Origin: a virus
Reading direction: 5' to 3' (one strand)
DNA: 64,000 nucleotides
UHGV virus genome: UHGV-0305822
In this document: positions 1-64,000 of the stretch, piece after piece
How positions within the stretch are numbered: position 1 is the stretch's first letter
Layout of the letters: every line of letters starts with the position of its first letter
Made by a program: the position numbers and the translations under genes
The notes under the pieces: generated by a model
The model's input: only the letters and a program-made list of their open reading frames with translations
What the model was told of the DNA's origin: nothing
The model's database searches: none

Positions 1-31
1 AGTCAGTAATTTATGTCTTCAGCTTGAGAAA

Positions 32-829
32 GTGCCCTTTCACGGTGCGGACATTTTAACTAAACCGGAGCTCGCGTTATTAAGCGGGTTAATTGGTTTT
101 GAAGCAAAAACCATCAAAGTTGAGCAGGAACTTACACGAAACGATTTCGGCTCAACTTGGTACGAAAGTTTCTTCCGCTACGAAATGTTAAGTGATAAAG
201 CTATCAAACTCACTTACCGTTCTACCGACGACATCGTTTACCACATTTTAATTAGCGGCGAACCCCACCAGATTATTGAAGTCGAAGGAGAAAAATCCGT
301 GCGTACCTTAAAAGATGAATTAACTGATTTTGTTAACAAAATTGATAGCGTGGGTATCAGTGAATTATTATTCCCGATTCAACATCCAGAGTTGCTTGAC
401 GAGAAATGTGAAAACATGGTTATGGCGGTGCATTTACTTCCTGACCATCTTGCTATCTACCGTACACTTTCTAAGAACCAACTTAAAGTGTGGTGTCTGT
501 TAAAAGACCTTTTAACAGAGGCGGGGTGGTCGTGTAGTGTAGATGTTAACTGTGAAGGAGTTGCGTTCTTCATCACAATAGGCAATCGTAGTTTTTCTGT
601 CGATTTACCTACTCGCAGCTATTACGATTTCTTCCCGACCGCAGAAGGACGTACTGAAAAAGAACCCGCATTACTGCTCAGTGCTAAGTCGTCCAATGCG
701 CTAATGGCGCAACTAAAGGCAAAAGACGAGAAACTGGATGCTTTACATCTACCTATAATCGGAAAAGATTACGGTTGGGCTGACGTGCAAAAATACGGCA
801 GCCAACTGTTGTTTGTTGCTGACCTTTAA
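32..829 (+). CDS. hypothetical protein, paralog of 897..1670; frame is open to window start so may be 5' partial
   Basis: 265-aa ORF with GTG start; no in-frame stop between position 2 and 32; C-terminal ...QKYGSQLLFVADL matches ...QQHGKQLLFIADV of the next ORF. Confidence 0.6.
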   Translation: MPFHGADILTKPELALLSGLIGFEAKTIKVEQELTRNDFGSTWYESFFRYEMLSDKAIKLTYRSTDDIVYHILISGEPHQIIEVEGEKSVRTLKDELTDFVNKIDSVGISELLFPIQHPELLDEKCENMVMAVHLLPDHLAIYRTLSKNQLKVWCLLKDLLTEAGWSCSVDVNCEGVAFFITIGNRSFSVDLPTRSYYDFFPTAEGRTEKEPALLLSAKSSNALMAQLKAKDEKLDALHLPIIGKDYGWADVQKYGSQLLFVADL

Positions 830-855
830 TAAGTGAAAATACACTTTCTCTAACT

Positions 856-880
856 GCCGCGCTTTAGTCGCGGCTTTTGT
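856..880 (+). terminator. putative intrinsic terminator
   Basis: hairpin gccgcg-ctttagt-cgcggc followed by ttttgtt. Confidence 0.4.
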
Positions 881-896
881 TAAGAAGGAAATAGAA

Positions 897-1670
897 ATGA
901 AAGTCCATTTAGACGATATCTTTAAAACCGAACCGTATATGATCGAAGGTCCGCTAACATCACTACTACTCGCCGATAGATTAGATCGTACGCTGCAATT
1001 ACAATCGATCGAATCTGCACCCGTTGACGATGTAGAGCGTTACGAGCGCATCAACTATACGCGTGGTGAGTATCGTCGCTATAAGCCAAATTCACTAAGC
1101 GTTAAACTTTGGAAAGTAAGCACAGGTAAGGTATTAACTTATCGCACTGTCGGTAGTTATTACATTCAACAAGCCAAAGAATGGCTAGAGAAAGTTAAAG
1201 AACTGAACTTCGATCTACTGAGCAAAAAACTGCGCGATCATAACGCTAGTTTGCCGATACGTAATTATTTCTCCACGATTGAAAATAGCCGTTGTTTCGT
1301 TTCTCGCGAATCCATGATATTACCTGGGGATGATGTTCAGACAACACTAAAAGATGTGGTTGTGAAGAAAATCTTTCATGAATCTGAACACGTTGGGTTT
1401 CGTATCTATCTGACGCACAAGAGACCATTTACCGTGATTCACGTTGTTACCGCACCCGAAGGCTCAGCGGTTATTCGAGAACTTCCTGATGCTCGAGACC
1501 GTTGCCCTAATGAGCCGCTTTATTTAATGTCAGGAACAAAATCAACCGCGTTGATGTCCCGTTACAGCATGTTAGATGTTGTTGACGCTGCTATGAAACT
1601 AGGTTGGAAAGAAGTGCAGCAACATGGTAAACAATTGCTGTTTATTGCCGATGTAAAACTTAATCAATAG
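897..1670 (+). CDS. hypothetical protein, paralog of 32..829
   Basis: 257-aa ORF; SD aaggaaa upstream of ATG; shared C-terminal motif with previous ORF. Confidence 0.7.
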   Translation: MKVHLDDIFKTEPYMIEGPLTSLLLADRLDRTLQLQSIESAPVDDVERYERINYTRGEYRRYKPNSLSVKLWKVSTGKVLTYRTVGSYYIQQAKEWLEKVKELNFDLLSKKLRDHNASLPIRNYFSTIENSRCFVSRESMILPGDDVQTTLKDVVVKKIFHESEHVGFRIYLTHKRPFTVIHVVTAPEGSAVIRELPDARDRCPNEPLYLMSGTKSTALMSRYSMLDVVDAAMKLGWKEVQQHGKQLLFIADVKLNQ

Positions 1671-1682
1671 TGAGGTGGTACC

Positions 1683-2261
1683 GTGTACCGATTAATAGAA
1701 ATGCGAAAAGACGTTTGGTTGGAAAACCTCGTCGATGGGGAGCTTGAGGGAATAGAGCTTTCCTTACCAGAAAGAGCGGACACGGTATTGGTCTTTCTGA
1801 TAAAACAGGCAGCGAAGGAACCGGTAGGAATCTTCAGCGTGGACTATAAAGACCCACGAGGGATTCATTTACGGAACATTTGCAGTGGTTTAGAAAGCTT
1901 ACCGGCTAATCCGTTCTTAAACTACGCAAAACGTAAACTCCAGCCAGGGCAACATCTCTGGGTAGTTCTAGCGCCTGATACACGCATTATACGTGACGAC
2001 CTGACTGCGTTTGTCCAAGCAACGAAAGTCAGTTTGTACAATCCTAATGCGGATCGTACCGATATGCCGTTTACAATCACCTTAGAAGACGATGGAACGC
2101 AAGAGGGTATTGAGGCAATTACGGAATTAGTAAACTCTTATCCGGTAGCGTCTATTGAGTTAGAAAACCCAAACCGATTACCGTTGGGTGATTTACTCGA
2201 ATGGATTGAGCTGAATACCGAGTTCCTCATTAACTCCCGGCAGTACCGGTTCGATGTATAA
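1683..2261 (+). CDS. hypothetical protein
   Basis: 192-aa ORF, GTG start preceded by gaggtgg. Confidence 0.6.
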   Translation: MYRLIEMRKDVWLENLVDGELEGIELSLPERADTVLVFLIKQAAKEPVGIFSVDYKDPRGIHLRNICSGLESLPANPFLNYAKRKLQPGQHLWVVLAPDTRIIRDDLTAFVQATKVSLYNPNADRTDMPFTITLEDDGTQEGIEAITELVNSYPVASIELENPNRLPLGDLLEWIELNTEFLINSRQYRFDV

Positions 2262-2265
2262 CATC

Positions 2266-2299
2266 GGTGGGGGTAAACCCCCCACCTTTTATTTTTTTG
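2266..2299 (+). terminator. intrinsic terminator
   Basis: ggtgggggtaaaccccccacc hairpin followed by ttttattttttt. Confidence 0.65.
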
Positions 2300-2322
2300 T
2301 TCGTTAATATTAAAAATAATTT

Positions 2323-2345
2323 CAGATATATATTACCTAGGTGAG
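2323..2345 (+). promoter_or_regulatory. candidate phage promoter element, copy A (cAGATATATATTACCTAGGTGAG)
   Basis: AT-rich element containing TATATTAC, about 45 nt upstream of ATG 2392; related copies at 59801, 20449, 10961 and 29567. Confidence 0.4.
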
Positions 2346-2391
2346 AGTACAAAAGCTCTCACTTAATAAAACCATTTTAGGAGTATTAAAG

Positions 2392-2763
2392 ATGAAAAAC
2401 GAATTATTTAAAGACCCGTTTGTTGTATTAATGATCGTTACTCGCGCTGCCACTAACCCAGAAAACCTGAAACGTTTACTTACTAACGAAGCATACCTTA
2501 TCGAACAGCGTGACGCGCAGTTAGCCAAACCGCACGCTGAAGGCCAGGCGAAAGACCTTATCTCTATTTTCCGTAACGAAGAATGGCGTAAAAACAACGA
2601 GCTGTCCGACAACTTGACGGTTGCAATTGCAAAACTCTTGACACTGTTCAATCTTGACAAAGACATTAACCAAAGCCTTTCTACAGAAGAGCGTCTGGAA
2701 ATGATAAGAGGTATCGGAGATAGTTATACACAGATTAAAGCATTACCCAACACAGTTATTTAA
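2392..2763 (+). CDS. hypothetical protein, paralog of 59876..60265
   Basis: ORF track starts at 2341 but the ATG at 2392 has SD ttttaggagtattaaag and gives N-terminus MKNELFKDPFVVLMI, identical to the paralog at 59876. Confidence 0.7.
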   Translation: MKNELFKDPFVVLMIVTRAATNPENLKRLLTNEAYLIEQRDAQLAKPHAEGQAKDLISIFRNEEWRKNNELSDNLTVAIAKLLTLFNLDKDINQSLSTEERLEMIRGIGDSYTQIKALPNTVI

Positions 2764-2809
2764 TTTCATAATTTGTGGGAATTTCCCCATAACCCGAAGG
2801 AGCATTTCA

Positions 2810-3271
2810 ATGAAAACCTTTATCACATTCTTAATAACCATTTTAACTTTCGGCCTCAATAGCGCACACGCCGCTATCAACAGCTGGGAACAAATACAAA
2901 ACCCTGGCCAGGCAGTTTACGAAATTGAAGACACCGCCGGAAACGGACTGTCTATCAACTGTGACACAGAAACTGCGAATCGCAAATTTTACGGTCGCAT
3001 GGTTTGGTATTACGGTGAACCCGTAGGTGCAACTAACGCTGAAGATAACACGATGGATATTGTCGTAAACGGCAAAACCTATAACATCCCTACCGTGGAC
3101 GGTAGTGACAAAGCAGAACACGCTTGGGTTGCTTTCGTTAATGCTATCGGTAATGCCAAAACTTTCAGTGTGAGTATCAATGGTAACGATGCCGCTAACT
3201 TTACCGTAGAAGGCGAACGTCTGTCTGAAACTTTCTTCCAAAACTGTGGACACACCCGTCCTAACAAATAA
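2810..3271 (+). CDS. small secreted protein (predicted signal peptide)
   Basis: N-terminus MKTFITFLITILTFGLNSAHA-AIN looks like a Sec signal with AxA cleavage site; 2 Cys in mature part; SD gaaggag. Confidence 0.7.
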   Translation: MKTFITFLITILTFGLNSAHAAINSWEQIQNPGQAVYEIEDTAGNGLSINCDTETANRKFYGRMVWYYGEPVGATNAEDNTMDIVVNGKTYNIPTVDGSDKAEHAWVAFVNAIGNAKTFSVSINGNDAANFTVEGERLSETFFQNCGHTRPNK

Positions 3272-3293
3272 TTATTAGTCTTTTTTAGAGTGC

Positions 3294-3686
3294 GTGAAAA
3301 TGAATATCAGAACTATACTTTATACCATCATTATTTTCTGTGCGGTCGGAATTACTGGCACTTATGCTTTCGGTGATTCGGATGTCCGCTATTACGAACC
3401 GGCTCCTGACTCACCGATTATCAACCCGGATGAGACGCCTACGTTAATGCGCAGTTTCGGTAAACTACAAGTTTATCGTTTAGTGCGTGGTGAAACGTGT
3501 ACGGGATTACTCATTGCTGACACCCGTGCACAAGTCTACCAACGTCTGACGGATATCGCCTGCGAACAACCAAAGGTAATGTCGGTTAGCATCCATCCGC
3601 TATCAGTTGGTAACTATACCGCTGTGGACTTCTTTCACAACGCCGAATTAATCGGACGCGTTACCTTAAATCGTCCTGCCGAATAA
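3294..3686 (+). CDS. small secreted or membrane-anchored protein
   Basis: hydrophobic N-terminus ILYTIIIFCAVGITGTYAFG; start could be GTG 3294 or ATG 3300. Confidence 0.6.
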   Translation: MKMNIRTILYTIIIFCAVGITGTYAFGDSDVRYYEPAPDSPIINPDETPTLMRSFGKLQVYRLVRGETCTGLLIADTRAQVYQRLTDIACEQPKVMSVSIHPLSVGNYTAVDFFHNAELIGRVTLNRPAE

Positions 3687-3704
3687 TCTAAAGGAGTAGT
3701 TACA

Positions 3705-4190
3705 ATGAAACGTTTACACACTCTGATGTTCTTTCTGGTTTTCTTGTTTATCGGTGTCACACCAAGTGTAGATGCGGCCTCCGTAGACGAATTGCTTACC
3801 TGTGATGGAAACGCTTGGGAAGGTCAGCCAAATGCGTGCCCAAACATCAACGACTTGTACGATACCGATAAGTCGTTTAAAGCCGTTGTTGATAAAACAT
3901 TAGACCCTGTGGGACTGGATGGTATGTTCGGCTCTAAAGGTTACATGGATGGCCCTGGCGGTAACATGTATCCGGTAAACATCAACAACAAAATCTGGAT
4001 TGAAAGTGGCGGTTGTAAAGCTAACGCTTGTGGTTGGGAATACATCGTAACGCTATACAACCCACACACCAAGAAACTCGTCGGTTATTACTACAACATC
4101 GACCCCGGTTATCTGATCTGGTTCGGTGATATCGGTGTTGCCGAATTCGCTTACCTGGTTAAGAAATACGTAGAACAATCTAAATACTAA
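3705..4190 (+). CDS. small secreted Cys-containing protein
   Basis: signal-like N-terminus MKRLHTLMFFLVFLFIGVTPSVDA; 6 Cys; SD taaaggag. Confidence 0.7.
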   Translation: MKRLHTLMFFLVFLFIGVTPSVDAASVDELLTCDGNAWEGQPNACPNINDLYDTDKSFKAVVDKTLDPVGLDGMFGSKGYMDGPGGNMYPVNINNKIWIESGGCKANACGWEYIVTLYNPHTKKLVGYYYNIDPGYLIWFGDIGVAEFAYLVKKYVEQSKY

Positions 4191-4201
4191 GGACTTTTAT
4201 C

Positions 4202-4612
4202 ATGAAAACTATCATCAATACTCTTCTCATTGCAATGGCTGTTCTGTTCTCTGTCAACGCTACAGCAAAAACAATACAGTTGCCAGACAATATTAAGTAC
4301 GTCAATAGCACCGATGATTTCTATTGTACGGAAATTGACGGCTTGTACTGCCAGGCGAAGAGTCTGTTTAAATACAAAGGTAGCAGATACGTATTCATCG
4401 TTGAGCAGGGTGGTGCCTGGTGTTACGACAGCCCAATGTCCGTACTCAACCTCGAAACGTGGAAGGCCCAACGTCTCGAATACAACGACAAACGTCTGTG
4501 CTCTGGTAATAACAAACCATTCTTCGAAGTCGTAGATGGTGTGCCAATGGTAGGGATATTAGACACTTCGGAAAAACCTATCGTTGTAGCTATGGATAAA
4601 CTTAAAATTTAA
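4202..4612 (+). CDS. small secreted Cys-containing protein
   Basis: signal-like N-terminus MKTIINTLLIAMAVLFSVNATA; 4 Cys. Confidence 0.7.
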   Translation: MKTIINTLLIAMAVLFSVNATAKTIQLPDNIKYVNSTDDFYCTEIDGLYCQAKSLFKYKGSRYVFIVEQGGAWCYDSPMSVLNLETWKAQRLEYNDKRLCSGNNKPFFEVVDGVPMVGILDTSEKPIVVAMDKLKI

Positions 4613-4622
4613 GGAGTAACTC

Positions 4623-5012
4623 ATGCGTCTCGTCTGCGTTTTAGCATTCTTCTTCTCCCTGAGTGTAGCAGCATCTACTCAAGTTAACGATTTACTGCTA
4701 ACCCCAAACAACAATACCGATTACCAGTACAATCCTCCGGGGTTTGAAGTTTGTGAAGTCGGTGAAACAATCTGCCAAGAAGTCGGCGCAGACGGGCGCT
4801 ATATTCTGGTAAAAGCTGATGGTGGCACAATGTGTCCCGCAGGTTATTACTTTCTGCTCGATTCCGTCGCAAGAGAGGTTCTTCCTATCACCACGAAAAC
4901 GTGCGACCCTACCGTTGTCTTAACTCTCGCTAAAAGCAAATCTCGCGACCGTTACCTGATCGTTATCGAAGAACGGGGCAAGATGGCTGGTGCTATCGAA
5001 TTAGATCATTGA
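4623..5012 (+). CDS. small secreted Cys-containing protein
   Basis: signal-like N-terminus MRLVCVLAFFFSLSVAAS; SD taaggag. Confidence 0.7.
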   Translation: MRLVCVLAFFFSLSVAASTQVNDLLLTPNNNTDYQYNPPGFEVCEVGETICQEVGADGRYILVKADGGTMCPAGYYFLLDSVAREVLPITTKTCDPTVVLTLAKSKSRDRYLIVIEERGKMAGAIELDH

Positions 5013-5022
5013 GTGTAGTCTT

Positions 5023-5049
5023 GGCCCCGATACGTTCGGGGTCCTTTTT
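5023..5049 (+). terminator. intrinsic terminator
   Basis: ggccccgatacgttcggggtcc hairpin followed by ttttt. Confidence 0.65.
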
Positions 5050-5078
5050 ACGACATGTTTACCTAAAGGAGTATTAAA

Positions 5079-5555
5079 ATGCAATTATCTAACGTTTACC
5101 AAGCTGCGCAATTTCATCATGACCTGTCGGCTAAACCTGAACAAATTCGCCACAACTTAACGGTGGCCTGGAAACTGCTGCGTATCGCCGAAGCCTCGCG
5201 CCTTAACGATCAGTCGACGATTATCGAAACGGTGCGCACACTACATCCAGTCGACCTGGAAACAATCTGGACCTTTGATTTAACCCGAATTTATCACCGT
5301 CGTTTTAATGCGGCAGTTGATGCGATCCGTCCTTACTTTCACCACCTGCGAACAACACGCGAAAATGACACCGCACTTGAGTGGGTATTGGTACAAAGCG
5401 TATGGAGCGACTACATTTATCTCCTTTCTTTAGAGACGGGTGAATGTATCGTTGCTAACGAAGTTTTTTCAAGTAACGCAGAAATGTATCGTTCCTTCGC
5501 GACGATTAAAGGTGAAACACAACCTATTTTATCACTCACGCACTTAGGGCTGTAA
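5079..5555 (+). CDS. hypothetical protein
   Basis: 158-aa ORF with SD cctaaaggagtattaaaATG. Confidence 0.65.
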   Translation: MQLSNVYQAAQFHHDLSAKPEQIRHNLTVAWKLLRIAEASRLNDQSTIIETVRTLHPVDLETIWTFDLTRIYHRRFNAAVDAIRPYFHHLRTTRENDTALEWVLVQSVWSDYIYLLSLETGECIVANEVFSSNAEMYRSFATIKGETQPILSLTHLGL

Positions 5556-5557
5556 TT

Positions 5558-5591
5558 AGCCCGGCCCCGTTTACTCGGGGCTTCTTTTTTT
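5558..5591 (+). terminator. intrinsic terminator
   Basis: gccccgtttactcggggc hairpin followed by ttcttttttt. Confidence 0.6.
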
Positions 5592-5611
5592 GATCTAAAA
5601 GGAAAGACCAG

Positions 5612-6220
5612 ATGAACGAAATTACATTAGTTCGTTTTCTTGAAGCGATGCAAAATGCAGAGCGCTTTTCGCATACGCCTTTATTCATTGACTTAATGGA
5701 AGAAGAAGTAGAGGGCTTCCTGGCATACCCACGCTTACGGGAATATTTTAAACGCAAAACACCGACTGCTTACGAAAAGTTGGTTTACGCGCTTGAAAAC
5801 AGTACAACACTGTTAACGTCGCCTTTTAAGGCGTTGGAGGCTTTAGACCCGGCTGGTACCACAAGTATCCCACAACGTGTTGTGTTCTACTATATCGACC
5901 ACGATCGAATTAAAGCCGATGTTGTTAACTGGATCTCTGAAAACGCAGTTCCTGAAACACGCACTTTTAATCTCTGTCCCGTAGAAGAAGGGTGGAAGGT
6001 CGGTAGCCACTATTCTTACCCGTACCAATCCATTAAATCGCCGTTTTTATACCCGGTTTATCTGGATGATGTTACACCTGGAAATTGTATCCCGGTAACA
6101 AATCTGATCTGTACATTGACAATGGAAGTCTTAGCCACAAAGGCGGGACAGGTTTGGGTAGAAAACACGAAGAACGTCGATTATTGGACTTCAATGGGTT
6201 ATCACCTGTACACCAAATAA
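5612..6220 (+). CDS. hypothetical protein
   Basis: 202-aa ORF; SD aaaggaaag. Confidence 0.65.
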   Translation: MNEITLVRFLEAMQNAERFSHTPLFIDLMEEEVEGFLAYPRLREYFKRKTPTAYEKLVYALENSTTLLTSPFKALEALDPAGTTSIPQRVVFYYIDHDRIKADVVNWISENAVPETRTFNLCPVEEGWKVGSHYSYPYQSIKSPFLYPVYLDDVTPGNCIPVTNLICTLTMEVLATKAGQVWVENTKNVDYWTSMGYHLYTK

Positions 6221-6225
6221 CGTTT

Positions 6226-6268
6226 GGGAGAACCTTCGGGTTCTCCCTTTCTTTATTTTTTTCTTTTT
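6226..6268 (+). terminator. intrinsic terminator
   Basis: gggagaaccttcgggttctccc hairpin followed by a T-rich run. Confidence 0.65.
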
Positions 6269-6298
6269 ACACCACACTCCGTCTTTATGGAGGTGGGT

Positions 6299-8803
6299 AT
6301 GCTAAAAGTTGAACGCATTATACTCAAAGGTTTTACGGGGATGGGGTTACATGAAATTGAAACCTTCGATTTCACTATCCAGTCTCCAACAACAATTATC
6401 CTGGGTGGGAACGGCTGCGGGAAAACCAGTCTACTGTCTGTGTTCTTACCCTTAGCACCGGCTAAAACCGAATTTAGGGACGGCGGTTCTTACACAAACT
6501 ACTGTTTAGTTGGCGATCAACGCTATCGATTCAAAGTTGCCCGTAAAGGCAACTCTTTGGTTTGTGATATTGAGAACTTGACCACGGGGACAAAGATCGT
6601 CGAGCAAGGTAATGCGAAAGTCTACAACTCCCGTGTTGAAGAAATCACGGGTATTACGAAAGAGATTAAAGAACTATTAAATGGTGAGGTGTTGTTAACC
6701 GATGCGGGAACCGAATTACGCCGCAAATGGTTTTACCGTTTAAGTACCTCTGACCTCACTTACGCGTTAGGGTTTTATCAGCGTTTACGTAAAAACCTTA
6801 CTGCCTTAAATGGGGGTATTGAAATCACCAGCCGCAAGATCGCCGAATTACGGACGCGTGTTATTGAGAACGAGGAAGAACGGCAGCAGTTAGCGACGAG
6901 ATTAAAAGGTTTGGAATCGGATTTACGTGAACTGAACCGAGAAATCGAACAGTTGCCAGGATTAAATCGTGCCGTCACCATCGAAACAATCCAAGCGTTA
7001 TTAAACAGCTTGGGCCCAACCATCGACGCAATATTACAACATCGTGGTGGCCTGCCTACTGATGAACAGATACTGACCGCGCGACAAAACGAAGCTACGG
7101 CCCGCGAAGCTGTCGTGTCTACTGAAACAGAGGTATCGATGTTGAATAAAGACTTGTCGTTATTAATGGATGAGTCGACACGACAAGACTACCTGATGCG
7201 GAATCACGAAGGTCTCAAGAATACGCTGGCACGTTTACGTGAGTTACTTACCAAATGGGACACCGAACATCTCTTTCCGGGTCTATTTAACGACAACATC
7301 AATTTAGACCAACTTCGTGCGGCTACAGATGCGCGTGTTTGGGGGCAACGGTTGGGAACAACACTAGACGCAATTCATTCAACCGAAAAACTTAACGTTT
7401 TGGAAGAACGACTTCTGGTGATGGATCAAAAAACCGCAGGGATGCGGGATAGACTCCAGCGAGTGGAGAACGTTTTACAGAATTTAAATCACGAACGTAA
7501 TCACTACTTAGAAACAGCGGAAGTGGATTGCCCGCAGTGTCGGTTTAAGTTTCGGCCCGGTGTTACGCGTTCTTTACCTGAACTTGAGTCTTCGATTCGC
7601 GGACAACAACAGCAGCGCACGGAACTGCAAACACAGTTAGAGGCCCTATTACGCGATCGTGTTGAATTAGAATCTGATGTAACTTATATGCGGCAGGTTC
7701 GTGAGATTGTACTGACGTATTCAAAGGACCCGGTATTGAGCATGTTCTTTAAGCGTTTGCAAGAACGTAACGTTTTCACAGAATCACGCGAACAGTTCGG
7801 GAGTCTATGCGCAGCGTTTGACAGTGAGTTGTACTCTGCTATTGAGTACCATGAAACCCGACAACGGTTAGTGAAGGCGGAAAAAGAATGGCAGGATGCC
7901 GTAGCGGCCGTTGGTAACGTCGATGGTGCTTTACAACAGAAAATCGCCTTCCAACAGTCACGATTAGGTAAAGCCACAGAAATGCTCTCAATGCGTCGTA
8001 GAGAGCACGAACTGGCTAACACGACACTTACCTATCTGGTGAATGTTAAACGTGCTGTAGATGATTTCAGTGCGTTATTCGAACGGTTAGAGAGTGATGT
8101 TAAGGTTACGTTGACAAATACGGTCGTCGAGGAACTCTTACGTGCACGAGAAGGGAAGCTGGATGCTTTTACAACCGCACGCGAACGTTATCGTCAGATG
8201 GAAAATGAATTGAATCAGCTCAACAGTTTGGAACGCGAACTTGCTGACTTACAAGCCCAGCAGTTCAATAACAAACTGATGATTCAAGCCTTCTCGCCAG
8301 AAAAGGGTGTACTTAGAAAGTATTTTTACAACGCTATCGTTAGAATCACAGAGTTAATGACGCGTTATATCGAACAAGTCTGGACGTACCCCATGCGCGT
8401 TATGCCTTGTGACCTCACTGACGGCGATTTGGATTATACTTTTCCTGTCCAGCTAAAAACGCATCCTGAGCCTGTTCCTGACGTGCGTAAAGGGTCTAAG
8501 GCGCAGCGTGCGATATTTAATCTGATGTTCAGGCTGACCGCGTACAAAGCGCTGAAGTTGCATCAGTTTCCGTTGCTTTTGGATGAGCCTTCGGAAGGCA
8601 TGGATGAGGAGCACCGTAACAACCTGGTCGGCTTTATTAAAACGTTAGCAAACTCGGGAGAATTTTCTCAACTGTTGGTAGTCTCCCACGAAGCCGAGGT
8701 TCATTCTAAACTTAATGAAGCATCGTACTGTGTCATCGAACCGGAAGGGGTGACATTGCCTGCGGTGTATAACGAAGGAGTAAAAATTGTTTATGCAAAC
8801 TGA
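6299..8803 (+). CDS. SbcC/Rad50-like recombination ATPase (SMC-like)
   Basis: Walker A GGNGCGKTS at 6404..6430; long coiled-coil-like middle; CPQC zinc-hook-like motif at 7529..7540; Walker B LLLDEPSEGMD and VVSHEAE near C-terminus. Start moved to ATG 6299 (MLKVERI) after ggaggt, because the track start at 6224 sits inside the upstream terminator. Confidence 0.7.
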   Translation: MLKVERIILKGFTGMGLHEIETFDFTIQSPTTIILGGNGCGKTSLLSVFLPLAPAKTEFRDGGSYTNYCLVGDQRYRFKVARKGNSLVCDIENLTTGTKIVEQGNAKVYNSRVEEITGITKEIKELLNGEVLLTDAGTELRRKWFYRLSTSDLTYALGFYQRLRKNLTALNGGIEITSRKIAELRTRVIENEEERQQLATRLKGLESDLRELNREIEQLPGLNRAVTIETIQALLNSLGPTIDAILQHRGGLPTDEQILTARQNEATAREAVVSTETEVSMLNKDLSLLMDESTRQDYLMRNHEGLKNTLARLRELLTKWDTEHLFPGLFNDNINLDQLRAATDARVWGQRLGTTLDAIHSTEKLNVLEERLLVMDQKTAGMRDRLQRVENVLQNLNHERNHYLETAEVDCPQCRFKFRPGVTRSLPELESSIRGQQQQRTELQTQLEALLRDRVELESDVTYMRQVREIVLTYSKDPVLSMFFKRLQERNVFTESREQFGSLCAAFDSELYSAIEYHETRQRLVKAEKEWQDAVAAVGNVDGALQQKIAFQQSRLGKATEMLSMRRREHELANTTLTYLVNVKRAVDDFSALFERLESDVKVTLTNTVVEELLRAREGKLDAFTTARERYRQMENELNQLNSLERELADLQAQQFNNKLMIQAFSPEKGVLRKYFYNAIVRITELMTRYIEQVWTYPMRVMPCDLTDGDLDYTFPVQLKTHPEPVPDVRKGSKAQRAIFNLMFRLTAYKALKLHQFPLLLDEPSEGMDEEHRNNLVGFIKTLANSGEFSQLLVVSHEAEVHSKLNEASYCVIEPEGVTLPAVYNEGVKIVYAN

Positions 8804-8972
8804 TTGGTTCCGTCGTATTGTGGATGCGGCAGGGTTTGGCTTCATGTCCATTCTAGCGGTTCTTTATGTCATGTTTTGTGTGGTGATGATTTTATGGGTA
8901 GTTTCATCTTATCTGATTAAACTATCGTGGGGTTCAATTTGGCGTCAACGCGAATGCGAATGGCGGAATTAG
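8793..8972 (+). CDS. small membrane protein
   Basis: 59 aa, hydrophobic helix FGFMSILAVLYVMFCVVMILWVV; SD aaggag before ATG 8793. Confidence 0.45.
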   Translation: MQTDWFRRIVDAAGFGFMSILAVLYVMFCVVMILWVVSSYLIKLSWGSIWRQRECEWRN

Positions 8973-8982
8973 GAGAGGGAAT

Positions 8983-9081
8983 ATGGTTGTAGGGGTTCTG
9001 TTAACACTTGGCTCGTTGTGGTTAATTGGTAAAGGTTTAAACTGGCTGATTAAACGTCACCGTTGGGCGTTCGAAGATTAA
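8983..9081 (+). CDS. small membrane peptide (32 aa), putative
   Basis: SD aggagaggg then ATG; MVVGVLLTLGSLWLIGKGLNWLIKRHRWAFED; too short for the ORF track. Confidence 0.3.
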   Translation: MVVGVLLTLGSLWLIGKGLNWLIKRHRWAFED

Positions 9082-9138
9082 CCACCCAAATAATCCAGAA
9101 GATACCCTCCGGTGTGAGGGTATTGACAGGAGCAGAAA

Positions 9139-9267
9139 ATGACCACGATAAACGCTACGAATGTAGCGATATCCGCACTATACGACGCGGAACTTTCATG
9201 GGGTGGATTAATGATCACCACAGCCATATTAGCCGCTGCGGCTTTCGTCATCGCGCGTTGGTTTTAA
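9139..9267 (+). CDS. small membrane peptide (42 aa), putative
   Basis: SD caggagcag then ATG; C-terminal hydrophobic helix LMITTAILAAAAFVIARWF; preferred over the overlapping 9063..9317 track ORF. Confidence 0.3.
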   Translation: MTTINATNVAISALYDAELSWGGLMITTAILAAAAFVIARWF

Positions 9268-9298
9268 TTTTACTTTTTTGCGTCTCTAAGGTTTGCAA

Positions 9299-9742
9299 AT
9301 GGAAATTTATTTGTTGAACGCATCTTCTAAAGTCGGTGAACGACAAGCTGCCGATTTACTCAAACTACACTACCGTTACTTGGACCACCAGGCTACATTA
9401 CTGAAAATCAAAACGTCGGTGCCGAAGTTAAATGCGCGACAGCTGATCGAAGGTAACTGCATAGTTCTGGTGTATCAGGATGATGTCGCGGTAGGATACT
9501 GTAGTTATCGGAATCGTAACGGTTCACTTAAGATACGTTCGGTATACGTGCTCCCAGACTATCGTCAACGGGGTGTAATGAAAGAGATTTTCAAAGCAAT
9601 TGCAGCTGATGAAGTTTTCGGCGAGATTGTTACTGGCATGTATGCGAAATGTAAAGAAGCAAAAGAGTATTTCATCCGACGCGGCTATCAAGCGGTTTAC
9701 TCACACGATCGTGAGTGGGTCGATTTTAGCAAAACATTCTAA
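9299..9742 (+). CDS. GNAT-family N-acetyltransferase
   Basis: GNAT motif-A-like segment VYVLPDYRQRGVMKEIFKAI; typical size of about 147 aa. Confidence 0.55.
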   Translation: MEIYLLNASSKVGERQAADLLKLHYRYLDHQATLLKIKTSVPKLNARQLIEGNCIVLVYQDDVAVGYCSYRNRNGSLKIRSVYVLPDYRQRGVMKEIFKAIAADEVFGEIVTGMYAKCKEAKEYFIRRGYQAVYSHDREWVDFSKTF

Positions 9743-9808
9743 AAACAATAAAGCTCTCTTGGCGTACCTCACTATGAGTGTGAGAAATTTACGTCAGGAG
9801 AGCTAATT

Positions 9809-10054
9809 ATGTTAAAATCGTACGGAGTGGGTGGTTTGGATACGAGTATTTGTTGGAAAGAATACGAACGTGCGAAAGCGTTCTTACAGCATCCCAATGT
9901 GGGGACGATAGGTAAGGTCTGTTTCGGCAAACCTTCACTGACGGCTTGTATCCAAGGGGCTTTAGGGACGTTGCCACCCGAATCACATTTCGAGCCTGAG
10001 GAGAATATGAATGTTCACAGAGAACCCATCAATTTACGGCATACCGTTGAATGA
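9809..10054 (+). CDS. hypothetical protein
   Basis: 81-aa ORF; SD caggagagc. Confidence 0.45.
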   Translation: MLKSYGVGGLDTSICWKEYERAKAFLQHPNVGTIGKVCFGKPSLTACIQGALGTLPPESHFEPEENMNVHREPINLRHTVE

Positions 10055-10379
10055 AATTGATATTCTGCAAATTTGTTATCAATGTGGTGACTTCGGTAAG
10101 ACGCAGGTAACGCCGTTAGTTAAGCTTTTAGGTTACTTGCCTGAAATCGAGTTGCCTTTTGTTAAACCCAGTTTAGTTCGTCGCGCATCGTGTCGTGAAG
10201 CTTATTTGCTCTGGAAACACAATATTTCAGTAGAGAATGTCTGGGACCGTATGAACGATCATCAGTTCCGTGAGCAGGTCGTCCACACGCTTAACTTGTC
10301 ACTGACTATGCAGCGCCTGGGCTTACAACACGAAGGTTTAGAAGCGGCGGTCAAGCAATGGATTACGAAAAATCGATAA
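10011..10379 (+). CDS. hypothetical protein
   Basis: 122-aa ORF; SD gaggag; overlaps the 3' end of the previous ORF in another frame. Confidence 0.5.
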   Translation: MFTENPSIYGIPLNEIDILQICYQCGDFGKTQVTPLVKLLGYLPEIELPFVKPSLVRRASCREAYLLWKHNISVENVWDRMNDHQFREQVVHTLNLSLTMQRLGLQHEGLEAAVKQWITKNR

Positions 10380-10403
10380 TGGGTAAAACATATATCGCTA
10401 TAC

Positions 10404-10964
10404 TTGTCGAGCTATCAATCGGCGGTACACGTTTTAATACTACACATCAACTCCGGGCGTTTCGTTATGTTAACGGTACGTAAAGAATCTGAAATTGGTA
10501 ACGATCTTTTTAATGCGCCCGAAGACTATAAAGTCGTTACCATTAACTGCGTAGGAGCGATGGGTCGCGGTATTGCACTCGCGTGTCGTGAACGCTACCC
10601 CAACCTTTATCAGGATTATCGTAAGCGGTGTCGTGAAGACGAAATTAAGATTGGAAGCGTTTACGTTTACTCTGACGAAAAGTGTATCTTGCTCCCCACG
10701 AAAACACATTGGCGTTTAAAATCCCAGGTTTCTTATGTTACTGCGGGCATTACCGCATTAGCAGACTGTGTTGAGGATCTGGATACCAGCGTTGCTATCC
10801 CTCCGTTGGGAATGGCAAATGGGTGGTTAGATTCCTGGGAAAGACAAGAAATCTTTTTGTGGCTTTACAAAAAACTTGAACCGAGGAGGCAGCGCTACAC
10901 GTTATACTTACCTGATAAGCTGTACCAAGAAGCAGAGTCATTAATTCCAAACTCTTTTAAATAG
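10404..10964 (+). CDS. macro-domain-like protein (possible ADP-ribose binding or processing); start uncertain (TTG 10404 or ATG 10467)
   Basis: segment VVTINCVGAMGRGIALACRERYP resembles the macro-domain loop N-x(6)-GGGV-x(2)-AI; later VAIPPLGMANGW resembles the second macro Gly loop; by-eye comparison only. Confidence 0.35.
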   Translation: MSSYQSAVHVLILHINSGRFVMLTVRKESEIGNDLFNAPEDYKVVTINCVGAMGRGIALACRERYPNLYQDYRKRCREDEIKIGSVYVYSDEKCILLPTKTHWRLKSQVSYVTAGITALADCVEDLDTSVAIPPLGMANGWLDSWERQEIFLWLYKKLEPRRQRYTLYLPDKLYQEAESLIPNSFK

Positions 10965-10984
10965 ATATTATCATTAGGGCACAC
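10961..10984 (+). promoter_or_regulatory. candidate phage promoter element, copy D (ATAGATATTATCATTAGGGCACAC)
   Basis: related to the AGATAtATATTAcC element; upstream of the SLT gene. Confidence 0.3.
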
Positions 10985-11064
10985 AACAAAGGAGTATTAG
11001 CTGTCCGCGCCGTCATTTCGTCTTACGGAATACGGAAATGTATAAATCCAACTGGAGAAACAAA

Positions 11065-11763
11065 ATGTTTCGTATCTTCTTTCTTTTACTGGTAACACTT
11101 TTCGCGTTTAACGCACAGGCGTCAACGTCAACGCCACATTCTAAGCATCAGCGTGAGTTTGCACAAATCCAACATCGGTTCGAAAAAGTCAGCCCGTTAA
11201 TTGTGGAAATCTCACGAAAGCAGGGCGTTGATCCCAAGCTGATGATTACGCTGATTTATCGTGAATCGCGTTTTGATCCCAAGGCTTACAACAAAAGCTC
11301 ACGAGCGCACAGCCTGGTACAAATGCTTCCAAGTACCAAGCGTAATCTGCTAAAGCTTTATGGAAAAGAATTAGGTCTTAGTCAGAACGCCGATTTGTAT
11401 AATCCGCGTAACGCTGTTTTGCTGGCTACCGCGTATGTTAAACATCTTGAGAAGGGGTTAACCAAACGACTCAAACGCAAGCCCACCATGGCTGAAATTG
11501 CGTTAGCTTACCACTGGGGTGAAAGTGGCGCTCACACGCGAATCAAAAGCAAATCTCGAGCAGCACAACGAGAAATGGCAGGCTTTATGAAAGACGCCGC
11601 GTTCTATAGCGCGAAAATCGATGTGCCTGTTGTTGTGGGCTCGGCCCCACGTCAGCTTGCGTTTGCGAAGAAAACACCACGTCAGATTCAACTGGCGGAA
11701 GTTAGTAGAATTTGGGATACGATAAACATGAGTTTTCCAATCAATAGAGGAGTTACCCTTTGA
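11065..11763 (+). CDS. secreted soluble lytic transglycosylase (SLT domain)
   Basis: signal-like MFRIFFLLLVTLFAFNAQA; SLT motifs ...LIYRESRFDPKAYNKSSRAHSLVQMLPST...; ATG 11065 after ggagaaac (the track ORF starts at 11038). Confidence 0.7.
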   Translation: MFRIFFLLLVTLFAFNAQASTSTPHSKHQREFAQIQHRFEKVSPLIVEISRKQGVDPKLMITLIYRESRFDPKAYNKSSRAHSLVQMLPSTKRNLLKLYGKELGLSQNADLYNPRNAVLLATAYVKHLEKGLTKRLKRKPTMAEIALAYHWGESGAHTRIKSKSRAAQREMAGFMKDAAFYSAKIDVPVVVGSAPRQLAFAKKTPRQIQLAEVSRIWDTINMSFPINRGVTL

Positions 11764-12269
11764 GCATCGTAGTAACCGATTGGTATAAAGGCATTACAAA
11801 AGCCGCACAATTGACCGCGAAAGACGTTTACAGTATCGTCCGAAGCAGTATCGAAGACGAGATTAAGTCGGATGAAGAATTCGCAGAGAAACACGAATTT
11901 TACGATGCTTTACCCACAGCATTCGGTGACGACGAAGAAGAAGGTTTAGAGTTTGACTGGAACGTCAACCTTGCCTTGTTGTGGATTTGTGGTTTACGAC
12001 CAACGGTAAAAGAAACCGAAGAAGGGAAAGTCTTGCTTTGGAATTTTACCGGGCAGTATAACCGTAATTTAGTCTTTAAACAGGCGTATATGGACGCTAC
12101 TGTAGAACTTCAAAATCTACTGCTTGGCGAAAACACATACTGCCAACGCAGTTTCTTAACGATTCTGGAAAAACTTGTGTCGACACACAAAGTCTGGCGT
12201 AAAGAAGACGCCCCGGAACATATGTTCATTTTAGAGTACGCTGTCATTCCAAATCAGCCGTTCTTCTAA
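11760..12269 (+). CDS. hypothetical protein
   Basis: 169-aa ORF, TTG start overlapping the upstream stop; SD gaggag. Confidence 0.5.
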   Translation: MSIVVTDWYKGITKAAQLTAKDVYSIVRSSIEDEIKSDEEFAEKHEFYDALPTAFGDDEEEGLEFDWNVNLALLWICGLRPTVKETEEGKVLLWNFTGQYNRNLVFKQAYMDATVELQNLLLGENTYCQRSFLTILEKLVSTHKVWRKEDAPEHMFILEYAVIPNQPFF

Positions 12270-12273
12270 CCTC

Positions 12274-12314
12274 TACCCCTTACCCTATACGGAGTAAGGG
12301 GTACTTTTATTTTC
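12274..12314 (+). terminator. intrinsic terminator
   Basis: ccccttac...gtaagggg hairpin followed by tacttttatttt. Confidence 0.55.
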
Positions 12315-12335
12315 ATTCCCTAAAGGAGCAGAGTT

Positions 12336-12815
12336 ATGATAAAATTCATTTGGCGTTATCCAACGCGTTTTTGGTTTGTGGTACTTGAACTGTGTATGGT
12401 TCTTGTAGCGGTTACTTTTGTCGAAGCACCCGCCTCGCAGTTGGCCATTTTCTGCCTTTTCGTGACTGTCCCTGTATGGGTGATTGCGAAGGTTATTAAG
12501 TTCGTCATGGTGTGTTGGGCGAATTATACCTGTCCGTATAAGCCTAAACAAATCATGAAATGGCTGATGTATATTGAAGAACGTTTACCGGCGCAACATA
12601 AATTACTGGGCTGGTCGTCAATGTTGGATATTGCGCTAGAAACCAATGCAAAGTTCCCCGGTGCGAAAAACCCGTATTTGTTGATGGCGGTAATTGTTGC
12701 ACAACAAAAACTGGCAGGTGACCGTTGGTTGCCAGAAGAAGCGAAAGCGTATATCCGTAAACATCCAAAAGCTTTTTACTCGGTAGGACAATGGCGTAAC
12801 TTGCCTTTATTTTAA
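12336..12815 (+). CDS. integral membrane protein
   Basis: multiple hydrophobic segments (FWFVVLELCMVLVAVTF, LAIFCLFVTVPVWVIAKVI); SD taaaggagc. Confidence 0.65.
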   Translation: MIKFIWRYPTRFWFVVLELCMVLVAVTFVEAPASQLAIFCLFVTVPVWVIAKVIKFVMVCWANYTCPYKPKQIMKWLMYIEERLPAQHKLLGWSSMLDIALETNAKFPGAKNPYLLMAVIVAQQKLAGDRWLPEEAKAYIRKHPKAFYSVGQWRNLPLF

Positions 12816-12868
12816 CTTTTTACATAACCCTTAGTTGATTTGAACAAACCTAAAAGAGGACTATTAAA

Positions 12869-13804
12869 ATGACTTTTCCATCTGAAGTAATTTACGAACT
12901 GGCTAACACTCTACGTCGTCACTATAGCAGCAAAATGATGCAAACCCACGTGGGTGCGACTGCTGACTTTTTGCGCGGCCATTTCCTGGGCAATAACCCA
13001 CCGTCGATTACACAGGAAACGGTTTTCTCTATCGATCGTGCCTCCTTAATTCTTCCAATCGACCACGCCATTGCGGTTCAAGAAGGGAATACGTTCAACT
13101 TCTCTATGGGAATGCGACATTCGTCTAATGTCGTTAACTCAAGCATGGGAAATGACCCGTCTTTCGCACACAACACGCACTCTGTAGAACATGGTAACTG
13201 GTTCGTTGCTGTAGAACAAGGCGTGAATCAGTATGACGTTGTTGCAGCTCGCGATGAGTCTTTCTTTGAGCTGGGACAGATTTCTCGCCGTCGTGAAATT
13301 GCGCTTGACCTACGTCAAGGTAATATCGGATTAAGTGGGACCAGTGTTTATTTCATCCTGAGCAGTTGGGCACATGTAAGTTACGTGCTGAAAAATGCCA
13401 GCCCGACGTTCCACGCAACGATGGTAGAATTTCGTAGCCTTGATGTAGGAAATCATGACGAAGAAGAAACGGTACCTAGCACAGAAGTCGCCGTCTGTGA
13501 AGACTACGATGATCTGAAATCTGTACTCGTTAAGCGTGATGTTTTCGAATCGTTAAACCTGGATTTCCCCGGTGACGAAAATGAAATATCCGTAGCTGAT
13601 CTGGTAGAAGCGTTGTGTCAGAAAGACCAAGCTAATGAGATCAGTGACGAAGAAGCAGAACTCTTCCAAGTTCAACAACTCGTCAGCAAGGTTATCGGTG
13701 GACAGGGAATCGTTGACACTCTTATGGCTCTACCGCCGAAGAAACGTACTCAGAAGTACATTCGTGAACTGGTTCTTGAAAACCTTGGTCAAACCAAAAA
13801 GTAA
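12869..13804 (+). CDS. hypothetical protein
   Basis: 311-aa ORF; SD aaagagga. Confidence 0.65.
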   Translation: MTFPSEVIYELANTLRRHYSSKMMQTHVGATADFLRGHFLGNNPPSITQETVFSIDRASLILPIDHAIAVQEGNTFNFSMGMRHSSNVVNSSMGNDPSFAHNTHSVEHGNWFVAVEQGVNQYDVVAARDESFFELGQISRRREIALDLRQGNIGLSGTSVYFILSSWAHVSYVLKNASPTFHATMVEFRSLDVGNHDEEETVPSTEVAVCEDYDDLKSVLVKRDVFESLNLDFPGDENEISVADLVEALCQKDQANEISDEEAELFQVQQLVSKVIGGQGIVDTLMALPPKKRTQKYIRELVLENLGQTKK

Positions 13805-13810
13805 TTTAAA

Positions 13811-13846
13811 TCCCCTACTCCTCCGGGAGTAGGGTTAATTCTTTTT
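13811..13846 (+). terminator. intrinsic terminator
   Basis: cccctactcctccgggagtaggg hairpin followed by a T-run. Confidence 0.65.
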
Positions 13847-13865
13847 CCACCTTAGGAGTATTAAA

Positions 13866-14417
13866 ATGTTTCCATCGTCTGAATATTTAACTCATCTGGC
13901 TTACGGTATTCGCCGTGGTTCTGTTTTCCGCACACGTTTAAAGGATATAAATTTCCTGGCTAATTTCTTATTTGATCGTTTGTGGGATGGCGATAGTGTT
14001 TACAAAAAGATCACCGTAACACAACTTTATTCCCTTATAGCAGCATCTGAAATTGTGCCTACTGATATTCGTCGATTTAAACGACAGCATAACGGGGAGG
14101 TTACAATCAGCTTTCTTGATCGTTCTCCTATTACCGTTGAAATCGACGATCGTATTGACGCTAATAGTGAAATGTCTGGTTGGAAGATTCTGTTTGATTG
14201 TGGCAATCGTTATGCGGTACTTGGTTCCTCTGATGAGCGCGACTTCCCTTTCGACAAACCTTACTACTACCTCAGTGAAGATGATTTCCCGGATAAAGAA
14301 TCTAACATCTTTTTAAACGGAGACACAGTTTACTTCATTTTTCGTACCTGGAACGATGTTGCTGCTATGATTGCTCAAGGCGTCATCGATTACCGTAAAC
14401 TAGAAGTCGACATTTAA
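13866..14417 (+). CDS. hypothetical protein
   Basis: 183-aa ORF; SD ttaggagtattaaaATG. Confidence 0.65.
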   Translation: MFPSSEYLTHLAYGIRRGSVFRTRLKDINFLANFLFDRLWDGDSVYKKITVTQLYSLIAASEIVPTDIRRFKRQHNGEVTISFLDRSPITVEIDDRIDANSEMSGWKILFDCGNRYAVLGSSDERDFPFDKPYYYLSEDDFPDKESNIFLNGDTVYFIFRTWNDVAAMIAQGVIDYRKLEVDI

Positions 14418-14428
14418 AATAAAAGCTA

Positions 14429-14460
14429 CCCTACTCCTTCGGGAGTAGGGTAATCTTTTT
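14429..14460. terminator. bidirectional intrinsic terminator between convergent genes
   Basis: ccctactccttcgggagtaggg hairpin flanked by an A-run upstream and a T-run downstream. Confidence 0.6.
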
Positions 14461-15082
14461 AGTTAACTAACCCGTTAGCTTTAAGAATCTCTAACATTTG
14501 GTTGTTTAACTCTTTTAATTTTTTGTTCTCTTCTGTCAACGCAGCAACTTTCTCACCTAATGGAATAGATTCACGAATTTTATTTTTTCGTGCCGCTTCC
14601 ATCTGCAAGTGTTGTTCCTCCGTTACCTTCCCTTCATACTCGAGCGTTGTAATTTCAACTTTCGGCTCAATCCCTAGTGTATGCGTGAGAATATCTGAAA
14701 CGTCTTTTGTTATAGACGACACTTTCACGTAATCCGGTACCAGTGCCAAATCTACCACTAACACATTTCGTTGATACGTGATCCCGGATAAACCTGGGTA
14801 TGATTCCAGATAGGTGTCAGGTATGTATACAACTTGACCGTCCCGAGATTTAAATGTCAGAATAGACGCACTAACATTCGCATCTGCTAAATATTCTTCA
14901 CGTCCTAGCCCTACTGGCTGGTAATACGAGTTATAAACGTCAATATTCTGACGTACTAAATCTGGGAAGGTACGTGACGCTTCTACCGTATAAATGACCG
15001 TCTCGGCTAAAGTAAATGGTGTTTTTACTTTAAACAGTCCCGTGGTGTTGACCGGTACCTGGAGTGGTAAACGCGTAGCCAT
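14459..15082 (-). CDS. hypothetical protein (C-terminal coiled-coil-like segment)
   Basis: 207-aa minus-strand ORF separated by 3 nt from the upstream minus gene. Confidence 0.6.
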   Translation of the reverse strand: MATRLPLQVPVNTTGLFKVKTPFTLAETVIYTVEASRTFPDLVRQNIDVYNSYYQPVGLGREEYLADANVSASILTFKSRDGQVVYIPDTYLESYPGLSGITYQRNVLVVDLALVPDYVKVSSITKDVSDILTHTLGIEPKVEITTLEYEGKVTEEQHLQMEAARKNKIRESIPLGEKVAALTEENKKLKELNNQMLEILKANGLVN

Positions 15083-15085
15083 TCA

Positions 15086-16459
15086 TTACTCCTCGTCTAA
15101 CTCGGTGTACCATTTCGCTTTCCGAGACAGGATACGATATTCTACGTTGTCGTATTCAAACACCCAGAAGTAGTTATCAGGGTCGGCCTCATCGACCAGT
15201 TTTACAACATCTAAGCTGGTTTGATACGGGTGGTATTCTTCCGCAGCAATAAGTGCCTGGAAGAATAACGCCAACCATTCGGTCGTTGTTTTCGACATAC
15301 GCGCAATATCAGGGTTAGTCGTCGCAATTAACGCATAATCCGGGATAGTTTCGTGTAAGGTCGCTTTCCGTGTATCGTTTTCCGGCCCACTGATTACAAC
15401 ACAGTTTAATGATTTATAAACTGTTGGTAAGTCAGTTACGTCTGTTGTAGGTTTACTGATCGTTTTAGTATTTCTTTCTGCTACCGTCTGGTCTGCCCAT
15501 TCTCCAAACCGACTGATAGCTTTGACCCAGAAATCATATGGAAGGATGGGGGAATAAAGCGCCGCCACATCTTCCTCATTGGGTATCCCACGAATTTTCC
15601 ATCCAGGGACAATTGTAAATTTCGTGGTAGTGAAAATTTCGGGAAATACTTTTACCCCGATAGGGACAGTAAAGCTAGAATTAGCGAGAATATGTTCTCG
15701 CAACGCTTGCTTTATTTTCGTTGGGTTTTTTCCCGCACGTCCGTAGATAATAACCGACATTGGGACAACTAGGGTAGACTCGTAGTTTTCTTGATCGTGC
15801 CAAGTATAGTAGTTGGTTTGGATGGCGGTATAAGGAAACCCTGCCATTAACTCATTGATTTTCTTATGGTGTTCGGTAAGGTTAAACCCTTCCATCGCCT
15901 TTTCAACGACTGACTTGGTCGACAAAAATGTGTCGATTGGTGAAATCGGCATCTGTACTTCGATTTCGAACCCTGTGTAATCTTGATCGAAGTCTTCATC
16001 CGAGAACCAAACAATGATCTGATTATCTACATCAGTGTCATCTTGTACTTGATCTGCCGTTACTTCATATTTCCAGCTCACCCAACGTGGGAACCAGTTA
16101 CTGTTCGTCTGTATCATCGCACCAGACTGAACACCAGAAATGGTTGATTGGAATTGGCCTAATAACAGGCGCTGGAATTCGAGTTCGTCATTTCTCAGAT
16201 TCCCCAAGATGGCTTGCTGGTAAATCCATTGAGAAACGGTTAGAATATGATCAGAAAATTCGGCTGGTACAACAACCGTCTGTTTTTCTCGTTTAGACGT
16301 AAAAGTCACCAATTGAACTTGCAAATTGGTTTTAGTAAACGTCTGTTTACTCTTCGCGTACGAGAGTGTCAAATCCGACAGCTCGCCCACCGGAGCGGTG
16401 ACGCCGTCCTGATTGTCAAACAGTGCCGGTATCTGAATAAAACCTTGTAAGTCTAACAT
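15086..16459 (-). CDS. hypothetical protein
   Basis: 457-aa minus-strand ORF; SD ggagtattttt before ATG on the minus strand. Confidence 0.65.
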   Translation of the reverse strand: MLDLQGFIQIPALFDNQDGVTAPVGELSDLTLSYAKSKQTFTKTNLQVQLVTFTSKREKQTVVVPAEFSDHILTVSQWIYQQAILGNLRNDELEFQRLLLGQFQSTISGVQSGAMIQTNSNWFPRWVSWKYEVTADQVQDDTDVDNQIIVWFSDEDFDQDYTGFEIEVQMPISPIDTFLSTKSVVEKAMEGFNLTEHHKKINELMAGFPYTAIQTNYYTWHDQENYESTLVVPMSVIIYGRAGKNPTKIKQALREHILANSSFTVPIGVKVFPEIFTTTKFTIVPGWKIRGIPNEEDVAALYSPILPYDFWVKAISRFGEWADQTVAERNTKTISKPTTDVTDLPTVYKSLNCVVISGPENDTRKATLHETIPDYALIATTNPDIARMSKTTTEWLALFFQALIAAEEYHPYQTSLDVVKLVDEADPDNYFWVFEYDNVEYRILSRKAKWYTELDEE

Positions 16460-16484
16460 AATTAAAAATACTCCGAGGTGAGCA

Positions 16485-16988
16485 ATGGGTTCATTTTTTA
16501 AAGTGCTTCCGTTCTTCCTTCAGATGTTAATGGAAGCATTTAAACCAGGAGAAGGAGAAAACGTATCAAGAGCAAGCAAGATAATGACTTTAATCATCAC
16601 GATCTTGTTGTCGTATTCTGGCTTCGTCTCCTACGCCTATGTACAACAGTTTCACGCGCTCGTTGCAGTGCAGTCTCATGACACTTATATGTCGCAGTCT
16701 TACCAAGAGATGAAACAAGATCGAGATAAACTAAAAGAAGATAATGGGAAGTTATACGACAGGCTCTTCGTTTGCCTCGGCCAGAAACCGCCATATGAAA
16801 GCACGTTTAATTCATCGAAAGCGAGCGGTACGGCGAAGGATCTGTCTTCGACAAAACCAGAAACTCCTGTTAATCCAGCTTCAACACCAGAACAACGTAA
16901 AGAGGCTTCGGCGAGACCTGTTGGCAATTTAAATGCGAACAGCTTTCGACAGGAGATCATAAAGACGCTAACGTCTTCTAAGGAGTGA
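16485..16988 (+). CDS. membrane protein (N-terminal transmembrane helix)
   Basis: hydrophobic segment IMTLIITILLSYSGFVSYAYV; SD gaggtgagc. Confidence 0.55.
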   Translation: MGSFFKVLPFFLQMLMEAFKPGEGENVSRASKIMTLIITILLSYSGFVSYAYVQQFHALVAVQSHDTYMSQSYQEMKQDRDKLKEDNGKLYDRLFVCLGQKPPYESTFNSSKASGTAKDLSSTKPETPVNPASTPEQRKEASARPVGNLNANSFRQEIIKTLTSSKE

Positions 16989-17447
16989 TTGATGAAAATG
17001 CTGTTATTCATCATGATGGTGTTCGTGGGGTTGGTGAGTAATAGCTACGGCGACGAAGTTAAACGTCCAGCTTATAGGCCACTGGAACTTCCTCCTACAC
17101 CGCCAATAATGGTGAATTGGAAAATTGACAATAACGCAATGCGTGAGTATGTTGCGGACGTCAACACCTATGCTTACTACGTTTATGTCTACACCCGAAA
17201 TTTAAACCAACAAGCCGTTAAACGTGGCTGGAGCCCACCAATGCTGGCTCCACTTTGTGAGCGTTATGAGTTACCGAAGTTACATGTTGTACCCGAACGC
17301 TTATCTCTTGACGAAAGCTCTTTAACGCCCCAGGAGATTAGCCGTGACCTATCGCGTAAACTCAATAATTTGTTGTGGAATTACCGTTCCGACCGTCAGA
17401 CACTACTCGATTCGTACAACCAATACTTGACATCGTGTTTGTACTGA
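16989..17447 (+). CDS. secreted protein (signal peptide)
   Basis: N-terminus MMKMLLFIMMVFVGLVSNSYG; SD aaggag. Confidence 0.55.
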   Translation: MMKMLLFIMMVFVGLVSNSYGDEVKRPAYRPLELPPTPPIMVNWKIDNNAMREYVADVNTYAYYVYVYTRNLNQQAVKRGWSPPMLAPLCERYELPKLHVVPERLSLDESSLTPQEISRDLSRKLNNLLWNYRSDRQTLLDSYNQYLTSCLY

Positions 17448-17450
17448 CAC

Positions 17451-17493
17451 CCCCTCCTGTACCCATTCGTGGTACAGGAGGGTCTTTCTTTTT
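17451..17493 (+). terminator. intrinsic terminator
   Basis: ccctcctgtacc...ggtacaggaggg hairpin followed by tctttcttttt. Confidence 0.65.
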
Positions 17494-17537
17494 AACGTTT
17501 GTAACTATTTTAATGTAGACTAACAGGAGAATTCAAC

Positions 17538-18272
17538 ATGACCTACCCAAAAATTGTCACCCCGTACACCCCGACGCTGGTTATTGGCGCTGATGCTGAA
17601 ACCAAATCATTACGTCCCGATGCTTATCTGTTAAGTGCGGGTTTAGTGGCTTTTGACGTCCCTACATTGAAAATGGTAGGTTCCTCATACATCAGGATCG
17701 ATCCTAACGATCCTAAAGCAAAAGCCATTTTCCACGAAGACCCACAAACCGTTGGTTGGTGGGAAGGTAAAGGCGAACCCGAATACGCACCGTCTCGTGA
17801 AGCCTATGCGGAAGCGTGGGGTGGGACGACAGCATTGCCAGACGCGCTCTGGGCGATGCAAAAATGGCTCGGGGAGATCACCGCAAAACATGAGTTTGTG
17901 ATTACCATGCGTGGCCCTGACTTCGATGCGCCGATTTTCATGAACGCATTCGCACAATGTGATATTCCGCCAGGGAAGTTCCGTAAATTCAGTGCACTGG
18001 ATAGCGATCGTACCGCAGAACGTTTAGCCTTTGCATTTGGGTTCGAGCCTGACCTAACCGTAGAGCAAATTTACTGGACACGCGGTAAGCCCGCTTTTGA
18101 GCACCACGCAATGTGGGATGCAGCAAAAGAAGCCTACACCACGGCACGTATTTACCACCTCGCTTTGGTCACTCGCCAATACGGGTTTGAACGCGCCAAA
18201 GCCTGTCACGAAGAACTGAAAACGGGCGAGTATGTTGCGCCGCAGATTCGTGATCAATTAACCAGGGATTAA
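17538..18272 (+). CDS. putative DEDDh-type 3'-5' exonuclease (DnaQ-like fold)
   Basis: Exo I-like LVIGADAETKS (DxE) and Exo III-like HHAMWDAAKEAY (H-x3-D); SD acaggag. Confidence 0.45.
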   Translation: MTYPKIVTPYTPTLVIGADAETKSLRPDAYLLSAGLVAFDVPTLKMVGSSYIRIDPNDPKAKAIFHEDPQTVGWWEGKGEPEYAPSREAYAEAWGGTTALPDALWAMQKWLGEITAKHEFVITMRGPDFDAPIFMNAFAQCDIPPGKFRKFSALDSDRTAERLAFAFGFEPDLTVEQIYWTRGKPAFEHHAMWDAAKEAYTTARIYHLALVTRQYGFERAKACHEELKTGEYVAPQIRDQLTRD

Positions 18273-18274
18273 GA

Positions 18275-19795
18275 ATGAAGAACGTTGATGTTGCAGTAAT
18301 TTACACGGATGGTAGCCATTTGACCTCCCCGCTCGGTACAGGAGCGGGGATTCATGGATACTTATTTAATCGTGAAGCGATTGAGGATGGTCGGGTTTAC
18401 CGCCATCCCTCTATTCCCGAGGGGATTACGACGTCAGGATACCGCCAGATAAACAAGGATGAAAAACTTCCACCTTTACCAGAAACCGTGGAGTTTATTG
18501 ACGGCGTTGTGCCTGTACCAAAAATGTCACACTCCGACGTTGCAGAACTCGTGGCTTTCCTGACCGTCTTCGAACACGCACCTTTCGTTGCCAAAAACTA
18601 TGTTATCTATATCGATGCCTCTTACGTTGTCAACACGTATAACGATTGGATTGATGGTTGGGCTGCACGCGGCTGGCGTCGTGCAGACGGTACGCCTATT
18701 GCGAACTTGGAATTAATCCAACGGATGTGGGAAGTTAAACAGCGGTTAAAGAAAGAAGGGAAAGGTATCCGTGTCCTTAAAATTAAAGGGCATTCAGGAC
18801 GCTATGGAAACGAGCGTGCCGACGAGTTAGCACGGAAAGGTTCAAGTATTTCGGCTCGAGGTGATGGGTTAGACTATACACCGTATTGGTCAAAAGACGA
18901 GATGCCTGAGGAAGAACAGCAACCAGAAGTTGTTGGTGAAGGTGTCAATTTGTCTGCTTTTCCCGATATCTGTGTTACGAAGTTCTGTTACCCGATGGTG
19001 AACGAACCGCATCCCACTGTTACAGTTAACGGTAATAAACTTTATTACATGTTCGGTGGGAACCATGCAAAACAGAAGGACGATATCGTCTTCGTTGGTA
19101 AGTACATTCCAGATGCACAATTCTGCGTAATGTTTACCAAAGAACCATGGAACAACGTATACGAGTTGGTAAATACCCACTCTGCGAAAGCGTGGGAAGG
19201 GGTGCCCCGTTTACGTCAGTTTGATCCCATCGCCGTTGTTTTTAACTTATTCGTAAAACGTAAGAAGTTCGCAGAAGCCGCAGGTAACGGTATTCCTGTC
19301 GATCGGATGCATTTTAGCGAAGACAAAAACCTGTGGATGTTTGAAGATCTTTCGATTACACGAATTCTTCGTCCCGCGTTATTGTCTTATCGCTGCATTA
19401 CGATTCGTGATGAGCTTGCAGGTTGGTTACGCGATGCCATGGAGGGGAAAAACTCAGTCGTAATGAACGACATTACTGACCTGCTTTACGATGAGAAAGG
19501 TAAGCCGAAGAAAGACTTTTATCGTAACGTAGATAAAGGTTTTGACGTAACCATCCATATCCCTGGTAGCAAAAACAAGGTTAAAACCATCCTTACTCGA
19601 GGTATCGACATACCGACGCGTACGGAAATCAACCGTATGAAAGAACCAGAAGGACGATTCTACGTGGCGGTAAGGCGTCCAGAACGGCAGTATATCGAAT
19701 ATGCGTTGGTTTATATTGGGGAAAAATATCATGGGTTGTGGTGTGGCTATTATTCAAACAAACGAATATTGACGGATAAGGAGCTTGAATGCTGA
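18275..19795 (+). CDS. RNase HI-domain protein with a roughly 300-aa C-terminal extension
   Basis: N-terminal 190 aa carry RNase HI motifs IYTDGS, DASYV, WAARGWRRADGTPIANLEL and IKGHSGRYGNERADELA. Confidence 0.8.
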   Translation: MKNVDVAVIYTDGSHLTSPLGTGAGIHGYLFNREAIEDGRVYRHPSIPEGITTSGYRQINKDEKLPPLPETVEFIDGVVPVPKMSHSDVAELVAFLTVFEHAPFVAKNYVIYIDASYVVNTYNDWIDGWAARGWRRADGTPIANLELIQRMWEVKQRLKKEGKGIRVLKIKGHSGRYGNERADELARKGSSISARGDGLDYTPYWSKDEMPEEEQQPEVVGEGVNLSAFPDICVTKFCYPMVNEPHPTVTVNGNKLYYMFGGNHAKQKDDIVFVGKYIPDAQFCVMFTKEPWNNVYELVNTHSAKAWEGVPRLRQFDPIAVVFNLFVKRKKFAEAAGNGIPVDRMHFSEDKNLWMFEDLSITRILRPALLSYRCITIRDELAGWLRDAMEGKNSVVMNDITDLLYDEKGKPKKDFYRNVDKGFDVTIHIPGSKNKVKTILTRGIDIPTRTEINRMKEPEGRFYVAVRRPERQYIEYALVYIGEKYHGLWCGYYSNKRILTDKELEC

Positions 19796-20457
19796 TCGTT
19801 TATAGTGAGGTCTTGTCAAAAGCCCCTCGGTTTTTACAAACTCACTTTATGTATAACGCACGGCAGTATTGGGGCTTTAAAGCCCCTTACTCCGAAGATT
19901 GGGAAGTTGTGGAAAAGTTAGCATTTGTGTTTTCTCTTTCGTTGTTGTGGGAGATCATTGCACTATACAACGCAGGTTGTGATATCCCGGAGAACGGCTT
20001 TTTCCAACAACACCTATTCCAAAAATTCACAGCATCGGTAGAAAATCATGAAGTGCGCAAGGAGTGTATCGGCTACGCCGAGCATTCTGAAGAATTGAGA
20101 AAGATTTCCAAATTAGTTATCACGCGGACATGGGCTGAATTCGAAACTTACCCCGAAAAAATAATTTGGTTTAATCGTGAACAGTTTATTAAAGAGGCAG
20201 TCAGTCAACATCCCGTTCGATTAATCGTGTTAAAGCCGTCCGATCTCGCCTTACGCCACACCTATTCGTCTCCAGAGGAAATCGTTTTTTCCTCTGGAAC
20301 AACAGATTATGGTATTTTTAAACAAGGAGATTCTTGGATTCTTCCACACGATTTAGACGGGTATTTGCTCAGTAGCGATCAAATACATTCGGGTTATGAC
20401 TCACAGGTGAAGGAGTTTACAGTCGATCCTTTTTTCGCTAAAAATATTCTTAGATAG
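19789..20457 (+). CDS. hypothetical protein
   Basis: 222-aa ORF overlapping upstream stop by 7 nt; SD aaggag. Confidence 0.55.
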   Translation: MLIVYSEVLSKAPRFLQTHFMYNARQYWGFKAPYSEDWEVVEKLAFVFSLSLLWEIIALYNAGCDIPENGFFQQHLFQKFTASVENHEVRKECIGYAEHSEELRKISKLVITRTWAEFETYPEKIIWFNREQFIKEAVSQHPVRLIVLKPSDLALRHTYSSPEEIVFSSGTTDYGIFKQGDSWILPHDLDGYLLSSDQIHSGYDSQVKEFTVDPFFAKNILR

Positions 20458-20475
20458 ATATTATCCAGGTGTAAC
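20449..20475 (+). promoter_or_regulatory. candidate phage promoter element, copy C (CTTAGATAGATATTATCCAGGTGTAAC)
   Basis: overlaps the stop codon of the upstream gene; about 20 nt upstream of ATG 20494. Confidence 0.3.
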
Positions 20476-20493
20476 ACCATTGGAGTTATTAAA

Positions 20494-21231
20494 ATGCTAA
20501 AAGTTTATGTCCCTCAATTACAACGTATCAATCCCTCGTTGTTCGAGGGAATCTTTTATAAAATTTGGCCGCAATACTTCAATGAACATTTGAAGGACCC
20601 AAAGTGGTCAACCGTACAAGGAGAATTCTTTTATACCGCACAGACTGCCTGCACAAACGTCTTTACTCGTCTCATCGCTGAAGTTATTGAGGGCGTCAAT
20701 ACCAACCGAAACTTTGACCTTCGCGACGTCATAATAGATCTCTCAGGGGTCTTCGATAACTACGATTGTGATGACGCCGTATTCGAGCATTTCTCTTCTG
20801 AGGATGTCTGGGAAGCCGTTTATCAATGGCTAGAATACTACGTGAACTTTCTACTCTCTCCAGAGATGTTAGAAAGTTTCAATAAAGCACTCTACCCCAT
20901 TTATAACGACTTAATGAACGTTAAACGGACAAAGAACCTCGTCGGTTTCTGGTTTTCGATTTACGACGCCGAAAGCAGATTGTGGGAAAAAGAAATGATT
21001 GCTTTTGGTATCGAGCGCGGTGATTACGACGAATTGTATCGCGGTTATTGGCCCTTCGATCATCGTGAAAACAGTTGTCAAGGCAATCCGTACTTGTGGT
21101 CTTTTTATTTCTGTAATCAGACTGGTGTTATTTATCTTGAAGACGCTGGCGTACAAATCCCTAACGGTGCTGACGTAACATACTGCCAGTTACGTAAAGA
21201 CCGTGACGACATCATTTATCAGGGCTATTAA
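20494..21231 (+). CDS. hypothetical protein
   Basis: 245-aa ORF; SD ggagttattaaaATG. Confidence 0.6.
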   Translation: MLKVYVPQLQRINPSLFEGIFYKIWPQYFNEHLKDPKWSTVQGEFFYTAQTACTNVFTRLIAEVIEGVNTNRNFDLRDVIIDLSGVFDNYDCDDAVFEHFSSEDVWEAVYQWLEYYVNFLLSPEMLESFNKALYPIYNDLMNVKRTKNLVGFWFSIYDAESRLWEKEMIAFGIERGDYDELYRGYWPFDHRENSCQGNPYLWSFYFCNQTGVIYLEDAGVQIPNGADVTYCQLRKDRDDIIYQGY

Positions 21232-21232
21232 C

Positions 21233-21775
21233 ATGAAAATACTTATCGATTTCTCACTCAGTGAGTCACGGGGCAAATTAAACAAACTGTTAAGTGGGAT
21301 GCGTAGCCGCGTTGCGTTTGAACTGCACGACGCGATAGCAGTACATGAGAACAAGATTTCTGAAGAACACAGTGGGGTCGAAATTACTATCCTGGATTCA
21401 GAAGCGATGGTGAATAATCTCATTGAACAGTTAGAGCGAAAAATCCATTCGGCCATGACATACCCACATTTGGTGCGGGTAACTGATCCCGATACGGATA
21501 TTCACCTGATTCTTGAGAAAGCCTTTCTACATGCCGCGCATTACTTACAGAATAATGCTCCAGATACCCTCGATGAAGTGTATGTCGCCATATTGCAGCG
21601 ACAATCTTCAACGACGGATATAATAGACACAACGTGTTGGAGCGATATTCTTACCAACGAAACAATGTCCCGTATCCGGGATATTTTCCTTGAGACACTC
21701 GGGTTAGTTGAGAAAATCTGCCATGCCGAGCTCATCTACCTGTCATCAAAATACGGTCAACCTAAAGGAGTATAA
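21233..21775 (+). CDS. hypothetical protein
   Basis: ATG 21233 (MKILIDF) immediately after upstream stop; track ORF starts at 21203. Confidence 0.5.
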   Translation: MKILIDFSLSESRGKLNKLLSGMRSRVAFELHDAIAVHENKISEEHSGVEITILDSEAMVNNLIEQLERKIHSAMTYPHLVRVTDPDTDIHLILEKAFLHAAHYLQNNAPDTLDEVYVAILQRQSSTTDIIDTTCWSDILTNETMSRIRDIFLETLGLVEKICHAELIYLSSKYGQPKGV

Positions 21776-21777
21776 TC

Positions 21778-22302
21778 GTGGATATTTTAATTCAGCTTCG
21801 TAAGAAAACAACCATTGCCACACCGATAGCGCTAGAGGAGAAAATCTCTGGCGCAGTTGCACGCAAGCTCTGTGGTGCTCATGGCTTTAGCGACCATCAG
21901 GAGCGGGTCGTTACTGTCGCCACATTACACAACTTACGTCACACAGTGCATTACTGTTTAGTTGACAACGTCACCATCACTCTTGATGATAACGTAAATG
22001 TCGACCAACTGCGACGCGAAATTGTCCACAAGATCGAGGCTTACAATAGACGTTTCGATCGGGCGTGTACGCGTTTAACTAATGACGAGGCACTACGAAA
22101 ACGTTTGAAACTTGAAATCGAATATGCAGCGCAACGATACGGGATTGGCGGTACCGAACCGTGTCTGACTGAACAAGAAATCACGTTAGCAATTGAGGTT
22201 TATACCACTCTCTGTTGCGCCATCCTAAAAGAGACCAACCACGAAATTACAAAAGCGTTGTTAAACACCGCAGACAAACTCTCCCCAATTTTAGGACAAT
22301 AA
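21778..22302 (+). CDS. hypothetical protein
   Basis: 174-aa ORF, GTG start after cctaaaggagtataatc. Confidence 0.55.
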   Translation: MDILIQLRKKTTIATPIALEEKISGAVARKLCGAHGFSDHQERVVTVATLHNLRHTVHYCLVDNVTITLDDNVNVDQLRREIVHKIEAYNRRFDRACTRLTNDEALRKRLKLEIEYAAQRYGIGGTEPCLTEQEITLAIEVYTTLCCAILKETNHEITKALLNTADKLSPILGQ

Positions 22303-22303
22303 A

Positions 22304-22792
22304 ATGAACGTAAATGATATTATCAATCTTAGTAAAAGTGATATTGTGCACGAATTTCTCAATCACGGTGCGCGTGTAAGAAAAGAAATTGAAGAAAAGT
22401 TGACCCCAATGGTTGCTTCCACTCCTTGGATGGCAGGATACGCCGCTGCCTACTTCAGTTGCCAGAGCGGAAAAGCATACATAGCTAACCTGTTTGATTT
22501 CTTCAATCCATCAAACGACCACATAACAGAAACAGACGTTCGACAACGCCTTCGCGATTGCCGGTATCAGTTCTTAAGAAATGTTACTGATGCGTACAAT
22601 TTAGAGCAATTTCCTACACCGATTGTTCCCTATACAGAACCGGAATGGGAAAATTTTTATAGACGAATTTGGATTGGTGGGTCTTACGTGGCAGATATAA
22701 TGGAAATCATCGAACGTAGTGAAAACCAACTTGCTCTGCAACTATGGGAGTGGTTAAAAGCTAATTATCCTGATTACGTCAAAATCGACTAA
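22304..22792 (+). CDS. hypothetical protein
   Basis: 162-aa ORF directly following the upstream stop. Confidence 0.6.
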   Translation: MNVNDIINLSKSDIVHEFLNHGARVRKEIEEKLTPMVASTPWMAGYAAAYFSCQSGKAYIANLFDFFNPSNDHITETDVRQRLRDCRYQFLRNVTDAYNLEQFPTPIVPYTEPEWENFYRRIWIGGSYVADIMEIIERSENQLALQLWEWLKANYPDYVKID

Positions 22793-22796
22793 TACA

Positions 22797-22830
22797 CACC
22801 CTAGCTTCGGCTAGGGTTACTTTATTTTTA
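22797..22830 (+). terminator. intrinsic terminator
   Basis: ccctagcttcggctaggg hairpin followed by ttactttattttt. Confidence 0.65.
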
Positions 22831-22851
22831 ACCATTTTAGGAGAATAAACC

Positions 22852-23778
22852 ATGTATTTGTACAAAAGTAAAAAAGTAAAAGGTATTAAAGACTGCCTTA
22901 GACAAATGGGGTCTCAGCATCTTGAAAATGTCATGGAAGAAAACCGAATAAAGGAAAATCCTGTCTCGAAATGGATAAAAAAGAATCGTAACCATTTAAC
23001 CAATGCCTTTATACCTTACGACGCTGAGTTAGGTCTCAAAGATCCCCGTTCCCTTCACGCACAAACATTGGCAATTGGATGGCTATACGGTGGTGCTTCC
23101 TTAATATCCAACCAAGCACTTAGAGAACTTGTTTTCGAGACTGAGATGCCCAGTAAATTCCCTGAAGAATGGTTGGACTTTATACCTACTTGGACTGTGG
23201 CAATCGACGTAGGTAAAGAGGATGAGACTTTCTTTCTCGGCTATCGAAAAAACGGGAAGAGAAGGTTTATCATAATTGCCACAAATACTGATTACGGGTT
23301 AACAGAAGGCGTTACCACAATTGCCACTTGTTCGTTAGAGCTTCGTAGTGCAGGGAACGGGCTTGTGGAAATCGACTATGCCGACGGTGTGGAAAACGAA
23401 CAAGAAAAGATGTTGTGGTTATCTCTGGCCAAAGCCGCCACTTCGATGATATTTCTGTGCACGCTAATCCCGCCTAACTACAGGGAGACTTTTAATGATA
23501 TTAAGTTCAAGGAAATCAAAAAGAACGGTAGTATTAGTTACGACGTTAAACCTCGTGAACGCGATGTTAAGATAGATATCACGCCAGGACAAGTGAATTA
23601 TCTAAAAGGGTTTAACACTGACTTGAAAACCATGCAGGGTATCAAACATGCTAAGGCTGCCCACATCCGTCGCGCACACTGGCGCAGATATTGGGTCGGC
23701 CCTAGAAATGGTGAAAGAAAGAGAAAACTTTGTTGGATTCCACCTACCTTTGTCCGTGGCTACGTACCCCACAATTAA
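22852..23778 (+). CDS. hypothetical protein, tandem paralog family (C-terminal HIRRAHW motif)
   Basis: 308 aa; C-terminus AAHIRRAHWRRYWVGP...WIPPTFVRGY resembles the next ORF. Confidence 0.65.
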   Translation: MYLYKSKKVKGIKDCLRQMGSQHLENVMEENRIKENPVSKWIKKNRNHLTNAFIPYDAELGLKDPRSLHAQTLAIGWLYGGASLISNQALRELVFETEMPSKFPEEWLDFIPTWTVAIDVGKEDETFFLGYRKNGKRRFIIIATNTDYGLTEGVTTIATCSLELRSAGNGLVEIDYADGVENEQEKMLWLSLAKAATSMIFLCTLIPPNYRETFNDIKFKEIKKNGSISYDVKPRERDVKIDITPGQVNYLKGFNTDLKTMQGIKHAKAAHIRRAHWRRYWVGPRNGERKRKLCWIPPTFVRGYVPHN

Positions 23779-23802
23779 GCTAAAGTGTTTAGGAGTATTA
23801 AA

Positions 23803-24702
23803 ATGACAACGAATAATAGACTTTACGGGAAAGCGCTAAGACGCATGAGTGAACAAATAGAAAAGGCACACCAAACAATTCACGGATTAGATCAGTGTCG
23901 CTTTATTCGGTTCATTAACGAGCATAAACGTCAAATACCCGTAACGTTTATGCCAGTTAAAGATCCGACCTATCGTGAGTATGGCGTTACCGAACAGATT
24001 CCCAGACTGATTAAGCAGTCTCTGGGACTAGGATGGCAATACGCTGCTGTTGAAATCATCTCGGATGAAGAACTGATGGCGCTCTTAGCAAAAACTGAGA
24101 GACTAAAAAATATCCCGTACTTCTGGATAGAAACCATCCCTTCATTTACTTTCTCGGTTACTGTAAATCTCGACGAATGTCCAATCACGTTATTTATCGG
24201 AAGACGTCTTTACGAAGGTGAAGAAGTTCTCTTTGTGATGTCATGCGAAGAACATGACGAGTCGGTATACATGGAGTTTGAGATTTACACGATCGATAAA
24301 AGTAATGATGATTTCGTGGAGTTAAAGCCGCTCCTTACTTCGGTTAAGGAGAATCAACGACTACTCGACGCCGTCTATATCGGGCTATATCTTTCATCAC
24401 GAATTAAGCGAACCGAACGCGAGAAGAAAGAATTTCGCGGAAGGTCCATTCGTTATGTTCCTGATACAGAAATTCGCCCACGTAGTGAAGCAGTCGTTTT
24501 AGATGTAAGTCCGGTACAATGGGAAGATATAGAGCAGCAACGCAAGGAAGGACACGAGGTTTGTTTGGCGATTTATTGTGCCGCACATATCCGTCGTGCG
24601 CATTGGAAGCGTGTATGGTGTGGTAAAATGTCAGAAATGCGCTGGCGCGAATGGCGATGGATAGCGCCGAGTTACATTTCTGGATTTTATCGTGGGAAAT
24701 AA
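23803..24702 (+). CDS. hypothetical protein, tandem paralog of 22852..23778
   Basis: ATG 23803 after tttaggagtattaaa; C-terminus AAHIRRAHWKRVWCG...WIAPSYISGFY; shared LGWxY motif near N-terminus. Confidence 0.65.
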   Translation: MTTNNRLYGKALRRMSEQIEKAHQTIHGLDQCRFIRFINEHKRQIPVTFMPVKDPTYREYGVTEQIPRLIKQSLGLGWQYAAVEIISDEELMALLAKTERLKNIPYFWIETIPSFTFSVTVNLDECPITLFIGRRLYEGEEVLFVMSCEEHDESVYMEFEIYTIDKSNDDFVELKPLLTSVKENQRLLDAVYIGLYLSSRIKRTEREKKEFRGRSIRYVPDTEIRPRSEAVVLDVSPVQWEDIEQQRKEGHEVCLAIYCAAHIRRAHWKRVWCGKMSEMRWREWRWIAPSYISGFYRGK

Positions 24703-24705
24703 ATA

Positions 24706-24760
24706 GTTTACCCCTAGACCGTGTGGTCTAGGGGTAACTTTACTTTTTTTTATTTTTTGT
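24706..24760. terminator. bidirectional intrinsic terminator
   Basis: ttacccctagaccgtgtggtctaggggtaa hairpin followed by a long T-run; the minus gene ends at 24750. Confidence 0.6.
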
Positions 24761-25505
24761 TTGCCTTAAGCGCTTTTAAGCGTTCGGCAGTAACGTTCAG
24801 GCATTCGATTAACTCGTTAACCTGTTTCATGAACAGACCAAACAGCTCCACCCAATCGGACGCAAAATCTAACATCATCGTCAGTTCTTTTGCTACATTC
24901 GGATGAATGTTTTGTTCAGACAAGATTTCCGACGTAGTGCGAATGGACTCGATTGACTTGTCGATGTTCGTCCGTAAACGTTTCGTAATTTCAACGTTCA
25001 GGGCTTTAGCACGATTGAACGCAACGTCAATCTCAGACGCGCTGTGGTACGTCTTCTCAATTGGTCGCTGGTCAATAACGTTATTAGTGTACGATTTCGC
25101 TAATAAGTTAACCAGGTCTTTCGGGTTAACATTACGTAACGGCAAATTAACGTTTTTATAACGGAAACCAATCGGTAATGACAGTACCCCCACATCATGT
25201 GTAAGGGCCGAAAGTTGTTTATCGACCGGCAGCAGAATACCCGTATAGATGTTTTGTAGTGAACTCCATACGGATTCTAAGCGGTTCAAGTGATCCATCA
25301 CGTAGGTATTAAACCCAGGTGGGACGATAACCAACATTCCCGCAAAGTGTAGGAATTTTTCTTGTTGCATCCACTTGGAAACGTCCGACATCTCGTCATA
25401 AGTGGTTAATGCAATCTCTTGTTGAGGGCCGCTAAACCCTTTCGGTAAGATTGCAGACGCTTTAGCGGCGAAGCTAGATAACGCTGCAAGTGGATTTACA
25501 TTCAT
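24750..25505 (-). CDS. hypothetical protein
   Basis: 251-aa minus-strand ORF; SD gaggt upstream on the minus strand. Confidence 0.6.
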   Translation of the reverse strand: MNVNPLAALSSFAAKASAILPKGFSGPQQEIALTTYDEMSDVSKWMQQEKFLHFAGMLVIVPPGFNTYVMDHLNRLESVWSSLQNIYTGILLPVDKQLSALTHDVGVLSLPIGFRYKNVNLPLRNVNPKDLVNLLAKSYTNNVIDQRPIEKTYHSASEIDVAFNRAKALNVEITKRLRTNIDKSIESIRTTSEILSEQNIHPNVAKELTMMLDFASDWVELFGLFMKQVNELIECLNVTAERLKALKANKK

Positions 25506-25603
25506 TCTAAAACCTCGGATTATAAGTCAGGGTTACATAGTAAAGTCTTTTTACAGTTCACCCAAACCTTATGACCGAGACTCTTCCATAAAGGTAAAGC
25601 TCG

Positions 25604-25903
25604 ATGAAAATCAAATTACTGACTCGAAACACCACACCGCGTTTAGAACCGGAAATTTATCTGACGCCTGTTAAAAAAGGTCAGAACGGTAAACCTATTC
25701 AAGTTGGAAAAGTCTTGAGCGTAACGTCGTGCCCGAGCGGTAAACGTGTTATGGAACTGGAAATTGACGAGCGTAACAAACGCCGTTTCGAGTCTATTGA
25801 AAACCCTTATCCTGAAAATGCGGAAGAAGTTACTGAGTGGGTAGAGACCTACTTTGAATTCTGGCACAACCGCCGTCTTCTTCTTCCGACCAAGAATCGT
25901 TAA
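25604..25903 (+). CDS. hypothetical protein
   Basis: 99-aa ORF. Confidence 0.5.
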   Translation: MKIKLLTRNTTPRLEPEIYLTPVKKGQNGKPIQVGKVLSVTSCPSGKRVMELEIDERNKRRFESIENPYPENAEEVTEWVETYFEFWHNRRLLLPTKNR

Positions 25904-25918
25904 TTATCGGAGCGCTAA

Positions 25919-27415
25919 ATGGCAGGCCCAACTAAGCAAGTTATCGGTGAAGTAATTCGTCCACGTTTTAACGTTTACACCATCATGGATCATGCCTTAG
26001 GTAACTACGAAAAAGGTGAAGATGGTTTGTACTACCTTAACGGTGGTTTTGCCCACATCATGGGTTTCGCAGGTCGCGGTAACACCTTTAAATCCACCTT
26101 GTTAGATTTCTGTATTTTCCAAATCCTGCAACGTTATAAAGCAGAGTGGGGTTCTAAGTACGATACAGAAGTGTCCGCTGCCCTCGATCGTTTAGAAACT
26201 GGGTACATCTCTGCCATGAACGCCAACGGTATCGACGACGGAACATCCGTACTGGAGCTTATCCACGAAGGTCGTTATAACCTGGTCGGTTCTGACGTAA
26301 TGCCCGGGGAACAGTATTACAGTGATTATATTCGTGATGAAGTTGAAAAACGCTTCAAACAGTATATGTCTGGTAAGACCCGCGTAACACCGTTCCCCGA
26401 TCCGGTTCGTCGTAAGTTAAAAGAAATCCTGGACCCCTGGCTTTATTCTATCGACTCCCTGTCAGAGTGGCATTCCAGTTCGCTGGAAGACAAGCACGCA
26501 AAAACGGATATCGGGGATTCTGATCAGAACATCCTGAACGCCCACGATGCGCTGCAAAAATCGAATATGATGAGCCGCTGGCCGTCTGCGTTTGCACGCG
26601 GTGGTTTTTACATGGGCTTCGTGGCACAGATGGCCGATGACTCTGGGAAAGCGATGGCGGGTGGCCGACAGGCACAAAAAGCAAATGCGAAAATTCTCGA
26701 CGACGCCAACGACGATCTAAAATTCGCAGGTATTCCTCGCCGTCAGCTTAGCTTCTTAACAAACTCTTTTATCGTCGCGACGAAATCAGGGGAACTGAAG
26801 AAAGACCAGAGCTATAACGCACAGACCGGTGTTAACGAAGAACTTTATCCGACGTCACGTTCTAAAGCGATGAATGCGTCGGTAAACGACTTGAAGATTA
26901 TCACCTTTACCCAGTATCGTGCGAAGGGTGGTCACACCGGTGTGAAATTCCAGATGATCTTCTCTCAGGAAATGGGTCTGTTGTATCACCTGAGCCTGTG
27001 GCATTATTTAAGTGACACGCTGAAGAAGTCAGACTTTGGTTTCACATCAAGCGGTAGTGGAGGTTCCATCAAAGAACTTGACATTCTACCTGGTGTGAAA
27101 TTCCAACGCACGACAATCCGTGATATGATTTCTGATAACGCACGCTTACGTCGCGCTTTAGAAATCACTGCGGCAATTGCGTATATGCAAAACAACTACC
27201 ATCGTCTTGAAATGAAGTATCATCTCAGCATGGGTGAGATTTACAAACTGATTGACGAGAAGTGGGACTGGAATGAAATTCTGGATAACACGGTAGAATA
27301 CTGGATGTTTAAAGACCAGGAAACCAAAGGCGGTAAACGTACACTGACTGCACGTACCATTCTGGGTATGGCTGTTGATGGACTAGAACCGAAGTTCCTG
27401 ACGAAAAAGAAATAA
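25919..27415 (+). CDS. UvsX/RecA-like recombinase (tentative)
   Basis: segment MGFAGRGNTFKSTLL resembles the deviant T4 UvsX P-loop LAGPSKSFKSNF; LYSIDSLSEW resembles UvsX VVFIDSLGNL; by-eye comparison from memory. Confidence 0.5.
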   Translation: MAGPTKQVIGEVIRPRFNVYTIMDHALGNYEKGEDGLYYLNGGFAHIMGFAGRGNTFKSTLLDFCIFQILQRYKAEWGSKYDTEVSAALDRLETGYISAMNANGIDDGTSVLELIHEGRYNLVGSDVMPGEQYYSDYIRDEVEKRFKQYMSGKTRVTPFPDPVRRKLKEILDPWLYSIDSLSEWHSSSLEDKHAKTDIGDSDQNILNAHDALQKSNMMSRWPSAFARGGFYMGFVAQMADDSGKAMAGGRQAQKANAKILDDANDDLKFAGIPRRQLSFLTNSFIVATKSGELKKDQSYNAQTGVNEELYPTSRSKAMNASVNDLKIITFTQYRAKGGHTGVKFQMIFSQEMGLLYHLSLWHYLSDTLKKSDFGFTSSGSGGSIKELDILPGVKFQRTTIRDMISDNARLRRALEITAAIAYMQNNYHRLEMKYHLSMGEIYKLIDEKWDWNEILDNTVEYWMFKDQETKGGKRTLTARTILGMAVDGLEPKFLTKKK

Positions 27416-27422
27416 ATAGGCT

Positions 27423-27444
27423 CGGGTAGGGTAAACCCTACCCG
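27423..27444 (+). other. intergenic stem-loop without U-tract
   Basis: cgggtagggtaaaccctacccg perfect hairpin between stop 27415 and the SD of the next gene. Confidence 0.3.
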
Positions 27445-27459
27445 ACCTAAGGAGTCATC

Positions 27460-27759
27460 ATGCGTTATCAAACGGAGATTGTGGAACGCTTAAGTGAAGG
27501 ATTGGCAAGTGTTAATTTAGAAACAGCGGCCGAATTTCGTGAAGCCTTCACTCACCCGTTTCCCGATCTGGAATCCTTTTGTTTAAAGGTCGCTGAGTAT
27601 TACTCGAATCTATTAGTACGTTACGGGTATGCGCCAGTACGTTCCGAACTTCCTGAAAACACGGAAGCTATCAGCTACTGGATTGACCTGCTTGAAGCAG
27701 AAACGTTATCCAATTTACGTAAGGCGGTAGACAATGAAACTCGAACCAGCGCGGCGTAA
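27460..27759 (+). CDS. hypothetical protein
   Basis: 99-aa ORF; SD taaggag. Confidence 0.5.
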   Translation: MRYQTEIVERLSEGLASVNLETAAEFREAFTHPFPDLESFCLKVAEYYSNLLVRYGYAPVRSELPENTEAISYWIDLLEAETLSNLRKAVDNETRTSAA

Positions 27760-28402
27760 AAAGGCGGAAGCCTACGCCTTACAAATCTTAAAGTTGGTAG
27801 ACCCTTCTGGCATTAATGCCGAAGCCGCGAAGAAAGCCTTCGCACGAATGACCGACGAACAGTTTAACCGACTTCGTAACGGTTTGCCTATTTACAACCC
27901 GGTGGGAAGTAAAGTCGAAATTGACCACCTGCGCAATATCGAGGTGTGCAAAATTCTCGGGGTAAACCTGGAGCAACGACTCTGGTTAACAGAACCAAAA
28001 ACGGGTGTTTATCACCGTACTCGTTACCCTCACTTAGTCTTACGCTTGCCTGTCCGTCGTCAGACACAGATGCAAGAAAAGAAAATGGCGGTTGCGAAAA
28101 ACGACAAAGTTCGCGATAAGCTCTCCGGTCAAGTCGTCGGACCTTCCAAAGCATCCGGGGTGTCCTTCCCAGAGGCATACATCATGTACTCCGATGGTCA
28201 CGACTGGACACTGAAAGAGTTCTTGTGGGCGCGTGGTGGTAACGACGCACTACAACGTGCTTTCTATCAATCGCTGCGCCAAACCGGTAAAGGGCGTATT
28301 GATTTGCCTGGAGCGGAGCGAACAAGTTCTAAAGCAACGCGTACGTGGTCGGCGTACCTAAAAGCGATGCATATCGGTAACAACATAGGCCATCCGTCAT
28401 GA
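27734..28402 (+). CDS. hypothetical protein
   Basis: 222-aa ORF overlapping the upstream gene by 26 nt. Confidence 0.5.
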   Translation: MKLEPARRKKAEAYALQILKLVDPSGINAEAAKKAFARMTDEQFNRLRNGLPIYNPVGSKVEIDHLRNIEVCKILGVNLEQRLWLTEPKTGVYHRTRYPHLVLRLPVRRQTQMQEKKMAVAKNDKVRDKLSGQVVGPSKASGVSFPEAYIMYSDGHDWTLKEFLWARGGNDALQRAFYQSLRQTGKGRIDLPGAERTSSKATRTWSAYLKAMHIGNNIGHPS

Positions 28403-29121
28403 GATTATCTCGGCGTTTCTTAATCGATATTGATACGTTATTTGATACGCGTTTAGGTTGGGTAAAAGCCGTTAAGCCTGAAAGCTTAGCATTGCTAGAC
28501 TACGATGTTTATCGTCGTCGCTATACAGAAGCTTGGGCTGGCGTACTTGGATTTGAAAAATGGGATGAAGAGTGGCGGAAGCGGGATAAGCGCGCGTTGA
28601 TTAATGCGCAACCTACTGAATTATTGGCAACAATGAAAAACGAATTCGAGTGTATGTTGCTTGAAATCGAAATGCATTCGCCAATTGAAAAACCCACCCT
28701 GACCATCAATACGTGGCCTTATACGGATTTAACAGGCGAAGAACTTCAAGCCTTTTTGAATCTGTTTCGGATGTACTACAATAACGTACAAGTTGAATTG
28801 GTGTCTTGGTCGTTAGAAGATCTCACACCGGGGAGATTGTCGTTGGCGTGGGATTGCTGGATAATGTACGATTGGTTCGAGTGGATTAAGCTTAACGCTA
28901 CGCACTTGAAAAAACCAATTCCGAGCTTTACCATCACACACCCTGCCATGCTCACACCAGAACTGACCGGAGTGTTGGTTGAACAAATCAAACAAGACGG
29001 CGTTAACCCGTTTAAGGAACATATCCGGTTTATGGCAGAGTGGGTCGGTGTCGACCCACGAGATGCCGCTTTATTTAGTCTTGCTCGCCCTGCTCAGGAC
29101 GTGCAAACGCCGCCGTCATAA
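28399..29121 (+). CDS. hypothetical protein
   Basis: 240-aa ORF, ATGA overlap with upstream stop. Confidence 0.55.
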   Translation: MRLSRRFLIDIDTLFDTRLGWVKAVKPESLALLDYDVYRRRYTEAWAGVLGFEKWDEEWRKRDKRALINAQPTELLATMKNEFECMLLEIEMHSPIEKPTLTINTWPYTDLTGEELQAFLNLFRMYYNNVQVELVSWSLEDLTPGRLSLAWDCWIMYDWFEWIKLNATHLKKPIPSFTITHPAMLTPELTGVLVEQIKQDGVNPFKEHIRFMAEWVGVDPRDAALFSLARPAQDVQTPPS

Positions 29122-29539
29122 TGGACTTAACATCGATTTGTTCACCTACTGGTGCCAGCTCCCCTTCTGTTACTTCAACATCAGGAATAACAGGAACGGG
29201 GGGCTGGTAGCCCTGGGTTTCTTCGATTTCCTCATCGTGACGACGTATTTTGATATTACCACGTTGCATGAGGATGCTATTAAGTGCATTCGCCAAATCT
29301 TGGTTAGCTTCGCTGTTTTTCTGTGCAGCAGCGACGCGACGTTTGGAAATGATTTGTTTATCGACGTCGTTAAGCAAAGACCCCAGCCGGTCTACCGTTT
29401 TCAAGTCTTTGTGTGCTTGAGGATCGTCTAAGATGAGATTCACAATCCGTACACGGGCTTGTTGCGTTTGGCGGAGAAGCGATTCTTCGTCGTCCACATC
29501 TCCATCAAACGCCTGATATTTCACTTCTTCGTCAGCCAT
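29075..29539 (-). CDS. hypothetical acidic protein
   Basis: 154-aa minus ORF with SD gaggtag; 3' end overlaps the convergent plus gene by 47 nt. Confidence 0.5.
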   Translation of the reverse strand: MADEEVKYQAFDGDVDDEESLLRQTQQARVRIVNLILDDPQAHKDLKTVDRLGSLLNDVDKQIISKRRVAAAQKNSEANQDLANALNSILMQRGNIKIRRHDEEIEETQGYQPPVPVIPDVEVTEGELAPVGEQIDVKSIMTAAFARPEQGEQD

Positions 29540-29566
29540 TCTTACTACCTCAATTTCAAAAAGAAG

Positions 29567-29590
29567 TCAGACAGATATTATCTACGTGAG
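29567..29590 (+). promoter_or_regulatory. candidate phage promoter element, copy E (CAGACAGATATTATCTACGTGAGA)
   Basis: in the divergent gap between minus gene 29075..29539 and plus gene 29611. Confidence 0.3.
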
Positions 29591-29610
29591 ACATTCTTTA
29601 GGAGTGAATT

Positions 29611-30159
29611 ATGTTAACAGGAATAATAACTCGTTTTAAACAACGGTTAGAGAATAATCGTTTAAAAGCCCTCAGAGAGTCTCTGAAGCAGGAGTTCCAT
29701 AAGAACACCCACAACCCCTATGTCAGAGTCTTTACCGGCTTACAATTGCTTACGTTGCCTTTAAACATAAATGAAGAACCTTTTCGTCCCAGCCTTCGCG
29801 GTTTCCTCGAATTGCGTATTAATAACATTGACCTCGTTTATCAACGTTTGGCATTTCTCATTAATGAATACCAACGAGCAATTAACAGGAGTTCAATAGA
29901 ATGGCTACCATTACCTGATGCTTTAAATAAACGAAACGACTTGGCGGAATACCGATGGCTAGACACTTATTTTGGGACGTCCAGTCCTGAGGTTGCCGCT
30001 TATAAGCTGGGTAAATTACTCGCGCTAATTCAACCCTATGAATCGGCGTTCCTTAAACCGGAGTCCGACGAAGACAAAGCGCTGGTAAATCAAACAGCGC
30101 ATTTATTCCGGGAGTTGGAAACGTTGATTGAACACTACCTTTTAGAACGTCCTATTTAA
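29611..30159 (+). CDS. hypothetical protein
   Basis: 182-aa ORF; SD ttaggagtg. Confidence 0.6.
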   Translation: MLTGIITRFKQRLENNRLKALRESLKQEFHKNTHNPYVRVFTGLQLLTLPLNINEEPFRPSLRGFLELRINNIDLVYQRLAFLINEYQRAINRSSIEWLPLPDALNKRNDLAEYRWLDTYFGTSSPEVAAYKLGKLLALIQPYESAFLKPESDEDKALVNQTAHLFRELETLIEHYLLERPI

Positions 30160-30189
30160 TAAACCAGTAACCCCTTGTAACAAGGTGAT

Positions 30190-31035
30190 GTGATGGATAG
30201 CAAAAAAGTAAGTGTGGTCGTGGACGCTGAAGACGAACGTGCAGGCGGACCACTTCAAACACTATATTGGAATTATAAAGAATTGATCGGGTGGAAGCCT
30301 TCGGATTATAAACTCGCCGTCGCCAAACATATTCTGTCTCCAGAATTTAAAACACGTTCAAAAGCAACGATGGACGATCGAATACAACGTATCTCCACGA
30401 AGCTGAGTTCAGGTAACATCCCTGCACTACCTGTCGATCTTACCTGGCGAGGTTTTACAGAAGGGTTGGTGATTACCGGAGTGGAAACACTGCGGATTTG
30501 TGTAACCACTTACCGAGGACACTTCAAAACAAAAACCGTATCTGAAATTACCACACGCGTGCGTGAAGATCTCGCTCGGGATTTGTTCGAAGATAACGAC
30601 GAACGACCTAAAGAGTCTGCAACTGCGCAATTGAACCGTTATTTCCAGAACTGTGGTGAGACCGCAAAGATGATGGTACATCCGTTATCTCGGCTAACTT
30701 GGACTATCTTCGCAAACATGAAAATGAATGCGGACTGGTGGTACCGTCTTTCCACAAACTTCGTTAACGATCCTGCTAACTGTGAGCAGACGCCGTCGAA
30801 ACGAAATGATTTGCGGCACAACATGCAGCACAATCTAAGGTTAAAAAAGAAGTTTTCCTGGAAATGGTTTATGAGGGTACTCAAGGCAATTGATGTTCGT
30901 AGTTTCGAAATCCTTCTGACCTTAAGGCGTCAGAAAGACAATAAAATCTACGAAGTTCAGGTCACGGTAAACCTTGACGAATACCAAATTGGAGACCAGA
31001 ATGAAAATCGACCAAATAACCAGTCAGATAAATAA
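30190..31035 (+). CDS. hypothetical protein
   Basis: 281-aa ORF. Confidence 0.6.
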   Translation: MMDSKKVSVVVDAEDERAGGPLQTLYWNYKELIGWKPSDYKLAVAKHILSPEFKTRSKATMDDRIQRISTKLSSGNIPALPVDLTWRGFTEGLVITGVETLRICVTTYRGHFKTKTVSEITTRVREDLARDLFEDNDERPKESATAQLNRYFQNCGETAKMMVHPLSRLTWTIFANMKMNADWWYRLSTNFVNDPANCEQTPSKRNDLRHNMQHNLRLKKKFSWKWFMRVLKAIDVRSFEILLTLRRQKDNKIYEVQVTVNLDEYQIGDQNENRPNNQSDK

Positions 31036-32275
31036 AGGTCAGTCAGCAATCGATAATTCCGTTAATACGGCAAAGAACGCCGCAAACCGCGTACAATCGA
31101 CGGTGGAGAATGCGGAGCGTGGTATTAAAAGCACGGTCGATAGCGTCAACCGATTATCAGAACGTGCTGGTGAAACATTCAACAAACTGATTGGCGGTGG
31201 TAACGAACTGACCAGCAAAATTGGTAACCTTTTTGGCGGTAGCGATACCGCCAGTGTTGGGGGGAGTAAGACTGCGGGGAGTTCGGCTTCCGGTGTATCT
31301 CCAGGACAAAAGGTTCCCGGTTTTGCATCTAATACCAAAGAAACACTTCCTGTCCTCGATCCACAAAAGCGTGACGTTTCTGAACCTTTTAAGAAAAAGG
31401 ATGAAGATGGTCTAAAAGCGCTAGACTACCTAAGTCCGGGTGGGATGGGGAAACTGTTAAATAAAGGGTGGGACAGCATCGGCAGCTTAACCGACTCTGT
31501 TTTATCAGGTATCGGCACCGACTTTAACTCAGTGAAAAAACGTCTCGAAGGGACGATGAACATTGCTGGGCAACTGGCTAAACTCCCCTCGGAAGTTAGT
31601 CAAGAAGTCAACGGCTTTATGTCCGAAGTTAACAGTATGCGTTATCAAATCACCTCGATCGTTGATGACGTACAGCATACTTTCGACAGCTACAAAGACT
31701 TAGACGACTTCTTAGCCATCGATAACCTGATTAACAGCTTTAAAGGCAGCAACAGTTTCTCCACGTTAGACATTAATACCTCTTCAGCATTGATTTATGG
31801 CCTGTCTACCAAACTGAACAGTTATGGCTTACCGGCTAAAATCGAACCGATGCTTCAAGCGATTACTGATGCACAAGCGAAAGAGGTACTGTACGGCGAG
31901 CTGATGATTCAGGCGGCAGCGACAGGTAATCTGGATTCAACGGAATACTATCTAGATAAACTCCAACCGGGGCAAGGGACTCAGATCGCAACCACCGTTA
32001 TCCAGAACCTTATGGCTAACCTTCGGGTTGAACCCGGTGTCAGTTTCAAAACGTATGGCACTCGTCTATTAACGTTATTTAAAGGATTAGATGCAAAATG
32101 GGACAAAGCGAAAAACATCACGCCAGAAATGACTGAACTTAAACTTTACACCTATGCAGGCGTAAATGCGATTCAGGCGCTACTGACCACCGAGAAACGT
32201 AATTACGTGATTGCTGCAGGCAGTGTAAGTTACCAGTCTACCGATAAAATCGTGGAAGACTATTTTGCAATTTAA
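31001..32275 (+). CDS. hypothetical protein (Gly/Ser-rich N-terminal region)
   Basis: ATG 31001 (MKIDQITSQ) after ggagacc; the track ORF starts at 30974. Confidence 0.55.
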   Translation: MKIDQITSQINKGQSAIDNSVNTAKNAANRVQSTVENAERGIKSTVDSVNRLSERAGETFNKLIGGGNELTSKIGNLFGGSDTASVGGSKTAGSSASGVSPGQKVPGFASNTKETLPVLDPQKRDVSEPFKKKDEDGLKALDYLSPGGMGKLLNKGWDSIGSLTDSVLSGIGTDFNSVKKRLEGTMNIAGQLAKLPSEVSQEVNGFMSEVNSMRYQITSIVDDVQHTFDSYKDLDDFLAIDNLINSFKGSNSFSTLDINTSSALIYGLSTKLNSYGLPAKIEPMLQAITDAQAKEVLYGELMIQAAATGNLDSTEYYLDKLQPGQGTQIATTVIQNLMANLRVEPGVSFKTYGTRLLTLFKGLDAKWDKAKNITPEMTELKLYTYAGVNAIQALLTTEKRNYVIAAGSVSYQSTDKIVEDYFAI

Positions 32276-32285
32276 GAGGCCGGTT

Positions 32286-33107
32286 ATGTCCGAACCACAA
32301 TTACTGCGTTCCGTATTAAAGAAGATCAAAAGCCAGGGTGAAGACAATCAAGCTTTGGCATTAACGCTGGGTTATCAACCTGGGCGAAATAATCCTAATG
32401 GATACGTTAACGCGTCAAACATCGTGCTTACTCCTGATGAGCGCTTTGTTTATGTCCTATACCTTCGTCGTTTAGGCTACGTTTGTGCGTTACCCGAAAA
32501 ACTCCCTTTTACCGATGGTATCAACCATCTTAACCTTTACTCTAACGGTCGTACTACCGTAGGGAAAATGATCAGTAACTTCTACGCACAACCTAACGGT
32601 GCGAAATTCGACACAATTCACGGTCAGTTTTTAACGCTAGAAGGCTACTATCATTATTTAAGGATCGTAGACTATCTGTTCTACAAAGGCTACGGAATAA
32701 ACGCTTTGGGTCGTTTGGAAACTGAATATCCTGACATCCGTTTATTACGCACCCTGACTGGGGCTGAATGTATACAACGCGGTCGGCGGTTAAAGGCGAG
32801 TATTTACGGGGGCACGGATTATCGGCCTGGCGAGTTTAGCGATTACGCGAACGGTGCATTTCAAAACGCATTACTGCGTAAACTCCGACTCTTGAAGTTT
32901 GACGGAAGCTGCTTAGGTAATGTGTTATCGTACTGTCATTCGATGGGATTACCGTTCTTGCATTACTACGTTATGAACGGCCGGGTTATTACACCACCCC
33001 ATTCGGAATGGCTTCCTAATCTGGTGGTTTCTATTGTAGAAAACATCGACTTTAACGACACAACGTTCGACATTACGAGCGTCAGTGAAAGTATGGGATT
33101 AATCTAA
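32286..33107 (+). CDS. hypothetical protein
   Basis: ATG 32286 (MSEPQLL) after agaggccgg; the track ORF starts at 32265. Confidence 0.55.
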   Translation: MSEPQLLRSVLKKIKSQGEDNQALALTLGYQPGRNNPNGYVNASNIVLTPDERFVYVLYLRRLGYVCALPEKLPFTDGINHLNLYSNGRTTVGKMISNFYAQPNGAKFDTIHGQFLTLEGYYHYLRIVDYLFYKGYGINALGRLETEYPDIRLLRTLTGAECIQRGRRLKASIYGGTDYRPGEFSDYANGAFQNALLRKLRLLKFDGSCLGNVLSYCHSMGLPFLHYYVMNGRVITPPHSEWLPNLVVSIVENIDFNDTTFDITSVSESMGLI

Positions 33108-33766
33108 TGGGATTATTCGATACCCTTGCGCAATTGGAAAAAGCGCAGGAAGAAGAGGTTATTCGCGTTGCGGGCGAATCCATTAAACGTGAAGTGGAAA
33201 AGGAATATTGCGTCTGGGTTAAACCTACGCAAGCGGGATGGGATTGGCTGCACGCACAGTCCACCAAGATGTTCATGGACATTCTCATGCCGATAGAAGG
33301 TGGGCGTCGCCGTATCCGTATTAAAGAAGACGGCACAGCACAGCTAACGCTTAAGCGTAAATTCCTGGACGGAAAGGTTGAAGAGAATTCGGATATCGGT
33401 ATTAGTTCTGCACTCTCTTTTTACAAGGACGGTTATTTGGCACACCTGGTGAAACGTATTCACTTAGAACCGGGTGAATTAGCCGATAAAGGTGCTAAGC
33501 ATTGGGATATTGATATTTTCAGTATCACCACCGGACACCCCGCAATTGAAGTTTCGAGTGACTTTAACGATCTCCTCACTGAGATGCGTAGCAGTACCAG
33601 CGTCGGTGACTGGGTGAAAGTTGAACTGGAAGTCGAGCGTTACGAGATTGCGGATGTTCTGTCTGTGATTCCGTTTGAGTTTGACGGCCATATTCCGGCT
33701 ACGCCAAAAGATCCTGAAGACCAAGAATATCTTCGTGATTACTGGGATTCAGTTACCCGTATGTAA
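33107..33766 (+). CDS. hypothetical protein
   Basis: 219-aa ORF with ATG overlapping the upstream stop. Confidence 0.6.
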   Translation: MGLFDTLAQLEKAQEEEVIRVAGESIKREVEKEYCVWVKPTQAGWDWLHAQSTKMFMDILMPIEGGRRRIRIKEDGTAQLTLKRKFLDGKVEENSDIGISSALSFYKDGYLAHLVKRIHLEPGELADKGAKHWDIDIFSITTGHPAIEVSSDFNDLLTEMRSSTSVGDWVKVELEVERYEIADVLSVIPFEFDGHIPATPKDPEDQEYLRDYWDSVTRM

Positions 33767-33770
33767 CACC

Positions 33771-33810
33771 TACCCTACTCCTGACTAGGAGTAGGGTATT
33801 TTCATTTTTT
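33771..33810 (+). terminator. intrinsic terminator
   Basis: taccctactcctgactaggagtagggta hairpin followed by ttttcatttttt. Confidence 0.65.
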
Positions 33811-33829
33811 ACCCTAAAGGAGAATTACC

Positions 33830-34198
33830 ATGCAAGCTCAGTTTTTTAGTACACCCAAAGGTTTCGGTTTTAAATTCCCTGAATTTGTTTTACCAAAACA
33901 AGTTATTGAAGTACCCTTCCCCCGTTATGTGCAATTAGGACTGCGCACTGTACTTGCCAACTTTTCGGGAAAGACTGTGGAAATTCGTGTGTGGGAAGGT
34001 TCGGGAAGCCCTGGTGGTGTTATGTTTGTTGATTACAATTGGATTAAAAGAACAGGTTTTCCGCTTGTACGAACAGTTGAGGCTGCTCGTGGATTACCCT
34101 TCCACGCTCTACTGGAAGATATAACGTTACCTGTAACTGGCGATTATTCTTCTCCTGCGGATGACGAATACCAAATTCATCTTGTTTTGTTGAAATGA
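33830..34198 (+). CDS. hypothetical protein
   Basis: 122-aa ORF; SD ctaaaggag. Confidence 0.55.
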   Translation: MQAQFFSTPKGFGFKFPEFVLPKQVIEVPFPRYVQLGLRTVLANFSGKTVEIRVWEGSGSPGGVMFVDYNWIKRTGFPLVRTVEAARGLPFHALLEDITLPVTGDYSSPADDEYQIHLVLLK

Positions 34199-34258
34199 TT
34201 TTTACAGTTGGGAACAGACTTATGTCTCCCAAGACTGCGTTTAAGCGGAGAAACAATT

Positions 34259-34786
34259 ATGCGTGGATATATTCTCGATCTTGCAATTTCTGTAGAAGAA
34301 CTTGTGGAAAAACTCGGCGGTACTGGTCGCGGACTTCATGAGAAGACCGAAAGCATAGCTCATCTTCTCGAACCAAAATACGTACGGAAACTCCACATGA
34401 TTGCTTCCGTTCGCAACAAATCCAACCACAGGAGAATTCTTCCTGATCGCATAGACGTCTATGAACAAGCTGTGGAAGAAACCAGGCTCTATTTAGAAGA
34501 TCTGATTAGGAAAATTGAAGAACGGAAACGTCAAAAGGCTGCGGAGATAAACGCCAAATACCTAGACCGCGAAGCGTTGTTGAAACAGGTAGAAGACGAA
34601 ATCGAACGTAACAGTGTTGAAACAGAACGCATGAGAACGCAAACCTCCACATCGAATACAGGCCCGTCTACTACGGAAGAGAAGAAATGGTCTGATTTGA
34701 CTGTGATAGAAAAGATAGGTTGGGGTGCCGGTATTGCAATCATGGGAGCTGCGGTTGCGTACCTTAAAATAAAGTCTCGTGACTAA
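34259..34786 (+). CDS. hypothetical protein with C-terminal transmembrane helix
   Basis: ATG 34259 (MRGYILDL) after gcggagaaac; C-terminal IGWGAGIAIMGAAVAYL. Confidence 0.5.
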   Translation: MRGYILDLAISVEELVEKLGGTGRGLHEKTESIAHLLEPKYVRKLHMIASVRNKSNHRRILPDRIDVYEQAVEETRLYLEDLIRKIEERKRQKAAEINAKYLDREALLKQVEDEIERNSVETERMRTQTSTSNTGPSTTEEKKWSDLTVIEKIGWGAGIAIMGAAVAYLKIKSRD

Positions 34787-34800
34787 ATCGGGTATCGGAA

Positions 34801-35346
34801 ATGAAACAAATACAGTTAACTGATCACGTTAATGCGTTTAAACACTTTCTGGATAACGCGGGTATAAAACCTGGCGAACAGACAGACGCATGGACTGCAC
34901 GTGTTTATGGAAGTATTGGCAAAGTCTGTGAATCCACGACAACACACGATGGGTTGTTTGTTGCTAAAGCAGTAGGTATTGCCTTGTGGGATCTTGCTGC
35001 CTTGGTTTACGTGATGAATAACGGGGATTTACGCCCCCTTGAAAAATCGTTACACCGACTACTAGCCATTAAGAAATGGAAAAACGAACATCCTGAGACA
35101 ATCGCGGTGACGTTGATGCCGGAAGCGGTACTTGCTATCAAAGCGGTGCGCAGTTGTACCGCACGCGCACAAATGGAGCGTCGACTACACCTCACGACGC
35201 TCTTTTATCAGTTGGCTAGAATTGTAAAGATGAACGGCCTAATCTTCGACCGGGTTCTACAAAACGGACGTATAAGTTGGACAGAAGAACTAAGCAGTTC
35301 TCCGTTCTATACAAAACTAAAACTTAAAGACATTTTGAAGGATTAA
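34801..35346 (+). CDS. hypothetical protein
   Basis: 181-aa ORF. Confidence 0.55.
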   Translation: MKQIQLTDHVNAFKHFLDNAGIKPGEQTDAWTARVYGSIGKVCESTTTHDGLFVAKAVGIALWDLAALVYVMNNGDLRPLEKSLHRLLAIKKWKNEHPETIAVTLMPEAVLAIKAVRSCTARAQMERRLHLTTLFYQLARIVKMNGLIFDRVLQNGRISWTEELSSSPFYTKLKLKDILKD

Positions 35347-35347
35347 C

Positions 35348-35656
35348 ATGGAAAACTATTCGGGTTGGGCAATTTCGCAGTGCATTGGTTATTCTTTACG
35401 TTCTTTAGTGCGTACACTTTATAACAAAAACTCAGGCGAAGCTATTACACCACAGTTACTGGGCAAATTGGAAGTCGAAGTTAACCACAAATTAAAGCAG
35501 TTACTCGACAGCCACGTAAGAACAATGCGTTGGGAGTTCTTGCTACGTGGTAAGAAGCCAACAATTACCGTTGTAGCAGAAGGCAGTGAAATCGTACTGC
35601 AATCCAACGCAGACCTATTTGAAATTTTAACTGAACTCGAAAAGGACAAAATCTGA
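35348..35656 (+). CDS. hypothetical protein
   Basis: 102-aa ORF. Confidence 0.5.
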   Translation: MENYSGWAISQCIGYSLRSLVRTLYNKNSGEAITPQLLGKLEVEVNHKLKQLLDSHVRTMRWEFLLRGKKPTITVVAEGSEIVLQSNADLFEILTELEKDKI

Positions 35657-35976
35657 TGGTTACGAACGACAATATCAAGAAAAAGATTGACGAAATTATA
35701 AGCGTCAGTTTAGATAGAATCGAATTAATTCCCGAAACTAAGGAGATCAAATATTACGTTCCTGCGGACGAACTATTTCCAGGTCTTCTTAGAATCTCAC
35801 CAAAAAAGGTTGAAGAGGCTAAACGACAATTCGAAGTTCGTGGCCTTAAGGTTGACATTGTTAACAAAAAACATTTCCATGTAACGTATAGCCAGGAAAA
35901 CATTATATTTAGTCCTGAACAAGCGCAACGTAATTTAGATATTTTAACGAAACGAATGGGGAATAATAACAAATGA
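35656..35976 (+). CDS. hypothetical protein
   Basis: 106-aa ORF with ATGA-type overlaps on both sides. Confidence 0.5.
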
Positions 35977-37007
35977 AACAGTATTTAGCGTTAATGCAAG
36001 ACATTCTGGATAACGGTGTTGTCAAGAAAGACCGCACAGGTGTAGGGACACTATCTGTATTTGGTCGTCAACTACGTTTTGATCTGAAAGAAGGTTTCCC
36101 ATTAGTTACTACGAAGAAGGTTCACCTGAAAAGTATCATTCATGAACTGTTGTGGTTCTTAAACGGTGACACTAACGTGAAGTACCTGCAAGAGAACGGG
36201 GTAAAAATTTGGAATGCATGGAGTGATGAAGAGGGGAACTTAGGGCCAGTTTATGGTAAACAATGGCGCGAATGGCGCGACTGTAAAGTTGTGGAGTGTC
36301 ATGACGTAAGACGTACACAACAACTAATGCAACGGGGTTACAAGTATATTGGGAATATGAAGGAAGATGGTACGACGTATTTGGTTTATGAAAAAGCACA
36401 TGACCAGATCAGCAAAGTTATCCGACAGCTTCGTGAAGACCCTGACTCCCGCCGTATTATCGTTAGCGCCTGGAATGTAAGTGACCTGGACGATATGGCA
36501 CTTAATCCATGTCACAACTACTTCCAGTTCTACACAACGGAAATGACACTGCTTGAGCGACTGGATTGGTACGAAGCAAATGAACCGGAAAAATTTGCGA
36601 ACGCGCCACTTATTAATCACGAAGATATTGATGATGAAGAACGACTTCATGAAACTTTAGATCGTGAAGGTATCCCTCGTCGTAAGCTTTCATGTTTTTA
36701 CATGATGCGGAGCAACGATGTCGCATTAGGAAAACCGTTCAACATCGCGTCATACGCTCTGCTAACTCATGTGGTTGCCCAACAAGTGAATATGGTTCCC
36801 GATGAGTTAGTTTATAGTGGGGTCGATGTGCATTTATATCTGAACCACCTCGATCAAATAAAACTCCAGTTGACACGTGAGCCGTACCCGTTACCTAAAT
36901 TGGTTATTAAACGTAAACCCGAATCTATCTTCGACTACAAATACGAGGACTTTGAAGCAGTCGGTTACCAATCACACCCACACATCGCCATGCCTGTCGC
37001 GGTGTAA
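35973..37007 (+). CDS. thyA: thymidylate synthase (ThyA family) with two in-frame insertions
   Basis: by-eye comparison with E. coli ThyA from memory: MKQYL..DRTG.GTLS.FG...[34 protein letters not shown], catalytic Cys in [40 protein letters not shown]; 344 aa versus 264 aa in E. coli. Confidence 0.85.
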
Positions 37008-37036
37008 ACTACCACTTAACTAAAAGGAACGATAAA

Positions 37037-37483
37037 ATGTCTAAAACTCGTGTTAACTATAACATCGTAGTAGAAGAATTATCAAAAGGTTTAACTGATC
37101 TGGATTCCAAAGATAATCCGTTTACCGATCGTTATGGAGCCAAAGCTTTATCTGAGTTCCGTACTATCCGCTACGGTACAGGTAGACAGACAGGACTTAC
37201 AGACTTTGCTGTCGAGTTAGCTAAGAACCATAAAGGAAAGGTATTATTCGTTAATCCGAAAGGGTTCTTAGAGGACGATGTGCTATTCCGTTTGGGTCTC
37301 GAAGACTTGCCGGAGAATATCACGCAAATCATCGGTTACCAAATGGGTACAGAAAAAGAAAAATACAGTCTTGTTATTGTAGACAACGCTGGGGTTTTCT
37401 TTAGCATTTTCCGTTACATGAAGTTCTTTCGCTTACTGGCAAACTCAGTAACTAAAGACGTTGTAATACATTTAATGGGTTAG
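37037..37483 (+). CDS. hypothetical protein
   Basis: 148-aa ORF; SD aaaggaacg. Confidence 0.55.
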   Translation: MSKTRVNYNIVVEELSKGLTDLDSKDNPFTDRYGAKALSEFRTIRYGTGRQTGLTDFAVELAKNHKGKVLFVNPKGFLEDDVLFRLGLEDLPENITQIIGYQMGTEKEKYSLVIVDNAGVFFSIFRYMKFFRLLANSVTKDVVIHLMG

Positions 37484-37502
37484 TTGGTGATAAGGAAAAT
37501 TT

Positions 37503-37676
37503 ATGTTGGGTGATGTTCTTAATTTCACGATAACGTATTTCGAGCCGAAGAAGTTCCGTACCATTGTCACACGTTATTGTAAAGGGCCGAACAAAGGACG
37601 TAAACGTTTCCAAGTAATTCAACTTGATTATTCCAAGTTCCTTGAAACTAACCCGTTCGAAAAGGAAGTGCGATGA
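37503..37676 (+). CDS. small hypothetical protein (57 aa), putative
   Basis: SD gataaggaaaat then ATG; stop overlaps the next ATG (ATGA); not in the ORF track. Confidence 0.3.
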   Translation: MLGDVLNFTITYFEPKKFRTIVTRYCKGPNKGRKRFQVIQLDYSKFLETNPFEKEVR

Positions 37677-37897
37677 AGAAACCACGCTTTCACAGCCTTA
37701 GATACTTTACAGGTACTGTATATTTTATTGGCTACAACCGTGTACGTAAGGGTCCTGGTAGGTCGAAGGTGCGCGTTGTACAATATAAAGAGGCACCGCC
37801 AAGTCTACCACGGTTGGCAATGCTACTATCACCATTTGCCAATCTTAAAATCAAAACTGTTAACCCCTTTGTAAGAAATTTGGAAACTAAAAAATGA
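37673..37897 (+). CDS. small basic hypothetical protein
   Basis: 74-aa ORF rich in R and K. Confidence 0.4.
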   Translation: MKKPRFHSLRYFTGTVYFIGYNRVRKGPGRSKVRVVQYKEAPPSLPRLAMLLSPFANLKIKTVNPFVRNLETKK

Positions 37898-38037
37898 CTG
37901 AAGAAGTTAAAGTAGAAACCGTTAAAGAAACTGATGAATTTGCAATCCCTGGGTTAGACCCGGAAGCTACCGTAGAGAAGGGTGCTGACCCAACTACGGA
38001 AGACGATAACTGCTCAGGCGGGGCTTGCAAAATTTAA
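37894..38037 (+). CDS. small acidic peptide (47 aa) ending in CSGGACKI, putative
   Basis: ATGA overlap with upstream stop; SD ggaaactaaaaa; followed directly by a terminator. Confidence 0.3.
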   Translation: MTEEVKVETVKETDEFAIPGLDPEATVEKGADPTTEDDNCSGGACKI

Positions 38038-38045
38038 CAGTTCCT

Positions 38046-38084
38046 GGGGTGCTTATGTAGCACCCCTAATCCTTATTCTTTTTG
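38046..38084 (+). terminator. intrinsic terminator
   Basis: ggggtgcttatgtagcacccc hairpin followed by a T-rich run. Confidence 0.65.
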
Positions 38085-38106
38085 TTTAAACTAATGGAGT
38101 TTTAAA

Positions 38107-38940
38107 ATGGGCGAACGTTTTGACATCAACACTATTTACAACATCGTGGTTAATCCTGGTCAACACCTGGAAGAAGTTAACGCACAACTGCGCGCTCTGA
38201 ATGAGAATGCAGTACAGTTCGATGCCATTTACACAATTGGTGTAAACCCTGGTACCAACCGTATTCGTGTAGAAGGTAAACGCCACACCGGTAATCAAGA
38301 ACTGGATATTGAAACGATTGTAGCGCCTATTAAGCTTACCGATGCCGTTTATAACGGTACGGTAATGCATACAGAATCTGTTCTAGTTTGCACGATCGCA
38401 AAATGTGTAAAACTCGTTAAAGGTTGGTCTAAAGAACGTGGTATTCTCGATAACGGTAAACTGGAAACCCAAATCACGAAGTTCTTTGAAGAGTTAGGTG
38501 AAATTGCGGCGGGTATCAGTAAAAACAAACCTGAACTGATCATGGATGGCATTGGTGATGCGTTGGTGGTTCTGGTAAACATCATCGAATTAGGGGATGC
38601 GTATTCTGGTCACCTTACAGTGGCAGAAGACTGCATCGAGTCTGGTCTACGCTTAAACGTGGAAGATGTAGCTGAAGTTGAAGAAAATTTAAACAACGCT
38701 GGATACCCACATCAACAATACCTTCACGCTATTGAAAGTTTTGCCACAACCTTTATGGAAGGTAAAGATCATGGTTTCGATTTCGTTAGCCTGGGTTTAG
38801 CCCATCTTGCCCGCATCGCCTTGTATTACAAACTGGATATTCGCCATTGTTTCTCTTTGGCCTGGCACGAAATCAAAGACCGTAAAGGTTATCTGAACGC
38901 CGACGGTATCTTTGTAAAAGAAGCAGACCTGGCGAAATAA
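38107..38940 (+). CDS. protein with C-terminal MazG-like nucleotide pyrophosphohydrolase domain (tentative)
   Basis: C-terminal half has FEELGEIAAG and IGDALVVLVNIIELGD, reminiscent of MazG/all-alpha NTP-PPase EExxE and DxxGD motifs; N-terminal 100 aa unassigned. Confidence 0.5.
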   Translation: MGERFDINTIYNIVVNPGQHLEEVNAQLRALNENAVQFDAIYTIGVNPGTNRIRVEGKRHTGNQELDIETIVAPIKLTDAVYNGTVMHTESVLVCTIAKCVKLVKGWSKERGILDNGKLETQITKFFEELGEIAAGISKNKPELIMDGIGDALVVLVNIIELGDAYSGHLTVAEDCIESGLRLNVEDVAEVEENLNNAGYPHQQYLHAIESFATTFMEGKDHGFDFVSLGLAHLARIALYYKLDIRHCFSLAWHEIKDRKGYLNADGIFVKEADLAK

Positions 38941-38945
38941 ATAAA

Positions 38946-39000
38946 AGTACCTACCTCCTCTCGGAGGTAGGTAGACTTTCTTATTTTTTTTTCTTTTTTA
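38946..39000. terminator. bidirectional intrinsic terminator between convergent genes
   Basis: tacctacctcctctcggaggtaggtag hairpin followed by a long T-run on plus and A/T-rich flank on minus. Confidence 0.65.
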
Positions 39001-39561
39001 AGCGCCTGGAACAATCCCAGAAGAGATATACGTCAAACCGTCAAGTTCAGTGACTTTAATCAACTTCGAAATATCCTTACCGTCAGACGGCAGCTCTGTT
39101 AAGTACACCTCCAGCCGCCCTGTCCACGCCAAAGATGTCCCATTCATGGTAATGATGGTTTTATCTTTGCTGTCTGGTGCAGCTGTTGGATTCTCAACTT
39201 CGTCGTCAGTAATCTGTAAATTGTACTTATTGCGGAAAAGCTGTAGTACCTCAGATACCGTAGCCGCATTAACACCCGCAACAGAAACTACAAAGTCACC
39301 TAAGAGGTGCTCTAAATCCAAACGACGATAAATAACGTCAATTTTACCAAACGTTTTCTGTTCAATAATTCCCTGGACGCTAAGTTGGGTATTTAATCGC
39401 GTAAATTGGGTTTCTGGTGTTTCTACCGCAGGAATATGTGACGGTGTACCAAAATTCAACTTATCGATTGTAATACCTTTCTCTACCAAACCAGGATTCT
39501 TTTTTACTAATAACTCATAAACCAGTTGTTTTCCTGATTTACCTAATAGCGTATTAGCCAT
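38998..39561 (-). CDS. hypothetical protein (possibly virion-associated)
   Basis: 187-aa minus ORF in an operon with the large minus-strand genes. Confidence 0.6.
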   Translation of the reverse strand: MANTLLGKSGKQLVYELLVKKNPGLVEKGITIDKLNFGTPSHIPAVETPETQFTRLNTQLSVQGIIEQKTFGKIDVIYRRLDLEHLLGDFVVSVAGVNAATVSEVLQLFRNKYNLQITDDEVENPTAAPDSKDKTIITMNGTSLAWTGRLEVYLTELPSDGKDISKLIKVTELDGLTYISSGIVPGA

Positions 39562-39577
39562 TATTTCCTCTCAAACA

Positions 39578-41749
39578 TTAACGTGCTTGCGGCAAGAAGA
39601 TGTTCGCGATCTGGCGTGCTGGAAGCACATCAAACGCAGAGTTAATAAAACTGCCCTGTGACCACGCAGATGCCCAGTTCTGCGCCCAAATACTTCCTTG
39701 GATCTTGGCACGCTCTATACCGTTCGTACGTTCGTACAACGTCGCTGCGCCCAAACACGCCATAAACTCACTGAATTTATTATCGTCGTCCCAAACACCT
39801 GTGTCTGTAACGATGGGCATATACATCACACGGGACAAATCACGGATGGTAACATTGATATCACAAGACAGTGGAACAGAATCACCTGGTCGCCAACCTA
39901 AACCACCCACACCGAATTGTAAAGACAAAGACGTTACGATAGCGTTACGGAACGAGAATCGACCTTGTGAGTAACACTCCAGATAAAACGGATGAGTGAA
40001 CGATTGCTTACCCGTCGCAATTGGACATACTGCGGCGATCCAGAAGGACAGTGGGACTAGAATTTCCTGGAAGATATCCAGGTCACTTCCAGACCACGCA
40101 CGTAAAGGTATTGTCAAGTTAATATCATCGCCTGAAGCATCTGAACTGTCCCACACCTCTGGGAAGTCAATGACGGATGAATTATATAACGACATAATCC
40201 CCGTTAGATGCAACGTATCTGCTAACCCACGCATCACTGACTTAAAGCCCGTAATTAATGAATCGACCGCATTGAAGCCGGTTTGCCCGCCAGACAAGTT
40301 TACTTCAAGTTGACGAGCTTTCGCCGTCATTGAGTTAACTGTGCTAGAAATCTCCGGTTCTTTTGTAGAGTTAGAGAACGAACGAGAGACGGTGTCCTTC
40401 CCATCGATTCTCCAGGTTACCCACTGAGAACCGTTGTAGATTTCGGACAGCGCTTGTGCTTTAATCCCTTCAATCTGTTCGCCAACCACTTTAACAAAGT
40501 CGCCGAAGAACGTCTCCATAGTCGATTCTTTACCTTTATCCGCCCAGGACTGTATCGTATTCTGTTGTCCCTCGGTGAGGTTACTCGCATCGGCATTTTC
40601 CAAATCCTCGTTCATTTTGTTTTGGATTTCTGCCGCCTGCGCCTCTAGGTCGCTTGCTGTTCCCCCAGTTTGTAGCCCGGAACTAAACGCATCGAGAACC
40701 CCTTTTTCCAGTTCATCAACACTATTAATATCTTTGCCAGACGCGTCTTTCGCCGCATAGCCACCGCGCTCGGATGCAGCTAACCGCTCCATGTCTTGCA
40801 AAGAAACTTCGTAATTTCTCACATCGTCAGAATACGAAGCCGCACCATATGTGCTGTCTAAATAGAAATTTCGTATCCGCTCGGCGAGATCGTCGTCACT
40901 TGAGGACTGCTTACGAAGTTCTTTTAAACGTTGATTCTGATAGTTCGCCAGAGTTTGATAACGGTTGATCATCTTAAAGACATCGAATTCACCGTCTTTT
41001 TTCCAAACCTCCGGCAACGCTTCAAACGCATCATCGCGTGCTTTTTTGTTCCCTTTTCCATCGCCATCTTGACTAACCTGGAAAGTACCTAAGATACCCG
41101 TGGGAACCAAACGACGATAAACAAGTTGCGTATTCAAGATGTTCTGTACAGCACGTAAATACAGATGCATCGTCGGTTTAACGTAATAGTAACGCGACGT
41201 TTGTTTATTCAACGCTGCCGCGAGAATACGAGGGGTAATTAAAATTACCGCAAAAGCAACAGTGCCTACAGTGGCCCATATCGCTGCCGCGCCGATATAA
41301 CTTGCTATCGTGCGGATCATTCCCGGATAATCACCCGTACGCGCTAAATACGCTAAGTTGGAATCGTACATATTCGCAAAAAACGCGGCCATACCCAGAT
41401 ATTTCGGCTTGCCGAAACGACAATGTACGTAAAACGAATTTTGGTTAATACTTTCGTAATAATACGTCCCTAAGCGATAAGAAGCGGTTGGCATACCGTT
41501 AGCCAACGCCTTTTTCTCCGCCTCACGATTACCGGGTCGTGCAAACGCCCCTGTTGATGGGGGGTCTGCAAACCACGTAAACTGCGGAGGGCTATTAATC
41601 GCTTTGCTACCGCCCATGGTCGTATCTTCAAAAGACATCATACCGTTAGAGTAGCGTCGCAAGGCCAGAAAACGTTCATCTCGGCCTTCCAACTCTCCCT
41701 TAAATAGATTTCTGACCCAGCTTGAGTCGTTAGCTGATCTAGCGTCCAC
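39578..41749 (-). CDS. large hypothetical protein with internal hydrophobic segment (possibly virion-associated)
   Basis: 723-aa minus ORF, GTG start after agagg; hydrophobic stretch IASYIGAAAIWATVGTVAFAVILITP. Confidence 0.6.
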   Translation of the reverse strand: MDARSANDSSWVRNLFKGELEGRDERFLALRRYSNGMMSFEDTTMGGSKAINSPPQFTWFADPPSTGAFARPGNREAEKKALANGMPTASYRLGTYYYESINQNSFYVHCRFGKPKYLGMAAFFANMYDSNLAYLARTGDYPGMIRTIASYIGAAAIWATVGTVAFAVILITPRILAAALNKQTSRYYYVKPTMHLYLRAVQNILNTQLVYRRLVPTGILGTFQVSQDGDGKGNKKARDDAFEALPEVWKKDGEFDVFKMINRYQTLANYQNQRLKELRKQSSSDDDLAERIRNFYLDSTYGAASYSDDVRNYEVSLQDMERLAASERGGYAAKDASGKDINSVDELEKGVLDAFSSGLQTGGTASDLEAQAAEIQNKMNEDLENADASNLTEGQQNTIQSWADKGKESTMETFFGDFVKVVGEQIEGIKAQALSEIYNGSQWVTWRIDGKDTVSRSFSNSTKEPEISSTVNSMTAKARQLEVNLSGGQTGFNAVDSLITGFKSVMRGLADTLHLTGIMSLYNSSVIDFPEVWDSSDASGDDINLTIPLRAWSGSDLDIFQEILVPLSFWIAAVCPIATGKQSFTHPFYLECYSQGRFSFRNAIVTSLSLQFGVGGLGWRPGDSVPLSCDINVTIRDLSRVMYMPIVTDTGVWDDDNKFSEFMACLGAATLYERTNGIERAKIQGSIWAQNWASAWSQGSFINSAFDVLPARQIANIFLPQAR

Positions 41750-41765
41750 GTTATACCTCTAAAAA

Positions 41766-41790
41766 ACGGGGGTAGTTTCCTACCCCCCTG
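41766..41790 (-). terminator. minus-strand hairpin with U-tract between the giant gene and the downstream gene
   Basis: gggggtag...ctaccccc stem; on the minus strand it is followed by gtttttt. Confidence 0.4.
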
Positions 41791-41796
41791 TTGTTA

Positions 41797-44700
41797 TTAC
41801 GCTGATTTACGACTAACGTCGAGTTGCGGCACGGGTTGAGTTATTGACACGTTACGTGACGCCGAACCCGGAGCGGTTGACGCCGGGTTAGCCGGACCGT
41901 TTTGCATAGCCTGTGGCCGCTGACGAAGAATTGTTACAATCTCTTTCAGATAGCCTGCAGACTCTTTTGCAACCGCCAGCTGTTGTACACTGATCGGATC
42001 ACCACTGTTCACTGTGGAACCGGTCTGAGCATCGGAAGTCACCGTTGGTGCAGGACGGGCCGATTTCTCCATCTGCTGTCTAGCACCCTCTTTTACTTTA
42101 GCAACCTCTTCTTCGGCCAGGCCGTCAGCACGTGCATTTTGACCCACCGTCTCTACAACAACTGACGCATCACTCGGCGTGACATCGCCACCAGGACTCG
42201 GCACAGCCGGACCACCACCCGTTGCAGCTTTAATATCTTCAGCACCCATCGCGCCTTTGTCTGCTAAAGCGGAGTCACGATTCGCTTCGTTCGCGGCTGG
42301 CAGGTTATCTGCCGGGCCTGTGATAGACGGATCGTTAGCAGCGCCTGCAGCGATAGCCGGGGAAGACGGCATTGGCGTTACGCCTGTCGTCAAGTCTTTC
42401 AGCGATGCCTGGTTAGCCGCGATCGCGTTTGTTCCTACGGCACCAATCTTACCACCCATGATGTTGAGCACTTCATCCAAACTACGCAATTTTCCATTCT
42501 TGTAGAAAATTGTGCTGTTTGCCGCGATTTGATCGGCCGACGCACCACGCGACGATGGGCCGTTCGGATCACGCTTCCATTCTTGCAGGAATTTCTTACC
42601 GCCACCTTGTCCTAAGAAGTGGTAGAGGTAAACAGCTGCACCTGGAGGATCGATACCACCTAAATCCTTTCTGGCTTTCTCGATATTATCACGAATATGA
42701 CGGACGCCAAGCAGAGCATTCGCCCACGGGTCATACTGGTTAGTTTGCGGGATACCATAACGTCTCGCATAAGCTTTCATCTGCGCACCCCAGGTATCGT
42801 TGATGAACTGGAACAAGCCAGCCGCAGAACTTCCTTTAGCTTTGATACCGTATCTAAGCCCAGATTCTGCTTGTGCCATTCCCAGTGCTAACGCTGGAGG
42901 AACACCCATCATCTTCGCTACGTCTGTAATCAGTGCTGCAACCGCATTCAAGTTAGGCTTCAATCCGTCACCCAACGTTGAAATTGGATACTTAGCCGCT
43001 AACGTTTTATAGTCACCGTCTTGCATATCGCCAAGTTTCACGCCGAAGTTACCGGTAGTAAATGCAGCGTAATTCTTAGCTCCCATCTGACCGTAAGCAC
43101 CGGCCAAATCGTTTGGTGTGCCGTAATTCCCACCGTCGTTTGCCGCTGGTTGCAATAGGTCACGATAAGAGGAGGAGGTGTTCATCTGTGGTCGAGACGG
43201 TTGCTCCTTCTCATCGTCGGTCAAGAACATCTGAGTCGCGCGATCTTTTCGCTGCCAGTTCACACGGAAACCCGCAGAAGGCGTAGCACGCAGCGTTTTA
43301 CGTACTGCCAAATCAGCTTCCTTAGACAGTTCTTTCAGGTTCTCTAACTCCGTTGCAACTGAACCGGCGTCGGTGTTAGCGTCTCCCCCTAACGGGTTAA
43401 ACGGTACCTCCCACACTGACTGACGAATACCCCCTTTCAGGTTGTATGCACCACGCATCATCAGTGCGATTTCATACAAGAACCCACCCGTAACGCGTAG
43501 GTCCATCGGATCGGCAGCAGGGACATAACGTTTCACCCCAACCACGTACGTCATGAAGACAGGTAAGAAGCGGTTATAGAACCAGTTCTTGTACCGATCT
43601 TCTTTTGGCCCACCAATGGCGTCAGGCGCAATCACCGCAATCGCACGTTTCCAGTCGCCTTTATACGTACAGCTTTTCACATCGGTGTCTTGCAACACTT
43701 GACGTTCCAAGAGCGTATATAGGTTACGGGTTGTTTGAGTAATGCTCACCGCACCATAAGCTTTCAACCTTACGGACTCCAAATCACGGAGATCGGTTTC
43801 TTTAGGTAAACTTCTCCAGTCGACTTGAACCTGAACTTGTTCGGTGCCGTCTTCCCAACCTTCAACTTTCGCAACTTCTTTGTTGCGTTCCGCATCCGCT
43901 TGAGCCAACGCTTGGGTCGATTCTGCCACAGAAGCAACTTTGTGTCCTTCGGCCACACCGCCTGTAGCATTTACATCCTTACGTTTTTCATCACGACGCA
44001 TGTTAATCGAACGAAGCACGCGTTCTTGCGCTTCAACGACTTCTTCGCCTGACAAAAACTCGGCCGGGGTAAACGTTACGAAATCCCACGCTTTAGAGAA
44101 CCAACCTTGGTTAACCTTGCGGGGATCTTCTAATGCACGGAATGCAGGCGCATCTTTCGACATCTTCATTTTGTTGAAGATATTCAACATGTCTGCCTTC
44201 GACACTTTCGCAGGATTACCGACATCTGCTAACGCGATATCATTATCCATGGATTTCAGTGCTGTAATCCAACGTAAATAGATCGGCACAAAACGTTGTA
44301 GCATAAACGCACTAAACGCCAGCATTTCGCCTTTGTCTTCTACGTTAGTACCAAACCCTTCGGCCAGTTTCTTCACGTCGTCACCGGACAAACCACGCAA
44401 CTGTGCTTGACCATTCTCTGTATAAGAGATATACGGTTTCAAGTTGTCTTCTAAATAACGTGCTTTTGCGCCATCATCGGAAGACCATTCGTCGTGATCT
44501 CTAAATCCGTACTGTGCCAATCGCATGTTATCCAGATACTGGGCATTCACACGGGTTGCAGTTTTATACGCAAACCAAGACAACGCAGCGCCTGCAGCAA
44601 CCAAACCGATAATCGGCCAGCCAACCGCAGTTACCACTGCAGATGCTGCCGTCGCGACAGCACTCACCGCAGGAACAGCCAAACGGGTCACAGCAAACTT

Positions 44701-47700
44701 ACCAACGTTCCACAACGCTTTACCTGCAAACCCAACCGGCTTAAAGATTCCCCATTTTGCGACTTTACCTAAGATTGAACCCACTGTGCCTAAAATACTC
44801 ACAATCGGCCCTACCAACGGCAGTCCTTTAAGGAAATCCATTACCCCACGTTTACCGCCTTTCTTCTCAGCCTCTTTCTTAGCCTTTTCCTCTTCCTTAG
44901 AGCGACGACGGCGTCGGAAGAACTGGAAGTAATCGCGTTTTTCATCACTGGCAGGTGGCTTGTTACGTTGACCGAACTTACTGAACATGGTTCTTAACAA
45001 ACCATCCGAAGCACCTGCTTTTTCCGCAGAATCACGCATGGTATTAAACCACGACATTTCCTGAAGATTAACCATTCGGTTCAGGCGTTCCAGTAAAGCC
45101 GACCCAACGCTACGGGCTTTCTGTTTCCCTTTATTAATCACACGTCCAGCGCTATCCGTTACGGTGTCTAAGTCTTCTTTTGCCGCATCGATGATACGTG
45201 TTTTAGACACCTTGCCTCTTGCGTAGATGTGTTGACGATAAAACTCAGCAACGTCGTCATCGCGTCCTGCTAAACGACTCTCCATTCGATAACGTGTTCC
45301 AATGTCGTAACGCGGATCACGGAAGGTATCGACCATATCGCTTGCACGACCACGGAAACGGTCAAACCAATCACGTGCTGCACCACCCCAACGAGAAAGA
45401 CGACCACCTACCGCACTACGGTAACGGGACATTCTGTCACGCATCCGACCACGCCAATCCCGGAACCCTTGAAAATGTTCACGGAATCCTTCGCGTATGT
45501 CCTTAGCACGTTGGAATAATCCTTTAACTGAACTGGCCCCCGTATTCCGCTCCATCTGTTCTGTCCAGGTGTCATCTTCAGGTTCACCTGGCAATCTCCG
45601 GTTAAGGAGTTTGTAGATACGGATTAGGATGTGGTTAGTTTTACGGCCATTCGACCACGAGAACACACTAAACCCACCACCAGAGCCCCCTTCCTTACGG
45701 TTCTGCCACCAACGTGTCAACGGATTATCAGAAGCCAACTCTTTGAGCTTCTCAAACCCACGTTTTGCATTGTTCCACAGACGAGCTGGCATTCCCGTTA
45801 CACGGGAAATCATGCTTTGTAAACGGGTTTTCTCTGCGCCCTCTGGAACCTCATTTAACCACTCGCGTGCTTTCTCGAACAACGAAGCCGCTTTAGGCGA
45901 AATGAAACCCAGAAGTTTCTTCGGTAAAGTCACAGCTTTGTTTACCGCCGTTCCTGCCTTCCCAGAAATGTACTGGAAAAGCGCTTGAACTTTACCGCCT
46001 TTGTAGAAACGCAGTTTACCTGCGGCAGCCAAATCAGCAGCAGCTAAGATTAAATTACCCGCCTCGTCGACGATGTCACGTCCCAGTTTAATATCGTCGA
46101 GAGTTTTAAGTTGAATCAGCTTCTCAGTTTTCGGGTCAGCCTGGTAATATTCCCCAGCTTCTAAACGACTTCCTTGTAATACGACGTTACCACGTTCATC
46201 GTAGATGTCGCGAACACCTAAAACGCCTTTACCGAAAGCTACAGCAGAATTCCAACCGGTCGATAATGTACCGGTTACTAACCCTTTCAGTCGGCTAAAT
46301 ACGCCGGGACCTTCGGAGGAACCGCCTGAGAATTTCCCACGAATAAAACCACCTAATGCTTGTAGGCGATCTTTCCCACGTAGGAACAGATTCTTACCAA
46401 ACCGTCCTACACCTGAACCGGTATCCCAAAGCACCCCAGCCCAGCGACGTAACAAACCTGTCTCGCCTAGTACAATACGTTTGCGCTTACGACGACGTTT
46501 ACGACCCGATTCACTCGAACTTTCAGGTTCGTCACCGTCATCACGGCTACCGCCTAAACTGGCCAGAAGAATACCTTCCTCATCCATGTTCTTAACGTGT
46601 TTGAGGATATCTTGCACTGTGCTAGATTCAGGCTGTTTACGTACCGCATCAATCAAACGATCGAATTGCTGCTCCAGTCCAGCGTTCGTATCTGGACGGC
46701 TGCTTAAGAGCTCAACAAAGTTGGTGGATTTCTCTCCATAAAGTACAGCAGCGAGTTGACGGGCGCTTAAACCGCGACCGCGACCACCTTTTCCACCACC
46801 ACGTACGTTAGACAGTTCTTTGTCTTCAAAGCTCGGCTCTGCACCTGCACCCATCCGACGCAAGTAATCACCCAACGCAGAACCATTTTGCAGCTTACGT
46901 TGAATCTCTTGCTCACGGGTTAACGAACGACCAGAGCGGGTCTTACCCATCGACAGGTCGTTAAATAGCGTATAGGGATCGTTAATGTCCTTATCGACTT
47001 CGAAAATGTCGTTCTTCGCATCGTATTTAAAAATGCCGGAGTCGCGAAGTGCGTTCTCGCCGTAAATCACAGACGCAGCATCAACCGTGTCTTGACGTGC
47101 ACGAATCGTTGACTGGATAGCGGCGATTTTGTTTGAAATCGCGTTGCTCAGTTCATGGTGACCGCCAACCAGTTCCGCAGAACGGGCTTCTAAAACACCC
47201 TGAATCGCTTCCACAGCGTTTGCGTTCATGTACCGATACATGTGCATCGGGTCTTTCAATAAAGACCCTACATCGAACGCTTTCCCTTCTGAGGCACGAG
47301 ACTCGATGTAGTCCGCTAACGCTTGACGTGTTTTCCTATCGAGCGTTTTATCTTTATCGATAAAGTCGACAGTGTCGTTGATGTACGTCTGTAAACGTTT
47401 GCGCTGATCGTCATTAGCAACGGCCTTACGTACACGATTACCAATGACTTTACGATCCACCATACCGCGCGTGGTCAGGTCATAAACCTGATCGTGGTGT
47501 TCGCCATACCCACGACGAATAGATTTGTTAATCTCGGACAGTAACGTCGGAATAACTTCGGTGATACTAAGGTAAGCTTTACGATCGAATTTCGCCGCGG
47601 CAGAAAGAGATTCCGCAGAACGATCGTCTAATGCTAAGGTTTCGCGACGTAGCGGGTTAACTAGCCCCAATTCGTGCATTAGTCGAAACAGATCAGCTAA

Positions 47701-48921
47701 CGGACCGCTTGTTTCTCCCGCTATTGCCGAGTTAGAAATAGACGACAGATTTCCAAAGCCATACTTCGCCAACTGTAGGCGTTTCATGACTTCTGGGTTT
47801 TTCTCTAACTCGCCACGGGTCCAGTTCTGAAGACGTTCGATCTGTGGTTGTAAGAGACGTTTTGCTAACCAACCACCTGCAAAACCTGCCGCTTTATTAC
47901 GCGAGTTTGTGTTACGACGGTCAGGAGACAACGATGAGCTGTCCGACATGTCAAAGTCATCTTCCTGAGCCATCCCTAGAACTTGTTCTAGAATCCCACG
48001 ACCATCACTAAAGATGTTCGAGATTTTCTTCTTCGCGTTTTCGCGAATCTGACCAATGAAATTGTCTGCGTAGTGTAAGGGGTTCATCCACTCCGCAGCT
48101 TTACGTTTTACATTAGCCCAACGAATTTCAGAAAACTCTTCCTTCGCGTAGTCCGGTAGTGCTGTGTTCTTAACGATGGCTTCTAATGCCGGGGTGTTGC
48201 GTGCAAACTCGTCTTGTTTGAGTTTCGCAATATCCTGCAAAGCGAACAATGTCCGATATTGCAGCTCTAACTGCTTACGCTGAACATTCAACAACACGCC
48301 ACGACTTAAGCTAGTCGTTAAGTTGACGTCTTTCGCAATACCGATTACGGTCTGGAACAGCGCGTCGGACTTCATGTCCTTAATCGTGTCGCGCAAGCGG
48401 TCTTCAACCATCCCCTCTTGCATCTCACGTTGCTGGTCCGCTGTTTGCGGTGCACCTGAGAACACGCTGTCCAGCTCACGATCCATCATCGCCTGTTTAG
48501 GATCGTAATTCCCATAGTCGATTTGATCGTTACGTGCCCACTTGTCGATTTTCCGTGTTACGGATTCCGGTAAATACCGTTTCAGTGTTGGGCCTAACTG
48601 TCTCGCTTGCATCTTAACGACGCGAGACGTCTTTTCAATCTCGTCTTTCGTATGGGCCAGAATGTCTTGACCTGCGGCTTTAACGTTTTGATAGCCTTCG
48701 TAGGCTTCTGCCGCAGGTTTAGGCATCCCTTTTAAAATAACCTGATCACGTTTGTTTTCGGGCCAGATAGTCGACAACGCCGACTTACGGGCAGCACGAA
48801 ATGTGTCCATGACCGGGTTACGCGATTGGTCTTGTTGACGAGGGGGCTCATCAAAATCGTCCCAGTCGTCCATGTTATCAAGATCGATTTCATCGAAATC
48901 ATCTTTACCTTTTTTAGCCAT
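41797..48921 (-). CDS. giant virion-type protein (2374 aa) with C-terminal-region SLT lytic transglycosylase domain
   Basis: SLT motifs ...LGMAQAESGLRYG...AAGLFQFINDTWG... encoded at about 42560..42930; internal hydrophobic cluster; poly-basic tracts (SGRKRRRKRKR, FRRRRRSKEEEKAKKEAEKKGGKRG); size and domain order as I recall for phiKZ gp181-type proteins. Confidence 0.8.
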   Translation of the reverse strand: MAKKGKDDFDEIDLDNMDDWDDFDEPPRQQDQSRNPVMDTFRAARKSALSTIWPENKRDQVILKGMPKPAAEAYEGYQNVKAAGQDILAHTKDEIEKTSRVVKMQARQLGPTLKRYLPESVTRKIDKWARNDQIDYGNYDPKQAMMDRELDSVFSGAPQTADQQREMQEGMVEDRLRDTIKDMKSDALFQTVIGIAKDVNLTTSLSRGVLLNVQRKQLELQYRTLFALQDIAKLKQDEFARNTPALEAIVKNTALPDYAKEEFSEIRWANVKRKAAEWMNPLHYADNFIGQIRENAKKKISNIFSDGRGILEQVLGMAQEDDFDMSDSSSLSPDRRNTNSRNKAAGFAGGWLAKRLLQPQIERLQNWTRGELEKNPEVMKRLQLAKYGFGNLSSISNSAIAGETSGPLADLFRLMHELGLVNPLRRETLALDDRSAESLSAAAKFDRKAYLSITEVIPTLLSEINKSIRRGYGEHHDQVYDLTTRGMVDRKVIGNRVRKAVANDDQRKRLQTYINDTVDFIDKDKTLDRKTRQALADYIESRASEGKAFDVGSLLKDPMHMYRYMNANAVEAIQGVLEARSAELVGGHHELSNAISNKIAAIQSTIRARQDTVDAASVIYGENALRDSGIFKYDAKNDIFEVDKDINDPYTLFNDLSMGKTRSGRSLTREQEIQRKLQNGSALGDYLRRMGAGAEPSFEDKELSNVRGGGKGGRGRGLSARQLAAVLYGEKSTNFVELLSSRPDTNAGLEQQFDRLIDAVRKQPESSTVQDILKHVKNMDEEGILLASLGGSRDDGDEPESSSESGRKRRRKRKRIVLGETGLLRRWAGVLWDTGSGVGRFGKNLFLRGKDRLQALGGFIRGKFSGGSSEGPGVFSRLKGLVTGTLSTGWNSAVAFGKGVLGVRDIYDERGNVVLQGSRLEAGEYYQADPKTEKLIQLKTLDDIKLGRDIVDEAGNLILAAADLAAAGKLRFYKGGKVQALFQYISGKAGTAVNKAVTLPKKLLGFISPKAASLFEKAREWLNEVPEGAEKTRLQSMISRVTGMPARLWNNAKRGFEKLKELASDNPLTRWWQNRKEGGSGGGFSVFSWSNGRKTNHILIRIYKLLNRRLPGEPEDDTWTEQMERNTGASSVKGLFQRAKDIREGFREHFQGFRDWRGRMRDRMSRYRSAVGGRLSRWGGAARDWFDRFRGRASDMVDTFRDPRYDIGTRYRMESRLAGRDDDVAEFYRQHIYARGKVSKTRIIDAAKEDLDTVTDSAGRVINKGKQKARSVGSALLERLNRMVNLQEMSWFNTMRDSAEKAGASDGLLRTMFSKFGQRNKPPASDEKRDYFQFFRRRRRSKEEEKAKKEAEKKGGKRGVMDFLKGLPLVGPIVSILGTVGSILGKVAKWGIFKPVGFAGKALWNVGKFAVTRLAVPAVSAVATAASAVVTAVGWPIIGLVAAGAALSWFAYKTATRVNAQYLDNMRLAQYGFRDHDEWSSDDGAKARYLEDNLKPYISYTENGQAQLRGLSGDDVKKLAEGFGTNVEDKGEMLAFSAFMLQRFVPIYLRWITALKSMDNDIALADVGNPAKVSKADMLNIFNKMKMSKDAPAFRALEDPRKVNQGWFSKAWDFVTFTPAEFLSGEEVVEAQERVLRSINMRRDEKRKDVNATGGVAEGHKVASVAESTQALAQADAERNKEVAKVEGWEDGTEQVQVQVDWRSLPKETDLRDLESVRLKAYGAVSITQTTRNLYTLLERQVLQDTDVKSCTYKGDWKRAIAVIAPDAIGGPKEDRYKNWFYNRFLPVFMTYVVGVKRYVPAADPMDLRVTGGFLYEIALMMRGAYNLKGGIRQSVWEVPFNPLGGDANTDAGSVATELENLKELSKEADLAVRKTLRATPSAGFRVNWQRKDRATQMFLTDDEKEQPSRPQMNTSSSYRDLLQPAANDGGNYGTPNDLAGAYGQMGAKNYAAFTTGNFGVKLGDMQDGDYKTLAAKYPISTLGDGLKPNLNAVAALITDVAKMMGVPPALALGMAQAESGLRYGIKAKGSSAAGLFQFINDTWGAQMKAYARRYGIPQTNQYDPWANALLGVRHIRDNIEKARKDLGGIDPPGAAVYLYHFLGQGGGKKFLQEWKRDPNGPSSRGASADQIAANSTIFYKNGKLRSLDEVLNIMGGKIGAVGTNAIAANQASLKDLTTGVTPMPSSPAIAAGAANDPSITGPADNLPAANEANRDSALADKGAMGAEDIKAATGGGPAVPSPGGDVTPSDASVVVETVGQNARADGLAEEEVAKVKEGARQQMEKSARPAPTVTSDAQTGSTVNSGDPISVQQLAVAKESAGYLKEIVTILRQRPQAMQNGPANPASTAPGSASRNVSITQPVPQLDVSRKSA

Positions 48922-48950
48922 AACGTTTAATCCGTATCAGGAGATTTAGC

Positions 48951-50570
48951 GTGAATAAACTTAATTGGGTTGACTTTTATCTGCTCAATGTAAACAAGTC
49001 TCTTGTGTCGCGATTACGACCCGTCACGACCACGGATACTTTCCAGGGGTTAACAAAAAACTTTCACCCCGAAGGTCTTTACTCTACAGAGATATTTGGA
49101 CTCACGGGGAGTGAAGCGCGAGACTCTACTTTCTCTTATATCGATATTAAACTCGATATCATTTCGCCGACGGTGTGTTTGGCGTTATTCCAACTCAAAC
49201 AACTCTACGAAGAAATTTGTTCTGGAAAACGCTACGCAACGTGGAGCGAAAAAGAAAAAGATTTCGAACCGGCCTTGCCGGGAGACCCAGGCGCAGATAC
49301 CGGTTTTAACTTCTTCCTCAGTCACTATAACGATTTAAAACCTAAGCGTAACGAGTCCCTACAACGTGACGAAACCGTGGATTTCTTTTTGAAATTCCGT
49401 CCCGTTAGTCTTAGTCGATACGTTCTCGTGTTACCCGCGGGTTTACGCGATTTAGTAATTCGACAAGATGGTAGAGAACAGGAAGAAGAAATCGGCGGGA
49501 TGTATCGTCGGTTGGTATCACTCGCCAGGGCGATCCCTGACCGAGCAACCCGTGTTGAATTAACTAACCCCGTACGCTGGAAGCTGCAACAAACCTTCAA
49601 CGATATCTGGATGTATTTCTTTAACATCCAAGACGGTAAAGGGGGTTTCCAACGTCGTAAAGTGACGTCTCGTAAATTAATGAACGGGACACGTAACGTA
49701 CTGTCCTCGTTCTCGACGGGGTCTAAGTGCATGGGTCGTGAAGACGCTATTCGTCCCACCGACACCAAAATTGGTTTATACCAGGGTTTAAAAGCATTAC
49801 TCCCCGTTGCGCAATACCAGATACGTGAACGTTACCTCGGTAACATCCGTGCTGGTGACGGCAACCTTTACGGCGTAAACACCAAAACCCTTAAACGTGA
49901 ATTCTTGGAAGTAGGTGGTCGTGTATACGACACCTTTACCACCGACGATGGGATTGAATCCTTAATCAACCGAATGGAAGCTCGCGAGCTTCGCCATCAG
50001 CCGATTATGTTGGACGACACCCACTACGTTGCGTTGGTTTACCAAGACACCAAACATTTTAAGGTGTTCTACGATATTGAAGAACTTCCTAAAACGTTTG
50101 ACCGAAAATTCGTTCACGGTATGACGCTCGTCGAATTGCTTTATTTGTCGGGCTACGAACTTTGGAACGATTATTTCGGTTTCGTTACACGTTATCCCGT
50201 TACAGGCCGAGGCTCGACGTATTCATCGACCATAAGATTGGAGACCACCACATCATCTTTATACTTAAAAGAACTGGAAGATGACTGGGAAACTGAAAAA
50301 CCCCGAGGGGCTATCAGCTACCCTGACCGGTCGGTTCCTACCTTCGTTGAGTCTATGGCACCACACCCCTCACGTCTAGGTGGCTTAGGGGGTGACTACG
50401 ACGGCGATACCGGGTCGTTTAACGCGCCCATGTCCCAGGAAGCGCTCGAGGAAAACCGGAATTGGATACACTCGAAAAACTACTGGTTCGATTCTGATGG
50501 GAACTTTAAAATCAATCCTATCAACAACGTGATTAAACGTGCAACGCAAGCGTTATTAAAGAACCCATAA
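48951..50570 (+). CDS. multisubunit RNA polymerase beta-prime-like subunit, N-terminal half including catalytic site (phage split RNAP)
   Basis: FHPEGLYSTEIFG resembles beta-prime KPERDGLFCARIFGP; VLVLPAGLRDLV resembles LPVLPPDLRPLV; GKGGFQRRKV resembles GKQGRFRQNL; DYDGD at 50394..50408 resembles NADFDGD; GTG start after aggag. Confidence 0.7.
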   Translation: MNKLNWVDFYLLNVNKSLVSRLRPVTTTDTFQGLTKNFHPEGLYSTEIFGLTGSEARDSTFSYIDIKLDIISPTVCLALFQLKQLYEEICSGKRYATWSEKEKDFEPALPGDPGADTGFNFFLSHYNDLKPKRNESLQRDETVDFFLKFRPVSLSRYVLVLPAGLRDLVIRQDGREQEEEIGGMYRRLVSLARAIPDRATRVELTNPVRWKLQQTFNDIWMYFFNIQDGKGGFQRRKVTSRKLMNGTRNVLSSFSTGSKCMGREDAIRPTDTKIGLYQGLKALLPVAQYQIRERYLGNIRAGDGNLYGVNTKTLKREFLEVGGRVYDTFTTDDGIESLINRMEARELRHQPIMLDDTHYVALVYQDTKHFKVFYDIEELPKTFDRKFVHGMTLVELLYLSGYELWNDYFGFVTRYPVTGRGSTYSSTIRLETTTSSLYLKELEDDWETEKPRGAISYPDRSVPTFVESMAPHPSRLGGLGGDYDGDTGSFNAPMSQEALEENRNWIHSKNYWFDSDGNFKINPINNVIKRATQALLKNP

Positions 50571-50579
50571 GGCTAAGCA

Positions 50580-53500
50580 ATGCTGCTCATTAAACAGTTT
50601 AACCAACGCTTCTCGGTGCGTAAAACTGACGAGTTTGGTAATCCGAGGATTATCCCGCTCGAGAAGCTACAGATACCACGTGGTTCTGTACTCCATGTCA
50701 TTGATCTCGACCAGGTGGTATTAGCGCCACCTGCAACACTCGAGATTATTCAACCGTTAGAAAAACCTGCACAGGTTCGTCACCACTTTAAATTACCGGA
50801 AGACGGTATTAGCGGCCATCCGCGCAACAAACCTGTTCAGGGCCAAGAACGTGCTATCTTTGCCTACCACCGTGCAAACCGCCCGATGCGTCGTCTTACC
50901 TCAGACGATCTGGTTCGCAAAGACTTAAAAGTTCTCCTGGTCGAGAACTACACACCAATGCTATCGCACTACTACTATCCTGACACCCAGTTAGCCTGGT
51001 ACGATAGACTGCGTAACATCCAACTGTTGATGATTAACCAGTTCAAATACGACACGCAAGAATACATGCGTCAGAACTATTTCGTTATTGAACTGGGTTC
51101 GACTCTACCTTCGTTCCAGAAGTTTCAAACAACCTATAACGACCGCGTTAAGAGCAAGATTGAGAAGTTCCAGGACTTCAACTTGCTGTGGCTATTGGAG
51201 TTGTTTGCTTGGGCTTATGGAAAACAATCCGATTCCTTATTCTCGGGAATGGATTTAACTCAGCTGTCACGAATGAACTTTATCTTCACCCACAACACGG
51301 GCTTTACGTCCATGAACATGGGTGTTGTAGAGAAAATGCGTAAGTCGTCCGGCGGTCGTTTAAGTGACGACCAAATGGCCAGGATGTTCTACCGTACGCT
51401 GGTGCGTGTAATGACACAAGCACCGTCTAACGCGTACGAAGCGGAATTCCTAACGCCTGAAGGTGACGAGCGTGTTTTCCTTAAAGACGTCGAAGAAGAA
51501 ACCGTTGATGTTGTCGACGATGACGATGTTGTTAATGACGCTGTGGTGGAATCCGATAACACCTTCGATGAAAAAGAAGACGTTGTTATTGAAGAACCGA
51601 AGGAAGACGTCAAACCGACGACCATCGTCGTCGAGAAAGTCATTCCGCACGACGAGATTATTAAACAGGAAGCACAACGCTTAGCTGAAGCGGGCCGCTT
51701 AAGTTCTAAAGCATATCAGTTCCTGTCAGAATCGTCTAAACGTTTCGTTCAGCTGCCTAACCCGTATAACCCGAAAGAAACCTACGGGGAAGCACTGACT
51801 GTTCACGAGAAAGATATCGTCGTTAAGGCCGAACCGAAAAAAGTTCAGCGGCTTGTTACCGATGAAGGGTGGGCAGAGAACGTCACCGACCAAATGGTGA
51901 AACAATACAACCAGACCATGATGACCAAAGACGTACTGGCGGCGGTCGCCAGTTCACAACGTTTGGGTCTGGCGGTTCACAACCACACGGTGGAAAAAGA
52001 AGTTTCTGTTACAGGAACTATCGAGCACCACACTTTACGTGTTCAGCCAGTCGGTGGTGAGCCAACAACAGTTCGCTTCTCTATCCCGGGCTTGACCGAG
52101 GACGGTACTTGGGTCGCTAATGGTGTCGAATACACCATGCGTCGCCAACGTGTGGACTTACCGATTCGTAAGGTTGCACCGGATACTGTCGCACTGACTA
52201 CCGCCTACGGTAAAAACTTTGTCCGTCGTAGTGATAAGGTCGCGAACGATTACGGTCGTTGGTTAACCAACGCGATTATCACACGCGCCGTTGACCCGAC
52301 AAACACCGAAGTCACCGATGCACGTTTAGCAAATGTGTTCGATCCTACGCAACATCTGCCTCGTCAGTATACGGAGATTGCACGTCGTATTGCCAGCTTT
52401 AATGCGAACGGCTATATGTGGAACTTCGACTACAAAGAAACCGTTAACTTCTTTAACGACGAGCAACTCAGAGACGCCGATGCTGCCAAACTTCTGCCAG
52501 TGGCGAAACGTCCGCGTAGTGAAACAATCCTGGCAATGGATGACAAATCCATGCTTTACGGTGTAAAAGGAAACAAAGTTGAACCGGTGGGGACTATCGC
52601 AGAGGTACTGGGCTTTAATAACCAGAAAGTGCCTCGCGAAATGACCGAGCTGTCTTTGATGGGTAAATCTTTGTCGCTTGGTTTTATCTTCTCGTTCTAT
52701 CTTGGACTCCAGGGAATGTTGAAACATTTCGGTATCCAGTACGAGTTGGTTCCTACAGGACAGCGTGTTGATAAGAATGCCTACGACAGTATTATTCGAC
52801 TACAAGACTGTAAACTTTTAGTTACTTGCGATAACGATCAGCAGAGGATGATTCTGCATGGTTTGGATCGCTATCTCAAACACCTGGTTGCTTATACCGA
52901 ATCAGAAGCAGACCGAGAAGACATTTACCTGAACTTATTACGTGAAGCAGATGGCCTAACACCACGGTACATCAACGAGCTGAAACAGATGCGGTCCGCG
53001 TTTGTTGACGACATGCACGCACGTATCCTCAGGAAAATGGGTGAGCCGGAAACCTTTATTGGCTTGCTGGAACGTTCTAACGAACTGTTACAAACCGACC
53101 ACTCTTTACCAGAGATTAACGGCGATGAAATGATGTTCTTAGGAAATCAGAGGATTGCCTACCACATCTATACTGCGATGGTCAGAGCGATGCGTAACTA
53201 CAATAACGCACCGGGCAGTAACCGTAAGTTCGAACTGACGCAAGACATGGTTTGGGGTGCTATTAACTCCGACCCGTCGGTACTTTTGGCACCAGGCGCT
53301 AACCCTATCCAGTCAATTAAAGAAAAAGACGTTATTACGATGGGGGGTACAGGTGGTCGTAATCGTAAAACGATGGTCTACCACACGCGTGAGTTCCAAC
53401 CCAGTGATATCGGGATAGTCTCGGGTAACACCGTAGATAACGGCGACGTAGGGATTACTGCTTTCGTCACCAATAACCCACGTTTTGACACCGTTGACGG

Positions 53501-54746
53501 TACTACGTTTAAGCGTGAAGAGAAAACCCCGAAACCGAGCGATACCCTTTCGTTTATTGACGGGTTAGTACCCGATACGTTAATGGACGATGCAAAACGT
53601 CAAAACTTCGTTGGGATTCAGTTAGGTTCTGCCACCAGTTGTAATGGGGCAACCACAACCCCGTATCGTACTGAACAGGAGAAATTCGTCGCTCACCGTA
53701 CTTCGGTGAAACATGCACGCGTTATTGATAAAGCAGGTAAGATTACTGGTCTGTCGAAAGACCACATTGAAATTACGTACGAAGATGGAAGTAAAGAAGC
53801 CTTTCCTCTAGGGCGCTGGTTCGGCCCCCACGAAGGTACCTTCTATCCGCACACCTTGGTAACACGCTGGAAAGCCGGTGACAAGCTCCCGGCCGGAGCA
53901 GTGATTACGTACAACGAGCAACACTTTGAACCTGATATTTACGATCCTACTCAGGTTTCCTGGAAAAACGGGGTGCTGGCCACCGTTGCTTTATTAGAAG
54001 CTGAAGAAGTTATCGAAGACTCCAACGCAATTTCTGAACGGTTCGCGAAGAAAATGGTGGGGCAGGTAACAAAGCTGAAAGAAGTGACGATTAACAGCAA
54101 CCAGATGCTTTTGGAAATCGTGAATGAGGGCGACCACGTAGACGTCGATACAATCCTATGCACGTTTACTGACGACTTGACGGGCGATATGAGTGCCTTT
54201 AGTCAGGAAGCAGCCGCAACGTTGCAAAGTTTAAGTTCGTACGCACCTCGTGCAGGGGTACGTGGTATCGTGGATAAAATCGAAGTGGTGTATCACGGTG
54301 AAACCGAAGACATGACGCCAAGCCTTGCTGAACTGGTGCGTAAATACGACAGAATTCGTCGTAAAGCCGCACTGGCAGTCGGACGCGGTGATCCGGTTTC
54401 AGGCAGTGTAAACGGCGACTACCGTGTCGAAGGTGTACCCTTGGCCTTTAACTCACTTTGTGTTCGATTCTTTATTACACACGACGTTGAGATGGCCGCT
54501 GCGGATAAGATGGTTATTGCTAACCAGCTAAAAACCACCGTACAAGAAGTCATGTACGGGGATAACAAAACAGAGGATGGTGATGACCTGGACGTGTTGT
54601 TCGGTCGTGATTCCGTCGATGCGCGTATCGTAGGTTCAATCCAACGTATCGGTACCGCGAATGCTGTAGGTGAACAAGCCGGGATTCTCATCGGGCGTAT
54701 ACTCGATGGGGAGGCTGTGCCTGATTTACCCGCGACACTTAAATAA
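50580..54746 (+). CDS. large protein, probable second RNAP subunit (beta-prime C-terminal-like or beta-like; unassigned)
   Basis: 1388-aa ORF immediately downstream of the beta-prime-N-like gene; DIGIVSGNTVDNGDVGITAF weakly resembles the beta-prime segment [22 protein letters not shown]; acidic insertion at about 51490..51630. Confidence 0.45.
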   Translation: MLLIKQFNQRFSVRKTDEFGNPRIIPLEKLQIPRGSVLHVIDLDQVVLAPPATLEIIQPLEKPAQVRHHFKLPEDGISGHPRNKPVQGQERAIFAYHRANRPMRRLTSDDLVRKDLKVLLVENYTPMLSHYYYPDTQLAWYDRLRNIQLLMINQFKYDTQEYMRQNYFVIELGSTLPSFQKFQTTYNDRVKSKIEKFQDFNLLWLLELFAWAYGKQSDSLFSGMDLTQLSRMNFIFTHNTGFTSMNMGVVEKMRKSSGGRLSDDQMARMFYRTLVRVMTQAPSNAYEAEFLTPEGDERVFLKDVEEETVDVVDDDDVVNDAVVESDNTFDEKEDVVIEEPKEDVKPTTIVVEKVIPHDEIIKQEAQRLAEAGRLSSKAYQFLSESSKRFVQLPNPYNPKETYGEALTVHEKDIVVKAEPKKVQRLVTDEGWAENVTDQMVKQYNQTMMTKDVLAAVASSQRLGLAVHNHTVEKEVSVTGTIEHHTLRVQPVGGEPTTVRFSIPGLTEDGTWVANGVEYTMRRQRVDLPIRKVAPDTVALTTAYGKNFVRRSDKVANDYGRWLTNAIITRAVDPTNTEVTDARLANVFDPTQHLPRQYTEIARRIASFNANGYMWNFDYKETVNFFNDEQLRDADAAKLLPVAKRPRSETILAMDDKSMLYGVKGNKVEPVGTIAEVLGFNNQKVPREMTELSLMGKSLSLGFIFSFYLGLQGMLKHFGIQYELVPTGQRVDKNAYDSIIRLQDCKLLVTCDNDQQRMILHGLDRYLKHLVAYTESEADREDIYLNLLREADGLTPRYINELKQMRSAFVDDMHARILRKMGEPETFIGLLERSNELLQTDHSLPEINGDEMMFLGNQRIAYHIYTAMVRAMRNYNNAPGSNRKFELTQDMVWGAINSDPSVLLAPGANPIQSIKEKDVITMGGTGGRNRKTMVYHTREFQPSDIGIVSGNTVDNGDVGITAFVTNNPRFDTVDGTTFKREEKTPKPSDTLSFIDGLVPDTLMDDAKRQNFVGIQLGSATSCNGATTTPYRTEQEKFVAHRTSVKHARVIDKAGKITGLSKDHIEITYEDGSKEAFPLGRWFGPHEGTFYPHTLVTRWKAGDKLPAGAVITYNEQHFEPDIYDPTQVSWKNGVLATVALLEAEEVIEDSNAISERFAKKMVGQVTKLKEVTINSNQMLLEIVNEGDHVDVDTILCTFTDDLTGDMSAFSQEAAATLQSLSSYAPRAGVRGIVDKIEVVYHGETEDMTPSLAELVRKYDRIRRKAALAVGRGDPVSGSVNGDYRVEGVPLAFNSLCVRFFITHDVEMAAADKMVIANQLKTTVQEVMYGDNKTEDGDDLDVLFGRDSVDARIVGSIQRIGTANAVGEQAGILIGRILDGEAVPDLPATLK

Positions 54747-54753
54747 TCTCGAG

Positions 54754-54772
54754 GGGTGGGTCGCTCCCACCC
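54754..54772 (+). other. intergenic stem-loop
   Basis: gggtgggtcgctcccaccc hairpin after stop 54746; weak U-tract. Confidence 0.3.
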
Positions 54773-54793
54773 TTGTAAACTCCGGAGAAGAGA

Positions 54794-55087
54794 ATGTCTA
54801 TTCTAGATAAAATCAAACAGCGGCACGGTATTCCGACTGGGAAAAATATTACCCAGCAAAACGTGGAGGGATACAGTCCCATTCAACGTACCAACTACGT
54901 GTCTTTAGGTAATACTGTCGAATTAGCAACGGAGATTGTGCATGGTCTGATTCGCGGTAACTCAGGAATGTCTGACCGTATCGGTGATCAGAAACTGCTG
55001 AAACGTGATATCGCAGATCTGGTGGGCGCGCGTTTGTACGCGATGCTTCAGGCGAACATCAGCACGAATAAAGAGGTTAAACAATGA
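54794..55087 (+). CDS. hypothetical protein
   Basis: 97-aa ORF; SD ccggagaagag. Confidence 0.5.
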   Translation: MSILDKIKQRHGIPTGKNITQQNVEGYSPIQRTNYVSLGNTVELATEIVHGLIRGNSGMSDRIGDQKLLKRDIADLVGARLYAMLQANISTNKEVKQ

Positions 55088-56544
55088 TCAGTTTATACTC
55101 GCTGAATGCGGTTACTAACGCCATGAAACTGTGCAAACAGCATAATGTTCAGCTTGGCACAGACGTTGACTCTCCGGTTGATTTGCTCAACCGTGCGGTC
55201 GACCCTACCCGCGTTTTCGATACCACAATCACCGACGAACAGTTCTTCCAGGAACTGCCCGCGATTACGCAGCTTAAACGTCCGGTAGACGGTACGGCAG
55301 AAGCTTCGATTATTCGTGACGGCGCTGTTGAAGTTGAAGCACTGCGTGTTGACGATCATGAAACCACGTTATTCGAACTGAAGAACATGGCCATTCAGCG
55401 TTGCAACGGGATGCTGGATTTTGCCCGTAACGTTGTTCAACCGTTTGTGCAGCTGGTTATCCAAAATAACACGATTGAAGATGTCAAACCGTTGGTTGAA
55501 GACTGGAACCTGATTCCGGTAGGTATCGATCCGTGTGTGGATTCCCCAGTTGTCCAGGCGCTGATTCAAGAAATCGCCAACCCGATGGGCAACGGTACGA
55601 CTTACGACCCGATCAAGTTCGATGTACCGACCGACATCGAGATTCCGGAAACAGGTGTAAAAGCGTATGATGAACTGGTACGTAAATTACTGAACGACCT
55701 GAATCTCAGCATGTACGATGCAGCAAAACTTCTGCTGGCAGGTAACTACACCGTACCTGTTGCAGATAAAGCACCGGAGATGGTAAAAGAACGTGTTCTG
55801 GTACTGCTGTTGTCTTCGTTCTTCATTGAACGTCCGTGGCCTGACTCAGGTGTTGACGCCCTGAAATGGAAAGCGGAAATGGGTCGTGCCTATTACACGT
55901 CTATCGGTTGGGTATACGGTTTCGAAAAAGCGGTGGCTAACCGTGTCGCCACAGGTAACATCGTTTACTCTTACGATACCAACGAGAAAAACGTCTATAT
56001 CTGTCAGGAAACGATGGATGACTACCTGGAAAAAGGTGGTATCGTTGAAGCCCTGTTGGGTGCCATTTACCTGATGGACGAAGGCGACTATAACGTTTCC
56101 GCACGCGTGGCGTCTCTGCTGGAAAACCAGAAAGCCTACGTTGAAGCTTACAATCGTCGTGCAATTATCGTTCAGAAACGAAATGAACTCGACTGGGTAA
56201 GTCGTAACCGTCAGGCACTGAAAACAGCGTTCTCGATTGCAATCGACCAGCTCGACCAGGGCTACCTGACTGTTGGCGAGCTGACGCGCACTCGCGAAGA
56301 AGTCAAACAGGTTGTTATGGGGATTTGTGATGATTTCTTCGTCAACGCAGACGAAGACATTACGTTGTTTATCATCCGGACTGCATGTAACGCCGTATTC
56401 TGCGCCTACGAAATTGATCCGCTGATGCGTGCGATTCATACCGCGATGATTGAGAACACCGATCCGGCAGAAGCCGCAACCAGTTGGATGATTGACTATG
56501 TACTGAACTGGATTGCAGGTTCAGTATTCGTCGATAAACTTTAA
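55084..56544 (+). CDS. hypothetical protein
   Basis: 486-aa ORF with ATGA overlap. Confidence 0.6.
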   Translation: MISLYSLNAVTNAMKLCKQHNVQLGTDVDSPVDLLNRAVDPTRVFDTTITDEQFFQELPAITQLKRPVDGTAEASIIRDGAVEVEALRVDDHETTLFELKNMAIQRCNGMLDFARNVVQPFVQLVIQNNTIEDVKPLVEDWNLIPVGIDPCVDSPVVQALIQEIANPMGNGTTYDPIKFDVPTDIEIPETGVKAYDELVRKLLNDLNLSMYDAAKLLLAGNYTVPVADKAPEMVKERVLVLLLSSFFIERPWPDSGVDALKWKAEMGRAYYTSIGWVYGFEKAVANRVATGNIVYSYDTNEKNVYICQETMDDYLEKGGIVEALLGAIYLMDEGDYNVSARVASLLENQKAYVEAYNRRAIIVQKRNELDWVSRNRQALKTAFSIAIDQLDQGYLTVGELTRTREEVKQVVMGICDDFFVNADEDITLFIIRTACNAVFCAYEIDPLMRAIHTAMIENTDPAEAATSWMIDYVLNWIAGSVFVDKL

Positions 56545-56562
56545 CGCGCTTAGGAGGTGATC

Positions 56563-57291
56563 GTGAGTGCGATTGAAACAGCCCGTCGTGACCCTACTAA
56601 GGTTCATGCGGACTTGGTAAATAACGGCACGGTCACCACTACCAAAGGGGGATGTTACATTTACATCCCCGTTGGGTTTGTGGCGAAAGAGTTGGCGGTT
56701 ATTTCTTCTACGGTAACAATTGTAGGGATCTTTGCGATTTCTACCGACCGTAAAACATATGGGGTGTCCAGCGTTACAACGCTTATGGAGATTACCCCAA
56801 CGGCGTTTGAAGAGATCGACGTCTTTGGTGTTCCTTATTACGAATTTCGTTTTGATCCCGGTACAGTGGTTTTCCCCAACCGCAATTTACAGGTGTTGTC
56901 TCACCCTATTTACAACATTGCGTCGTATATTTACGACTTTGGTAATCGTCCTTTCTGGTTTACTGCAGCGGATGATGCTGAACTCTTGGCACCTGATAAA
57001 GTCAAGAAATGGAACGGTTTTACTGTATTTGCCGATCAGATTACCGCTGACGTTTACGCAGCACACACGCAGCGTAAAGTAGGTGATCCGAGAACGTTCT
57101 TCCGTTACACGCTGAAGAAAGATAGCGATCTTAACAACCCTGTGCAGTTTATTCCATTGCGCAGTGGTTCACTTAACAAAACGTCGAGACTGGCGAAACT
57201 TGCAGACGTAGAACTTAAACGTGGTATTCGTTCTGCGCTACAGGTTGACCCAGTGCGTGCCGAACCGCTCGAAGATTTGTTTATGAGGTAA
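56563..57291 (+). CDS. hypothetical protein
   Basis: GTG 56563 after taggaggtgatc; the track start at 56557 is too close to the SD. Confidence 0.55.
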   Translation: MSAIETARRDPTKVHADLVNNGTVTTTKGGCYIYIPVGFVAKELAVISSTVTIVGIFAISTDRKTYGVSSVTTLMEITPTAFEEIDVFGVPYYEFRFDPGTVVFPNRNLQVLSHPIYNIASYIYDFGNRPFWFTAADDAELLAPDKVKKWNGFTVFADQITADVYAAHTQRKVGDPRTFFRYTLKKDSDLNNPVQFIPLRSGSLNKTSRLAKLADVELKRGIRSALQVDPVRAEPLEDLFMR

Positions 57292-57322
57292 CCTTACCTT
57301 TTACTTTTACTCGGGGAAAACA

Positions 57323-58126
57323 ATGGACAATTTAACACTGCGTTACAACTGCGTAGCGTTAGCCGGTGTTAACGCTCCAGCCACACTGGAGAAAGACGCG
57401 GATGGCTATTACCGCGTACTATTGGGTGCTTTGAATATCTTTAACTCGGAAGGGATTTTTTACGCCTATAACGAGTCTAAGCACGTATTCGAACGCTCGA
57501 ATATCTTTATGCGTAAAGTGAAAGCAGGGAATCTGTTCGGGGAAGAAGATCACCCGGCACCAGAACCCGGTATGACCGAAGCGCAATGGATTGATCGCAA
57601 CGAATGGATTGAGACGAAAAACGTCTGTATGCACATTCGTGAAGTTGAAGTGATTCCAACCGACCAAACCTGTAACGGGTTGCCGGTTATGGAAATCTGG
57701 GGCTGGATTAAGCCGAACCGCGAACGTGGCCCGTACTTGGCAGAAGCGCTCGAAAACCCACACCAGAATGTATGTTTCTCTCTGCGTGCAATCGTACGTG
57801 AAGGTTATGTAGGTGGTGTGAAAACACGTCGCCTGGATCGCCTGGTAACGTTTGACTGGGTTATCGAGGACGGGTTGCAGATTTGTAACAAATACTCTGC
57901 GATTCAACGCGGTAGTAAGGTGGCTCAAGAATCCACACGCGTTCTGCTGGACCGTCGCGTCTCCCTCCAGGCGCTGGAGGACATTCTGCGAAATCCTAAC
58001 ACTACGTCTACCATCGCGACAGAATCTCGTCGTGGTGAAGTTCGTGCGTTAGCGCAGGAGTACCTGGCCATCGCTAATAAGAAAACTAACCTGCGTGTTA
58101 TGGGTTTAGGTAACGGGAAGTGGTAA
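57323..58126 (+). CDS. hypothetical protein
   Basis: 267-aa ORF; SD ggggaaaacaATG. Confidence 0.6.
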   Translation: MDNLTLRYNCVALAGVNAPATLEKDADGYYRVLLGALNIFNSEGIFYAYNESKHVFERSNIFMRKVKAGNLFGEEDHPAPEPGMTEAQWIDRNEWIETKNVCMHIREVEVIPTDQTCNGLPVMEIWGWIKPNRERGPYLAEALENPHQNVCFSLRAIVREGYVGGVKTRRLDRLVTFDWVIEDGLQICNKYSAIQRGSKVAQESTRVLLDRRVSLQALEDILRNPNTTSTIATESRRGEVRALAQEYLAIANKKTNLRVMGLGNGKW

Positions 58127-58765
58127 ATGGCTGATACTATTGAACCTTCGTTGGTGAAGTGGTTAGAGCAACAACTGCCGCGCACCGCAAAGAAAGTTTC
58201 TTTGAAAAAGTTAGATAGCGCCCCGTTGCATATCAGCGATCGAAAGATTTCGGTTTTCACACCTCGGATTCCTTATAGCGTTTACAGAGACGAAGACAAA
58301 ACGGTACCCCGTATTTGCTGCTCTGTCGATTTAGAACGTTGCCTGCGTGGTGTCCGTCGCTACTTTACACCTGCGGAAACCGCAACCGCTGTGCCACGTT
58401 TTTATCTGTATGGGTTCGACGAACGTGATGTTGTCCAGCCCTCGATAGAACTGTCGGCTGAGCCTTACCGCGCTAATGAAGTGTGGATTGTTCCTCACCG
58501 CTTATCGAACTGGGAAATTAAACCCAGTATGGTCGGTGAACTGCGTTTAGTTCGACTGGCAAACAACGGATACACTCACACGTTAGCAGTAGCGCTTAAC
58601 CAAGACGTTCGTTTGAATGCTAACCAGCTATTAAAGGGTGGTTCATTCTACGAGCTTACTGTAGCGTGTAGTGAACGGGAACCTCAGATTACGATTTCTG
58701 ATGCAAAGGAAATCTCTCGGGGTATTTTTGACGCTGCGTTAAACGAATACACTGTAACTCCATAA
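58127..58765 (+). CDS. hypothetical protein
   Basis: 212-aa ORF adjacent to upstream stop. Confidence 0.6.
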   Translation: MADTIEPSLVKWLEQQLPRTAKKVSLKKLDSAPLHISDRKISVFTPRIPYSVYRDEDKTVPRICCSVDLERCLRGVRRYFTPAETATAVPRFYLYGFDERDVVQPSIELSAEPYRANEVWIVPHRLSNWEIKPSMVGELRLVRLANNGYTHTLAVALNQDVRLNANQLLKGGSFYELTVACSEREPQITISDAKEISRGIFDAALNEYTVTP

Positions 58766-58814
58766 TCGCCCAGTTCATGGTCTGCAACCCGAATTTGTCG
58801 ATTGTGAGGGAAGC

Positions 58815-59114
58815 ATGAAAGTGGTTAACATTGCCATACCTCCGACTTTGCAAACTTTAACGCCTGAGGAATTGAAAGCACTAACAATCTATGCCGTTCA
58901 AGAACGTGCTGGAAAGGAAGTGCTTTCTTCGATACTCGCTGAACGTTTTGACACCAAACGTAAAGTCAACAACATTGTCGCAGGTATTTCACAACAAGAT
59001 ATCGCGAAATTTTATTGCGATGTGCGTCAAGCCGGTACCGAAATCGACTTTACACGTACTTACCTCTTGTTAACTGAACCGTTTCGGTTCATTCTTTCGA
59101 TTAAGCAGTCCTAA
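58815..59114 (+). CDS. hypothetical protein
   Basis: 99-aa ORF; SD gagggaagc. Confidence 0.5.
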   Translation: MKVVNIAIPPTLQTLTPEELKALTIYAVQERAGKEVLSSILAERFDTKRKVNNIVAGISQQDIAKFYCDVRQAGTEIDFTRTYLLLTEPFRFILSIKQS

Positions 59115-59180
59115 TTTTTTTATTTTACAATTTCTACCGTTATTGTGTCGGAGGAACTTCTACAAAAAGGATAATCAAAA

Positions 59181-59732
59181 ATGTTCAATTTAGATAGTGA
59201 CGGCGTGTTCGCGAGTTGGCGTAAATACGTGCTGACCCACCACTTTCAAGGAATGTCCATACAAGAATTTCATGGAATGCCGGAATTGCACCGCCGTGCA
59301 CTGGTCCGGGAAATGTATTTAAAGGACCCGGATCTTTTCTATAAACTAGACCCTATACCCGAGGCCGCAAAAATCCTCGAAACGGTAGAAAGTCTGGGGG
59401 AATGCTGGGCGATATTAACGTCGGGTTCGGAAGACCATTTCGATCACGACCGTGTTGTTGAGTGTAAAAAATTATTCTTCGAGAAACACTTTGGTGTGCC
59501 TGGTCACAAAGTTATCGTAACCACAAACTCTGCAGAAAAGGCGACTTACGCTGATAAGGGGAGATTGTTAGTGGATGACTATGGCCGGAATTGCCGTGAG
59601 TGGGTGTTAAAGAACGGGACCGCGATCTATACGCGGACGGATGAGCCTGACGTTGACGCCATTTGCCGACAACTCAGAACATTCGCAGAAAATCCCTTCG
59701 AATACTCAGGTCAGATTTTGTGCGTGCAGTAA
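59181..59732 (+). CDS. HAD-superfamily hydrolase, 5'(3')-deoxyribonucleotidase-like (tentative)
   Basis: N-terminal FNLDSDGVFASW resembles HAD motif I (DxDGV); LLVDDYGRN resembles the motif with paired Asp; SD aaaggataatc. Confidence 0.45.
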   Translation: MFNLDSDGVFASWRKYVLTHHFQGMSIQEFHGMPELHRRALVREMYLKDPDLFYKLDPIPEAAKILETVESLGECWAILTSGSEDHFDHDRVVECKKLFFEKHFGVPGHKVIVTTNSAEKATYADKGRLLVDDYGRNCREWVLKNGTAIYTRTDEPDVDAICRQLRTFAENPFEYSGQILCVQ

Positions 59733-59740
59733 AACCATTC

Positions 59741-59783
59741 GGCTAGTCTATTCATCGAATAGACTAGCCCACCTTTATTTTAA
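59741..59783 (+). terminator. intrinsic terminator
   Basis: ggctagtctattcatcgaatagactagcc hairpin followed by cacctttatttt. Confidence 0.65.
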
Positions 59784-59800
59784 CCCTATTGAAAATTATC

Positions 59801-59824
59801 TTAGATATATTTTACTTAGGTGAG
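59801..59824 (+). promoter_or_regulatory. candidate phage promoter element, copy B (TTAGATATATTTTACTTAGGTGAG)
   Basis: about 50 nt upstream of ATG 59876; near-identical to copy A upstream of the paralog at 2392. Confidence 0.4.
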
Positions 59825-59875
59825 CGTTGTAGAATTACACGCTATTCGACTGTTTAACCTAAAGGAGTATTAAGA

Positions 59876-60265
59876 ATGAAAAACGAATTATTTAAAGACC
59901 CGTTTGTTGTATTAATGATTTCTACTCGTGCTATCGTGCGTCCAGATGACCTGGAACGATTAATTACAGATGAAACTTATCTGTGCGAACAACGTGACAA
60001 ACTACTGAACAAAGAATGTCCTTGTGAAGATATCGGTCCTCTAGTGACTATCGTCCGTAACCCAGAGTGGCGTAGAAACAACGAATTGTCTGATATCTTG
60101 AGTGTTTCGCTTGCAAAACTGGCAATGTTGTTCTCTCTCGATAAAGACCTTAAACAATGTCTTACTACGCCAGAGCGCATCAAAATGTTTGAAGGCATTC
60201 GGGAATCAGTTAAACAAATTAACGCTATCAAAAGCAATTGGATACTCTCTAGCGTAGGTAGCTAA
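59876..60265 (+). CDS. hypothetical protein, paralog of 2392..2763
   Basis: N-terminus MKNELFKDPFVVLMI identical to 2392 ORF; shared NPEWR(R/K)NNELSD and LFxLDKD motifs; SD cctaaaggagtattaag. Confidence 0.7.
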   Translation: MKNELFKDPFVVLMISTRAIVRPDDLERLITDETYLCEQRDKLLNKECPCEDIGPLVTIVRNPEWRRNNELSDILSVSLAKLAMLFSLDKDLKQCLTTPERIKMFEGIRESVKQINAIKSNWILSSVGS

Positions 60266-60266
60266 G

Positions 60267-60656
60267 ATGGAATGGCCAAAAGAACTTATCAAAGTCTGTC
60301 GTGACCCCTTTACATTATGGATTCTGTGTAGCTTACGCCGCGATGACAGATTCTATACTTTCGTAACAGACCCACAAGCACTTGAGCTCCACGTAAAACA
60401 CGTTGAGGCGCATTTAGAGACGTTAAAAGAGGAAAGCAATACCATCGTACCTAAAGATGCGTTTCTGTGCCGTATGGCGTCTCCTAAGTGGCGTGAAGCG
60501 CATCGGCTAAAAGCACCTACGCTCCCGGATATGGTGCAAGAGCTTGCAGGGGTAGTAAGCGCTGACCATATTCTTTATCGAAACATTATCCAAGAACCTG
60601 ACGATTGGAAAAACCATCGTATTCTGTTGGCACGCTGTCAGTTCACATTCTCTTAA
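60267..60656 (+). CDS. hypothetical protein
   Basis: 129-aa ORF directly after upstream stop. Confidence 0.55.
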   Translation: MEWPKELIKVCRDPFTLWILCSLRRDDRFYTFVTDPQALELHVKHVEAHLETLKEESNTIVPKDAFLCRMASPKWREAHRLKAPTLPDMVQELAGVVSADHILYRNIIQEPDDWKNHRILLARCQFTFS

Positions 60657-60677
60657 TCGACTTGTAAGGTATTATCA

Positions 60678-61349
60678 ATGGAAGCTACTGAAATTAATAA
60701 ATTCTGGGAACGTGTACTTAGCCACTTCCGCGATTTCTATCGCTATACCGATAGTGCACATCGACTAGACCACATTCTTTCTGTGAAGTCGAACGCTGTT
60801 CGTATCGCTTACCTGTTGAACGAAACTCAACACTTAAAGAATGTTCTGGTTGCTGTGGCAGCGCACGATATTTTCTCCACACCTGCTGACCGTGCCTCCC
60901 ACCACATCAAAGCATTCAATTACGTGCTTGATTCTGCACCTATTCTCAGACGTCGCTTTAAACTCACCTCCGACGATGTAACCGAGGTAGCGTATGCAGT
61001 ATTAGAGCATCGGAGTTCCCACAAAGGTGGTTATAATTCCATTGTTTCTGAAATTGTCGCTGCCGCCGATCGCGGTATCCCTACCGTCGAAGAAGTTAAA
61101 AATTACATGCACCGCTCTTACTTATACGCACGTGACCATGGAAAATCCGTGACCGATTCAAAATTCCATGCAATCAGCCACGTGCAAAATAAGTTCGGTC
61201 GTAATGGTAAATCTCGTGTTCCTGATTGGTATAACGCATTGTTTGCGAAAGAAATCTTGGAACGCCAAGAGTACGTTGAAATGCTCGACTTAGCGTATTT
61301 CACCGACGAAATCATCACTGGCTTAGAAAGCCGTCTTCAACAACAGTAA
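60678..61349 (+). CDS. possible HD-domain phosphohydrolase (tentative)
   Basis: AHRLDHIL...VAVAAHDIFSTPADRASHH...AAADRG is compatible with an H...HD...D metal-binding pattern. Confidence 0.35.
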   Translation: MEATEINKFWERVLSHFRDFYRYTDSAHRLDHILSVKSNAVRIAYLLNETQHLKNVLVAVAAHDIFSTPADRASHHIKAFNYVLDSAPILRRRFKLTSDDVTEVAYAVLEHRSSHKGGYNSIVSEIVAAADRGIPTVEEVKNYMHRSYLYARDHGKSVTDSKFHAISHVQNKFGRNGKSRVPDWYNALFAKEILERQEYVEMLDLAYFTDEIITGLESRLQQQ

Positions 61350-61368
61350 ACCTTAAGGAATAAATCAA

Positions 61369-61851
61369 ATGGCACAAGTAATGTCTACTAAAGAACTGGC
61401 TGCAATGATCGATGCGCTGGAAACTCCGGCAATGACTCTGGACGAAAGCGCGGTACTTAACGCAGACCCGTTAATCAAAATCTACGAAGAATCACTTCCG
61501 GTCATCAAAGTGAACGACACCGATTATCGTCTGACGCTACAGGATGCGGATGCGGTTCGCCAACACGATGCAAACTTCCTGGAAGTCTACGGTAAGGTTG
61601 CATCAGAACTTATCGTTGAGAAAGCGAAAGCAGACGACGAACTGGTCGCACTGGACCTTACCACGAATATTGGTAATGCGTCGTTCTCTACGGTGTTCTC
61701 ACGTCCAACTGGGGAAACAGTAGGGGCGTCTGAATGGGCAGCTTCTATCGGCTTTGGTTACGGTGTACCTAAGTCAAAAGAGCTGGAAGGGAAAATGCGC
61801 AAAGCGTTTGCTGATGCGATGATGGCGAGCGATGACGAAGACGACGAATAA
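61369..61851 (+). CDS. hypothetical protein with acidic C-terminus
   Basis: 160-aa ORF; SD aaggaataaatcaaATG; C-terminal SDDEDDE. Confidence 0.55.
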   Translation: MAQVMSTKELAAMIDALETPAMTLDESAVLNADPLIKIYEESLPVIKVNDTDYRLTLQDADAVRQHDANFLEVYGKVASELIVEKAKADDELVALDLTTNIGNASFSTVFSRPTGETVGASEWAASIGFGYGVPKSKELEGKMRKAFADAMMASDDEDDE

Positions 61852-61869
61852 GATCGCCATTATTTCAGG

Positions 61870-61895
61870 AGCCCGACTATATCGGGCTTTTGTTC
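61870..61895 (+). terminator. putative intrinsic terminator
   Basis: agcccgactatatcgggct hairpin followed by tttgtt. Confidence 0.4.
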
Positions 61896-62002
61896 CTGAA
61901 GAGAAAATCAATCCTACGAAATGGCAACAACCTCTTTCTCGGAAGCCAGGGCCACCTAGACCGATTGATGGTCTGGTTTACCTGAGCCATCGACGGAGAA
62001 AA

Positions 62003-62043
62003 TAAAATCTAGGGCGGTCTTATGACCGCCTTATTTTTTTTTT
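62003..62043 (+). terminator. intrinsic terminator
   Basis: ggcggtcttatgaccgcc hairpin followed by a long T-run. Confidence 0.6.
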
Positions 62044-62062
62044 GATTTCAGGAGATAAAACA

Positions 62063-62620
62063 ATGCAAAACTTATTCGATGGTTATCCCGTAGCTCAAGA
62101 AAAGCCGAATACAGAACGGGCCGTCGCGCTTCCTAACGTCATGAACCGTACCGAAGTCATTAGCCATCTTAACCAGATCGGTGAAATCTTTACGTTGTCT
62201 ATGCAAGCCACTTTAGGTGATGCGTTTCCACACATCGCGGGCTGGCCTGCTGAAACGATCCCACACACTATCAACGGCTACCAGCGTTTCTTAACCGAGA
62301 TACGTAGCAGTTCAGTCGGTAATGTCGTCGCCGGTTACGTTATCCGTTTCAAACAACTCTTACGAATTGAGTTCGGTGAAGATGTATTAGAAGCGTTGGA
62401 ATCAGAATTGGTTAGCTTGCACAACAACGAAATTATACGTAACGAAAAAGGAAATGGCGACACAGAACTAACACTGTGGCGTGTTGCTTATCCCAGCGAC
62501 ACCACCAACACACCACCCACCACGTTCGATCTACTCTCTACGTTCCTGCTGTTAATGCAGATGAAAAACTTAATTATTCGTTCTTCTGCCCGTAAACAAC
62601 TGGCGCAAGAAGAAAAATAA
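62063..62620 (+). CDS. hypothetical protein
   Basis: ATG 62063 (MQNLFDGYP) after ttcaggagataaaac; the track ORF starts at 62042 inside the T-run. Confidence 0.55.
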   Translation: MQNLFDGYPVAQEKPNTERAVALPNVMNRTEVISHLNQIGEIFTLSMQATLGDAFPHIAGWPAETIPHTINGYQRFLTEIRSSSVGNVVAGYVIRFKQLLRIEFGEDVLEALESELVSLHNNEIIRNEKGNGDTELTLWRVAYPSDTTNTPPTTFDLLSTFLLLMQMKNLIIRSSARKQLAQEEK

Positions 62621-62621
62621 A

Positions 62622-62666
62622 AGCTACCTACCTCCTTGACGGAGGTAGGTAAACTTATTTTTTTTG
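62622..62666. terminator. bidirectional intrinsic terminator between convergent genes
   Basis: ctacctacctccttgacggaggtaggta hairpin followed by a T-run; the minus gene ends at 62668. Confidence 0.65.
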
Positions 62667-62667
62667 C

Positions 62668-63543
62668 TTAACGAAGCTGATTTGCCATCTGCTCGTCGGA
62701 CACAGAACGATAACCGCCAGCCGTAGCATCGACGTCTGGGTTGATACCGTTGGTCTGTTGAGACGGAGTAAGCCACAGTTTGCGTTCGTAAGGACGCAGG
62801 CCGTAAAGCTTCATGCGCTCCAGTTCTTTCTGAGCTGCCTGCATCGGACCCCAACCTGTCCATTGCTGGGAGGTGAAGGTGATAGACAGTTCGTTGGTCT
62901 GAGGACCGGTGTTCGGGTCACGTTCACCGATATCCTGACCGTTAGACTCAGGAGCCATGTTCGTCAGCCACCACGCGTTCTGCGGTTTACGCTGATACGC
63001 ATCCGGTTCGAAATACAGCACGGTCATGCTGTACATATCCGGCAGGTGATCTGGCACGTTCGGGTTGATTGCCGCCAGACCAGGGTGGCCAGTGTGCGGG
63101 TCACAAACACCGTATACCAGCCACGCCCAGAGCATGTTCTGATACACTTTACCCAGTTTATCCGGGGTCGTGTGCGTAACCGAAGACAGTGCTTCGGTTA
63201 CCAGACCAGCTTCGTACTGAACGCGGTTGTTACGTCCCTGCTGAGTCTGTACGTACTCAGCACTCAGGGATTTGTCCAGGCCGGTAATCGTGGTGTGAAC
63301 TTCGATGAAGGATTTGATTGCCTGACGCCACAGTTGTGGGTTCGGCATGTAATCAACCCAACGAGGGAATTCCATCACACGTGCGATTACGTTACGACGC
63401 AGACGGTGGGCGTTGGTAACGAACTTACCAACCTGACCGACCGGACCGTTTTGACCAGACGAGAAGGGGTTAACCATATCGTACTGGCCGCCATCGACGT
63501 GGAGGCCCTGGTCAGGTAAAATCATGCGTTCTTTAATAGACAT
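62668..63543 (-). CDS. hypothetical protein
   Basis: 291-aa minus ORF; SD ggagagc on the minus strand. Confidence 0.6.
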   Translation of the reverse strand: MSIKERMILPDQGLHVDGGQYDMVNPFSSGQNGPVGQVGKFVTNAHRLRRNVIARVMEFPRWVDYMPNPQLWRQAIKSFIEVHTTITGLDKSLSAEYVQTQQGRNNRVQYEAGLVTEALSSVTHTTPDKLGKVYQNMLWAWLVYGVCDPHTGHPGLAAINPNVPDHLPDMYSMTVLYFEPDAYQRKPQNAWWLTNMAPESNGQDIGERDPNTGPQTNELSITFTSQQWTGWGPMQAAQKELERMKLYGLRPYERKLWLTPSQQTNGINPDVDATAGGYRSVSDEQMANQLR

Positions 63544-63546
63544 CTA

Positions 63547-63987
63547 TTAGCTCTCCGTACTGTCGCGACGATAAACTTTGATCGTCGTGTTGAACTGCGA
63601 CAACAGTACACCGCCTTCAGCTTTAATGTCCAGCGTGATAGAGTAGCCATTGGCTTTATCGTCCGCTGTCATATACGCACTCGGAGTAATGTCGGCAATA
63701 TTATCCAGGCGACCTTCCAAACGCTCGGTGATTTTGTTTTCAATCATTTTCGCGCGTTCGTCGTCCGTCATACGGCTTTCACCGGACATATCTGCCCAAA
63801 CCTGATCGCTGACACGATAAACGTAAGTCAGGATGAAGTTAAACAGTGCGTTGTTCAGCACTGAACGTTCTTCGCTATAGATGGACTGGATAGCTGGGAT
63901 GAACAAACGATAGTAGTCGCGGGAACGTGCAGTAACCAGAGACACATCCCAGTCGGACGCGTAAATCTCGTTACCTTTCCACGGCAT
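63547..63987 (-). CDS. hypothetical protein; frame is open to window end so start may lie beyond 64000
   Basis: 146-aa minus ORF; no in-frame stop between 63988 and 64000. Confidence 0.5.
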   Translation of the reverse strand: MPWKGNEIYASDWDVSLVTARSRDYYRLFIPAIQSIYSEERSVLNNALFNFILTYVYRVSDQVWADMSGESRMTDDERAKMIENKITERLEGRLDNIADITPSAYMTADDKANGYSITLDIKAEGGVLLSQFNTTIKVYRRDSTES

Positions 63988-64000
63988 ACTCAGATCGTAC

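Follow-up and report, generated by a model that had tools for sequence, protein, structure and literature searches.

The reading frame at 10467..10964 of the window (the whole 64,000-nucleotide stretch of viral DNA that was analysed) very probably encodes a stand-alone DarG2-type macrodomain of the AdfM family, predicted to act against DarTG2, in a jumbo phage of Enterobacteriaceae (Chimalliviridae) resembling SPN3US and Asesino, with the nearby GNAT acetyltransferase gene standing apart from it. AdfM (anti-DarT factor macro) comprises PhiKZ gp104, PhiPA3 gp108, Goslar gp83, and Asesino gp217 (Morgan et al., Cell Rep 2026, PMC13309987) and protects nucleus-forming jumbo phages from DarTG2: PhiKZ AdfM takes DarT2-made ADP-ribose off DNA in vitro and on its own fully rescues DarT2 toxicity, and PhiKZ without AdfM is sensitised to DarTG2 (PMC13309987). 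The family itself has thus already been described, and the gene reported here is a further member.

A sequence-only reading of this DNA had placed a macrodomain-like protein at 10404..10964 and guessed that it might reverse DarT-type modification. The reading frame and the quoted motifs are found there, Pfam Macro scores above its cut-off, and the AF2 model has the macro fold. The guess about DarT was right, since the domain is of DarG type and Asesino gp217, the orthologue of the macro protein, belongs, like PhiKZ gp104, to the anti-DarTG2 AdfM family (PMC13309987). The features of the locus are collected in Table 1.

Table 1. Features of the macrodomain locus, with positions in the window
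Feature	Position	Strand	Remarks
SbcC/SMC-like ATPase, upstream anchor of the syntenic block	6224..8803	+	PHROG 77, E 8e-92; present in all relatives
GNAT acetyltransferase, PHROG 3810	9299..9742	+	147 aa; Pfam, PHROG, AF2
RNA stem-loop in the 66-nt spacer between GNAT and EF-Tu-like ORF	9752..9805	+	Folding, conservation
EF-Tu-like small ORF, PHROG 28329/12626	9809..10054	+	81 aa; resembles EF-Tu residues ~4-36
ORF of 122 aa, PHROG 11720	10011..10379	+	PHROG E 1.6e-29
Possible N-terminal extension of the macro ORF from TTG	10404..10466	+	Shine-Dalgarno sequence not found
Macrodomain gene, AdfM-type, orphan DarG2-like	10467..10964	+	165 aa; predicted ADP-ribosyl-thymidine DNA glycohydrolase
SLT-domain transglycosylase, directly downstream of adfM	11038..11763	+	Pfam SLT E 8.8e-15

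A stand-alone DarG-type macrodomain at the AdfM position

The macro gene most likely starts at ATG 10467 and not at TTG 10404. Homologues are annotated at 161-166 aa, supporting the ATG; several relatives have no start codon between a stop and the corresponding ATG; and this is also where PhiKZ gp104 and the DarG macrodomains have their N-termini. The stretch between the two candidate starts is probably not translated, and the choice of start is still somewhat unsettled because tblastn similarity to Seoulvirus reaches into this stretch. Residue numbers below are counted from ATG 10467.

On 10404..10964, Pfam Macro lies barely over its threshold (25.5 bits, cut-off 22, E = 1.4e-5), and PHROG 335 is matched at E = 5e-36. 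DarG-specific models score far more strongly on this reading frame than Pfam Macro does. NCBIfam antitoxin_DarG (E = 2e-36, 125.9 bits, profile positions 7-155 of 338) and PADLOC DarG (E = 2.1e-37, positions 7-152 of 329) are both aligned in their macro half only, that is, the protein is without the second half of DarG. When the PDB is searched with phmmer, DarG macrodomains lead (5M3I at 9.4e-26, 5M31 and 5M3E at 1.2e-20; 5M3I and 5M31 are DarG structures described in PMC5179494), the DarT-DarG fusion 7OMU follows at 1.9e-11, and the Appr-1''-pase structures 6LFQ-6LFU reach only E = 0.02-0.06. No MacroD/YmdB (O-acetyl-ADP-ribose deacetylase) model is matched, DarG being the sole NCBIfam model at E ≤ 0.1. 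A MacroD/YmdB-type deacetylase and an Appr-1''-p phosphatase, considered as classes for the protein, were rejected on these model and structure matches.

The DarG antitoxin combines its macrodomain with a C-terminal DarT-interacting domain, ~340 aa in all. An identity of the macro protein as the DarG antitoxin of a DarTG2 system was rejected, neither the second domain nor an upstream darT being found; the two reading frames preceding the macro gene, 9809..10054 and 10011..10379, give no DarT, Pfam, or PADLOC match. Where viral contigs encode longer macro homologues, the closest of these are complete DarG proteins of ~350 aa, each preceded directly by a Pfam DarT (6/6).

The sequence-only reading had named a structure check of fold and catalytic residues as one way to check its claim. 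AF2 models the protein with high confidence (pLDDT 93.4) as one single macro domain, and Foldseek places DarG at ranks 1-4 (TM 0.75-0.86), with three stand-alone DarG macrodomains superposing at TMt 0.84-0.86 and rmsd ~2 Å, and with TARG1, SCO6735, and viral nsP3 macrodomains ranking below DarG. The catalytic Asn and Lys are conserved: N27 aligns with PhiKZ N23/Taq N22, and K79, the predicted catalytic Lys (codon 10701..10703), with PhiKZ K78/Taq K80. The full set of key residues consists of N27, R34, T78, K79, H81, W82, and the loop P112-P-L-G-M-A-N-G119. With the roles of DarG active-site residues taken from PMC5179494, the counterparts of TaqDarG N22, T79, K80, H82, W83, G117, N120, and G121 are kept, K29 is replaced by Arg, and G119 is replaced by Ala, the identical change being found in the enzymatically active PhiKZ AdfM; Q34 and N8 are replaced by Ala and Asp, positions at which PhiKZ AdfM differs too. 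N27, T78, K79, and the glycine loops (G115, G119) are unchanged across 24 macro homologues. The predicted active site is of the DarG/TARG1 type and not of the MacroD type. The further suggestion of the sequence-only reading, a role against Thoeris or NAD-derived signals, is unsupported.

The macro protein is 62% identical to Asesino gp217 (E = 2e-73) and about 38-39% identical to PhiKZ-type gp104. It also occupies the genomic position of Asesino gp217, with the SbcC block upstream and the SLT transglycosylase, whose position is identical in all relatives, immediately downstream. Asesino gp217 is named as an AdfM and localises to the phage nucleus (PMC13309987). The protein is therefore what membership of AdfM calls for, namely a stand-alone macrodomain of ~150-170 aa, closest to DarG2, with the catalytic Asn/Lys and orthology to a named AdfM.

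The rest of the window carries thymidylate synthase, split multisubunit RNAP genes, and UvsX in Asesino gene order, and Seoulvirus is classified in Chimalliviridae; near-identical DNA was not found among 50,697 phage records. Chimallin (Asesino gp039) falls outside the region syntenic with the window and is not expected there, and the large window ORFs tested with chimallin in mind gave no Pfam match. As chimallin and PicA both lie outside the window, nucleus formation by this phage is deduced from synteny and taxonomy only.

The acetyltransferase, the hairpin, and the EF-Tu-like reading frame

The GNAT call made from the sequence at 9299..9742 holds up: Pfam, PHROG, and the AF2 fold agree, and motif A (R89-Q-R-G92-V-M94, with its Gly replaced by Lys in Seoulvirus orthologues) lies where it had been placed. 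Acetyltransf_1 scores 33.1 bits (cut-off 20.7, E = 7.5e-8), Acetyltransf_7 and Acetyltransf_10 are likewise over their Pfam cut-offs, PHROG 3810 ("acetyltransferase") is matched at E = 1e-25, and the AF2 model has a GNAT fold (pLDDT 92.6). The family is limited to the SPN3US-like clade (50 phage records), with dN/dS of 0.02-0.05. Its PDB matches are generic (Foldseek TM ≤ 0.75), and the named NCBIfam acetyltransferase families all score far under their cut-offs; the rimI model TIGR01575, at 17.4 bits against an equivalog cut-off of 86.4, places the protein outside RimI. A GNAT toxin of the TacT/AtaT type was rejected, TacT, AtaT, and KacT being absent among 59 PDB profile matches at E ≤ 1; PADLOC gives no match, and the partner reading frame is downstream and EF-Tu-like, not an upstream RHH antitoxin.

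The two reading frames between the GNAT and macro genes are real genes, each with a good Shine-Dalgarno sequence, a PHROG family, and dN/dS of 0.05-0.11. The second of them, 10011..10379, is the orthologue of SPN3US gp072 and Asesino gp214 (41-43% identity, dN/dS 0.05), with no match in Pfam, NCBIfam, or PADLOC. The first, 9809..10054 (dN/dS about 0.10), resembles the N-terminus of EF-Tu, from strand beta1 through a degenerate P-loop into the first part of helix A. NCBIfam EF-Tu models match it at E = 3e-4 and blastp finds the EF-Tu N-terminus at E = 2.5e-7 (as low as 8e-10 for orthologues); a PDB search with the family profile returns about 59 EF-Tu sequences at E = 3.5e-7 to 1e-4, and the first non-EF-Tu protein, eIF2-gamma, appears at 0.019. 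Recent capture of a host tuf gene was rejected, since DNA similarity is absent from 5,426 E. coli genomes, where the sole match, entered as a plasmid, is in fact a related jumbo phage. Beyond the clade, IMG/VR yields weak matches only, mostly at contig ends, which are taken to be host tuf fragments.

In 14/14 clade loci examined, the EF-Tu-like gene lies directly 3' of the GNAT gene, both are missing in Derbicus-type phages, and the two are distributed over identical genera (50 versus 48 phage records). The spacer between them is nearly constant in length (66-70 nt across relatives) and folds into a hairpin whose outer stem holds, in its 3' arm, the AGGAG Shine-Dalgarno sequence of ORF 9809. 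The hairpin has an MFE of -30.4 kcal/mol and a z score of -6.3, with 0/200 shuffles equally stable, a stability that is not unique in that it ranks about 32nd among ~12,800 80-nt windows. It is kept in six relatives, with compensatory changes, and its sequence pattern has a single occurrence in the window. A known RNA family and a classic terminator were both rejected (no Rfam match, no terminator called), and no sigma-70 promoter within the locus exceeds chance. The GNAT and EF-Tu-like frames coincide in the window, a relation not kept in SPN3US; translation of the two as one gene by readthrough or translational bypass was rejected on account of two in-frame TAA codons between them.

What the acetyltransferase does can be read in two ways, neither of which we regard as probable. 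It may, as a tentative possibility, acetylate proteins of the host translation apparatus together with the EF-Tu-like protein (as substrate, adaptor, decoy, or regulator), the hairpin gating translation of the latter. The adjacency, joint absence, and matching distributions of the two genes favour this, as do the near-constant spacer and the conserved hairpin over the Shine-Dalgarno sequence, and the top profile and fold matches of the GNAT include the N-terminal or protein acetyltransferases Naa50, Ard1, HP0935, and the RimI-like CBU0801. Bacterial RimI acetylates the N-terminus of EF-Tu (PMC9079301), and the proposal by Iyer et al. that jumbo-phage GNATs of the ribosomal-protein type hijack translation (PMC7824862) fits as well. 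However, the co-variation amounts to what is in essence a single gain/loss event within one clade, and synteny by itself would also explain it; the GNAT matches are generic, with the rimI score far under its cut-off; the conserved part of the EF-Tu-like protein is the buried beta1/P-loop segment, its P-loop degenerate, and not the acetylated N-terminus; and the motif-A Gly is Lys in Seoulvirus orthologues. It is equally doubtful that the GNAT acetylates small molecules (polyamines, antibiotics, or metabolites) and has no tie to either neighbour. PaiA and SSAT polyamine acetyltransferases are among the PDB matches, ArsN2 and aminoglycoside-acetyltransferase models match weakly, and phages of the same clade encode working spermidine acetyltransferases (PMC9992855), but the latter are other genes, ~100 genes distant from the GNAT orthologues, and every named family scores far under its cut-off. 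Identity with a characterised phage spermidine N-acetyltransferase was rejected because the tested Caitlin, phiEaH2, and SPN3US proteins differ from the positional orthologues of the GNAT (YP_009292176 versus the orthologue YP_009292274 in Caitlin, YP_009153389 versus YP_009153485 in SPN3US).

There is a small chance, well short of even, that the GNAT, hairpin, and EF-Tu-like gene form an undescribed cassette for host-translation takeover or counter-defence, with an acetyltransferase and a beta1/P-loop mimic of EF-Tu. If so, EF-Tu itself, or a defence or toxin that depends on it, would for example be modified or decoyed, and the cassette would be independent of AdfM, though in a shared accessory region. 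As far as our searches could tell, the literature does not discuss the cassette, which is small and well delimited.

Pairing with the acetyltransferase and other substrates

The GNAT gene, 0.7 kb upstream of the macro gene, is in all likelihood a separate gene, dispensable for AdfM activity. The sequence-only reading had joined the two as a candidate pair; a functional pairing, for instance in an acetyl/ADP-ribose cycle (O-acetyl-ADP-ribose) or as successive steps in a single route of anti-defence or host takeover, now appears very unlikely. The two genes do share one co-oriented block, kept in Seoulvirus, Erskinevirus, Machinavirus, and the window lineage, and in another deep clade, that of Moabite-, Siat-, and Maaswegvirus, a GNAT also lies upstream of an AdfM-type gene, overlapping it in Moabite, preceding it by 0.5 kb in FBKp24, and standing one gene away from it in KpLz-2_45, so that a loose co-location of GNAT and macro genes in the accessory region may hold. 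The flanking genes of this second macro locus are unlike those of the window's clade. Against a pair, PhiKZ AdfM alone removes ADP-ribose and rescues DarT2 toxicity (PMC13309987), and no GNAT lies beside PhiKZ gp104. The macro locus occurs independently of the GNAT in Derbicus-type relatives, which keep SbcC, macro, SLT, and orf11760, and the two to four genes between GNAT and macro differ in content among relatives. The GNATs of the two clades are unrelated in sequence (at E ≤ 10 the clade-A HMM has no match, and the hhalign probability is 0.7%), and the idea that the Moabite GNAT is a diverged orthologue of the window's GNAT was dropped, as BLASTP, HMM, hhalign, and PHROG all failed to support it. 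The DarG/TARG1-type predicted active site, with no MacroD/YmdB model at E ≤ 0.1, likewise speaks against an O-acetyl-ADP-ribose cycle.

Across 27 other independent lineages with stand-alone macro genes, the 190 neighbouring ORFs show no GNAT enrichment; GNATs are absent from the complete neighbour list of these lineages and from the 25 neighbour families listed, and having a GNAT close by in 2 of ~29 lineages is roughly what chance would produce (P ~0.07-0.5 by an approximate Poisson estimate). The usual tendency of stand-alone DarG-like macro genes is instead to adjoin NADAR, YAcAr-SLOG, and NAPRTase genes, and this company of NAD/ADP-ribose enzymes points to counter-ADP-ribosylation islands. 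A NADAR gene of the kind seen in the first census was absent in the nine immediately neighbouring ORFs tested.

It is highly improbable, finally, that the macro protein acts on something other than DarT2-modified DNA, such as ADP-ribose-1''-phosphate from RNA repair, soluble immune signals derived from NAD, or protein or RNA that carries ADP-ribose: relatives are named "Appr-1-p processing protein" or "phosphatase" in databases (pre-2026 annotations), comparative genomics has predicted a breakdown of soluble ADP-ribose derivatives by the Macro domains of jumbo phages (PMC7824862), and TARG1, the nearest fold behind DarG, takes ADP-ribose off proteins (PMC5179494), but DarG ranks first by a wide margin in every sequence, profile, and fold search, the protein retains both the catalytic Lys and the Trp for which stacking on thymine has been proposed, its orthologues act on T-ADP-ribosylated DNA and counter DarTG2 (PMC13309987), and no KptA/Tpt1 or RNA-ligase gene is seen by Pfam or PHROG adjoining the macro gene.

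Predicted mechanism and relation to known systems

From its characterised homologues, we infer the following course for the macro protein as an AdfM. DarT2, the toxin of a host DarTG2 defence (known from the literature in E. coli), would ADP-ribosylate thymidine in TNTC motifs of single-stranded phage DNA and thereby block phage DNA replication and packaging. The macro pocket (N27 and the loops G30-G35 and G115-G119) would hold the ADP-ribose, and Lys79, like DarG K80 and TARG1 K84, would serve to cut the bond between ADP-ribose and thymine, regaining normal DNA. The protein likely enters the phage nucleus, as has been seen for the proteins of relatives. That it is an active enzyme, that DarTG2 is what it counters, and that it enters the nucleus are all proposed here by analogy.

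With this gene, from a jumbo phage associated with E. coli/Salmonella, the recently defined AdfM family gains a divergent enterobacterial representative. The assignment predicts that the phage resists DarTG2, which bears on host-range prediction and on the choice of therapeutic phages, and it makes the labels "Appr-1-p processing protein", "phosphatase", and "hypothetical protein" on AdfM-type genes outdated.

Among known acetyltransferases, the RimI/Nat-type N-terminal enzymes share the GNAT fold, and RimI acetylates EF-Tu, whereas the window's GNAT has no match at the family level (17.4 bits for rimI versus 86.4). Phage Rac, a LUZ19-type GNAT, acetylates the alpha subunit of RNAP; it has the same fold and provides, by description only, a precedent for a small phage GNAT acting on host machinery. 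The spermidine N-acetyltransferases of Caitlin and phiEaH2 (PMC9992855) are GNATs of the same phage clade but come from a distant locus, and orthologues of the window's GNAT are not among the tested proteins.

On the side of the macro protein, AdfN, an orphan DarG1-like NADAR of T4-like phages, similarly uses an orphan antitoxin hydrolase domain to erase DarT-made DNA ADP-ribosylation, but has a NADAR fold, acts on the guanosine adducts of DarT1, and does not counter DarTG2 (PMC11825919). TARG1/C6orf130 (4J5S) is of the same macrodomain class, with an equivalently placed catalytic lysine and the next-best fold behind DarG; it differs in acting on protein glutamates, in carrying Ala at the Trp site of DarG and the macro protein, and in being only ~20% identical. 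With the DarG2 antitoxins TaqDarG and MtbDarG (5M31, 5M3E, 5M3I) the macro protein shares macrodomain subfamily, fold, catalytic lysine, and, as predicted, the reaction, hydrolysis of ADP-ribosyl-thymidine in single-stranded DNA. Unlike them, it is without the C-terminal DarT-binding domain (125.9 bits, under the full-length cut-off of 250) and without an adjacent darT, as would suit counter-defence by a lytic phage and not an antitoxin. The closest counterpart is AdfM itself: although the protein comes from an undescribed phage lineage and shares only ~38% identity with the PhiKZ protein that was assayed biochemically, it is likewise a stand-alone DarG2-type macrodomain of ~160 aa in a chimallivirus-type jumbo phage, at the Asesino gp217 locus, and has the PPLG-x-ANG loop variant in common with the active PhiKZ AdfM.

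A DarG-type macrodomain in a jumbo-phage gene series

Reading the sequence alone had pointed to a GNAT and a macro motif in two nearby ORFs of the window, and both motifs are present there, with both domain calls above curated thresholds. For the macro ORF, the Pfam Macro match (25.5 bits against a cut-off of 22) is accompanied by a much stronger one to phrog_335 (5e-36), and the top three entries in a PDB sequence search are 5M3I (E = 9.4e-26), 5M31/5M3E (1.2e-20) and 7OMU (1.9e-11). Of these, 5M3I, 5M31 and 5M3E are DarG antitoxin macrodomains from M. tuberculosis and T. aquaticus (PMC5179494), and 7OMU is described in Foldseek as a Thermosipho DarT-DarG fusion. The DarG models of NCBIfam (antitoxin_DarG equivalog, 2e-36) and PADLOC (2e-37) also match, both confined to the N-terminal macro half and the former scoring under its full-length cut-off; no MacroD/YmdB-type model matched the ORF. 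An AF2 model of the protein (pLDDT 93.4, pTM 0.89) has DarG structures as its best four Foldseek hits, three of them stand-alone macrodomains (TMt 0.84–0.86, rmsd about 2 Å), ahead of the TARG1, SCO6735 and alphavirus nsP3 macrodomains. Residues important in TaqDarG are N22, the catalytic K80, H82, W83 and the 117–121 loop (Jankevicius et al., PMC5179494), and they are kept in the window protein as N27, K79, H81, W82 and G115-M-A-N-G119; the single loop difference, TaqDarG G119 to A, is also found in the enzymatically active PhiKZ protein, and 24 diverse homologues all keep N27, T78, K79, G115 and G119. Profile searches, AF2 and Foldseek thus uphold the proposed macro fold and its catalytic residues, as a DarG-type fold with N27 and K79 retained.

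We found no DNA-level similarity between the window and phage records. At the protein level its closest relatives are the SPN3US-like jumbo phages, that is, Seoulvirus, Erskinevirus (phiEaH2, Asesino) and Machinavirus (ChrisDB, Caitlin); the macro protein shares 56–62% identity with theirs, the GNAT only 34–40%. Near-identical proteins are encoded on 220–226 kb contigs from metagenomes and Salmonella enterica assemblies. The gene order is that of Asesino gp207–gp238, and the window also has split genes for multisubunit RNAP beta, together with those for a UvsX-like recombinase, a thymidylate synthase and a 2,374-aa tail-fibre/SLT protein. Seoulvirus is classed in Chimalliviridae, and nucleus formation has been demonstrated experimentally for Asesino; chimallin (Asesino gp039) falls outside the region that the window covers. 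Salmonella enterica assemblies include relatives of the window phage as contigs of 79–226 kb (P0008/P0009), and the 221,873-bp circular ‘plasmid’ p98232-contig_4 of urinary E. coli 98232 (NZ_CP173450.1) is a related jumbo phage in which adfM, the macro gene, is labelled ‘hypothetical protein’. Such deposits within clinical-isolate assemblies point to jumbo phages that the clinical isolates carried or that were sequenced along with them.

In the window, the genes from SbcC to SLT form one tight, co-oriented series, with the ATG at 10467 the most likely start of the macro gene. Measured against relatives, dN/dS is 0.02–0.11 for the GNAT, both intervening ORFs and the macro ORF, indicating strong purifying selection. 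Small genes of a similar kind to the tiny hydrophobic ORFs are annotated at the SbcC-GNAT position also in ChrisDB, SPN3US, Asesino and Caitlin.

Features of the GNAT-macro locus and two further elements of the window
Feature	Coordinates	Strand	Remarks
SbcC/SMC-like ATPase	6224..8803	+	
Tiny hydrophobic ORFs (61, 32, 42 aa)	8787..9267	+	between SbcC and GNAT; e.g. MVVGVLLTLGSLWLIGKGLNWLIKRHRWAFED
GNAT	9299..9742	+	Pfam + PHROG
Hairpin	9752..9805	+	spacer between GNAT and EF-Tu-like ORF
EF-Tu-like ORF (81 aa)	9809..10054	+	
122-aa ORF	10011..10379	+	
Macro ORF	10404/10467..10964	+	Pfam + PHROG
SLT transglycosylase, stand-alone (241 aa)	11038..11763	+	adjoins adfM
Most stable 80-nt fold of the window	29141..29220	+	-40.7 kcal/mol; long near-perfect hairpin amid overlapping ORFs 28399..29539
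Tail-fibre-like protein (2,374 aa)	41797..48921	-	second SLT-type domain, residues ~1992-2246

The GNAT and its relation to the macro gene

The acetyltransferase assignment is confirmed at the superfamily level (Acetyltransf_1, 33.1 bits for a threshold of 20.7, with two more Pfam GNAT families also passing; phrog_3810 acetyltransferase, 1e-25). The structural model (pLDDT 92.6) retrieves only generic GNATs, all at TM ≤0.75: a Listeria putative acetyltransferase, PaiA, the H. pylori protein acetyltransferase HP0935, YjcF, Naa50, Ard1 and a RimI-like Coxiella protein. Named NCBIfam families all score far under cut-off (ArsN2, 28.7 against 125; rimI, 17.4 against 86.4). The family occurs only in the SPN3US-like clade, in 50 phage records. 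Its motif A reads R-Q-R-G-V-M, with the G92 codon at 9572..9574, and R89 and M94 are invariant in the orthologues (alignment A5); in all Seoulvirus orthologues the motif-A Gly is replaced by Lys (R-R-R-K-x-M), a change by which acetyl-CoA binding could be altered or lost. Li et al. characterised a spermidine acetyltransferase of Caitlin and phiEaH2 and found the SPN3US candidate inactive (PMC9992855); the window GNAT corresponds to neither, the accessions tested in Caitlin and phiEaH2, like the SPN3US candidate, being different genes about 100 genes distant.

The sequence-only reading had joined the GNAT and the macro protein as a candidate pair for host takeover or anti-defence; as a functional unit, the pair is not supported. 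PhiKZ AdfM (anti-DarT factor macro) works without a partner (PMC13309987), and no GNAT lies beside its gene, gp104. Fourteen clade loci share the arrangement SbcC - GNAT - EF-Tu-like ORF - variable genes - macro - SLT, but the GNAT-macro interval holds two to four genes whose content varies between relatives (the window lacks counterparts of SPN3US gp073 and gp071), and three Derbicus-type loci retain SbcC, the macro and SLT genes and the gene after them while lacking the GNAT; the four ORFs at its position there have no Pfam match. Two Pfam censuses took in the ORFs lying up to about 3 kb from a stand-alone macro gene and drew on 27 additional independent lineages: 15 IMG/VR lineages in the first (103 ORFs, GNAT being checked among the 25 families listed) and, in the second, 12 phages, either isolates or uncultured (87 ORFs, complete family list), among them PhiKZ, Noxifer, Special G, Atu_ph07, SU10 and two megaphages. 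A GNAT is absent both from the complete list of the second census and from the 25 families that the first one lists.

What speaks for a pair is a second deep clade of chimalliviruses (Moabitevirus, Siatvirus, Maaswegvirus) with the order RNAP-beta - helicase - GNAT - (0–1 gene) - macro; in Moabite, KpLz-2_45 and FBKp24 (loci L002, L110 and L111) the macro protein is AdfM-type and the GNAT genuine by Pfam. However, this GNAT has no sequence-level relationship to that of the window: it goes undetected by an HMM of the window GNAT even at E ≤ 10 (hhalign probability 0.7%) and falls in a different PHROG, or in none; the EF-Tu-like ORF is absent from these three loci. Proximity of a GNAT in two of about 29 lineages is close to what chance would give for a common accessory-gene family (P about 0.07–0.5 in our rough Poisson estimate, the range being set by the window and the GNAT background assumed). 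It is possible that the two genes are loosely co-resident in an accessory, perhaps counter-defence, region.

Recurrent neighbours of macro genes are YAcAr-SLOG (3 ORFs), NAPRTase and a nucleoside deoxyribosyltransferase-like domain. Two phage lineages, independent of each other, have a NADAR-domain gene, of the AdfN-like anti-DarT1 hydrolase class, within ~2–3 kb of a stand-alone DarG-like macro gene: Agrobacterium phage Atu_ph07 (L117; NADAR/macro locus, 734-1270 and 3016-3453) and one locus among L023–L085, which suggests islands countering both DarT types. In Atu_ph07 the assignment follows the record's COG3236 note, which we take to denote NADAR.

The GNAT, hairpin and EF-Tu-like cassette

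The 81-aa ORF, which starts 66 nt 3' of the GNAT, behind an AGGAG, contains a stretch, KEYERAKAFLQHPNVGTIGKVCFGKPSLTACI, homologous to EF-Tu residues ~4–36 (strand β1, P-loop and start of helix A); the E. coli EF-Tu segment set beside it has 30 residues. NCBIfam EF-Tu models match the ORF at 3e-4, in pairwise blastp with the N-terminus of EF-Tu the window ORF scores 2.5e-7 and its orthologues reach 8e-10, and the family profile retrieves about 59 EF-Tu sequences from the PDB (3.5e-7 to 1e-4), the first other protein following at 0.019. An H-x-N-V-G-T-I-G-x-V core is invariant in the family; the P-loop lysine/threonine is lost, and this degeneracy makes GTP binding unlikely. The stretch shows no DNA similarity to E. 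coli tuf, so it is an old feature, and a selected one (dN/dS about 0.1). BYU annotators name the orthologues ‘putative elongation factor Tu’, and PGAP overlooks the gene in NZ_CP173450.1.

The ORF is present in 48 phage records, against 50 for the GNAT and in the same genera, immediately 3' of the GNAT wherever it occurs and missing exactly where the GNAT is missing (Derbicus-type phages); we did not find it outside the SPN3US-like clade. A spacer of constant length, 66–70 nt, separates the two genes; it forms a long hairpin (-30.4 kcal/mol, z -6.3), among the more stable in the window without being the top one, whose outer stem pairs with the AGGAG Shine-Dalgarno of the EF-Tu-like ORF. Six relatives keep the hairpin, with compensatory changes, and it has no Rfam match. 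Because the linkage evidence all comes from one clade, simple synteny is a possible account of it. A joint action of the GNAT and the EF-Tu-like protein on the translation apparatus is a hypothesis to which we give a low probability; EF-Tu is acetylated by RimI (PMC9079301), and translation hijacking by ribosomal-type jumbo-phage GNATs has been proposed by Iyer et al. (PMC7824862). It is in this GNAT/hairpin/EF-Tu-like cassette that the novelty of the locus lies, the macro gene being a fresh member of a known family.

Place of the macro protein in the AdfM family

PhiKZ gp104 strips off the ADP-ribose that DarT2 adds to DNA at the second T of TNTC, is impaired by the N23A mutation and, on its own, fully rescues DarT2 toxicity in E. 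coli; PhiKZ lacking gp104 is restricted by DarTG2 at the stage of DNA replication and packaging, and the AdfM proteins of PhiKZ, PhiPA3 and Asesino are located in the phage nucleus (PMC13309987). The window macro protein is 62% identical to Asesino gp217 (YP_009290835.1; E 2e-73), and both genes occupy the same locus, immediately 5' of the SLT transglycosylase. Identity and position together place the window ORF, as a new and divergent member, in a known anti-defence family, the already described anti-DarTG2 AdfM family. The suggestion that the phage enzyme could reverse DarT modification is backed by independent experiments on orthologues (PMC13309987).

In the Erwinia phage pEa_SNUABM_48 (L115, 3004-4293), a DarG-like macrodomain is N-terminal in a 429-aa protein that matches in length the 422 positions of the phrog_335 profile and differs both from a stand-alone AdfM and from a DarG linked to DarT. 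Full-length DarG of ~350 aa makes up about half of the detectable homologues on IMG/VR contigs, with a Pfam DarT gene immediately upstream in 6/6 tested, which fits an ‘orphan antitoxin’ origin of AdfM. The NADAR-type AdfN, which counters DarTG1, is a parallel case.

Follow-up and report, generated by a model that had tools for sequence, protein, structure and literature searches.

Two diverged tandem members of the AcrVA2/FinQ family in an accessory phage gene cassette

A co-oriented gene pair between two terminator hairpins

The window analyzed here (64,000 nucleotides of the virus genome UHGV-0305822) encodes phiKZ-type split RNA polymerase beta subunits, UvsX, RNase H, and a giant tail protein, and is syntenic with the genome of Erwinia phage Asesino. 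The source is a phiKZ-like jumbo phage of the nucleus-forming type, related to Asesino and to Salmonella phage SPN3US. A megablast search with a 4-kb region of the window returned no match among cultured phages; the lineage is uncultured. Hosts of its cultured relatives are Erwinia, Salmonella, E. coli, and Dickeya.

Between gp234-like and gp236-like genes, upstream of UvsX, we found two co-oriented genes, here termed A and B, flanked by two terminator hairpins (Table 1). An initial annotation made from the sequence alone had reported both open reading frames and described them as a tandem paralog pair forming its own unit between terminators. That description held up: the reading frames lie where reported, both hairpins match the terminator consensus in a scan, and BLASTP aligned A with B over 277 residues (24% identity, E=1e-20). 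The similarity spans the whole length of the proteins and is not limited to a low-complexity stretch at the C-terminus, with 43% identity in the C-terminal module, 31% around a shared tryptophan motif, and 12-17% elsewhere (12% in the central domain); the alignment and the regional values together rule out low-complexity or chance similarity. The motifs by which the pair had been recognized are present in both proteins, as LAIGWLYGG and AAHIRRAHWRRYWVGPRNGERKRKLCWIPPTFVRGY in A and as LGLGWQYAA and AAHIRRAHWKRVWCGKMSEMRWREWRWIAPSYISGFY in B.

For B, the mechanical ORF call uses a GTG start at 23785 and gives 305 residues. We consider the downstream ATG listed in Table 1 to be the most likely start codon; an AGGAG lies closely upstream of it, and the resulting protein has the same length as P0004, a relative of B with 98% identity and 299 residues.

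Table 1 Features of the A/B cassette (window coordinates).
Feature	Position	Strand	Description
Upstream intrinsic-terminator-like hairpin	22798..22830	+	ACCCTAGC-TTCG-GCTAGGGT, then T-run; 5' cassette boundary
Shine-Dalgarno AGGAG of A	22839..22843	+	8 nt 5' of ATG; segment TTTTAACCATTTTAGGAG kept in L002 and L005
Paralog A	22852..23778	+	308 aa, AcrVA2/FinQ family; clades with single-copy Asesino gp235
Codon of A W77 ("GWxY" motif)	23080..23082	+	Equivalent of AcrVA2 W79
Central beta-sheet domain of A	23212..23397	+	Residues 121-182; most variable part
C-terminal module of A	23638..23766	+	Residues 263-305; HIRRAHW at 23662-23682
Shine-Dalgarno AGGAG of B	23791..23795	+	7 nt 5' of ATG 23803
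Paralog B	23803..24702	+	299 aa from ATG 23803; AcrVA2/FinQ family, more divergent copy
Central beta-sheet domain of B	24166..24351	+	Residues 122-183; most variable part
C-terminal module of B	24562..24690	+	Residues 254-296; HIRRAHW at 24586-24606
Bidirectional terminator	24708..24760	.	TTACCCCTAGACC-GTGT-GGTCTAGGGGTAA, 13-bp stem; 3' cassette boundary

The upstream hairpin has an 8-bp stem (22798-22817) followed by a T-run to about position 22830; both elements are kept in relatives, with a different stem sequence in L005, and the hairpin is one of only two of the form CCCTAG...CTAGGG in the window. The downstream hairpin (stem 24708-24737) lies between B and a convergent gene at 24750-25505 on the minus strand and is bidirectional, since T-runs are present on both strands. 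Homologues of it are found in L002, L005, and Asesino, and in SPN3US and phiEaH2 such a homologue is the sole hairpin in the otherwise empty slot. A scan detected no sigma-70 promoter between the upstream hairpin and the ribosome-binding site of A. A conserved 18-mer 5' of A has just one further occurrence in the window, with 3 mismatches, which is not enough to designate it a phage promoter. Expression of A and B may rely either on a promoter of their own or on read-through of the upstream hairpin.

Membership in the AcrVA2/FinQ family

The family of the two proteins had initially gone unrecognized. Homology and fold searches now place both, as diverged members, in the described AcrVA2/FinQ family, Pfam PF26125 ("AcrVA2-like"); this family was already known, and the pair defines neither a new family nor a new mechanism. 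The initial annotation had itself named placement in a characterized family by homology search as an outcome that would refute its reading. PF26125 is a precomputed assignment on the cluster representatives, which are 95-98% identical. P0001-P0005, with 63-98% identity to A or B, carry it as well, as do the two copies in L002 and those in L005. A family profile of 37 sequences matched AcrVA2 in the PDB (7ci1) over its full length with E=2.7e-34 (profile positions 15-299 of 305, chain residues 12-317 of 323), and the family HMM matched the FinQ ORF with E=9e-55. In a search of six-frame ORFs with hmmsearch, A and B were the only two copies of the family in the 64 kb.

Links to the two named members differ in strength along the protein. 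By hhalign, a profile built from jumbo-phage sequences only aligned with plasmid FinQ at 98.2% (E=4e-14, 220 columns) and with AcrVA2 at 95.7% (E=1e-8, 192 columns). By hmmsearch, the same profile matched AcrVA2 over the C-terminal ~76 residues only (E=7.7e-5), and the N-terminal ~80-100 residues are tied to AcrVA2 solely through intermediate sequences and the predicted fold. Both paralogs also matched phrog_6160 (E=4e-36 and 1e-19). The Pfam set that we scanned does not include PF26125 and leaves AcrVA2 and FinQ themselves unmatched, and its empty results for A and B are hence uninformative. NCBIfam and PADLOC scans gave nothing useful, and we dismissed as noise two weak matches of B, to AAA_19 (E=0.24) and Csx19 (E=0.011).

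The AlphaFold models of A and B are confident (pLDDT 80-81), and their only convincing structural relative is AcrVA2, whose three-domain fold was matched in Foldseek with E=2.2e-10 and a probability of 1.00, at a TM-score of only about 0.4 for these predicted models and a structure-based identity of about 10%. In the literature that we searched, we found no published tie of Asesino gp235/phrog_6160 to AcrVA2 or FinQ. BLAST-level anti-CRISPR surveys of chimallin-positive phages missed the AcrVA2/FinQ family in the Asesino and SPN3US-like phage groups.

The strongest conservation lies at the C-terminus. In AcrVA2, H286, R288, and H291 are needed for down-regulation of cas12a mRNA and protein and not for target binding (Marino et al., bioRxiv 10.1101/2022.11.29.518452). 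These residues align with H271/R273/H276 of A and H262/R264/H267 of B, and the histidine, arginine, and histidine are invariant in all 37 aligned family members. On this alignment we equate the HIRRAHW block with the family's H-x-R-x-x-H effector motif. The basic, aromatic C-terminus had initially been read as fitting nucleic-acid binding; the last 45 residues are indeed strongly basic (pI 11.8 in A and 10.6 in B), but the block matches the conserved effector motif instead, and structure searches detected no DNA- or RNA-binding fold in either protein.

Two further AcrVA2 positions can be followed in the N-terminal part. The W79A and D89A mutations each cause a moderate loss of AcrVA2 activity (Marino et al., bioRxiv 10.1101/2022.11.29.518452). 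The tryptophan is retained, as W77 in A and as W78 in B, and the D89 position holds D88 in B and N87 in A, with aspartate in 26 of the 37 family members.

An accessory slot with fast-evolving genes

The initial annotation had suggested looking at the distribution of the pair across related phages, and the slot proved to hold zero, one, or two copies. SPN3US and phiEaH2 have no copy at this position, and Asesino is among the phages with one, the gene being single-copy in every cultured phage that carries it; Asesino and phiEaH2 differ in occupancy within one genus. Each of the nine other loci from the lineage that cover this position has two copies, at 63-99% identity. The pair is an accessory and dispensable two-gene cassette bounded by terminators. 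A search of the six neighboring proteins detected no HTH or Aca-like domain. We rejected a structural role for A and B, because SPN3US and phiEaH2 do without the gene and the sole structural relative is AcrVA2. In a neighbor-joining tree, the A clade joins the clade of single-copy proteins from cultured phages (79% bootstrap) and B falls outside, a topology that would fit an ancient duplication whose B copy was later lost in other phages, or else faster evolution of B.

Both genes change faster than their surroundings. Amino acid identity to lineage L002 is 70% for A and 63% for B, against 84-97% for most of the conserved neighbors, and identity to Asesino is 29% for A and 25% for B, against 60-86% for the downstream neighbors. 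Divergence is concentrated in the central domain: orthologs of A share 44% identity there and 100% in the C-terminal module, and the corresponding values for B are 42% (to P0005) and 72%. Alleles of A and B are reassorted between genomes. Pairwise Nei-Gojobori dN/dS, for which dS is saturated in the distant lineage, is 0.03-0.19 gene-wide, which argues that both genes are functional; the highest value, 0.31, is that of the central domain of A, and these pairwise estimates give no gene-wide signal of positive selection. Fast evolution and a slot with zero, one, or two copies fit a conflict or accessory gene. The earlier suggestion of arms-race genes is supported in these two respects, but not by pairwise dN/dS.

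These data bear on two rival readings. Dispensability in many relatives and rapid divergence could mean that A and B are neutral or decaying duplicated accessory ORFs without current function. We give this negligible weight: both ORFs are intact with good ribosome-binding sites, dN/dS is low, the catalytic-type motif is invariant in A and B, the pair is kept in the nine other loci of its lineage that cover both genes, and both models are confident. Alternatively, the presence/absence polymorphism at an otherwise syntenic slot, the repeated hairpins that flank the cassette, and the mosaic alleles recall selfish mobile genes such as free-standing homing endonucleases, in which the His/Arg-rich C-terminus would be a DNA nuclease site. 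The chance of this is slim, since we found no match to HNH, GIY-YIG, LAGLIDADG, or other nucleases in Pfam, PHROGs, NCBIfam, or PADLOC, and since no DNase activity has been reported for AcrVA2, the sole convincing structural relative, which also fails to block DNA cleavage in vitro. Purifying selection combined with a hypervariable central domain also fits a target-recognition protein better.

A candidate role in mRNA silencing and its precedents

AcrVA2 is an anti-CRISPR of a Moraxella bovoculi prophage that brings about translation-dependent destruction of cas12a mRNA, and the contacts to the Cas12a peptide lie in its central domain (Marino et al., bioRxiv 10.1101/2022.11.29.518452; PDB 7CI1/7CI2). 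The mRNA loss requires the start codon of the target and the peptide that it encodes, whereas the nucleotide sequence itself is not needed, and an H286A mutant of AcrVA2 traps Cas12a. We propose, with a probability of about 0.6, that A and B each recognize a nascent peptide and silence the mRNA that encodes it, with different targets other than Cas12a, as the two genes of a dispensable phage cassette. By analogy with AcrVA2, each protein would act at translating ribosomes in the cytoplasm, where its variable N-terminal and central domains would bind a short peptide of one nascent protein and the invariant basic C-terminal H-x-R-R-x-H-W module would then set off loss of that protein's mRNA; the analogy extrapolates across the low structure-based identity given above. 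The central domain of A is a candidate target-recognition surface. Because A and B have a common effector module and only 12-17% identity elsewhere, they most likely silence two different targets, for which host defence or stress proteins and proteins of rival mobile elements are candidates. In Asesino infections a phage nucleus forms and the host DNA stays intact (PMC11724907), a setting in which selective silencing is plausible.

The shared family, fold, and essential motif also raise the question of whether A and B are bona fide type V-A anti-CRISPRs that recognize Cas12a and remove its mRNA, and AcrVA2-like proteins of huge phages have been listed as candidate anti-CRISPRs (Al-Shayeb et al. 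2020, PMC7162821). In AcrVA2, the interface with the Cas12a 620-636 peptide is non-essential and an N-terminal LSKT peptide is also bound; the majority of family members are reported from settings that lack Cas12a (Marino et al., bioRxiv 10.1101/2022.11.29.518452). Two contacts to the 620-636 peptide, D129 and D195, lie in insertions that are missing from all 13 jumbo-phage sequences, the position of a third contact, E98, holds glutamate in A and lysine in B, and beyond the C-terminus there is next to no identity to AcrVA2. The hosts of the cultured relatives are Enterobacterales (Erwinia, Salmonella, E. coli, Dickeya), which are not known to carry Cas12a. We detected no Aca-like HTH gene beside the pair, and nucleus-forming phages already evade DNA-targeting CRISPR. 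Cas12a is thus very unlikely as a target, and we hold the prospect that A and B are type V-A anti-CRISPRs to be very slim.

FinQ suggests a different coupling. In this alternative, A and B would cause Rho-independent premature termination or mRNA loss in particular operons of a rival element in the same cell, be it a plasmid, a prophage, or a co-infecting phage, with no need for translation of the target. One account describes FinQ as a factor that terminates transcription, not as one coupled to translation, and places multiple termination sites in tra transcripts (PMC8744291, citing Ham & Skurray 1989). The jumbo-phage subfamily is nearer to FinQ than to AcrVA2 in the hhalign comparison, the conjugative plasmids that carry FinQ come from E. 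coli and Salmonella, in line with the hosts of the cultured relatives, and the strongly basic C-terminal module is compatible with nucleic-acid contact. However, the reported FinQ effect, a drop in tra mRNA, would follow just as well from the AcrVA2 mechanism (Marino et al., bioRxiv 10.1101/2022.11.29.518452), and no nucleic-acid-binding fold was found in A or B. This alternative, which we judge unlikely though deserving of attention, is largely a sub-variant of the nascent-peptide silencer model, with the same family and a different coupling.

AcrVA2 is so far the sole bacterial protein known to select one nascent polypeptide and destroy its mRNA, and ~1,800 of its homologs occur outside Cas12a hosts (Marino et al., bioRxiv 10.1101/2022.11.29.518452). 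The locus adds family members in tractable phage groups, namely Asesino and the SPN3US-like phages of Erwinia, Salmonella, and E. coli, and it offers a natural pair in which one effector module is combined with very different recognition domains and reassorted alleles, useful for mapping specificity determinants. It also hints that nucleus-forming phages with shielded DNA still invest in cytoplasmic, post-transcriptional countermeasures. More tentatively, in nucleus-forming jumbo phages that spare the host chromosome, AcrVA2/FinQ-like proteins might be swappable silencers of host or rival-element genes that act on cytoplasmic nascent chains, with specificity set by the hypervariable central domain and with a cassette that diversifies by duplication, allele shuffling, and loss at a hot spot between terminators. 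If so, A and B would be a single scaffold with two naturally occurring specificities, comparison with the reassorted alleles (L002, L009-L013) could yield the recognition code of a programmable, peptide-addressed mRNA decay, and the targets of A and B would be new anti-jumbo-phage defence proteins.

Among known systems, AcrVA2 resembles A and B in its length (about 300-320 aa), in its layout of a helical N-terminal, a beta-rich central, and a small beta C-terminal domain, in the conserved W79 equivalent and H286/R288/H291, and in being encoded on a mobile element. It differs in that structure-based identity to A and B is only about 10%, direct sequence similarity begins only after the first ~100 residues, and the insertions with D129 and D195 are absent from the pair. 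A and B also form a diverged tandem pair in a lytic jumbo phage with a probable Enterobacterales host, without an adjacent AcrVA1-like partner or Aca, whereas AcrVA2 is encoded in a Moraxella prophage.

FinQ, which inhibits fertility and is encoded by conjugative plasmids of the IncI1 and related types in E. coli and Salmonella, is a member of this family too. It has a HIRRGHW-type C-terminus and likewise has a role in conflict between mobile elements. Its homologs in PLSDB are on conjugative plasmids in 559 of 594 cases, whereas A and B are phage-borne; it is single-copy and longer (a 363-aa ORF with extra C-terminal residues), and its N-terminal ~90 residues are not alignable with A or B. 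Its known target, the F tra operon (PMC8744291), would have no relevance in a lytic phage, except if A and B act on plasmid or prophage functions. Closest to the pair is Asesino gp235/phrog_6160: although single-copy in cultured phages and annotated only as hypothetical proteins, these are true orthologs that occupy the same slot, with 25-29% identity to A and B.

Family assignment of the tandem paralogs

The two adjacent open reading frames described in the initial annotation, A and B, are both present, carry the motifs quoted there, and are flanked by terminators that each match the consensus. The encoded proteins align over 277 residues with 24% identity (BLASTP, E=1e-20), which rules out a low-complexity artefact as the source of their similarity. 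The C-terminal modules share 43% identity, the regions around GWxY 31%, and the remaining parts 12-17%. The ATG is most likely the true start of B, because of its AGGAG spacing and the lengths of relatives (299 and 294 aa; P0004, 98% identical to B, has 299 aa). With this start the A-B gap is 24 nt, consistent with co-transcription. The downstream terminator is common to B and a convergent gene (24750-25505, minus strand). We found no third copy of the family within the 64-kb window.

Coordinates of the paralog pair and its flanking terminators
Feature	Coordinates	Strand	Description
Paralog A	22852-23778	+	308 aa; AGGAG at 22839-22843 upstream
Paralog B, mechanical ORF	from GTG 23785	+	305 aa
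Paralog B, likely ORF	23803-24702	+	299 aa; ATG 23803, AGGAG at 23791-23795, 7 nt upstream
Upstream terminator	22798-22817		8-bp stem, then T-run
Downstream terminator	24708-24737		13-bp stem, T-runs on both strands

Elsewhere in the window, another hairpin (2347-2392) is followed by AAAACCATTTTAGGAG and an ATG, resembling the hairpin-spacer-RBS layout upstream of A, and an 18-mer from the region upstream of A matches 2366-2383 with 3 mismatches. The layout may represent a post-terminator context, for translation initiation or as a promoter, that recurs in this phage.

The family, not recognized in the initial annotation, proved to be one already described, with a Pfam entry, a crystal structure, and an earlier report on huge phages. 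In local curated libraries, the sole match of A and B was phrog_6160 (function unknown; E=4e-36 and 1e-19). A phmmer search of PDB sequences with A matched AcrVA2 (7ci1), an anti-CRISPR from a Moraxella bovoculi prophage, through the C-terminal block (E=6.5e-5), aligning HIRRAHWRRYWVG...WIPPTFV of A with HIRRGHWHGYWQG...WQPAVFV of AcrVA2. An exhaustive representative search returned 302 clusters at E≤1e-3, mostly of 300-380 aa with the match at the extreme C-terminus, and a 37-sequence profile matched AcrVA2 over essentially its full length (E=2.7e-34). As a stricter control we used a profile of 13 jumbo-phage sequences alone, which matched only the last ~76 residues of AcrVA2 in hmmsearch (E=7.7e-5); in hhalign it aligned with AcrVA2 over 192 columns (95.7%, E=1e-8) and with the plasmid fertility-inhibition protein FinQ over 220 columns (98.2%, E=4e-14). 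AcrVA2 and FinQ are themselves homologous (tblastn: 25% identity, 90% of query, E=3e-11), with tblastn matches in 594 plasmids, mostly conjugative.

Pfam PF26125, named 'AcrVA2-like' in contig annotation, is annotated on five close relatives of A or B (P0001-P0005) and on each member of the pair in two related loci (L002 and L005). Our local Pfam scan of A and B was empty but uninformative, since AcrVA2 and FinQ were also unmatched in it; the local Pfam-A copy either lacks PF26125 or cannot detect it. The analysis establishes the family, fold, and motif of A and B, and we assign both to the AcrVA2/FinQ family with very high confidence.

A slot with zero, one, or two copies

The window belongs to a phiKZ-type jumbo phage, with split RNAP beta subunits, a UvsX-like recombinase, RNase H, SbcC, and a 2374-aa tail protein; no near-identical cultured phage was found for it. 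Gene order is as in Erwinia phage Asesino (gp234, gp235, gp236 on the minus strand, gp237, UvsX gp238), but Asesino has a single AcrVA2-like gene, gp235, in place of two. In every cultured phage with an AcrVA2-like gene, A and B both match its one locus. The conserved gp236-like neighbor occurs in 62 phage records, only 10 of which carry an AcrVA2-like gene. In SPN3US and phiEaH2, the latter of the same genus as Asesino, the flanking genes adjoin with a hairpin alone between them. The tandem pair is kept in 9/9 other position-spanning loci of the window's uncultured lineage (L002, L003, L005, L009-L013; longest contigs 220-225 kb). The slot therefore holds 0, 1, or 2 copies.

The 64 kb contain exactly two hairpins with a CCCTAG...CTAGGG stem, at 22799-22816 and 24712-24733, one to each side of A and B (0 expected by chance). 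Near-copies of the TACCCACTCC...GGAGTGGGTA hairpin lie on both flanks of Asesino gp235 (~5810-5840 and ~6810-6840 of locus L001), and the empty slot of SPN3US and phiEaH2 (L007 and L008) holds one copy (~4760-4810). It looks as if the cassette is gained and lost by recombination between the repeated terminators. We consider it very unlikely that A and B are selfish homing-type genes.

Just upstream of the pair, a 162-aa gene (22304-22792) for which no family match was found is hypervariable, with 44% identity between the window and L002 (5457-5942) and 46-67% between the window and L009 and L012; L005 has two diverged paralogs of it in tandem (4941-5426 and 5456-5941; 28%, E=6e-22). The behavior of the 22.3-24.7 kb stretch as a whole is that of an accessory island. 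Across 19789-22302, small genes alternate between conserved and fast-evolving relative to L002: 19789-20457 and 21203-21775 are 58% and 61% identical, and their neighbors 84-89%. The second of these has a below-threshold DUF1904 match (E=6e-4).

Domain-specific divergence and reassortment

Identity to the L002 counterparts is 70% for A and 63% for B, with most conserved neighbors at 84-97%; to the Asesino protein it is 29% for A and 25% for B, with downstream neighbors at 60-86%. Among orthologs, the C-terminal module is 100% conserved in A and 72% in B, and the central beta-sheet domain 44% and 42%. Pairwise dN/dS is 0.03-0.19 gene-wide, reaching 0.31 in the central domain of A, and dN runs at 4-6 times the level in conserved neighbors. 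A and B are therefore functional and under constraint, and are almost certainly not non-functional duplicates. Their fast change is concentrated in the domain that carries the peptide-binding pocket in AcrVA2. The analysis establishes the accessory status of A and B and their pattern of variable recognition with a constant effector.

In two loci (L011 and L013), A is of the window type (94%) and B of the L002 type (62%), and in two others (L009 and L012) identity to the window is 91-92% for A and 97-99% for B; A/B alleles are thus reassorted among phage genomes of ~220 kb that are otherwise related. Within A, dS between these four loci and the window is 0.09-0.26 over codons 1-120 and abruptly 0.75-0.89 over codons 121-262, suggesting a mosaic gene. 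Together, the reassortment and the abrupt dS shift indicate recombination inside the cassette. A neighbor-joining tree groups the A clade with the clade of single-copy genes from cultured phages (79% bootstrap), with B outside this grouping, reflecting either an old duplication or accelerated evolution of B.

Proposed action and comparison with AcrVA2 and FinQ

AcrVA2 binds Cas12a at the nascent N-terminal peptide (LSKT motif) and causes translation-dependent loss of cas12a mRNA; H286A, R288A, and H291A abolish down-regulation with binding kept, and W79A and D89A each make the protein less active (Marino et al, bioRxiv 10.1101/2022.11.29.518452). The same study reports the homolog FinQ on E. 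coli plasmids and ~1,800 orthologs carried by mobile elements, 'including plasmids and megaphages', with hosts that are mostly bacteria without Cas12a, and leaves the route of mRNA destruction unexplained; a 2026 review counts the mechanism among unresolved ones (PMC13131331).

We mapped these residues onto A and B (PDB SEQRES index = published number + 1). H286, R288, and H291 correspond to H271, R273, and H276 of A and H262, R264, and H267 of B, and are invariant in 37/37 aligned sequences. W79 corresponds to W77 of A and W78 of B (W in 35/37), and D89 to N87 of A and D88 of B (D in 26/37). The basic C-terminal motif, for which the initial annotation had suggested nucleic-acid binding, is thus the family's effector motif.

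We propose that the variable N-terminal and central domains of each paralog would recognize a peptide of one given nascent protein, and that the invariant H-x-R-R-x-H-W module would then trigger loss of that protein's mRNA. The targets of A and B would be different, non-Cas12a proteins, for instance host defense proteins, host stress proteins, or proteins encoded by rival elements. We give this extrapolation a probability of roughly 0.55-0.6. Selective post-transcriptional silencing would be sensible for a phage with shielded DNA while the host chromosome stays intact; Asesino forms a nucleus, as shown by experiment, and leaves host DNA undegraded (PMC11724907; PMC13282480), in reports that do not mention gp235.

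The presence of AcrVA2-like proteins in huge phages has been noted before (Al-Shayeb et al, 2020; PMC7162821). A pangenome survey of chimallin-positive jumbo phages found no verified Acr by BLASTp at >30% identity (PMC11448039), a threshold that would be too strict to detect this family. In the literature searched we found no report of the family in Asesino/SPN3US-type phages, and its presence there is a new, though modest, finding. The observations that the tandem pair has diverged, that repeated terminators bound a hot spot with 0, 1, or 2 copies, and that variation is domain-specific are likewise new.

In AcrVA2, the Cas12a 620-636 peptide is contacted by D129 and D195, which fall within insertions specific to AcrVA2; no jumbo-phage sequence has these insertions. 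A and B lack the Cas12a-specific surface, and it is extremely unlikely that they are genuine Cas12a anti-CRISPRs, despite their kinship to AcrVA2. By published account, FinQ lowers F tra transcripts or terminates them (PMC8744291), and a FinQ-style action on transcription, an unlikely but appreciable possibility for A and B, would essentially be a sub-variant of the proposed nascent-peptide-directed mRNA loss.

What the first reader, a model, noticed from the sequence alone, without database searches (positions are those of the whole stretch)
35973..37007. Thymidylate synthase homolog with two in-frame insertions
The ORF matches bacterial ThyA closely in the core motifs but is about 80 aa longer. 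One extra segment (about 34 aa, roughly 36276..36400) follows the GKQWREW motif. The other (about 45 aa, roughly 36534..36690) follows the catalytic Cys motif PCHNYFQFY. Both are in frame and too short to be inteins. The Asn of PFNIASY is kept, consistent with a dUMP substrate rather than dCMP. ThyA-fold enzymes in some phages hydroxymethylate pyrimidines instead, so the insertions may mark altered oligomerisation, partner binding or changed chemistry.
Basis: partly seen in the sequence, partly recalled or inferred. Interest (0 to 1): 0.5.

Follow-up and report, generated by a model that had tools for sequence, protein, structure and literature searches.

The report
Jumbo-phage thymidylate synthase with lineage-typical insertions
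This is an ordinary dTMP-making thymidylate synthase of a nucleus-forming jumbo phage; its two extra segments are real, folded and inherited features of a large, mostly viral branch of the enzyme family, and nothing points to new chemistry.

Summary
ORF 35973..37007 (+) encodes a 344-aa ThyA that matches E. coli ThyA in three blocks (67% identity over 257 core residues). Two in-frame insertions interrupt it: aa 103-142 (+34) and aa 190-236 (+46).

Neither insertion is peculiar to this gene. ThyA genes of the same length are annotated as plain "thymidylate synthase" in SPN3US, Goslar, Proteus phage 7 and many Erwinia jumbo phages. The 201phi2-1 enzyme shares both modules structurally.

Insertion 1 aligns without gaps to the solved Burkholderia thailandensis ThyA (PDB 3v8h; NCBIfam PRK13821 type). 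Insertion 2 is an acidic three-helix module in the hairpin after the catalytic-Cys strand. It has no PDB counterpart but occurs in about 300 phage genomes and in 109 of the 148 nearest cluster representatives. It was absent from 527 sampled cellular thyA genes.

All catalytic and specificity residues are canonical, including N177, L143 and D169. The closest annotated relative encodes a DHFR. This is a canonical dUMP-to-dTMP synthase, and a hydroxymethylase or other altered chemistry is not supported. The role of the insertions (partner docking or dimer stabilisation) is untested.

Low interest: a new member of a known kind. One side-note is that insertion 2 looks virus-specific and has not been described.

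The parts
35973..37007 (+). thyA coding sequence, 344 aa plus stop codon. The start ATG overlaps the stop of the upstream 106-aa ORF by 4 nt (ATGA).
   Evidence: PF00303, E=1.7e-109; NCBIfam equivalog cut-offs passed; sequence at the start codon
35973..36278 (+). Core block 1, aa 1-102 (Ec 1-102). Contains R21, E58, W80, W83 and Y94.
   Evidence: alignment; for conservation
36279..36398 (+). Insertion 1, aa 103-142. Predicted as a small alpha/beta module (strand 101-108, helix 112-120, hairpin 124-131/134-143). Homologous to the insert of Burkholderia-type ThyA.
36399..36539 (+). Core block 2, aa 143-189 (Ec 109-155). Contains R160/R161 (Ec R126/R127), L177 (Ec L143), the catalytic C180 (Ec C146, nt 36510..36512) and H181.
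36540..36680 (+). Insertion 2, aa 190-236. An acidic (net charge -10) three-helix module (helices 193-203, 205-210, 222-231) set in the beta-hairpin between the catalytic-Cys strand and the LSC..RS strand. Conserved anchor residues are E195, R196, L229, D230, G233, I234 and P235 (R237, just past the end, is also conserved).
   Evidence: no PDB counterpart; phage distribution; absent from sampled cellular thyA genes
36603..36635 (+). Variable loop at the tip of insertion 2, aa 211-221 (the 10-residue block 211-220 has mean pLDDT 74). The 339-aa variants of the same phage lineage lack aa 216-220.
36681..37004 (+). Core block 3, aa 237-344 (Ec 157-264). Contains R246, S247, D249 (Ec D169), N257 (Ec N177, nt 36741..36743), H287, Y289 and the C-terminal PVAV. 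Second-shell deviations from E. coli are M245 (Ec Q165), N248 (Ec C168) and K254 (Ec L174).

Best explanation
The ORF is the thymidylate synthase (ThyA, EC 2.1.1.45) of a chimallivirus-type jumbo phage. The phage resembles the proposed genus 'Bapsvirus', a relative of Seoulvirus/SPN3US.

Proposed mechanism:
- It most likely acts as the usual homodimer.
- Cys180 attacks C6 of dUMP, methylene-tetrahydrofolate donates the carbon and the hydride, and dTMP plus dihydrofolate are released.
- Dihydrofolate is recycled by a phage-encoded DHFR, which is seen in the closest annotated relative but lies outside this window.

The two extra segments are inherited, independently occurring surface modules, not signs of new chemistry.
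- Insertion 1 is the same alpha/beta module found in Burkholderia-type cellular ThyA.
- Insertion 2 is an acidic three-helix module typical of a large, apparently viral ThyA clade. It sits at the end of the interface beta-sheet far from the subunit's own catalytic Cys.

Shown: the fold, the conservation and the canonical catalytic residues.

Inferred: that insertion 2 packs against the helix J/strand junction (Ec 193-195). Also inferred is its role as a stabilising or docking surface, for example for other nucleotide-synthesis proteins, rather than a catalytic element.
For: Family membership:
- PF00303 matches over the full length.
- The core is 67% identical to E. coli ThyA (172 of 257 residues).
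- NCBIfam equivalog cut-offs are passed: NF002497 scores 389.6 against a cut-off of 327, and TIGR03284 scores 335.5 against 108.

Catalytic residues:
- E58, W80, R126, R127, L143, C146, R166, S167, D169, H207 and Y209 are present and invariant across 148 family representatives; R21, W83, Y94, H147 and N177 are present and near-invariant.
- The published discriminating residues N177, L143 and D169 are all canonical.

Structure:
- The AF2 model has pLDDT 96.9 and pTM 0.94, with both insertions folded.
- Insertion 1 aligns without gaps to 3v8h.

Distribution:
- ThyA of the same length occurs in SPN3US, Goslar, Proteus phage 7 and Erwinia phages.
- The 201phi2-1 TS matches with TMq 0.92.
- Insertion 2 is aligned across in one piece in 301 phage records, and 109 of 148 nearest representatives carry it.
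- The anchor residues of insertion 2 are conserved.

Context:
- A DHFR is annotated in the 85%-identical element NZ_CP173450.1.
- TS and DHFR co-occur across jumbo phages (PMC7824862; PMC13282480).
Against: - There are no biochemical data for any member carrying insertion 2.
- The Bapsvirus-lineage enzyme has fixed second-shell changes next to the pyrimidine-recognition network: Q165M, C168N and L174K/L/A. SPN3US-like enzymes lack them. The changes recur in about 23 of 148 representatives, so they are probably tolerated, but a shift in specificity cannot be excluded.
- By topology, the hairpin carrying insertion 2 lies next to R126/R127, which reach into the partner subunit's active site. This rests on my own inference from the known TS architecture.
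- The DHFR gene was not found inside this window.
Confidence: 0.85

Rival explanations
1. The insertions are a docking or assembly surface. Insertion 2, the acidic helical module, and possibly insertion 1, would bind other phage nucleotide-metabolism proteins (DHFR, RNR, dNMP kinase, MazG-like pyrophosphatases) to channel dTMP synthesis in the cytoplasm. Alternatively they would enlarge or stabilise the homodimer. This refines the best explanation rather than replacing it.
For: - Insertion 2 has conserved anchor residues but a hypervariable, indel-prone acidic tip. Its net charge is -10 here, and 83% of family members are net negative.
- It is confidently folded on the surface.
- It is widespread in phages but absent from 527 sampled cellular thyA genes and from every curated bacterial TS model.
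- thyA sits between MazG-like genes.
- The lead from T4 Td, whose small insertions were proposed as contact sites in the dNTP-synthetase complex, is from memory and was not tested.
Against: - No partner was identified, and no co-variation or complex prediction could be run.
- Insertions 1 and 2 occur independently of each other: 23 representatives have only insertion 1 and 40 have only insertion 2.
- Insertion 2 has about twice the fraction of variable sites of the core (57% against 27%), which is also compatible with a merely tolerated decoration.
Confidence: 0.3
2. Altered chemistry or substrate. The enzyme would be a dUMP or dCMP hydroxymethylase, hydroxylase or dCMP methylase that feeds a modified base into the phage DNA.
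For: - ThyA-fold enzymes do this in other phages.
- The second-shell substitutions Q165M and C168N are fixed in this lineage.
- Two insertion-2-bearing metagenomic relatives carry N177D, so the clade is not chemically uniform.
Against: - N177, L143 and D169 are all canonical.
- W80, W83, Y94, E58 and the C-terminal PVAV, which are needed for hydride transfer and active-site closure, are retained.
- TS equivalog cut-offs are passed.
- The lineage encodes a DHFR, which is needed only if dihydrofolate is produced.
Confidence: 0.04
3. The insertions are neutral, tolerated loop expansions or remnants of past mobile-element insertions, with no function.
For: - Insertion 2 is the fastest-evolving part of the protein: 39% identity to the SPN3US type against 75% for the core, 57% variable sites, and a 5-aa indel among close relatives.
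- Related ThyAs tolerate insertions of 10-290 aa at the same sites.
Against: - Both insertions are predicted as well-packed folded modules with pLDDT above 95, apart from one loop.
- Insertion 1 varies no more than the core (30% against 27%) and is conserved as far as a cellular crystal structure.
- The anchor residues of insertion 2 are kept across representatives that share under 50% identity (R196 in 96 of 109, P235 in 105 of 109).
- GC content is unremarkable.
Confidence: 0.12

Closest known systems
ThyA of Seoulvirus/SPN3US (locus SPN3US_0229), Goslar, Proteus phage 7 and Erwinia jumbo phages (Asesino, Caitlin, phiEaH2, Machina and others)
   Same: They have the same length (about 339-352 aa) and both insertions at the same positions. 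Overall identity is 58-64%, and the neighbourhood in SPN3US is syntenic.
   Different: Identity to the SPN3US type is 75% in the core but only 28% in insertion 1 and 39% in insertion 2. The window's lineage has M165/N168/K174 where SPN3US-like enzymes keep the canonical Q165/A168/V174.
Pseudomonas phage 201phi2-1 thymidylate synthase (B3FJL1, 457 aa; phiKZ-like)
   Same: It is the best match among predicted viral structures, with TMq 0.92, so both insertion modules are shared structurally. The phage belongs to the same nucleus-forming group. [quoted passage not shown]
   Different: Identity is only 34%, and the protein has about 110 additional residues.
Burkholderia thailandensis ThyA (PDB 3v8h; NCBIfam NF010393/PRK13821 type)
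E. coli ThyA (for example PDB 2tsc, 1tys)
   Same: The 257 core residues are 67% identical and all catalytic residues are identical. The C-terminal 44 residues are especially alike, at 69%.
   Different: It is 264 aa and has neither insertion. It has Q165, C168 and L174 where the window protein has M, N and K.
Lactobacillus casei / Enterococcus / Staphylococcus ThyA with the classical 50-aa small-domain insert
   Same: It is a ThyA with a large surface insertion that leaves catalysis intact.
   Different: The insert lies at a different site, between Ec W83 and Y94, which I call 'site 0'. The site follows from the numbering offset (L. casei Y146 = Ec Y94, recalled from the literature), which agrees with the +52 offset downstream of the insert (L. 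casei 162-186 = Ec 110-134) seen. The window protein is canonical at that site (12 residues).
T4 dCMP hydroxymethylase (gp42), CMP hydroxymethylase MilA and phage 5-hydroxy-dCMP synthases
   Same: They share the ThyA fold and the catalytic Cys.

Membership tests
Thymidylate synthase ThyA (EC 2.1.1.45, PF00303) | Full-length match above the curated thresholds | tested here: met
   PF00303 scores 365.5 bits against a cut-off of 24.3, covering profile positions 1-266. NCBIfam equivalogs NF002497 (389.6 > 327) and TIGR03284 (335.5 > 108.35) are passed.
Thymidylate synthase ThyA (EC 2.1.1.45, PF00303) | Catalytic nucleophile Cys146 with His147, and the phosphate-binding Arg quartet R21, R126', R127', R166 | tested here: met
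   C180, H181, R21, R160, R161 and R246 are present. C146 and three of the four Arg are invariant; R21 and H147 are each kept in 147 of the 148 relatives.
Thymidylate synthase ThyA (EC 2.1.1.45, PF00303) | dUMP specificity (Asn177) and a methyl rather than hydroxymethyl or hydroxyl product (hydrophobic Leu143; Asp169) | tested here: met
   N257, L177 and D249 are present. The criteria come from PMC13326640.
Thymidylate synthase ThyA (EC 2.1.1.45, PF00303) | Folate-binding and hydride-transfer residues (E58, W80, W83, Y94, H207, Y209, hydrophobic C-terminus) | tested here: met
   All are present. The C-terminus is PVAV against PVAI in E. coli.
Thymidylate synthase ThyA (EC 2.1.1.45, PF00303) | dTMP and dihydrofolate formation; obligate homodimer | not testable with these tools
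   No assay is possible. The structure tool predicts single chains and returns no coordinates.
Chimallivirus-type ThyA (SPN3US, Goslar, 201phi2-1 lineage) | Both insertion modules at Ec 102-108 and Ec 155-157, in a phage with chimallivirus hallmarks | tested here: met
   The window also encodes split multisubunit RNAP beta subunits (48951..50570 and 50580..54746).
Burkholderia-type ThyA (NCBIfam NF010393 / PRK13821; PDB 3v8h) | The 34-aa alpha/beta insert after the helix at Ec 93-100 | tested here: met
Burkholderia-type ThyA (NCBIfam NF010393 / PRK13821; PDB 3v8h) | Whole-protein score above the equivalog cut-off | tested here: not met
   The score is 230.7 bits against a cut-off of 576. The protein shares the module but is not a member of that equivalog.
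dCMP hydroxymethylase (T4 gp42 type) / CMP hydroxymethylase MilA | Asp at Ec 177 and an acidic residue at Ec 143 | tested here: not met
dUMP hydroxymethylase (SPO1 gp29 type) | Loss of water exclusion at the active-site entrance (Ec L143 replaced) | tested here: not met
   L177 is retained and invariant in the family. No reference dUMP hydroxymethylase sequence was compared directly.
dUMP hydroxymethylase (SPO1 gp29 type) | No need for DHFR | tested here: inconclusive
   A DHFR is encoded in the closest annotated relative, which argues for dihydrofolate production, but no DHFR gene lies inside this window.
5-hydroxy-dCMP synthase (RB69 gp48 / DLP3 gp80 type) | D169N together with N177D | tested here: not met
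   The protein has D249 and N257.
Intein or other mobile protein insertion | Hint/intein domain, size of at least about 130 aa, Cys/Ser/Thr junction residues | tested here: not met
   Pfam finds only PF00303. The segments are 40 and 47 aa and are predicted to pack as part of the enzyme.

The most novel reading that the evidence does not exclude
Insertion 2 is a virus-specific acidic three-helix module in ThyA. It occurs in about 300 sequenced phages, from 74-kb podo/siphophages to 640-kb megaphages, and was not seen in sampled cellular thyA genes. In this reading it acts as a docking or regulatory surface: it would either assemble a phage dNTP-synthesis complex or act on the partner subunit's active site through the adjacent R126/R127. 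That would make it the first structural hallmark separating viral from cellular thymidylate synthases.
Probability: 0.2. Interest if true: 0.45.

Novelty: new member of a known kind. Interest (0 to 1): 0.2.

Why it matters
The main value is as a correction. The extra 80 residues should not be read as a sign of base modification. The gene can be annotated as canonical thymidylate synthase, which together with a phage DHFR makes the phage self-sufficient for dTMP.

A modest residual point is that insertion 2 appears to be an undescribed, phage-restricted module in a very well-studied drug-target enzyme. It has no solved structure. It would be a cheap target for a crystal or cryo-EM structure and for deletion analysis, for example in SPN3US, Goslar or phiKZ gp235.

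Tried and rejected
- Megablast of the region against the phage collection found nothing. The lineage is known only from bacterial-assembly contigs.
- Two word-indexed protein searches returned almost only near-identical sequences from this one phage lineage. Diversity had to come from the 50%-cluster representative search.
- A cluster-member look-up of 10 distant representatives gave no names or organisms.
- The AFDB50 fold library was unavailable.
It was rebuilt as alignment A2.
- Model coordinates are not exposed. Distances from the insertions to the active site or the dimer interface could not be measured, and no dimer could be modelled. Instead I used group-specific residue differences, which point to contact of insertion 2 with Ec 193-195.
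- Simple regex anchoring of the insertion sites was too brittle and was replaced by pairwise and multiple alignments.
- Pfam found no domain in the 200-290-aa insertions of some metagenomic relatives, so these are not recognisable inteins or homing endonucleases.
Absence of insertion 2 from cellular ThyA rests on a sample of 527 genes, not an exhaustive search.
- Literature searches found no description of either insertion in phage ThyA.
- I first thought insertion 1 corresponded to the L. casei 50-aa insert. The numbering offsets show that insert lies at a different site (Ec 83-94).

Full report
**1. Observation**

The ORF at 35973..37007 (+) is real and encodes 344 aa. It matches the Pfam thymidylate-synthase model end to end (PF00303, E=1.7e-109).

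phmmer against all PDB sequences aligns it to E. coli ThyA (264 aa) in three collinear blocks:
- query 1-102 to Ec 1-102
- query 143-189 to Ec 109-155
- query 237-344 to Ec 157-264

Identity over these 257 core positions is 67%. The 80 extra residues therefore lie in two in-frame segments:
- Insertion 1 is aa 103-142 (nt 36279..36398), directly after GKQWREW.
- Insertion 2 is aa 190-236 (nt 36540..36680), directly after PCHNYFQFY.

The insertions have no compositional anomaly and no intein or other Pfam domain.

**2. Whose gene is it**

The window encodes split multisubunit RNA-polymerase beta subunits, a UvsX-like recombinase, an SbcC-like nuclease and a 2374-aa tail fibre/transglycosylase protein. 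This is the gene set of phiKZ/SPN3US-like, nucleus-forming jumbo phages.
- There is no nucleotide-level match in the phage collection.
- Near-identical ThyA proteins (94-100%) sit on many 221-225-kb contigs from Salmonella, Shigella and E. coli assemblies.
- Records that are 84-85% identical are filed as 222-kb "plasmids" of E. coli and Enterobacter.
- This fits the recently proposed genus 'Bapsvirus', a Chimalliviridae group of about 220 kb found in bacterial assemblies and syntenic with Seoulvirus (PMC12768965). It also fits the "persistent virulent jumbo phages" described in bioRxiv 2024.12.31.630880.

**3. The insertions are lineage features, not peculiarities of this gene**

tblastn finds full-length, single-piece matches of essentially the same length (about 339-352 aa) in several groups, at 58-64% identity. 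These are SPN3US and about 20 other Seoulviruses, Goslar, Proteus phage 7 and many Erwinia jumbo phages. All are annotated simply as thymidylate synthase.
- Insertion 2 alone retrieves only thymidylate-synthase genes of 43 jumbo-phage records, including the Ea35-70/RAY group.
- A 91-aa query spanning insertion 2 is aligned across in one piece in 301 phage records. These are Pseudomonas 74, Bacillus 73, Erwinia 64, Salmonella 26, Aeromonas 19 and Prevotella phages (15 records), plus uncultured 630-640-kb megaphages. They also include non-jumbo phages such as Delftia RG-2014 and Aeromonas HJ05.

In an exhaustive HMMER scan of 1.84 billion cluster representatives, I examined the 148 nearest full-length relatives:
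- 109 carry at least 30 residues at site 2, where the canonical length is 8.
- 92 carry at least 30 residues at site 1, where the canonical length is 14.
- 34 have a further insertion between W83 and Y94.
- The two modules occur independently: 69 have both, 23 only insertion 1, and 40 only insertion 2.

**4. Structure**

AlphaFold2 with this 148-sequence alignment gives a very confident model (pLDDT 96.9, pTM 0.94).
- Insertion 1 forms a small alpha/beta unit: strand 101-108, helix 112-120 and hairpin 124-131/134-143.
- Insertion 2 forms three helices (193-203, 205-210, 222-231) joined by the only less confident loop (the 211-220 block has mean pLDDT 74).

Insertion 1 has a solved counterpart.
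- It aligns without a single gap to residues 105-184 of Burkholderia thailandensis ThyA (PDB 3v8h).
- It also has the highest query-normalised TM-score among the listed Foldseek hits (TMq 0.79).
- The matching NCBIfam model (NF010393/PRK13821, 323 aa) covers insertion 1 in one stretch.

Insertion 2 has no counterpart in the PDB. Every curated bacterial TS model in NCBIfam breaks at that point.

Among predicted viral structures, the best match is the 201phi2-1 thymidylate synthase (TMq 0.92). Both modules are therefore shared with phiKZ-like phages.

A profile of the insertion-2 region was scanned over one genome per GTDB species. It found 527 cellular thyA genes, and the 80 best all span only 129-156 nt where an insertion-bearing gene would span about 267 nt. 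Together with the NCBIfam result, it suggests insertion 2 is largely viral.

**5. Constraint on the insertions**

Among 179 close relatives, the fraction of variable sites is 27% in the core, 30% in insertion 1 and 57% in insertion 2. The 339-aa variants lack aa 216-220, exactly in the low-confidence loop.

Against SPN3US-type ThyA, identity is 75% in the core, 28% in insertion 1 and 39% in insertion 2.

Even so, insertion 2 keeps anchor residues across the 109 representatives that carry it:
- E195 in 80
- R196 in 96
- L229 in 57
- D230 in 68
- P235 in 105
- R237 in 64

The module is acidic. Its net charge is -10 here, the family mean is -3.6, and 83% of members are net negative.

Outside the hairpin itself, the core positions that differ most between sequences with and without insertion 2 are Ec 193-195. 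This is the junction of the long helix and the next sheet strand. It lies at the end of the sheet opposite the subunit's own active site, and it is the likely packing surface (inference).

From the established TS architecture, this end of the sheet also carries R126/R127, which reach into the partner subunit's active site. An effect on the dimer or on the neighbouring site therefore cannot be excluded. This is my inference from published E. coli and L. casei structures. It could not be measured, because model coordinates are not exposed and dimers cannot be predicted here.

**6. Chemistry**

All residues that define a methylating, dUMP-specific TS are present, namely R21, E58, W80, W83, Y94, R126/R127, C146, H147, R166, S167, D169, N177, H207, Y209 and the hydrophobic C-terminus. 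They are invariant or nearly so in the family.

A recent experimental survey of phage ThyA homologs (PMC13326640) uses three diagnostic positions:
- N177D marks a cytosine substrate.
- L143D/E marks hydroxymethylation.
- D169N marks 5-hydroxylation.

The window protein has N, L and D at these positions.

Further evidence for canonical chemistry:
- It passes two NCBIfam thymidylate-synthase equivalog cut-offs.
- The closest annotated relative (NZ_CP173450.1) encodes a dihydrofolate reductase (97030..97566), 35% identical to E. coli FolA. This is as expected if dihydrofolate is produced. No DHFR lies in this 64-kb window.
- TS and DHFR co-occur generally in jumbo phages.
- TS-GFP fusions stay outside the phage nucleus in phiKZ-like phages.
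- Knock-down of phiKZ gp235 (TS) has only a weak effect.

One caveat remains. The Bapsvirus lineage has fixed M at Ec 165 and N at Ec 168, with K/L/A at Ec 174, where SPN3US-like enzymes keep Q/A/V. The M/I/L165 + N168 combination recurs in about 23 of 148 representatives. It is therefore probably a tolerated, possibly compensatory variant of the network that orients N177. Its effect on specificity is untested.

**7. Verdict**

Insertion 1 belongs to a structurally solved cellular subfamily, and both belong to the chimallivirus ThyA lineage. The other half of that condition, canonical thymidine in the phage DNA, could not be tested here.

The most likely function is ordinary dTMP synthesis for phage DNA replication, in the cytoplasm and coupled to a phage DHFR. 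The role of the insertions is unknown. My best guess is a stabilising or docking surface (about 0.3), and a neutral decoration is less likely (about 0.1).

This is a new member of a known kind and of low interest. The one small new point is that insertion 2 looks like an undescribed, phage-restricted module with no solved structure.

Noticed in passing
whole window; L002-L005 (NZ_CP173450.1): The window belongs to a jumbo-phage lineage that is absent from the phage collection at the nucleotide level. It is abundant as 221-225-kb contigs in Salmonella, Shigella and E. coli assemblies, and is filed as circular 222-kb 'plasmids' in E. coli 98232 and Enterobacter ludwigii. This is already described as the proposed genus 'Bapsvirus' and as persistent virulent jumbo phages (PMC12768965; bioRxiv 2024.12.31.630880).
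   Followed up: yes
window 34801..35346 and 35348..35656 (+): Two adjacent ORFs (181 aa and 102 aa, in different frames, 1 nt apart) match the N- and C-terminal parts of one PHROG family (phrog_10269, 299 positions). SPN3US has one 290-aa gene at the corresponding position upstream of thyA. The same split is annotated in the 85%-identical relative, so it is not a sequencing error. The family is weakly MazG-like.
   Followed up: partly
window 38107..38940 (+): A 277-aa MazG-like nucleotide pyrophosphohydrolase (phrog_7855, E=7e-68; the Pfam MazG match is below threshold) lies about 1.1 kb downstream of thyA. It may be part of a small nucleotide-metabolism cluster, perhaps supplying dUMP or clearing dNTPs.
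   Followed up: partly
window 36705..36734 (ThyA aa 245-254): Second-shell active-site substitutions are fixed in this lineage: Ec Q165 to M, Ec C168 to N, and Ec L174 to K/L/A. SPN3US-like enzymes lack them. The M/I/L165 + N168 combination recurs in about 23 of 148 family representatives, which suggests a compensated variant of the Asn177-orienting network.
   Followed up: partly
window 36873..37004 (ThyA aa 301-344); E. coli chromosomal thyA (H42-H45): The C-terminal 44 residues are unusually E. coli-like: 69% identity, against a median of 42% for other insertion-2-bearing relatives. Stretches of 56-80 nt show 82-87% nucleotide identity to chromosomal E. coli thyA. Overall, the core is closer to E. 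coli ThyA (66.5%) than to any insertion-bearing representative outside the lineage (at most 64%). Past recombination with host thyA is possible.
   Followed up: partly
proteins P0134, P0161, P0144, P0154, P0208, P0258, P0121, P0212 (metagenomic ThyA relatives): Some ThyA relatives of 550-590 aa carry insertions of 200-290 aa at site 1 or between W83 and Y94. Pfam recognises no domain in them, including no intein or endonuclease signature.
   Followed up: partly
proteins P0148, P0149 (insertion-2-bearing) and P0207: Three relatives have Asp at the Asn177 position while keeping L143 and D169. This is the signature expected of dCMP methyltransferases (making 5-methyl-dCMP) rather than thymidylate synthases.
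   Followed up: no
window 35656..35976 (+): A 106-aa ORF with no family match ends in ATGA, overlapping the thyA start codon by 4 nt, which suggests translational coupling. The same arrangement is annotated in the relative NZ_CP173450.1.
   Followed up: no
L002 28603..30724; L003 11340..12155 and 13926..14285 (NZ_CP173450.1): The related 222-kb element is annotated with two adjacent radical SAM proteins, a DNA adenine methylase and an XRE-family regulator. These were not examined.
   Followed up: no
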